NCBI GenBank assembly: GCA_965178125.1
Contig: OZ237774.1
Location: 556,229-576,228 of the forward strand
Reading direction: 5' to 3'
DNA: 20,000 bases
DNA from: Bilabrum cf. latius
Lineage: Eukaryota
Shown: positions 1-20,000 of the stretch, in pieces
How positions within the stretch are numbered: position 1 is the stretch's first letter
Layout of the letters: the number at the start of each line of letters is the position of its first letter
Position numbers and translations under genes: made by a program
Notes under the pieces: generated by a model
Told to the model about the DNA's origin: nothing
What the model saw: only the letters and a program-made list of their open reading frames with translations
The model's database searches: none

Positions 1-1
1 C

Positions 2-3000
2 CTGGGGCTGGCAGGGGGGTCTGGGCCTGCAAGGTAGAGAGGGGTAGATGCGGGTGAGGCTGGGGGGATGGAGTCGGTGCCAGCGGCCAAGAAGGCGAGG
101 GGGGCGGGGCACAGGGGTGCATCCCGGGGGGGGGATTCCCCTGCGGGACCCCTGTATGCGTGGGTGGATCGCATCGAGAGTGAGATGCGCGCGGTGCTGG
201 GGCACATGGGGGAGGGAGGAGGGGAGGGAGGCGTGGGGTGCCTCACAGTAGATCGGAGTGACGCCTGCATCGCCAGCTTGCTGCCGAGGGAAAACCCGCG
301 ATCTACCCGTGGATTGGCTGCCCGGCGCGCCCTGCTCGGTCTGCTGGCCTCTGCGGTGCATGGGTCGCTGCGAAAGGTGCTAGGCCGGGGCCTGGCTGCA
401 GTGCTTAGGGCGGCGGTGGGGGGAGACCTGAGGGGCGCGCTGGCGGAGGGTGCGAGTGCGGGTGTAGGTGCGGGATCTGCGTCCGGGAGGGATCGAGCCA
501 GGGGGCACCCCTCCGGTGCTGGGTCTGGCCTGTCGCTTGAGAGTGCGTGGGGGAGGGTGTCGCCGTCGGGGGCCAGCGTGCTAGGGCAATGGAGGGCGGT
601 GCCTCTGTCCGTGCGGGCGGGAGTCAGGGCTGCTGGGGCCGCTGCATGCACGGAGGGTGCAAGGGCGGTACGGCGGTGGCGGGGGGGCTCGCCGCACCCC
701 GAGGGGCATGCTATGCTGGTGGGCGGTGCGGCGCTGCAGGGCACGGGGGAGGGCACGGGGGAGGGCATGAATTGGGGAGAGGGGCGGTAGGCTGGGGAAC
801 ACCGGGACCAGGAGGGGTCTGTTCTCTCTGTGTCAGAGTGGGGTTTGCTGGGCTGGGACGGCGTGCTGAGGGGACAGGAGGCCGGGGATGCCGGAGTGCG
901 GGGGGGCGGCTGGGGTGCCGTGGCATCTGCAGCGAGGAATGGGCGCGGGCAAGCGGGGGTGCCGGACCCTGAGGGGGCCCGGTGGGGCGCGCTGGCGACT
1001 TTGCTGTGCTGGGGGAACTGGGCGGGGGAATCGGCGGGCGGGCTGGCGAGGGGGGCGCGATCAGCAGGGGGGGGCGTTGGTGGGGGAGCGGGGGGCTTCG
1101 ATGGAGCTGGTGAGGGTGCCAGTGGTGCCTCGGGGATGGGCGGCGGTGAGTCGGGGGGCCTTGGGCTGGAGCTGGGTCTCGGCGAGGGGGGGTTGGGTGA
1201 GGAGCGCAAGGAGGGGGAGGGAGCTGGGGAACAAGAGGGTCCTCTGCAGGAGGAGGCGGGCATGCTGGGGGAGGGGGAGGAGAGCGCGAGGGAGCTGGGG
1301 ATGGCTGTAGCCATGGCGGTGGCGGGGGCGAGGGAGTGCGGCGTGGGGCCCAAAGAGGCGGGGCGGGAGGACTGGCTGGCGGTGTGCGGGGCCAGGCTCT
1401 CGGAGGGCAGCTTGCTGGTGAGGCGAGCGGCGTGGGCTGCGATTGCGTGCATGCAGAGCCGGCAGCAGCTGCTGGGGCAGGGGCCCAAGGGGCTTGCGAT
1501 CGTGCCCGGGGCCTCGGGAGTATTTGTGGTGGGTACGGCCGATGGTCAGGTGGTGCCTGCATCTGTTGGATAGGAACACCCCGTAGATGGCAGCGTGCGC
1601 GAGACGGTATGCGGGCCACTGGTGCACCTCTGGAACCGCACTACTGCGAGTGTGGTGCGCGCAGCGGCACTAGGGGCCCGAGCCCTGTCGAGCGCGGGAT
1701 CGATTCCCGGTGTGGAAGAGGCATGCAGGGCGCTGGAGGCTGCTGGGGCGGCGATGGACCCAAGCGGTGACGGCCTAAGGGACGCCGGGACAGCCTCCCA
1801 GGGAACAAGGGAGCAGGACCCGCACGACACCCCCACGGCGCTTGCCCTGGCTCGGTGCACCACCGGCCCGGTGCTTCCCCCTGGTGCGGGCACTGGGTCC
1901 AGGGAACAACGTGGACGCGATGATTCGCTGCTGGCGCTTGCCCTCGCCCCTGTGCCGGCCGGGGCAGTGCGCTCCGTGCTGCAGGGCGCCTCTGCCCCCG
2001 GGCTGGAGGTGGGGGCGTGGACAAGGGGAGCCGCTGCGGGCGGGTGGTCGGGGGCAGCGGCGCTGCGGCGGGCCTGGGCCTGCGGGTTGGCACCGTGGGT
2101 GGGAGAGGGGCAGGGGCAGGGGCAGAGTCAGGGGGGGCGCCCAGGGAGCTAGGCGGGATTGCTGCCGGAGAATGACGAGTGCATGGTCAGTGTGACGAGT
2201 GCTGCTCGTGTTCTGCTTGGCCCGGATGCCACCGAGTCACAGATCCTCGACCTGGTGCGAGCATCGGCGGGGTGGGCGCTGGCCCCTGCGTCTGCGGATG
2301 GAGGCGGGCATGGTGCGTCTGCGATGCCGTGGCCCGCATCTACTCCGTGGGCGATCCGCTGCGTGTGTGCCCTGGGGTCCGGCATGGCACGGGGGGCGCT
2401 TGAGGGGGCCGTCAAGGCGGGCAGCGAGCCGGGGGTGGTGGCGCACTGCGGGTTCTTGTGTTCCCTGGGGAGGGCACTTGAGGAGGGGGGCGGGGGGGGT
2501 GGCGATGTGAGCGAGCTTGGGGCGGGGTGGGCCTGTGGAATGGGGGGCGAGCAGGAGAGGTGCACTGCATTGTGGCGATGCGCGAGCGCGTGCCAGTCGC
2601 TGGGCCTCGTGGGTGCTGCGGGGGCGCTATGCGGGGCGCTGGCCGGGAGGATTCGTAGGGGCGGGCAGCGGCCTCCCTGGGGCGCGAGGGGGGCGGCGCT
2701 GGTGGCGGGTGCACTGGCGGCGGGGGGCAGCGTGGGGGCGGCGTGGTCCGTTGTTTAGCTGCATGCTGAGCATGGAACGGGTGGGCAGGACCAGAGCCAC
2801 GGCAAAGAGGAAGAGGGGGAGGGGGATGGGGAGGGGGATGAGGGGGATGATGACTTGCCCGCCCCGCTGGGTGCCTTGGTGGACGCACTGGTGCAGCGGG
2901 GGGCACTCAGGGACCTGGCTGCCCTGCCTCTGGGGACAAGCGCCCTGCAGGCAGTGGCGAGGCGGGTGGGGTGGAGGGGGGGTGGCGCAAGTCCCGAGGG

Positions 3001-4504
3001 GGGCGCTCGCGGCATCGAGATTGGGTGCGCGCTGCTGCTTCGGGCCAGAGACAAGAAGGGCGCGGCATCTGCGGCGTGGGGGCTGGCCGCTTCGGCAGCG
3101 GTGCGCGGTGCCACCCAGCTGCGGGGGGTTGCAGGGGGTGCCCGCGGGGGAGCCAGGGAGGCGGGGCTGCATCGGTCGGCTGCCAGTCTGCAAGAGGCGG
3201 GGCGCATGGCTTCGCTGGCCACGGCCTGCCTGCGAGCGGAGCCCGATGCGCGGCGCCGTTGGGTGCCTCACGGGGGCCGAGTCCTGGATCGATCGGAGCT
3301 GCGGTTTCTGTCGGCAGCCCTCGAGGCGATGGGCAGGTGCGTCCAGGCGGCGAGCGAGCACGTGGATGGTGCTGGGGGGTAGAGGGGCAATGGAGGTGCT
3401 GGAGGGCAGGTTACCGCCGCCGATGCTGCTGCTGCCGCTGGAGAGGCCAGGGCGATTGTGGGTATGTGTCCGGTGGAGTGGAGCAGTCCGGGTGCAGTGC
3501 ACGGCGGTTCTATCCCTGTGGATGTGCTCCTGTCCCAGTGCATCCGACTGGGCCAGCTGCCCGCGGGCGAGCGGGTGGCAGCGGCGGCGGCTGCTTGGCG
3601 CGAGGCGGGGGCATGCCAGGAGGGGCGCGCTGTGGCGGGCGAGGGAGGGGCGGGACGGCGGGGGCTCGGCCCCAGTGGCAGTGCAGCACGGGGTCAGGAG
3701 CTCCGTGTGACGAGGGCGGCTGCCATGCTGGCCTGGGACCGAGCCCGGGACGAGGGCGCTGGGCGGCGGGGGGCCATGCAGCGGGCGGCAGCTGCAGCTG
3801 TGCCTGCCGTGCAGCGGGACTCTGTGGGGCTGCATGCCGGCGGGAGAGCTGCAGGTGTCGATGCTTCGCGAGGGGCTGGGCGCCAGGACCCCGGGGGTCT
3901 AGCCCGAGTGCTGGTGCGGGTGGGTCGGCCTGCAGAGGCGCTGTCGGCGCTGCTGGGGAGTGTGCCCGCCTCGCTGATTGAGATGAGGGGCAGTGTGACG
4001 AGTGCTTCGATGCCGCAGGGGGCGCTGGACGAGGCACTGCAGGCGGCGGAGGCTGTGGAGCTCCTGGGGGCAGACAGGGGTGTAGCGGCGAGTGTGCGGG
4101 CGGCAAGGGGGGCTGTGCTGGCTCGGCTGCACGACGCTGGGTGGGCCGCGGCTGAGGGGGCAGCCGAGCGGCAGGCGGCACATGCGGCAGGGATGCAGCC
4201 TGGGGTGGTACAGGGTGCGATGGAGCGGGAGGGGGAAGGACGGGGGGGAGGGGCTGGTGGGGTGCGGCTTGGTGAGGGGTGCCAGGCCTCGGCTGGGGGT
4301 GCACGTGCCGCTGCACTGGCCCTGAGGCCCCGAGCTGGGCTGGGGGTGTCGGGGGGCACCGGGCTGCTGCGGGGGTATGCAAGGAAGCAGGCGGTGAGCA
4401 GGGGAGGGGGCGAGGGCGGGGCAAGCGCGGCGCGGCTGGCAGCACTGGCAGCGGCAGTGCGGGCCCGTCCGTCGGCCGATCTGCCCCGCGAGCTGGTGGG
4501 CTGA
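2..4504 (+). CDS. Large (>=1500 aa) Gly/Ala-rich protein of unknown function, 5' end outside the window; needs TAG read as sense
   Basis: ORFs 68-790, 830-1573, 1595-2152, 2159-2758, 2855-3382 and 3458-4504 share one frame. They are separated only by single TAGs (35, 788, 1571, 2150, 2756, 3380), with no TAA/TGA until TGA-TGA at 4502-4507. No domain recognised. Confidence 0.75.
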
Positions 4505-4761
4505 TGATGCCGGTTGTGCACCGGGCGGTTCTGGTGGTTGAGAATTTAAGATTTTTGTAGGGTCCACAGAAGCTCAACGGATTCGATATTGGATGGTGTA
4601 CACAGTGGTGGCACGGCCAGCCTAGATCAATCGAGCCTTTTTTGTGCCGCATTCGTCACATGCTGCCACTGCTTCGGGAACAGTTGCAGTTCGAGAAAAC
4701 ACACACGACACAAGCTTGTTGGTTCAGTGTAACCCTAGTAATCTTTTCAATCGCCCTGGTT

Positions 4762-5733
4762 ATGTCGACACGTAGAGGTGGTGCGTCCAAGGGGAAGCCA
4801 AAGCATTAGAATAAGTTCGGTTTCAAGCACAACAAGAACAGTAAAAAGACCAAGATGATCTAGGTAATGCCGATTGAAGGGGTATGCCCTCGGTGCGCAG
4901 AGATTTTGATGTGGAGGAAGAAGTACAGGAAGTACAAGCCTCGCACGAAGCCCGGGAAGTGCATCAAGTGCCACGAACCTAAAGTCAGGCACGCCTACCA
5001 CTAGCTGTGTTCAGAGTGTGCAAAGGGTGATCGAAAATGCGCGAAATGTTCCGGCCCGATCCGTGGAGAGCGTCCTGGCGATGGCACTGCCGCTGCTTCT
5101 TTGGACCCCCTCGTTGTGGAGCGGAAGGAGGCGCTCGAGTCGGAGCTGGACAGCCTGGTGGAGGCCTCGCACCCTGACTACACGGAGAGGCAGAGGAGGG
5201 CCCGCATCAGGGAGATCCAGAAGGAGCTGGAGGTCATGGAGGAGAAACCAGAGGTTGCGCTGGAGGGAGTGCTGGATGAGGGAACTGCCGGTGAGGCGAG
5301 AGCAGGGGCTGCAGTGGGCGGGGCGGGTGCTGCAATGGGAGGGGCAGGTGCCAGCGAGAGCAAAGGGGGCGATGACGGGGAGGAAGAGAGAGAGGACGAA
5401 GATGGAGGGACTGGGCTGGGGCTGCCTGCATCTGCTGCTGCACCGGGAATGGGAGCAGGAGCGGGAGCAGGGGCGGGGGCAGGGGCGGGAGCTGGTGACG
5501 TATCGTCTGGAGGAGCGGTCCGGGCCACCGCTGGTGTGGCTGATGCAGAGGCCGGTGCTGTGGCTGAGGCTGGGGCTGAGGCTACAATGGGCGGGTTTGG
5601 TGCTGGTCTAGCTGATCCTGTAGCATCTGAATCCAGTGAAATTGCGAGCGTGGGTGATGATCGTGTTGCAGCCGGCGATAGTGCTACAAGAGTTGGAGGA
5701 GCGAGTGGCGCGGTATCGGGCATGCCAACTTGA
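4762..5733 (+). CDS. C9orf85: C9orf85/DUF2039-like Cys-rich protein (323 aa) with a long acidic, Ala/Gly-rich C-terminal tail
   Basis: ATG 4762 gives MSTRRGGASKGKPKH*NKFGFKHNKNSKKTKMI*VMPIEGVCPRCAEILMWRKKYRKYKPRTKPGKCIKCHEPKVRHAYH*LCSECAKGDRKCAKC. This fits the remembered family pattern KHQN..F.....GVC.RC.E...WR.KY.KYKP...P.KC.KC....V...YH..C..CA.....CAKC. TAGs at 4807, 4861, 5002; in frame with ORF 5101-5733, ends TGA. Confidence 0.88.
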
Positions 5734-5813
5734 TGCTGGCTCGGTGCATGGGGGACTGGTATTGAAAATGGCTAGCCCTAAATGGTCATGAAAACACACA
5801 ATACAGCTCCAGC

Positions 5814-8099
5814 TCACGTCGGTCTACTGGCCCCTCTTTGCCCCTGTCCGGATCGAGACCCACCCCCCAGCCCGCCCCCCAGCAGAAGCACAGCACCAGC
5901 CACGGCTGCCCCCGCGATGGCCCCCGCAGCCACACCGAGCAGGACAGCACTTGATCCTGCACCGCTGCTTCCCAGTACCATGCTCGCGCTCTCAAAGAAC
6001 CCCTTCTCGCTCAAGATTGCACCAGCACCGCCAGCACCACTGGCACCACTGGCACCAGCATCAGCTCCAACGGTACCTCCACTCTCGCCCTGCCCGATGC
6101 TCCCGGCAACTGTGCCACCGCCCCTCTCATGCCCTTCTCCCACACCCGCGTCCCACCCCTCAGGCACCTATCTCCCCGCCGCCCCGCACACTGCCCTCCC
6201 CAGCGCCCAGTAGTCGCCCTCTCTGTTGTACACGTGGCAGCTGAGACGCACCCACAGTCTGCCGCCCAGCAGCTTCACCGGGCATTCAATCCCAAGAGAA
6301 AACAGCCAGTCCTGCACTGCCTTGCAGTGCGTCGATGTCGGTGCTTGCACATGTGCCTACCTCTGCCCTGGCCCCCGCCCCTGCTCCACTCCCGGAGGCA
6401 GGATCCCATCGGGCAGCGGGACCAGTCTCAGGTGGGAGTGCAGGCTGTCGGGCAGCAGCTGGGGCCCGGGTCCGGGGGCGCGATCGTGTGACGCATATGC
6501 TGGGCTGTAGCCACCCCCTGCCCCTGCCCTGGCCCCTGCCCTTTCCACATCCTTGCCCCCCTCTTGTTCACCAAACCATGCCCGCCTCAGCTCCCCGTCC
6601 ACTCGCCGCAGCAGTGCCCTGCACCTTGCCTGCATCCCCCGCATGCCACCCCCCTTGGCCTCCCACCAGTCCAGCACCTCTGGAATAGCAAGGGCAGTGG
6701 CATAGTCCCTGCACCCGTCCCAGACGAATGCCCCCGCGAACCCCGCCTCGGCCCCATGCGACCTCACGGGAGGCACGCACAGGTCCCTCCCGCGCTGGGA
6801 GACCACCAGGGCGGCCACTCCTCGGGGGGCGCACAGCCACTTGTGCCCGTTGGTGACGAAGAAATCGAAGGGGAGGGAGGCCAGTGGCTGGTCCAGGCTG
6901 TGCGGGGGGACTCCCCTGGGCCGACGGAGAGACCCGCTTACGCGGCGGGAGGGCGAGGGGGAGGGGGAGGATGATCGCAGGCCGGTGCGGGGAGGAGTGC
7001 TGGCGCGGGAAGAGGTCACCGAGGATGCCACGGAACTCGGAGCCGAATGTCCGTTTGCGGCCGGCTTCCCCATGCTCAGCTGTCCCCAGGCGTGGGCGCC
7101 GTCCACCAGCACAAGGGCGCCTGACGAGTGCCTCCGGGCTGCAGCTGCCACCGCCCGCACTCCCTCCCACCAGACGCCCCCCGAGTTGCTTGTCACCAGG
7201 TCCACGACGACCAGGGCACAGGCGCAGTCCGGTGGCAGTGTGACGAGTGCCCTCTCGGCGGCGTCCTCCAGCACGTTGGTGGCAGCAGCTGCCGTGCAGT
7301 CCAGGGGTAGCGGGACGTCGGCAATAGCGGGAGGGGGCGCCCCCGCCTCTGCGCAGTATGCGCGGGCCATGGTTTTGTTGGCCCCGTAGCCCAGCGAGAG
7401 CAAGAGCACGCCCCGCTTGCTGCCCAGCCTCGCGCTGCGGAAGGCGGCGTTCACCCCAGTGGTCGCGTTGGGCACGAGAGCCACGCGGCGATGGCTCACC
7501 CCGAGGCTGATAGCCGTCCTGCGGATCGCGTGCGCGAGATGCGGGAAGAGCGCTCTATCCACGGCGCGCAGGGGCTGCCTCTCGATCCACGCTCGCCAAG
7601 CAGAGGCCACTGCATGGCCCACCAGGCAAGGGGCTCCAAATGCGCCGTGGTTGAGGAAGCGCCAGCGATCCTCTTCTGTGATATTTAGGCCTACTTCAGA
7701 TTCGGACAGGGCGCCACTCGTGCTGCTCGACTCGTGAGTTTCAAGTGCCTGCGACGGGCTAGGTTTGCCGTCGATGGTGTCGGACAGCTGCACGAGAAAC
7801 GCCTTGTGACGGCAAGCCGGATCCGACCAGCTCGGCACCTCTGCCATAGCACTGTTGATTGCTTTCTGAACTTCCGTAGGGACTGGGGGTCGGGGCATGT
7901 CGTCAGGTGCGAGCAACTAGTCCACCGATGCGCCCATGAACGAACCGAAGCCCTGATAGCCCGCTTTGGCTGCAGTGGCTGGATCGTCGGATACCATGCT
8001 GGGATAAACAGCATGAAGTCTTTCAGGAAGAGTGCTTTTGGTTTCCATCGCTTCCGCTTGGTGGTGTAAGCGCCCACTCGCGATCCAAGACGAGTTCAT
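5814..8099 (-). CDS. PLP-dependent aminotransferase class V, L-cysteine desulfhydrase / isopenicillin-N epimerase / Egt2-like lyase (up to 761 aa; start uncertain)
   Basis: Motifs FLNHGAFGA, LVPNATTGVN, VDGAHAWGQ, DFFVTNGHKWLCAPRG (PLP Lys), DGCRDY, then IECPVK and WVRLSCHVYN..GDY after an in-frame TAG. Four same-frame ORFs are joined by TAGs at 7917-7919, 6357-6359 and 6168-6170; ends TGA at 5814-5816. Confidence 0.85.
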
Positions 8100-8243
8100 T
8101 GACGGTTCGGCACGAACTTTGCGAGCTTATTTGGAGGAAGTTAATTCGGGTAGGGATGGCTTCCTGCGTACAAGCTACATTGTTGTGACCCGTAGTAGTC
8201 TAGAAGAGCCTGGTGTTTTGCCGGCGGAATTCGCAACTGCCAC

Positions 8244-10463
8244 ATGTCACCAGAATCGTTGGCGCATGGCGGAGTAACCCGCCTTGCGATCCTGTCCCTG
8301 ACAAACCTTCCGGTCTTGCTACCGGCCGTGTGGATTATGCGGCAAGGTCTCCTACTTGAAGGGCTTGTTCTTGCTACGGTTGCTTTCGCTTCGACTATGT
8401 ACCACGCTTGCGACGAAGAGTGGCCGACCGAATGCAGTGCCTCATCGTTCCGGGTGATGAAGGCATTCGATGAATCCGTGGCTCGCACAGCTGCCGTCGT
8501 TGGGGCAGCATTGCTGGGTGGTGCGCCAAGGCGGCTGCGAAGGGTTGCCATCGTTGCCTCGCTCGTTGGGTGCGCCTGTCTCCAGGCGTCCCCGAACGGG
8601 TCCGATTCCTCCCTCGTTCTCGCGGTGAGCTTCGCTGTCATGGCGGGCCTCGGAGGCTTGGTGTATGCCATCGCGCGGTCCTCCCTTCGATTCGCCACGG
8701 GAGCCAGGTGCATCGCCCTGGCGCACCGCCTGCATCTGCAGCGGCGCAAGCACGGTATGCCAGGTGCTGCAAGCAAGAGTGCTACTGGCTCGTCGAATAC
8801 TGCGAGTGGGGGAGCGGCCGATGAAGGCGAGGAGGACACGGTGAGTCGATTGGAGGATCAGCTGCGTGCTTCTTTGCATTGGTGGGCATTGCTAGGCGAG
8901 AGCGGTCACAGCGAGCATGACGGGAGTGCGGTGCCTGGCTGGGAACTGCCCCGCGGTGAGGTGGGGCTGGGGACTGGCAGGATTGCAGGTGTGACGAGTG
9001 TAGACGATGGCGTGCATCCGGGGGAAGGGGCCGATTGCTGTTTCCCTGCAGGGCCACAGGGGAGGTGCTGCTGCATGCAACAAGCTGGAACTGCCACCGG
9101 CACCGGCACCGGCATTGCCTCAAGGAGGGCGAGCAGCAGCAACGGCAGGCGCTGGAACCAAGACGGGAAGCATGCCGCACACAGTAGCAACGCTGACAAT
9201 GGGAGCCGCAGCCTCGTTCATGCCCCTCTGCCATCGAGCGAGCCAGTGGGCAAGAGCAGCTCCCCCAGGCAGCAGGTGTCCCCACCCAACGGCATGGCCC
9301 GGCTCCGCTCCTCGGGGGGATCCCCCGCCATGGTCCCCTCCATGGGGCGAGAGGCTGACCTGGAGATGGGGACATACATCCCGGCTCCGAGTCCGCTGCG
9401 GGGCCGGTCTGTTGCTCCGGCCGTGGGAAGGCAGGCTGAGTAGGCTCCAGTCCCAGGGGCCCGGGCTGGTCCTAGCTGCCTTGGCTTGTGTTCCCTGGCC
9501 TCTTGTTCCCTGAGCTAGTGTGCTCGTGTGCTTGCAGATGCAGCCGGTGTGCGTCCCTTGCTGTGGCTGCCTTCTGCCTGTGGCTCGGCGCTGGGCGGGG
9601 AGTTGCAGCTGTGTCTGTGCCCCTGTGTGGCAATGGGGTGCGGGGGGGCGGGGCTGCGGGCGGGGCCCGAGGTGTGGAGGCGTAGGGTGATAGTGCAGGC
9701 GCTGGTGCTGTGGGGCTGGTGGCAGGATGGTGATGAGAGGGGTAAGCGGGGTTGTTTCTGGAGATGGCTGGGGCTGGGCGGTGATGCATCAACAACGAAA
9801 TCAACAGCCGGTGATATGGTGAGAGAGGAGTTGGGCACAGGAGCGGATGGAACTAGCAGGGGTGGAATCAGCATGGCAGGATGGCTACAGGACATGCAGC
9901 TGCTGGCAGGGGATCGTGATCGTCAGGCAGGTGGAGTGGACAATGACAGGGGCCCCACAGTGGGGGCCGGATGCTGCGGGCGATTGCGAGCATTGGTCGC
10001 TGCCTGCCTGGTGCTTGGGTACGGATGCGGGCACGGCCGGAATGTGCGCTGGGTGGGACTGTTGGCGAGCGTGTTTCTAGTGGTGTGCGGGGGCATTGTG
10101 TTCGTGTACGCCAACGCAAGTGAGGATGAGTAGGGTAGGTGTGGTTCGGTGGATGCATTTGCCGGTTGTGGAGGCAATGAAGGTGGGCGGGTAGCGGGCA
10201 AGGAGGGGTGGGGGGCGGTGTCGCTGGAGGCGTGGTGGTAGGTAGCGAGGTATCCGTTGCTGCACGGGGCCTGGCACTTGCTGGTGATGTGGGGGCTGGC
10301 GGGGGCGGTGAGCAGGGGCTGGTGGGGCAGGCGGACTGGGGGTGGGAGGGAGGTGCGGATGGGGAGTGAGCTCGTGGTGGGGATGGACAGGCACGGGGTC
10401 ATTGGGGAAGAAATGCAATTGGCAAGGGGGCTCCTGAGGGGCATGGCTCTGGATGATGAATGA
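8244..10463 (+). CDS. TMEM8/PGAP6/myomaker-like (DUF3522, CREST superfamily) multi-pass membrane protein, 739 aa with large low-complexity insertions
   Basis: N-terminal LTNLPVLLPAV...LEGLVLATVAFASTMYHACD...FD and C-terminal YPLLHGAWHLL give the CREST SxxxH / D / HxxxH set. The two parts are in one frame, joined through TAGs at 9441, 9516, 10131 and 10239; ends TGA at 10461-10463. Confidence 0.75.
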
Positions 10464-10591
10464 CTAGGAGGCAAACTCAACTCGAAACCCCCTCGCAACC
10501 AACTGAGGAACCCGGAACTGCCAGATTTCCATGGCGGCAGCCGTCTGGCTGCTGCTACTGTGCGACGGCATTTTGATTCCTCTTCTCCACA

Positions 10592-11302
10592 ATGTCGTAG
10601 AGGCGATCAGGACAGGCAATCGTATAGCCAATTCATCGCCTCTTTGACTTCTTGCAAAAGGTGGGACACACCGACCATGTGTTGAATCACATGCTTACCT
10701 CGATGCAGTCTGATGTCATCGAATCTTGCGCCCAGCCTGGTATTTCTTGCTTTCATTAGTATTGTGTATAATATTTTCGCAGAGAACAAAGGTTCACGTT
10801 TGGCTAGTCGAGAAAAAGCATGAGAGACTTGAGGGCTATGTCGCTGGCTTCGACGAATACATGAATACGGTACTAGGTGAGACATGATTTGGCCGACTGT
10901 ATGTATTGTATGCATGCTTAGGCCCACTTGCTCCAAGCCTTCCTACTACGTACATTGAAACCTTCACATCGTTATTGCTCGATTTTGTGAGATTCCAACT
11001 TCATCCTGATCGCGCTTGTCTATTGTATTCTTTCATTGGTGTACGCAGATGATTGTTATGAACTAAATGCTAAAACTAGGAAGAGAACGCATCTTGGTCG
11101 CTTGTTACTGAAAGGGGACAACATTGTACTGATCCAGCCAGCTCCGGCTGGTGGCAGTGCACCTGCTGGTGCAGCCGAGGGTACCAGCGATGTTGCTGCT
11201 AGCAGCAGCAGCAGCAGCAGCAGCAGCTCAGCTTCTAGTAGTGCACCACCGCCACCGCCAGCACAGCCTGCAGCCGCTGCTGCAGCCAGCGGGGGGCAGT
11301 GA
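10592..11302 (+). CDS. SNRPE: Small nuclear ribonucleoprotein SmE; exons 10592-10660, 10783-10876, 11049-11302 (138 aa)
   Basis: Spliced translation MS*RRSGQAIV*PIHRLFDFLQK|RTKVHVWLVEKKHERLEGYVAGFDEYMNTVL|DDCYELNAKTRKRTHLGRLLLKGDNIVLIQ... matches SmE (VQPI..IF..LQ, WL.E, GFDEYMN.VLDD, LGRI.LKGDNI). TAGs at 10598 and 10625; ends TGA. Confidence 0.95.
10661..10782 (+). other. Spliceosomal GT-AG intron 1 of SmE (122 nt, phase 0)
   Basis: AAG|GTGGGA ... TTTTCGCAG|AGA; AT-richer than the exons of the neighbouring genes; removal restores the SmE alignment (LQK|R). Confidence 0.88.
10877..11048 (+). other. Spliceosomal GT-AG intron 2 of SmE (172 nt, phase 1)
   Basis: CTAG|GTGAGA ... GTACGCAG|AT; removal restores VLDD. 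Confidence 0.9.
11201..11227 (+). repeat. (AGC)9 coding microsatellite encoding poly-Ser in the SmE tail
   Basis: Read directly from the sequence. Confidence 0.9.
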
Positions 11303-11777
11303 GTGCAAGAGGCAATTGGCTGTGCTGCCTGCTGGACCGGTTGGTCGCCTGTCGTGTTGCAGGGACAAGATTCTTGGGAATAGTATCTTTCAGATCTTGA
11401 GCAATTTGCTCTTAGTGAGCAGGTTAACCCTAAGTCAACAGTTCAATATCGCGTGTTGGGTCGCGCCGTGTTCAGCGTAGCGTCATACATCCTCATAACC
11501 CTTGCCTCCGATCGGCAGCCGCACCATGAGGTCCTGTCAAACGTACCCGACAGCAGGCCCACCTTATATCCCCCTAAGCGCCGCATCAGTGGCCGCACAA
11601 GCTTGCCAGCCTCCTTCCCGCCTTCGCTGCATTTTCAGAATACAGCATCCGCTGCCCTTGTCTCCGAAGCGGTCACGGTACTGCTCCTAAACCCAACCAT
11701 TATATCGTCCACAGCTTTTCCATCTGCCCACCAACTGCCTCGTGGTCCATCCGCGGCACCATCCAGTCACCGGCCCA

Positions 11778-12799
11778 TTAGGTTAGGGGGGGTTAGGGGT
11801 TTAGGGTTAGGGGTTTAGGGTTAGGGTTAGTAAGGGTTAGGGTTAGGGTTAGGGTTAGGGTTAGGGTTAGGGTTAGGGTTAGGGTTAGGGTTAGGGTTAG
11901 GGTTAGGGTTAGGGTTAGGGTTAGGGTTAGGGTTAGGGTTAGGGTTAGGGTTAGGGTTAGGGTTAGGGTTAGGGTTAGGGTTAGGGTTAGGGTTAGGGTT
12001 AGGGTTAGGGTTAGGGTTAGGGTTAGGGTTAGGGTTAGGGTTAGGGTTAGGGTTAGGGTTAGGGTTAGGGTTAGGGTTAGGGTTAGGGTTAGGGTTAGGG
12101 TTAGGGTTAGGGTTAGGGTTAGGGTTAGGGTTAGGGTTAGGGTTAGGGTTAGGGTTAGGGTTAGGGTTAGGGTTAGGGTTAGGGTTAGGGTTAGGGTTAG
12201 GGTTAGGGTTAGGGTTAGGGTTAGGGTTAGGGTTAGGGTTAGGGTTAGGGTTAGGGTTAGGGTTAGGGTTAGGGTTAGGGTTAGGGTTAGGGTTAGGGTT
12301 AGGGTTAGGGTTAGGGTTAGGGTTAGGGTTAGGGTTAGGGTTAGGGTTAGGGTTAGGGTTAGGGTTAGGGTTAGGGTTAGGGTTAGGGTTAGGGTTAGGG
12401 TTAGGGTTAGGGTTAGGGTTAGGGTTAGGGTTAGGGTTAGGGTTAGGGTTAGGGTTAGGGTTAGGGTTAGGGTTAGGGTTAGGGTTAGGGTTAGGGTTAG
12501 GGTTAGGGTTAGGGTTAGGGTTAGGGTTAGGGTTAGGGTTAGGGTTAGGGTTAGGGTTAGGGTTAGGGTTAGGGTTAGGGTTAGGGTTAGGGTTAGGGTT
12601 AGGGTTAGGGTTAGGGTTAGGGTTAGGGTTAGGGTTAGGGTTAGGGTTAGGGTTAGGGTTAGGGTTAGGGTTAGGGTTAGGGTTAGGGTTAGGGTTAGGG
12701 TTAGGGTTAGGGTTAGGGTTAGGGTTAGGGTTAGGGTTAGGGTTAGGGTTAGGGTTAGGGTTAGGGTTAGGGTTAGGGTTAGGGTTAGGGTTAGGGTTA
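11778..12799 (+). repeat. Telomeric tract 1, (TTAGGG)n, ~1020 bp
   Basis: Variant units at 11778-11836 (TTAGG, TTAGGGGGGG, TTAGGGG, TTTAGGG, TTAG-TAAGGG), then ~160 perfect repeats. Confidence 0.98.
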
Positions 12800-12832
12800 C
12801 AGTACCATCCTAGGCCAGGCCCGGGCGCCGCG

Positions 12833-12870
12833 AAAGTATCATGTTCCGCAAAAAGTATCATGTTCCGCAA
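12833..12870 (+). repeat. 19-bp tandem duplication AAAGTATCATGTTCCGCAA x2 near the left end of A (also at 15663-15700)
   Basis: Two perfect adjacent copies, 12833-12851 and 12852-12870. Confidence 0.9.
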
Positions 12871-14905
12871 TGACGGCGGTGCCGCGCAGTGTCCAAGTGG
12901 TCGCAAGATCGCGCCGAGGCGGATCTTGGCCAGTTGCAGAGATGCAAGCAGTCGACAAGAGGTGCGAGTGGTTGGCAATGCATATTTGGTGTATGATTAT
13001 GCGTGTCTGCTTGGTTTGCAATGAATCTCGGCCTCGGTCTCCTCGGTGGTGCGGCTCATGGGTGACGAACACCCAGGGGGCTGCACGGGATGGACGCGCA
13101 CCCGGCGAGTCTGGACCAAACCGCGTCGTGCAAATTGGGTTTGCCAAGGAGGTGTGCCCTGCTGTGTTTCGCCCGCGAGAATAGGGGGTTGTCTCCCCGT
13201 CGGGCAGGTATTCCATCCAGCTCGCCCGTCCGTGACTGAGACAGCACGGGCCGCGACAAGTGCGCGAGCCCGGGGATCAAGTCAGCGGCCGATGGCAGCG
13301 AGCCGGCATGAAGCGCGTGCACGAGGAGCTTGCGCTCCCCATGCACTGCCTGCCCCACCTCATTGCGGATCTGGGACATCAGGTTCATCGTGTTGCCACA
13401 CACACCTCCACACTCGACGATCGGATCTACAGAGACACCTGTCCCGGGATGCTGCTCCTCGTCATTGGCCTGCTCCTTCTCGCCCCGGGGGCACGCGCTG
13501 CCTCGAAGCACGCACCCGCGCTCCCGCCCGACTCAAGGACTGAGTGCTGGGAGGGTGCGCGGGCAGCCGCGTGAGAGGATGACGGGCGTGCCGCCGAAGG
13601 CCGAGTCCAGGAGCTGGGGACGGGACGCATCGTTGGGACTGCCCTGAAGAGACCAAAGAATCAACCGCCATCCGTACGGAACCCTATATGGTCGGCCGGT
13701 CTGACTCTCTGCTCGCCCACCGCACGGATCTGCTCAGTTCCATGCAATGTTTGCCAGAAGCGGCGAGAGGGTCTCATCAGCACAGGTGGGTCCTAAAAGC
13801 TGCCTGCAATGCATAAGAAAAGAATAAAACGGTTGAAAATAAATTAATAGCCCCTCGATGCATGGCAACATACCCGAGTGCTGCCATGAAAACCGGACAA
13901 CGCACAAGCACGTCAGCAGACCAGCGACCTTCCCATTCAGATGCCAGAACCTAACACAAATACAAAGCAAACAAACTGAATGAATACAATAGAATCAAAA
14001 TACCTGGCGGTTGTTTTACTCGGGCTATGCTGTACCTGGCTGTTCTGTCTGCAAGCGCCATCGCGCGCCCCAATGAGGCGAGACCTAAGCAGAGCTACAG
14101 CAGCATGCCACCTTGGACACACCGCGATATACGGCAGTAAATGGTATTAAATATTAATCCCAACAGGTTCCAGGACACTTGAGACTGTCTGTGGTGCTGA
14201 GAGGTATGGTTGCGCTAGATTTCGCAAACGGTTGTGAACAGCGGAACCAGTTAGCTAGGCGGCGCGGCGTCTTAGGCTGCACAATGCTGCCAGACTCAGC
14301 AGTGAATACCGTCAATCTCGCATCATAGTTTCAAACGATGAGTACTTTTGTTGTATGTGTTAGTGGAAGTCAGTCCGAGTGCATTGGTTGGGCGAATATT
14401 TGAGATTCTCTCACCTTCGCAGTTGCTGCAGCTACTAGATGTATACGCGGACCATCCACTACTTCGCAATATGAAAACGCTGGCGCATTATTTCCGCATG
14501 AATTCAACTGAGTCCCCTTCCACACGCTAGGCAGCAAGCATCACTATTCACCAGTGGACTTGCCAAAGTCCCTACTACTCCTGTAGTGGCTGCCTGGGCT
14601 GATTCCGATGTCCGGGTTATCAATACCGTCCTAGCACGCTGCCAGAAACCTTCATTGAATGCAATCAAATATCATTGCCTGAGGTGCCGGTCATTTGGAT
14701 AGAGAAGGAAGTCACATTTCTGCTGGCTGGCACTGAGGTGCTGCCTCAAGGACGTCGTCCTACATGTTGGGACCAAGCAAATCATACTCCGTTCGGTGGA
14801 TTGATCGTTGTACAAGTTTTAAGACTTTATATATCGAGTTACCATGCGGACCACAAAGCGGACCGATCCCAAGGTGGCACATCCGCATCTCCACCCAGTG
14901 GGGCT

Positions 14906-15501
14906 CCCAACCAGCTTGCCCCAGCATAGCCACCATGGCCCCATCCATCGCCCACACACCCAACCAGCTTGCCCCGGCACAGCCACCACGGCCCCCTCCA
15001 TCGCCCACACACCCAACCAGCTTGCCCCAGCACAGCCACCACGGCCCCCTCCATCGCCCGCACTCCCGACCTGCTTGCCCCAGCACAGCCACCATAGCCC
15101 CCATCCATCGCCCACACACCCTACTTGCTCCGGCACAGCCACCATGGCCCCCTCCATCGCCCACACACCCAACCAGCTTGCCCCAGCACAGCCACCATGG
15201 CTCCATCCATCGCCCACACACCCAACCAGCTTGCCCCAGCACAGCCACCATGGCTCCATCCATCGCCCACACACCCAACCAGCTTGCCCCGGCACAGCCA
15301 CCATAGCCCCCATCCATCGCCCACACACCCTACTTGCTCCGGCACAGCCACCATGGCCCCATCCATCGCCCACACACCCAACCAGCTTGCCCCAGCACAG
15401 CCACCATGGCTCCATCCATCGCCCACACACCCAACCAGCTTGCCCCGGCACAGCCACCATAGCCCCCATCCATCGCCCACACACCCTACTTGCTCCGGCA
15501 C
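14906..15501 (+). repeat. C-rich minisatellite, 49-54-bp units, 11 full copies plus a partial
   Basis: Unit CCCAACCAGCTTGCCCCAGCACAGCCACCATGGCCCCATCCATCGCCCACACA. Starts at 14906, 14959, 15012, 15065, 15119, 15168, 15221, 15274, 15328, 15377, 15430, 15484. Confidence 0.95.
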
Positions 15502-15629
15502 AGGGTTAGGGTTAGGGTTAGGGTTAGGGGTTAGGGTTAGGGTTAGGGTTAGGGTTAGGGTTAGGGTTAGGGTTAGGGTTAGGGTTAGGGTTAGGGTTAG
15601 GGTTAGGGTTAGGGTTAGGGTTAGGGTTA
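15502..15629 (+). repeat. Telomeric tract 2, ~21 TTAGGG units
   Basis: Perfect apart from one TTAGGGG near the left end. Confidence 0.97.
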
Positions 15630-17329
15630 CAGTACCATCCTAGGCCAGGCCCGGGCGCCGCGAAAGTATCATGTTCCGCAAAAAGTATCATGTTCCGCAA
15701 TGACGGCGGTGCCGCGCAGTGTCCAAGTGGTCGCAAGATCGCGCCGAGGCGGATCTTGGCCAGTTGCAGAGATGCAAGCAGTCGACAAGAGGTGCGAGTG
15801 GTTGGCAATGCATATTTGGTGTATGATTATGCGTGTCTGCTTGGTTTGCAATGAATCTCGGCCTCGGTCTCCTCGGTGGTGCGGCTCATGGGTGACGAAC
15901 ACCCAGGGGGCTGCACGGGATGGACGCGCACCCGGCGAGTCTGGACCAAACCGCGTCGTGCAAATTGGGTTTGCCAAGGAGGTGTGCCCTGCTGTGTTTC
16001 GCCCGCGAGAATAGGGGGTTGTCTCCCCGTCGGGCAGGTATTCCATCCAGCTCGCCCGTCCGTGACTGAGACAGCACGGGCCGCGACAAGTGCGCGAGCC
16101 CGGGGATCAAGTCAGCGGCCGATGGCAGCGAGCCGGCATGAAGCGCGTGCACGAGGAGCTTGCGCTCCCCATGCACTGCCTGCCCCACCTCATTGCGGAT
16201 CTGGGACATCAGGTTCATCGTGTTGCCACACACACCTCCACACTCGACGATCGGATCTACAGAGACACCTGTCCCGGGATGCTGCTCCTCGTCATTGGCC
16301 TGCTCCTTCTCGCCCCGGGGGCACGCGCTGCCTCGAAGCACGCACCCGCGCTCCCGCCCGACTCAAGGACTGAGTGCTGGGAGGGTGCGCGGGCAGCCGC
16401 GTGAGAGGATGACGGGCGTGCCGCCGAAGGCCGAGTCCAGGAGCTGGGGACGGGACGCATCGTTGGGACTGCCCTGAAGAGACCAAAGAATCAACCGCCA
16501 TCCGTACGGAACCCTATATGGTCGGCCGGTCTGACTCTCTGCTCGCCCACCGCACGGATCTGCTCAGTTCCATGCAATGTTTGCCAGAAGCGGCGAGAGG
16601 GTCTCATCAGCACAGGTGGGTCCTAAAAGCTGCCTGCAATGCATAAGAAAAGAATAAAACGGTTGAAAATAAATTAATAGCCCCTCGATGCATGGCAACA
16701 TACCCGAGTGCTGCCATGAAAACCGGACAACGCACAAGCACGTCAGCAGACCAGCGACCTTCCCATTCAGATGCCAGAACCTAACACAAATACAAAGCAA
16801 ACAAACTGAATGAATACAATAGAATCAAAATACCTGGCGGTTGTTTTACTCGGGCTATGCTGTACCTGGCTGTTCTGTCTGCAAGCGCCATCGCGCGCCC
16901 CAATGAGGCGAGACCTAAGCAGAGCTACAGCAGCATGCCACCTTGGACACACCGCGATATACGGCAGTAAATGGTATTAAATATTAATCCCAACAGGTTC
17001 CAGGACACTTGAGACTGTCTGTGGTGCTGAGAGGTATGGTTGCGCTAGATTTCGCAAACGGTTGTGAACAGCGGAACCAGTTAGCTAGGCGGCGCGGCGT
17101 CTTAGGCTGCACAATGCTGCCAGACTCAGCAGTGAATACCGTCAATCTCGCATCATAGTTTCAAACGATGAGTACTTTTGTTGTATGTGTTAGTGGAAGT
17201 CAGTCCGAGTGCATTGGTTGGGCGAATATTTGAGATTCTCTCACCTTCGCAGTTGCTGCAGCTACTAGATGTATACGCGGACCATCCACTACTTCGCAAT
17301 ATGAAAACGCTGGCGCATTATTTCCGCAT
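15630..17329. mobile_element. Cassette A, second copy (A'), right-truncated (1700 bp)
   Basis: Matches 12800-14499 at a constant offset of 2830; ORF-track translations are identical. It diverges at ...TTCCGCAT|G versus ...TTCCGCAT|TAGGTTAGGG. Confidence 0.6.
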
Positions 17330-17436
17330 TAGGTTAGGGTTAGGGTTAGGGTTAGGGTTAGGGTTAGGGTTAGGGTTAGGGTTAGGGTTAGGGTTAGGGT
17401 TAGGGTTAGGGTTAGGGTTAGGGTTAGGGTTAGGGT
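17329..17436 (+). repeat. Telomeric tract 3, ~18 units
   Basis: TTAGG followed by perfect TTAGGG, ending GGGT. Confidence 0.97.
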
Positions 17437-18625
17437 ATCAGGGGGTCAACTTATACTTAGGGTCGGCCATTTTCGGCTTTTACGCTAGCGCGCGTCAGGG
17501 AACAAGACTAATATATTCTGATAGCGCATGCTTGAAAACCTAGGTTACAACTCTGAGTTGGGCCATAGCTCCCCGCGGCGCCGCGGTTCCGCAGGGTCAG
17601 TGAAATCCGTCAGGGCCGGGTGCCGTCTGGGGGTGGATCCGGAGTCGATATGCATGGACACCATTGTGTGCCCCATGATGTGTACATATGATGAGACACT
17701 TGAAACGCAGCGATTGCATGTGTTGCGGCCGAGATATGGTCGAGTCAGTGGATTTTACTGGCGGCACTGACGGCGATTTTGCCCCGAGTCAGTAAAATGG
17801 AGTACTGGCCGTTTGCGGTCTCGGATGGGCGTATTGGATCGCGGTTTTCGATGTGTTTGATGTGCCACGGTGCATGGGGCAGGGAACACACCCGCTACAA
17901 ACCCGTTCTGCCCGCGGCGCCGCGGTTCCGCAGGGTCAGTGAAATCCGTCAGGGCCGGGTGCCGTCTGGGGGTGGATCCGGAGTCGATATGCATGGACAC
18001 CATTGTGTGCCCCATGATGTGTACATACGATGAGACACTTGAAACGCAGCGATTGCATGTGTTGCGGCCGAGATATGGTCGAGTCAGTGGATTTTACTGG
18101 CGGCACTGACGGCGATTTTGCCCCGAGTCAGTAAAATGGAGTACCGGCCGTTTGCGGTCTCGGATGGGCGTATTGGATCGCGGTTTTCGATGTGTTTGAT
18201 GTGCCACGGTGCATGGGGCAGGGAACACACCCGCTACAAACCCGTTCTGCCCGCGGCGCCGCGGTTCCGCAGGGTCAGTGAAATCCGTCAGGGCCGGGTG
18301 CCGTCTGGGGGTGGATCCGGAGTCGATATGCATGGACACCATTGTGTGCCCCATGATGTGTACATACGATGAGACACTTGAAACGCAGCGATTGCATGTG
18401 TTGCGGCCGAGATATGGTCGAGTCAGTGGATTTTACTGGCGGCACTGACGGCGATTTTGCCCCGAGTCAGTAAAATGGAGTACTGGCCGTTTGCGGTCTC
18501 GGATGGGCGTATTGGATCGCGGTTTTCGATGTGTTTGATGTGCCACGGTGCATGGGGCAGGGAACACACCCGCTACAAACCCGTTCTGCCCGCGGCGCCG
18601 CGGTTCCGCAGGGTCAGTGAAATCC
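17437..18625. other. Telomere-embedded cassette B: ~135-bp unique leader plus 339-bp tandem array, truncated at right
   Basis: Flanked by tracts 3 and 4; no similarity to A seen. Confidence 0.7.
17572..18625 (+). repeat. 339-bp satellite, 3 full units plus 37 bp
   Basis: Units start at 17572, 17911, 18250, 18589. Only isolated C/T differences seen (TACATATGA/TACATACGA; GTACTGG/GTACCGG). Confidence 0.95.
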
Positions 18626-19120
18626 TTAGGTTAGGGTTAGGGGGTTAGGGGTTAGGGTTAGGGTTAGGGTTAGGGTTAGGGTTAGGGTTAGGGTTAGGGT
18701 TAGGGTTAGGGTTAGGGTTAGGGTTAGGGTTAGGGTTAGGGTTAGGGTTAGGGTTAGGGTTAGGGTTAGGGTTAGGGTTAGGGTTAGGGTTAGGGTTAGG
18801 GTTAGGGTTAGGGTTAGGGTTAGGGTTAGGGTTAGGGTTAGGGTTAGGGTTAGGGTTAGGGTTAGGGTTAGGGTTAGGGTTAGGGTTAGGGTTAGGGTTA
18901 GGGTTAGGGTTAGGGTTAGGGTTAGGGTTAGGGTTAGGGTTAGGGTTAGGGTTAGGGTTAGGGTTAGGGTTAGGGTTAGGGTTAGGGTTAGGGTTAGGGT
19001 TAGGGTTAGGGTTAGGGTTAGGGTTAGGGTTAGGGTTAGGGTTAGGGTTAGGGTTAGGGTTAGGGTTAGGGTTAGGGTTAGGGTTAGGGTTAGGGTTAGG
19101 GTTAGGGTTAGGGTTAGGGT
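18626..19120 (+). repeat. Telomeric tract 4, ~495 bp
   Basis: TTAGG, TTAGGG, TTAGGGGG, TTAGGGG, then perfect repeats ending GGGT. Confidence 0.98.
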
Positions 19121-20000
19121 ATCTAATATAAAGTCAGGGACAGGGTCGGGGAAAAAATATTTTCATCTTCATTTTTTTGTCGAAAATGTGCCCTCTGCGA
19201 TCTCAGCAACTAGAATAGGTATGAAGATGATTCAAACTGTTTTGGGATGGCCTAGGGCCATATCATGGGGCAAATGTTCCCCAGGTTCCGTTTTGACCGC
19301 GCGGCGACGATACTGGCTGATGAAGATTTACATGCCGAAAATGTGCCCTCTGCGATCTCAGCAACTAGAATAGGTATGAAGATGATTCAAACTGTTTTGG
19401 GATGGCCTAGGGCCATATCATGGGGCAAATGTTCCCCAGGTTCCGTTTTGACCGTGCGGCGACGATACTGGCTGATGAAGATTTACATGCCGAAAATGTG
19501 CCCTCTGCGATCTCAGCAACTAGAATAGGTATGAAGATGATTCAAACTGTTTTGGGACGGCCTAGGGCCATATCATGGGGCAAATGTTCCCCAGGTTCCG
19601 TTTTGACCGCGCGGCGACGATACTGGCTGATGAAGATTTACATGCCGAAAATGTGCCCTCTGCGATCTCAGCAACTAGAATAGGTATGAAGATGATTCAA
19701 ACTGTTTTGGGACGGCCTAGGGCCATATCATGGGGCAAATGTTCCCCAGGTTCCGTTTTGACCGCGCGGCGACGATACTGGCTGATGAAGATTTACATGC
19801 CGAAAATGTGCCCTCTGCGATCTCAGCAACTAGAATAGGTATGAAGATGATTCAAACTGTTTTGGGATGGCCTAGGGCCATATCATGGGGCAAATGTTCC
19901 CCAGGTTCCGTTTTGACCGCGCGGCGACGATACTGGCTGATGAAGATTTACATGCCGAAAATGTGCCCTCTGCGATCTCAGCAACTAGAATAGGTATGAA
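19121..20000. other. Telomere-embedded cassette C: 60-bp leader plus 155-bp tandem array running off the window
   Basis: Starts ATCTAATATAAAG immediately after GGGT. Confidence 0.7.
19181..20000 (+). repeat. 155-bp satellite, 5 full units plus a partial
   Basis: Units start at 19181, 19336, 19491, 19646, 19801, 19956; near-identical (GGATGG/GGACGG, CCGCGC/CCGTGC). Confidence 0.97.

Follow-up and report, generated by a model that had tools for sequence, protein, structure and literature searches.

The analysed window (the whole 20,000-nucleotide stretch of DNA) has a coding content of five modelled genes with 3,427 sense codons in total (Table 1). The frame of the long low-complexity gene runs on upstream into L047, and the gene matched no Pfam family. 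All 3 TAG codons of the DUF2039 gene lie within the matched domain (residues 14-97). Both introns of the SmE/LSM gene are of the GT..AG type and agree with the spliced joints in three run assemblies; its first exon (23 aa) found no match in the structure database.

Table 1. Genes and exons modelled in the window, with the start positions of their in-frame TAG codons.
Feature	Coordinates	Strand	In-frame TAG (starts)	Remarks
Long low-complexity gene, 3' part	2..4504	+	6 (35, 788, 1571, 2150, 2756, 3380)	TGA end
DUF2039 (PF10217) gene	4762..5733	+	3 (4807, 4861, 5002)	TGA end
Class-V aminotransferase-like gene	5814..7997	-	3 (7919, 6359, 6170)	PF00266, weak (E 1e-4); TGA end
DUF3522 (PF12036) membrane-protein gene	8244..10463	+	4 (9441, 9516, 10131, 10239)	TGA end
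SmE/LSM gene, two introns	10592..11302	+		Three exons
SmE/LSM exon 1	10592..10660	+	2 (10598, 10625)	Present in spliced contigs
SmE/LSM exon 2	10783..10876	+		PF01423
SmE/LSM exon 3	11049..11302	+		TGA end

Together, the five genes use TAG 18 times, CAA 14 times, CAG 75 times and TAA not at all, and TGA is the terminator in 5/5. This bears out the initial annotation, which had counted 18 sense TAG and no sense TAA, had seen only TGA as a stop, and had pointed to CAA in use in ATG-CAA-CAA at 9075 and TTG-CAA-AAG at 10652. From these counts it had proposed that UAG is uncoupled from UAA, while calling the data weak. If TAA:TAG followed CAA:CAG, finding 0 TAA beside 18 TAG has P = 0.046 (Fisher P = 0.12), and the window genes by themselves are suggestive only of a code in which UAG alone has changed.

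Terminator use was assessed genome-wide at 41 C-termini anchored by homology or by motifs that include Rab CC/CAAX ends. TGA closes 31 of them, TAA 10 and TAG none (95% upper bound 7%); omitted from the set were 8 of 19 dynein loci, whose C-terminus could not be read, and, out of 30 Ras loci, 10 without a Cys motif or with partial exons. The TAA ends are those of two dyneins (L109 and L112), eRF1, four Rab/Ras proteins ending in a Cys motif and, among the histones, H4, H2A and one H3. UGA is thus the main stop, at about three quarters of ends, and UAA serves at about a quarter, which resolves the earlier caveat that TAA had not been seen as a terminator. The coding signal drops past TAA as it does past TGA (P = 0.49; n = 5 TAA) and differs past TAG (P = 2e-4). 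The coding score 3' of TAG is lower than that 3' of CAG (P = 7e-5) and equals that 3' of CAA (P = 0.38).

The eRF1 of this organism carries A27T, G29A, N30D, I35V, S60V and L69Q (human numbering) around the codon-reading pocket, at positions that are each canonical in Cafeteria eRF1, and it retains GTS (T32 included), E55, NIKS, S70 and YxCxxxF. Since L69Q is also found in wheat eRF1 and in 8/205 homologues, and the yeast N30A substitution leaves termination unaffected, the eRF1 changes alone are not proof. The intact T32 and E55 would also suit a UAG that signifies Gln within genes and stop close to their ends, or a leaky UAG at which eRF1 still competes, as would the sparing use of TAG (about 7% of the Gln codons in dyneins, none in the histone matches). 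We consider either arrangement very unlikely. TGA within 60 codons is slightly commoner after TAG (15/75) than after CAA (8/80), but TAG occupies none of the anchored ends and is not depleted near them (it accounts for 13/82 Gln codons over the final 60 codons and for 135/1,121 in the gene body; P = 0.30), and mere leakiness would be costly when a single dynein frame holds as many as 21 TAG and the eRF1 gene itself 2.

The identity of the inserted residue was read from conserved positions. Where dynein columns are at least 70% conserved, TAG falls in a Gln column in 17/40 cases, CAA in 19/51 and CAG in 233/480; for Tyr columns the figures are 0/40 for TAG and 309/418 for TAC. In eRF1, Q44 is encoded by TAG and is Gln in 111/111 homologues, and of the 9 strict DxxGQ matches in Rab/Ras proteins, 4 have TAG for the switch-II Gln. 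PRP8 was set aside as a test gene, as none of its 4 TAG stands at a clear Gln column. An independent metagenome contig (L183) encodes a dynein 92% identical to the organism's own. In 13 places its TAG faces a CAG of the own gene, and in one place its CAG faces a TAG there; of its 18 TAG, 13 face Gln and none faces Tyr. It has no internal TAA, and its stop is TAA, against TGA in the own gene. This contig comes from a related species with the same code.

A single-copy tRNA gene with a CUA anticodon (G000:C23:907607-907679; 69.8 bits) folds as a cloverleaf. It shares 6/7 acceptor pairs, including C1-G72, and 4/5 anticodon-stem pairs with tRNA-Tyr(GUA), and resembles tRNA-Tyr more than either tRNA-Gln. 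Such stems are what would be expected if UAG stood, in part or for the most part, for Tyr or another residue, decoded by an amber suppressor derived from tRNA-Tyr. This is very improbable given the absence of TAG from Tyr columns, both in the dynein alignments and in the related contig, and given G73 in this tRNA: the available portion of PMC9976931 names C1-G72 together with A73 as eukaryotic Tyr determinants.

We then considered NCBI table 6, in which UAA and UAG would both mean Gln and GC bias would mask TAA. It has precedent in its favour, a coupled change of both UAR codons being the usual nuclear case in the available text of PMC11687900, and the window alone is compatible with it; genome-wide, we regard it as having almost no chance of being correct. 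TAA absence was counted in TGA-bounded or homology-aligned stretches only, and TAA-bounded ORFs were left out because they cannot show a lack of TAA. Across 25,944 aligned dynein codons there were 78 TAG, 115 CAA and 0 TAA, compared to ~9 TAA expected (Fisher P = 3e-4). A TGA-bounded ORF of 788 codons in L046 has a GC3 of 0.50, with 50 CAA, 13 CAG and 11 TAG, and 0 TAA where ~40 were expected (P = 6e-7); as this ORF is rich in A-ending codons, the earlier caveat that GC bias could hide a sense TAA is removed. The same alignment method does find sense TAA in table-6-like metagenome dyneins (GC3 0.55-0.69). The only internal TAA among 65 Ras matches is intronic, and TAA also stands directly after H4, eRF1, dynein and CAAX motifs as their stop. 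No tRNA(UUA) was seen in three partial searches, in which intron-bearing or long-arm tRNAs would be missed. The tRNA scan scored 63 of 780 candidates, and a CUA/UUA pattern search gave 45 matches, 30 of them checked with ARAGORN and the remainder judged from the matched strings. Its TTA matches proved to be two dispersed repeats and chance matches, and the 3 matches of the pattern GGAYTYTRAATCC were all non-tRNA. Of the two findings that the initial annotation had named as fatal to its proposal, neither in-frame TAA at conserved columns of the aligned dyneins nor, within the scope of these searches, a tRNA(UUA) was seen.

Errors in sequencing, pseudogenes or RNA editing that turns the U of UAG into C are the least credible source of the in-frame TAG. 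Essential genes present in single copy (PRP8, eRF1, SmE) contain them, the related species uses them alike, a cognate tRNA exists, and they are reproduced letter for letter with no T>C over several TAG in run contigs from two other studies (identical to the window over 4711-5304, the DUF2039 gene region) and, for SmE exon 1, in spliced contigs. The RNA nature of runs X5-X7 was guessed, so only their spliced contigs were counted as RNA-derived, and parts that they leave uncovered were not taken as silence. Contigs of a further run (X10) represent a relative ~90% alike.

In a dynein-10 tree, the own sequence and that of L183 are sister to Cafeteria (SH-like support 1.00; one gene), and Cafeteria is the best named match for both dynein and eRF1. 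From this gene tree and these matches, the organism, a flagellate of marine type, is probably a bicosoecid stramenopile related to Cafeteria. The assembly is near chromosome-scale and includes a 38.4-kb mitochondrial contig; this contig and the grouping with Cafeteria led us to drop a fornicate, Iotanema-like identity.

Together, these results strongly indicate, with a probability of roughly 0.93, that the nuclear code of this Cafeteria-related bicosoecid is NCBI table 15, with UAG as Gln and UAA and UGA as stops, UGA being the commoner; the uncoupling first proposed from the window is now supported genome-wide by dynein codons, C-termini, tRNA(CUA) and the related contig. Direct observations are what the codons mean as judged from homologues, which terminators are in use, the presence of the tRNA gene, the substitutions in eRF1 and the relative with the same code. 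The dedicated tRNA would pair with UAG and not with UAA (C:A mismatch) and is presumably charged with Gln. UAG recognition by eRF1 was probably mostly lost through the lineage-specific changes flanking the codon-reading pocket, the retained motifs letting UAA and UGA still terminate, and the code change would have arisen after the split from Cafeteria. A fuller scenario is tentative and, taken as a whole, rather doubtful: this would be the first stramenopile nuclear reassignment, its decoder derived from tRNA-Tyr (GUA to CUA) and then given Gln identity (A73 to G73, with a Gln-like D arm and T loop), eRF1 would lack UAG recognition with GTS untouched, UGA would be the main stop, and the host's endogenous virophage/Polinton-like elements would share the code. 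GUA to CUA is the classic amber-suppressor step. Annotation under the standard code cuts short the genes of this lineage and would do the same to those of its endogenous viruses.

A split between UAG and UAA is rare, the two codons almost always changing together, and we found no earlier stramenopile report of UAG-only recoding in the literature searched. Cafeteria roenbergensis, the closest named relative, likewise has a GC-rich genome and mitochondrial UGA as Trp; the available part of its genome preprint (10.1101/751586) mentions a non-standard code for the mitochondrion alone. Table 6 of ciliates, Hexamita, Streblomastix, ulvophytes and Amoeboaphelidium has UAG as Gln in common with the present code, while UAA is a stop only here. 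UAG is also uncoupled from UAA in the rhizarian exLh and the TARA phyllopharyngeans, where it means Leu, and in Scotinosphaera, where excerpts of PMC11687900 give Ser; these are other amino acids in other lineages, and the eRF1 of exLh has L69A at the position that is Gln here. Context-dependent codes of the Condylostoma/Blastocrithidia type are not matched, given the lack of TAG at ends and of any depletion near them.

Table 15 itself is described for the fornicate Iotanema spirale (Panek et al. 2017, PMC5304391; Vargova et al. 2022, PMC9161772; both as far as available), where UAG is read by a predicted tRNA(CUA) and UAA terminates. Iotanema is an anaerobic metamonad, whereas the present organism is an aerobic stramenopile with mtDNA, from an unrelated supergroup; the dominant stop of Iotanema is UAA and not UGA, and its eRF1 has T32G, absent here, where GTS is intact and flanking residues are altered. 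In the accessible text of McGowan et al. 2024 (PMC11687900), UAG alone is Gln in the ciliates Hartmannula sinica, Trochilia petrani and Protocruzia tuzeti, again without dual UAG, and no suppressor tRNA was detected in the first two. In these two phyllopharyngeans UAA closes 86.9-98.3% of genes, the authors' reason for its staying locked; this does not fit an organism with UGA as its main stop, a case that contradicts the view of near-universal use as the sole reason why UAA remains a stop. The prior exceptions came from transcriptomes or fragmentary ciliate assemblies, with the Gln tRNA(CUA) predicted and not found, as in the available Iotanema accounts. Here the gene for the tRNA and the changed eRF1 come together in one genome, alongside Cafeteria as a sister lineage that looks standard and has canonical eRF1, and a relative with the same code, so that how eRF1 tells UAG from UAA becomes testable by a handful of substitutions.

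The window (G000:C40:556229-576228) forms one end of a contig in a 48.6-Mb eukaryotic genome of 111 contigs, and it carries five genes ahead of its telomeric repeats, including an SmE/LSM gene that we modelled with three exons from GT..AG joints in contigs of three public runs. As the initial annotation had counted, these genes contain 18 sense TAG and no TAA while CAA is in use (3,427 sense codons; CAA 14, CAG 75), and all five end in TGA. Within the window alone, finding no TAA is of borderline significance (binomial P = 0.046; Fisher P = 0.12). Contigs assembled from the public runs X5, X6 and X7, which come from two studies other than that of the best holder and are presumed to be RNA (certain for the spliced contigs only), agree with the window without variant letters over nine TAG sites. 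No T>C change was listed for them over the matched parts, and in them both introns of SmE are spliced out, with 80-93 letters present on the side of exon 1. The sense TAG is not an artefact.

Positions of window features, tRNA genes and the eRF1 gene
Feature	Sequence	Positions	Strand
TAGs covered by X5-X7 contigs	window	1571, 3380, 4807, 4861, 5002, 6359, 7919, 9441, 9516	
12-base motif	window	2190, 3705, 3993, 7238, 8989	+
Contig end with four TTAGGG tracts	window	11790-20000	
TTAGGG tracts	window	11790-12799, 15502-15629, 17332-17436, 18629-19120	
Duplicated unit (~1.7 kb), copy starts	window	12800, 15630	
tRNA(CUA)	C23	907607-907679	
tRNA-Ile(GAU)	L008	1501-1573	
tRNA-Ile(GAU)	L041	5093-5165	
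eRF1 gene with UAG as last codon of exon 2	L105	1068-2941	

The contig end is either subtelomeric, with telomeric tracts in its interior, or a tangle in the assembly; the duplicated unit lies between its TTAGGG tracts, as do 53-bp, 339-bp and 155-bp tandem arrays. A 12-base motif occurs five times (expected 0.09) inside three different genes, regardless of gene direction, and may be a signal at the DNA level that lies within coding sequence.

To assign TAG, we made three-frame translations of 19 dynein heavy-chain loci, masking TAA, TAG and TGA alike, aligned them to 120 dynein-10 homologues, and kept codons at which 60 or more homologues aligned and the neighbours agreed with the consensus at 40% or more. 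The 25,944 filtered codons comprised 78 TAG, 115 CAA and 952 CAG, with no TAA or TGA. At columns at least 70% conserved, Gln was the conserved residue for 17/40 TAG, 19/51 CAA and 233/480 CAG; the secondary residues were the same for all three codons (E, K, R), and no TAG of the 40 fell at a Tyr column. TAG also encodes Q44 of eRF1, where 111/111 homologues have Gln, and, among nine strict DxxGQ matches in Rab/Ras loci, the switch-II Gln is TAG in four and CAG in five. The dynein encoded by L183, an independent metagenome contig, is 92% identical to that of the source organism; its gene has 18 TAG, 13 of them opposite CAG in the source's own gene, and the single TAG of the source's own aligned dynein is CAG in L183.

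If UAA were also read as Gln (NCBI table 6), about 9 TAA would be expected in the dyneins, and none was observed (0 TAA and 78 TAG against 115 CAA and 952 CAG, Fisher P = 3e-4; 3e-5 with L183 added). GC bias, which the initial annotation feared might hide a sense TAA, does not explain this, because a 788-codon open reading frame bounded only by TGA, with GC3 0.50, contains 50 CAA, 13 CAG and 11 TAG but no TAA (P = 6e-7). Applied to other metagenome dyneins of similar GC3, this alignment method does detect sense TAA (TAG/TAA 33/34 in L231, 27/33 in L213 and 14/3 in L211). In-match stops in 28 AAA_6 matches were 20 TAG and no other; those in 65 Ras matches were 48 TAG, 2 TGA and 1 TAA, the TAA being intronic and one TGA directly preceding an exon. 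In the metagenome contigs L212, L213 and L214, TAA and TAG mostly face Glu, and L260 (432 codons, too short for a code call) has 3 TAG, 2 of them opposite Gln, no TAA, 12 CAA and 5 CAG. The dynein-10 of metagenome contig L218 (GC3 0.26) lacks TAA and has 6 in-frame TAG, of which 5 face Leu; its eukaryote would by this alignment use a UAG = Leu code.

TAA acts as a terminator. Homology placed the C-terminus of 41 genes (eRF1, 11 of the 19 dynein loci, 9 different histone genes, and those 20 of the 30 Ras-family loci that end in a Cys motif); the stop there was TGA in 31, TAA in 10 and TAG in none (95% upper bound 7%). Paralogues of H3, and those of dynein, share the column of the stop but differ in using TAA or TGA, and the L183 dynein ends in TAA where the source's own gene has TGA. 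Across 35 loci chosen for other purposes, coding signal drops after TAA (n = 5) as it does after TGA (n = 41; P = 0.49) and, unlike at TAA, persists past TAG (n = 75; P = 2e-4). The signal past TAG equals that past CAA (P = 0.38) and is lower than that past CAG (P = 7e-5), which we tentatively ascribe to splice sites and to a higher frequency of TAG in weakly biased genes. The 27 long filtered reading frames stop at TGA (23) or TAA (4), with no depletion of TAG near their ends. These genome-wide data support the uncoupling of UAG from UAA proposed in the initial annotation.

We assign the nuclear code to NCBI table 15 (UAG = Gln, UAA and UGA stop) in a bicosoecid, with a probability of about 0.93. 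In a FastTree tree of dynein-10 (101 rows: the own sequence, 81 of 120 homologues and 19 of 79 metagenome loci; 2,988 columns), the own sequence and L183 were joined, with Cafeteria roenbergensis plus P0001 as sister (support 1.00). Cafeteria is also the best named eRF1 match. With a tree of one gene, the organism is read as a bicosoecid stramenopile. The change probably arose after the split from Cafeteria, because the Cafeteria genome preprint, in the portion bearing on codes, names a non-standard code for the mitochondrion only (10.1101/751586). The source's own mitochondrial contig (C111, 38.4 kb; L049, L050, L103, L104) carries atp1-like, cox, nad and ribosomal genes, all recognisable genes on one strand, and a tRNA with a UCA anticodon for UGA = Trp.

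An Rfam search, with 63 of 780 candidates scored, identified a single-copy tRNA(CUA) with a cloverleaf fold, along with one tRNA-Gln(UUG) and two tRNA-Gln(CUG) genes. A UUA-anticodon tRNA, which would have spoken against the uncoupling, was not found among the intronless, normal-arm genes covered by two pattern searches (45 matches, 30 checked with ARAGORN, and 40 matches; intron-bearing or long-arm genes escape them), both of which recovered tRNA(CUA). The tRNA set is incomplete, since none of the searches showed a tRNA for His, Trp or Asp. When tRNA(CUA) was compared with 33 other nuclear tRNA sequences, its best match was tRNA-Tyr(GUA) (ungapped, 50 identities), with which it shares 6/7 acceptor pairs, including C1-G72, and 4/5 anticodon-stem pairs; identities to Gln(UUG), Glu and Gln(CUG) were 49 (gapped), 46-47 and 46. 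The D arm of tRNA(CUA) is like those of Gln(UUG) and Glu, and position 73 is G, as in Gln(UUG), not A; A73 and C1-G72 are Tyr identity determinants in eukaryotes (PMC9976931). Derivation from tRNA-Tyr may be considered a lead, not a result. Two nuclear tRNA-Ile genes have a GAU anticodon, the Ala and Thr tRNAs have A34, and no Ile(AAU) was among the tRNAs found in this incomplete set. A G34 tRNA-Ile is unusual in eukaryotic nuclei.

The four-exon eRF1 gene (L105, modelled by GT..AG inspection) has TAA as its stop, and two TAG lie in its N domain. In human numbering, the protein retains G31-T32-S33, E55, N61, K63, S70, Y125, C127 and F131, and carries eight changes, with the same residue in the following numbers of 209 homologues: A27T 0, G29A 1, N30D 0, I35V 0, S60V 1, L69Q 8, L126M 25 and K130H 0. 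Cafeteria eRF1 is canonical at all these positions except for K130R, and wheat eRF1 also has L69Q. The L69A substitution in yeast increases readthrough, with a slightly larger effect at UAG, and N30A has no effect (PMC4381064). Given these data, the changes around a retained GTS motif and the tRNA(CUA), the likeliest mechanism combines a CUA tRNA that would decode UAG without wobble onto UAA with eRF1 recognition of UAG that would be weakened cumulatively by changes around the GTS loop; we infer that the eRF1 changes are causal. One of the eRF1 UAGs, in the codon-reading domain, is the last codon of exon 2, and it is speculative that residual termination at the gene's own UAGs gives feedback on eRF1 level.

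Five AT-rich inserts (L032, L036, L044, L045 and L046, on contigs C7, C3, C9 and C25) resemble endogenous virophage or Polinton-like elements, with genes for an rve integrase, DUF5906 primase-helicase, origin-binding helicase, RNA ligase and C5 methylase and their own tRNA-Met(CAU) and tRNA-Pro(UGG) genes. Their reading frames contain in-frame TAG and stop at TAA or TGA. Endogenous elements with the host's code are known from Streblomastix (PMC10120064).

No report of such a code in a bicosoecid or other stramenopile nucleus was found in the open-access literature, an earlier report being possible; term searches of the main text of a stramenopile review (PMC11412368) and of two Halocafeteria preprints turned up none either. 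The code in this lineage has fairly probably gone unreported so far. UAG-only Gln codes are described for Iotanema spirale, Hartmannula sinica, Trochilia petrani and Protocruzia tuzeti, and UAG = Leu or Ser for a rhizarian, TARA ciliates and Scotinosphaera, with no stramenopile named in the passages of these papers on such codes (PMC11687900, PMC5304391, PMC9161772). The code is of a rare known kind in a lineage new to it as far as we found. It is set apart from the known UAG-only cases by UGA as the main stop, an intact GTS motif in eRF1 and an identified tRNA(CUA) gene.

Follow-up and report, generated by a model that had tools for sequence, protein, structure and literature searches.

A chromosome end of Bilabrum cf. 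latius carries a chain of non-telomeric DNA blocks (“cassettes”) separated by tracts of telomere repeats that all point in one direction. The chain is most likely the product of repeated recombinational copying and healing by telomerase, rather than of a new kind of retrotransposon. The main evidence is the anatomy of the chain, the junctions recovered in contigs derived from sequencing reads, the irregular repeats that open each tract, and the joint copying of a cassette and its healed junction in a related contig.

Architecture of the chromosome end

The window, i.e. the whole 20,000-nt stretch that was analyzed, was examined by direct reading, TRF, and a parse of the telomere tracts into repeat units. 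Gene-bearing unique sequence extends up to position 11777, and the chain lies beyond it. Four TTAGGG tracts (T1–T4), all G-rich on the + strand, set cassettes A, A', B, and C apart (Table 1). The dodecamer TTAGGGTTAGGG occurs 273 times on the + strand of the window and CCCTAACCCTAA not at all (mean in shuffles, 0.01). Thus, blocks of non-telomeric DNA with same-orientation telomere repeats on both sides are present beside the chromosome end. The perfect tracts between unrelated cassettes are 107–1,022 bases long. In the last gene before the chain, whose stop codon is 476 bases upstream of T1, the LSM profile (PF01423) covers positions 12–33 (E = 8e-4) and 40–66 (E = 3e-3) in the two exon pieces, each of which scores below the gathering threshold when taken alone.

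Table 1. Features of the chromosome end (positions in the window).
Feature	Positions	Strand	Description
Last gene before the chain	10801..11302	+	LSm/Sm domain; two exon pieces (10801-10869, 11049-11302), one domain half each
T1 telomere tract	11778..12799	+	9 variant units, then 160 perfect TTAGGG plus TTA
Cassette A	12800..15503	+	Direct reading, TRF, alignment to A', Logan contigs, contig L001
T2 telomere tract	15504..15629	+	Unit parse; 126 bases
Cassette A'	15630..17329	+	Copy of A 12800-14499; broken after ...TTTCCGCAT
T3 telomere tract	17330..17436	+	Unit parse; 107 bases
Cassette B	17437..18625	+	135-base leader, then 339-base units x3.1
T4 telomere tract	18626..19120	+	Unit parse
Cassette C	19121..20000+	+	60-base leader, then 155-base units x5.3 (at least); continues past the window end

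Cassette A opens with CAGTACC and has a 19-base direct duplication at 12833–12870, a relic with codon-like periodicity on its minus strand (about 13175–13500), and a 53-base minisatellite at 14906–15486. Its left part, of about 1.1 kb, is multi-copy and conserved. Cassette A' is identical to the first 1,700 bases of A at 1,700 of 1,700 aligned columns. Both copies start at the same base (GGGTTA/CAGTACC), and this left boundary is the only one that they share within the window. The distal break of every capped cassette (A, A', and B) is at an arbitrary point that is followed by TTAGGG repeats: A breaks inside one 53-base unit at 15503; A' breaks at the equivalent of position 14499, where the intact A reads GCATG/AATTC; and B is broken after ...GTGAAATCC, at phase 37 of its fourth 339-base unit. 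An earlier note on this DNA had read the layout as gene-tel-A-tel-A'-tel-B-tel-C with all tracts G-rich on the + strand, and had claimed that the right ends are arbitrary (mid-minisatellite, mid-A, mid-339 unit) and capped by TTAGGG, and that both A copies start at the same base. This anatomy, with new blocks lying distal to complete telomere tracts, was borne out, the layout by all three methods and the common start by alignment.

Cassette B opens with ATCAGGGGG, and each of its 339-base units begins with the palindrome CCGCGGCGCCGCGG. Aside from chance pairs, the 14-base palindrome of B was the only inverted repeat found. Cassette C opens with ATCTAAT. In both B and C, ATC directly follows TTAGGGT, which might reflect a favored site of attachment. 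By alignment, A, B, and C have nothing in common with one another or with the unique region. All leader-to-leader alignments among the three scored under the shuffle maxima, i.e. the cassettes are without a common terminal sequence.

The order of the chain is the one given by the assembly, and the strand invasion discussed below is proposed from assembled sequence.

Variant repeats at the tract openings

Variant repeats are confined to the proximal edge of each tract, and their pattern is distinct from tract to tract. T1 reads TTAGG, TTAGGGGGGG, TTAGGGG, TTTAGGG, TTAGGGG, TTTAGGG, TTAGGG, and TTAG-TAAGGG before its perfect run. T2 is seeded on ...CACAG and continues with GG, 3 TTAGGG, TTAGGGG, 16 TTAGGG, and TTA. 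T3 consists of (T)TAGG, 17 perfect TTAGGG, and T, and T4 of TTAGG, TTAGGG, TTAGGGGG, TTAGGGG, 78 perfect TTAGGG, and T. The variants are thus a few irregular units, and there is no block of the TTCGGG/TTTGGG type. An opening of TTAGG TTAGGG was found in four independent tracts (T1, T3, T4, and that of the metagenome contig L001, described below); T1, which adjoins unique sequence, has this opening too. The proximal variant units fit de novo addition to broken ends, and the first units after each right end look newly made. Since such new repeats cap every break, telomerase appears to be active in this organism.

Copies of cassette A in read-derived contigs

Logan contigs of four runs (X1, X2, X3, and X5) were queried with element A alone, carrying 22-base telomere flanks; these contigs show presence only. 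The tract/A start junction was recovered in X3 and X5, which belong to two studies, in contigs that extend beyond the first base of A by 28–30 bases of TTAGGG repeats. The A/T2 junction string was present in two runs (X1 and X2). X3 also contained a copy of the A family that breaks off at 13422 and continues as TTAGGG repeats, and X1 an additional minisatellite/AAGG-TTAGGG junction. The A'/T3 break at 14499 was not seen among the listed contig pieces and loose ends of the four runs, where the contigs are unbroken at that position; its absence weighs little, as a side branch present in single copy may be lost from Logan contigs. No contig listed for the four runs spans a tract, and the contigs reach only about 30 bases into the telomere repeats. 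One loose end, AACCCTAATATCAGGG..., was considered as a natural C-strand chromosome end and dropped: its contig goes on for at least 225 letters and need not be tract.

Other A-family copies in X3 differ from A by about 1–5% (at 13 of 271 bases, 5 of 144, 3 of 290, and 12 of 520). The left part of A is 5–7 times deeper than its unique right part (391 vs. 56 in X3; 26.5 vs. 5.1 in X5), and the depth of the start-junction contig is close to that of the body (354 vs. 391 in X3; 25.5 vs. 26.5 in X5).

The exact 26-base start-junction pattern had no matches in metagenome contigs. One such contig (L001) contains a relative of A that is 88% identical over 1,075 bases and has the identical GGGTTA/CAGTAC start. 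Its healed distal junction, CAAACAG/TTAGG TTAGGG TTCTTAGGGGGG TTTAGGG, flanks the cassette on both sides and is identical over 99 bases; both boundaries and the tract opening are shared in this short-read metagenome assembly from another organism. There are 7 perfect repeats in the inner tract and at least 12 in the outer one, and the overlapping ends of the contig define a unit of 1,264 bases that comprises the cassette and a tract. The occurrence of so odd a junction on both sides suggests that the cassette and its healed junction were copied together as one DNA unit, with the qualification that the 99-base overlap may equal the word length of the assembler and that a circular molecule would give the same picture. 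A second contig (L002) was set aside; it showed 37% identity over 52 residues only and no telomere repeats.

Together, the family has one left end, which is the same base in both window copies, X3, X5, and L001, and at least five right ends (15503, 14499, 13422, minisatellite+AAG, and that of L001), all in one orientation. This is the pattern that the earlier note had described (fixed proximal end, variable telomere-capped distal ends).

Search for coding and RNA content

Neither a reverse transcriptase (RT) nor any other Pfam family was detected in the 14 cassette reading frames examined (E ≤ 1). Rfam searches of positions 10000–20000 (E ≤ 0.1) and 12700–20000 (E ≤ 10) returned no hammerhead or other family; the sole match, isrG, lies over an AGC repeat and was judged to be due to chance. 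No tRNA was found in the cassettes. For the 143 bases that would form the 3' end of a minus-strand RNA, predicted folding did not surpass that of shuffled sequences (z = -0.92), and direct reading of the fixed end of A revealed neither poly(A) nor poly(T).

The periodic minus-strand frame of A (P0121) had three HMMER matches among 1.84 billion representatives. Two of these, P0122 and P0124, appear to be A-family frames of other copies without a Pfam family, and P0122 differs from the L001 frame by one residue; the third, an HYR-repeat protein, was regarded as a chance match. In L001, the frame meets a stop after 62 codons. A coding function for A was rejected, given that the frame is not conserved and belongs to no Pfam family. 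For the frame that crosses the start junction of A (P0125), no protein candidate was found in the 39–125 aa range. A promoter/terminator scan was discarded because it employs bacterial consensus sequences that are irrelevant to a eukaryote.

The premise of the earlier note that TAG encodes Gln proved unnecessary here, as the standard code gives an uninterrupted frame for a 519-aa aminotransferase that is 93% identical to a database protein. Its affinity in Protein Atlas is broadly eukaryote/plant only; the chromosome end has been described as green-alga-like.

Discussion

The reading to which we assign somewhat better than an even chance is that a telomere end invades an internal tract, copies the DNA distal to it, and then breaks and is healed by telomerase, making this a young, recombination-built subtelomere. 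In the order of events that we infer, the chromosome would formerly have ended at T1, 476 bases past the LSm gene. The terminal G-strand telomere would have invaded a same-direction internal TTAGGG tract, either in its own chromatid or the sister, or at the end of a different chromosome, and primed DNA synthesis by D-loop or break-induced replication, such that all DNA distal to the donor tract was copied onto the end. The one exact start base of each cassette family would be kept by descent. The new end would later have been broken or eroded at an arbitrary point and healed by telomerase, which would leave a few error-prone first repeats, typically with TTAGG first, whereupon the cycle could repeat. 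Under this scheme, A' would be a local re-copy of the adjoining A, and B and C would come from other tract-flanked donors. Whatever DNA follows an internal tract could ride along as a passenger, and this would explain why the cassettes are unrelated, non-coding, and satellite-bearing. The identity of A' to the adjoining A, while other family copies differ by about 1–5%, points to the neighboring A as template, as in D-loop copying. Processes of this kind are on record for MoTeR arrays (PMC7367193) and for TALT blocks (PMC4595603). Break-induced copying had been named as an alternative in the earlier note, and the joint copying in L001 is what DNA copying predicts.

Several observations count against recombinational copying. 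Break-induced copying normally proceeds to the end of the donor, and a separate event of breakage and healing must therefore be assumed for every arbitrary right end; incomplete reverse transcription would yield such ends for free. The scheme does not account for the first tract/A, tract/B, and tract/C junctions. The ATC start that B and C have in common after TTAGGGT also belongs on this side. At 160 and 78 perfect repeats, internal tracts T1 and T4 are far longer than documented examples.

Terminal retrotransposition in trans was the mechanism proposed in the earlier note: minus-strand RNAs running from a cassette into its proximal tract, with (CCCUAA)n at their end, would anneal to the G-overhang and be copied by an RT encoded elsewhere, and telomerase would extend incomplete copies. 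The A family has features expected of such a process, namely the single proximal end, the variable distal ends capped by newly made repeats, the uniform orientation, and a fixed end whose register against the telomere repeats is the one that pairing would predict. The same architecture is seen in endonuclease-deficient Penelope-like elements (PMC8557442) and truncated MoTeRs (PMC7367193). Against it stand the lack of an RT or other Pfam family in the 14 cassette frames examined, of any Rfam family at E ≤ 10, of poly(T) at the fixed end, and of distinctive folding at the would-be RNA terminus. The three cassettes also offer no common terminal sequence for one RT to recognize. Moreover, A' is an exact copy of its immediate neighbor despite the more numerous diverged copies, and in L001 the copy took in the healed junction as well. 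The last point is not strictly contrary to an RNA route, as an RNA spanning a healed junction could also spread it. We consider this mechanism unlikely. Of the first reading, the anatomy of the tract-capped chain stood, and the engine of minus-strand RNA and RT found no support.

It is likewise improbable that the junctions are real and the chain is partly a product of assembly, with cassettes of several ends joined through TTAGGG overlaps. That no contig spans a tract and that the 14499 break went unseen would agree with such joins, and a mis-join through the repeat could also make A and A' 100% identical. However, true ends joined via telomere repeats would lie head to head, and all 273 dodecamer matches (273/273) are on one strand. 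The usual overlaps of long-read assemblers exceed 107–126 bases, the lengths of T3 and T2. In addition, the proximal variant pattern is private to each tract, the link tract-cassette-tract-cassette is supported by reads within 99-base words in L001, and the unseen break is weak evidence for the reason given above.

Quite unlikely, in our estimation, is a more general process in a telomerase-positive green alga, in which chromosome ends would be extended by reverse transcription, with the telomere as primer, of any transcript ending in C-strand repeats. No element-specific signal would be involved, and the RT acting in trans would be of the Penelope-like type or telomerase itself. If true, unrelated, non-coding, satellite-bearing DNA that lies beyond an internal tract would turn into “passenger” terminal retroelements able to propagate themselves.

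Circle-mediated addition, in which extrachromosomal circles of cassette plus tract (Y' circles, marked t-circles) integrate or roll out onto terminal telomeres, was already named in the earlier note and would suit the overlapping ends and 1,264-base unit of L001, but it is very unlikely: a monomer circle would not give the unequal tracts of L001, simple rolling-circle copying does not accord with the window, where every unit differs from the one before it and the healing pattern is peculiar to each right end, and recombinational integration would fix both cassette ends, unlike those of A and A'.

Comparison with known chromosome ends

In Caenorhabditis elegans, TALT is an ordinary, telomere-adjacent genomic block between same-direction telomere tracts that is copied in tandem into telomeres; TALT1 contains a promoter and first exon, and amplification of the single block, with fixed ends, was seen in telomerase-deleted survivors (PMC4595603). 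Cassette A is similar in that it holds an exon-like relic and was copied in tandem with a fixed start. The present chain differs in that telomerase is apparently active, the three blocks are unrelated, distal ends vary, and internal tracts are long and perfect. Yeast Y' arrays have short TG1-3 tracts between units and are amplified in type I survivors; the units have both ends fixed, encode a helicase, and form one family. They resemble the chain as tandem subtelomeric elements with same-orientation internal telomere tracts and recombinational spread, whereas the cassettes here are heterogeneous and non-coding, with arbitrary, healed distal ends.

The MoTeR elements of Magnaporthe/Pyricularia lie between TTAGGG tracts with a variable 5' end toward the chromosome end, and truncated copies bear de novo telomere caps seeded on one or two bases (PMC7367193). 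In MoTeR arrays, a D-loop formed at an internal tract gives rise to a second copy of the proximal element, and break-induced replication extends the array; MoTeR1 encodes an RT, MoTeR2 shares the MoTeR1 ends, and both have TTCGGG/TTTGGG variants at the 5' end (PMC7367193). In contrast, the cassettes have no RT or other ORF family, no shared termini, and no variant-repeat block. The endonuclease-deficient Penelope-like elements Athena and Coprina attach to G-rich overhangs via reverse-complement telomere repeats at their 3' end, are terminal and singly oriented, have telomere-capped truncated copies, and carry an RT and a hammerhead ribozyme motif near the 3' repeats (PMC8557442). The cassettes share the fixed proximal end on telomere repeats, the variable capped distal ends, and the single orientation, but no RT or hammerhead was found in them.

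In the green-algal relative Chlamydomonas reinhardtii, each unit of the Sultan arrays and of Suber (pTANC) has a telomere-like seed or a degenerate internal tract of about 80 bases, telomere healing and break-induced replication have been proposed for their turnover, and in a telomerase mutant a fragment was followed by a nine-repeat tract and then a Sultan array (PMC8287924, PMC10620057). These features recall the present chain. The tracts of Sultan and Suber, however, are short or degenerate and their arrays homogeneous, as opposed to perfect tracts between unrelated cassettes here. Searches of open-access text on green-algal subtelomeres turned up no account of a cassette chain like this one.

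If the chain is physically real, it would be a natural example, in an organism that appears proficient in telomerase, of an arrangement described elsewhere chiefly for survivors of telomerase deficiency (TALT, Y') or for dedicated telomeric retrotransposons, with chromosome ends that repeatedly gained whole cassettes and then new caps. Two features stand out: internal tracts of up to 1 kb of perfect repeats, and one start base held across copies diverged by 1–5% and a relative at 88%. This chromosome end would be a tractable system for the tolerance of internal tracts, for the division of work between telomerase and recombination at algal ends, and for de novo telomere addition in a TTAGGG-type chlorophyte, where a TTAGG opening is followed by units with G- and T-slippage.

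Architecture of the chain

As assembled, the sequence from 11778 onwards reads T1-A-T2-A'-T3-B-T4-C, where T1 to T4 are telomere tracts and A, A', B and C are non-coding cassettes. TTAGGGTTAGGG was matched 273 times on the + strand and 0 times on the other (shuffles gave 0.01). The layout described in the earlier note, with all tracts G-rich on + and separating the cassettes, was thus borne out. A' equals A at 1,700 of 1,700 shared positions, and both copies start at the same base, as had been claimed (GGGTTA/CAGTACC; slashes mark junctions). The right ends likewise fall at the arbitrary points proposed: A within a unit of its 53-base minisatellite, A' in mid-A (where intact A has GCATG/AATTC), and B after 37 bases of its fourth 339-base unit. 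No similarity was found when A, B and C were compared with each other and with the unique part. The otherwise unrelated B and C both open with (T)ATC directly after TTAGGG (window 17436-17443 and 19120-19127); this common start, 4 bases long, may be coincidental or may mark a favored site of attachment. The first 8 bases of B, TATCAGGG, are found again in a loose end, AACCCTAATATCAGGGTATAAGG..., located ahead of 53-base minisatellite units in the sequencing runs X2, X3 and X5.

Features of the chain and the adjoining gene
Feature	Position	Detail
LSm-domain gene	10801-11302	stop codon 11300-11302; LSM profile match
TTAGG TTAGGG openings	11778-11835; 17329-17345; 18626-18655	also first 55 bases of L001 (G-strand view)
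19-base direct duplication, AAAGTATCATGTTCCGCAA x2	12833-12870 (A); 15663-15700 (A')	33 bases from the fixed start of A; diverged form retained in L001 1219-1256
Codon-like GC periodicity	about 13175-13500, minus strand	0.84/0.44/0.70; inside A
53-base minisatellite of A	14906-15486	higher-order periods 156 and 209 bases
14-base perfect palindrome, CCGCGGCGCCGCGG	17573-17586; 17912-17925; 18251-18264; 18590-18603	opens each 339-base unit of B

Tests for a retroelement

The periodic minus-strand frame of A matched no known family; it is interrupted in L001 (a metagenome contig) and shifted in P0124 (apparently a frame from another A-family copy), and is probably the relic of an exon. Pfam returned a family for 0 of 14 cassette frames, Rfam (hammerheads included) gave nothing in the cassettes even at E<=10, and no tRNA was found. 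Poly(T) is absent at the fixed end, the fold of the would-be RNA 3' end is not unusual, and A, B and C have no termini in common. Endonuclease-deficient Penelope-like elements are described as defined by a reverse transcriptase (RT) together with a hammerhead next to telomere repeats in reverse complement (PMC8557442). Since the cassettes contain no Pfam or Rfam family, those defining features are missing, as are those of MoTeRs; only the end architecture is shared with either. Of the retrotransposition proposal, in which an RT acts in trans and telomerase heals the end, the architecture therefore stood, and the other hallmarks were absent from the cassettes. RNA-mediated end addition would predict variable distal ends without extra events, but we consider it unlikely to have built the chain.

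Tract openings and the chromosome end

Variant units are confined to the centromere-side edge of each tract and are followed by 160 (T1), 16 (T2), 17 (T3) and 78 (T4) perfect units. T1, T3 and T4 open with TTAGG TTAGGG, to which T1 and T4 add G-slippage and TTTAGGG units; for T2 the seed is ...CACAG, in register. With L001, four independent openings of this kind were collected; the first G-run is one short in all four, and long G-runs, TTTAGGG or TTCTTAGGGGGG units often come next. Such an opening may be the signature of telomerase starting on non-telomeric ends in this organism. Since T1 adjoins unique sequence and opens as do the tracts capping broken cassettes, each tract can be read from its sequence as a telomere newly formed on a 3' end that was not telomeric, and later buried by the next cassette.

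The first 11.7 kb of the window is gene-bearing (GC 55-73%) and contains a 519-aa class-V aminotransferase frame, whose best named relatives are from volvocine green algae (36-40% identity); an unnamed database protein is 93% identical. The last gene before the chain encodes an LSm domain, its 2 exon pieces matching the 2 halves of the LSM profile. It also encodes a poly-serine/alanine/proline tail (AGC x9 at 11201-11227). Only 476 bases, with no subtelomeric repeat, separate it from T1, and this chromosome end resembles a terminal deletion that has been healed. For window 1-10000, the frames examined do not require the TAG=Gln code assumed in the earlier note; under the standard code no stop interrupts the aminotransferase frame or, further on, the LSm exons. 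We infer that the host is a GC-rich chlorophyte. Among chlamydomonadalean algae, some clades are reported to have telomeres of the TTAGGG type, and their telomerases produce numerous TTTAGGG "errors" (PMC3318450).

Junctions in independent runs

Of eleven runs listed, four were used: element A with 22-base telomere flanks was aligned to the Logan contigs of X1, X2 and X3, which belong to one study, and of X5, which comes from a second study under the label of a different organism. Despite that label, a 972-base contig of X5 matches A with 0 differences. Contigs of X3 (record 17, depth 354) and X5 (record 25, depth 25.5) run over the first base of A into 28-30 bases of TTAGGG. Both are of a variant A type (differences at 12871, 12877, 12879 and beyond), so diverged copies share the start of A. 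The left ca. 1.1 kb of A is 5-7 times as deep as the right part (391 vs 56 in X3; 26.5 vs 5.1 in X5).

Contigs with ...CCGGCACAG+G+GTTAGGG are present in X1 (depth 746) and X2 (depth 389). By our own reading, checked against the window sequence, this string is the A/T2 junction, which the aligner set at an equivalent phase of the minisatellite. X1 holds an additional minisatellite/AAGG TTAGGG junction, and an A-family copy in X3 ends at 13422, followed by TTAGGGTTAGGGTTAGGTTAGGG. At least two different healed breaks fall in the minisatellite, which shows many internal rearrangement joints in the runs. The A' break at 14499 is not among the contig joints listed; each of the four runs has contigs that pass uninterrupted through this point, and such contigs drop minor branches.

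None of the contigs of these runs can span a tract, and the chain order is that of the assembly. That the chain is partly an assembly artefact is nonetheless doubtful: all tracts lie on one strand, T2 and T3 are short, and each tract has its private opening.

A probably copied unit in a metagenome relative

L001 (1,386 bases) was found by a search with the periodic frame of A. On the G-strand it reads ...GGCAAACAG/TTAGG TTAGGG TTCTTAGGGGGG TTTAGGG (TTAGGG)7 TTA/CAGTACAATCC..., then a cassette 88% identical to A 12800-13827, then ...GGCAAACAG/TTAGG TTAGGG TTCTTAGGGGGG TTTAGGG (TTAGGG)>=12. The start junction is that of the window. Either side of the cassette carries an identical copy of the distal break and its peculiar tract opening (99 bases without a difference), and the two tracts are unequal in length (7 vs at least 12 TTAGGG). 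Because two independent healings would not coincide in both break point and irregular units, the whole unit (cassette plus healed junction) appears to have been copied, in a short-read assembly from another organism in which a circular molecule would look alike. Reads can directly carry the link that joins the cassette start, the tract and the broken cassette end, since it takes up no more than 99 bases. Circle-mediated addition agrees with L001 but disagrees with the heterogeneous units in the window, and is very improbable.

Proposed mechanism

In the mechanism we favor, a terminal telomere would invade an internal same-direction tract and copy what lies beyond; the new end would afterwards be broken and healed, and the cycle would repeat. 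The single start base would then follow from descent, and the passengers would be unrelated because whatever lies distal to a tract is open to copying. Invasion-copying also accounts for the exact identity of A' with its neighbor although diverged copies are more numerous, for the private opening of each tract, and for whole-unit copying in L001. It does not explain the origin of the first tract/cassette junctions, the ATC after TTAGGGT in B and C, or the re-breakage of every window cassette.

Precedents for each step are documented elsewhere. For MoTeR arrays, the proximal element is described as duplicated through a D-loop, the array as extended by break-induced replication, and truncated copies as receiving a de novo telomere (PMC7367193). 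In C. elegans, tract-flanked genomic blocks are reported to be copied in tandem, and TALT1 contains a promoter together with a first exon (PMC4595603), a content that may be likened to the exon-relic stretch of A. The best fit, and the most likely mechanism, is a new variant of the known TALT/Y'-like recombinational telomere-template arrays that also involves healing by telomerase, in a genome resembling that of a green alga.
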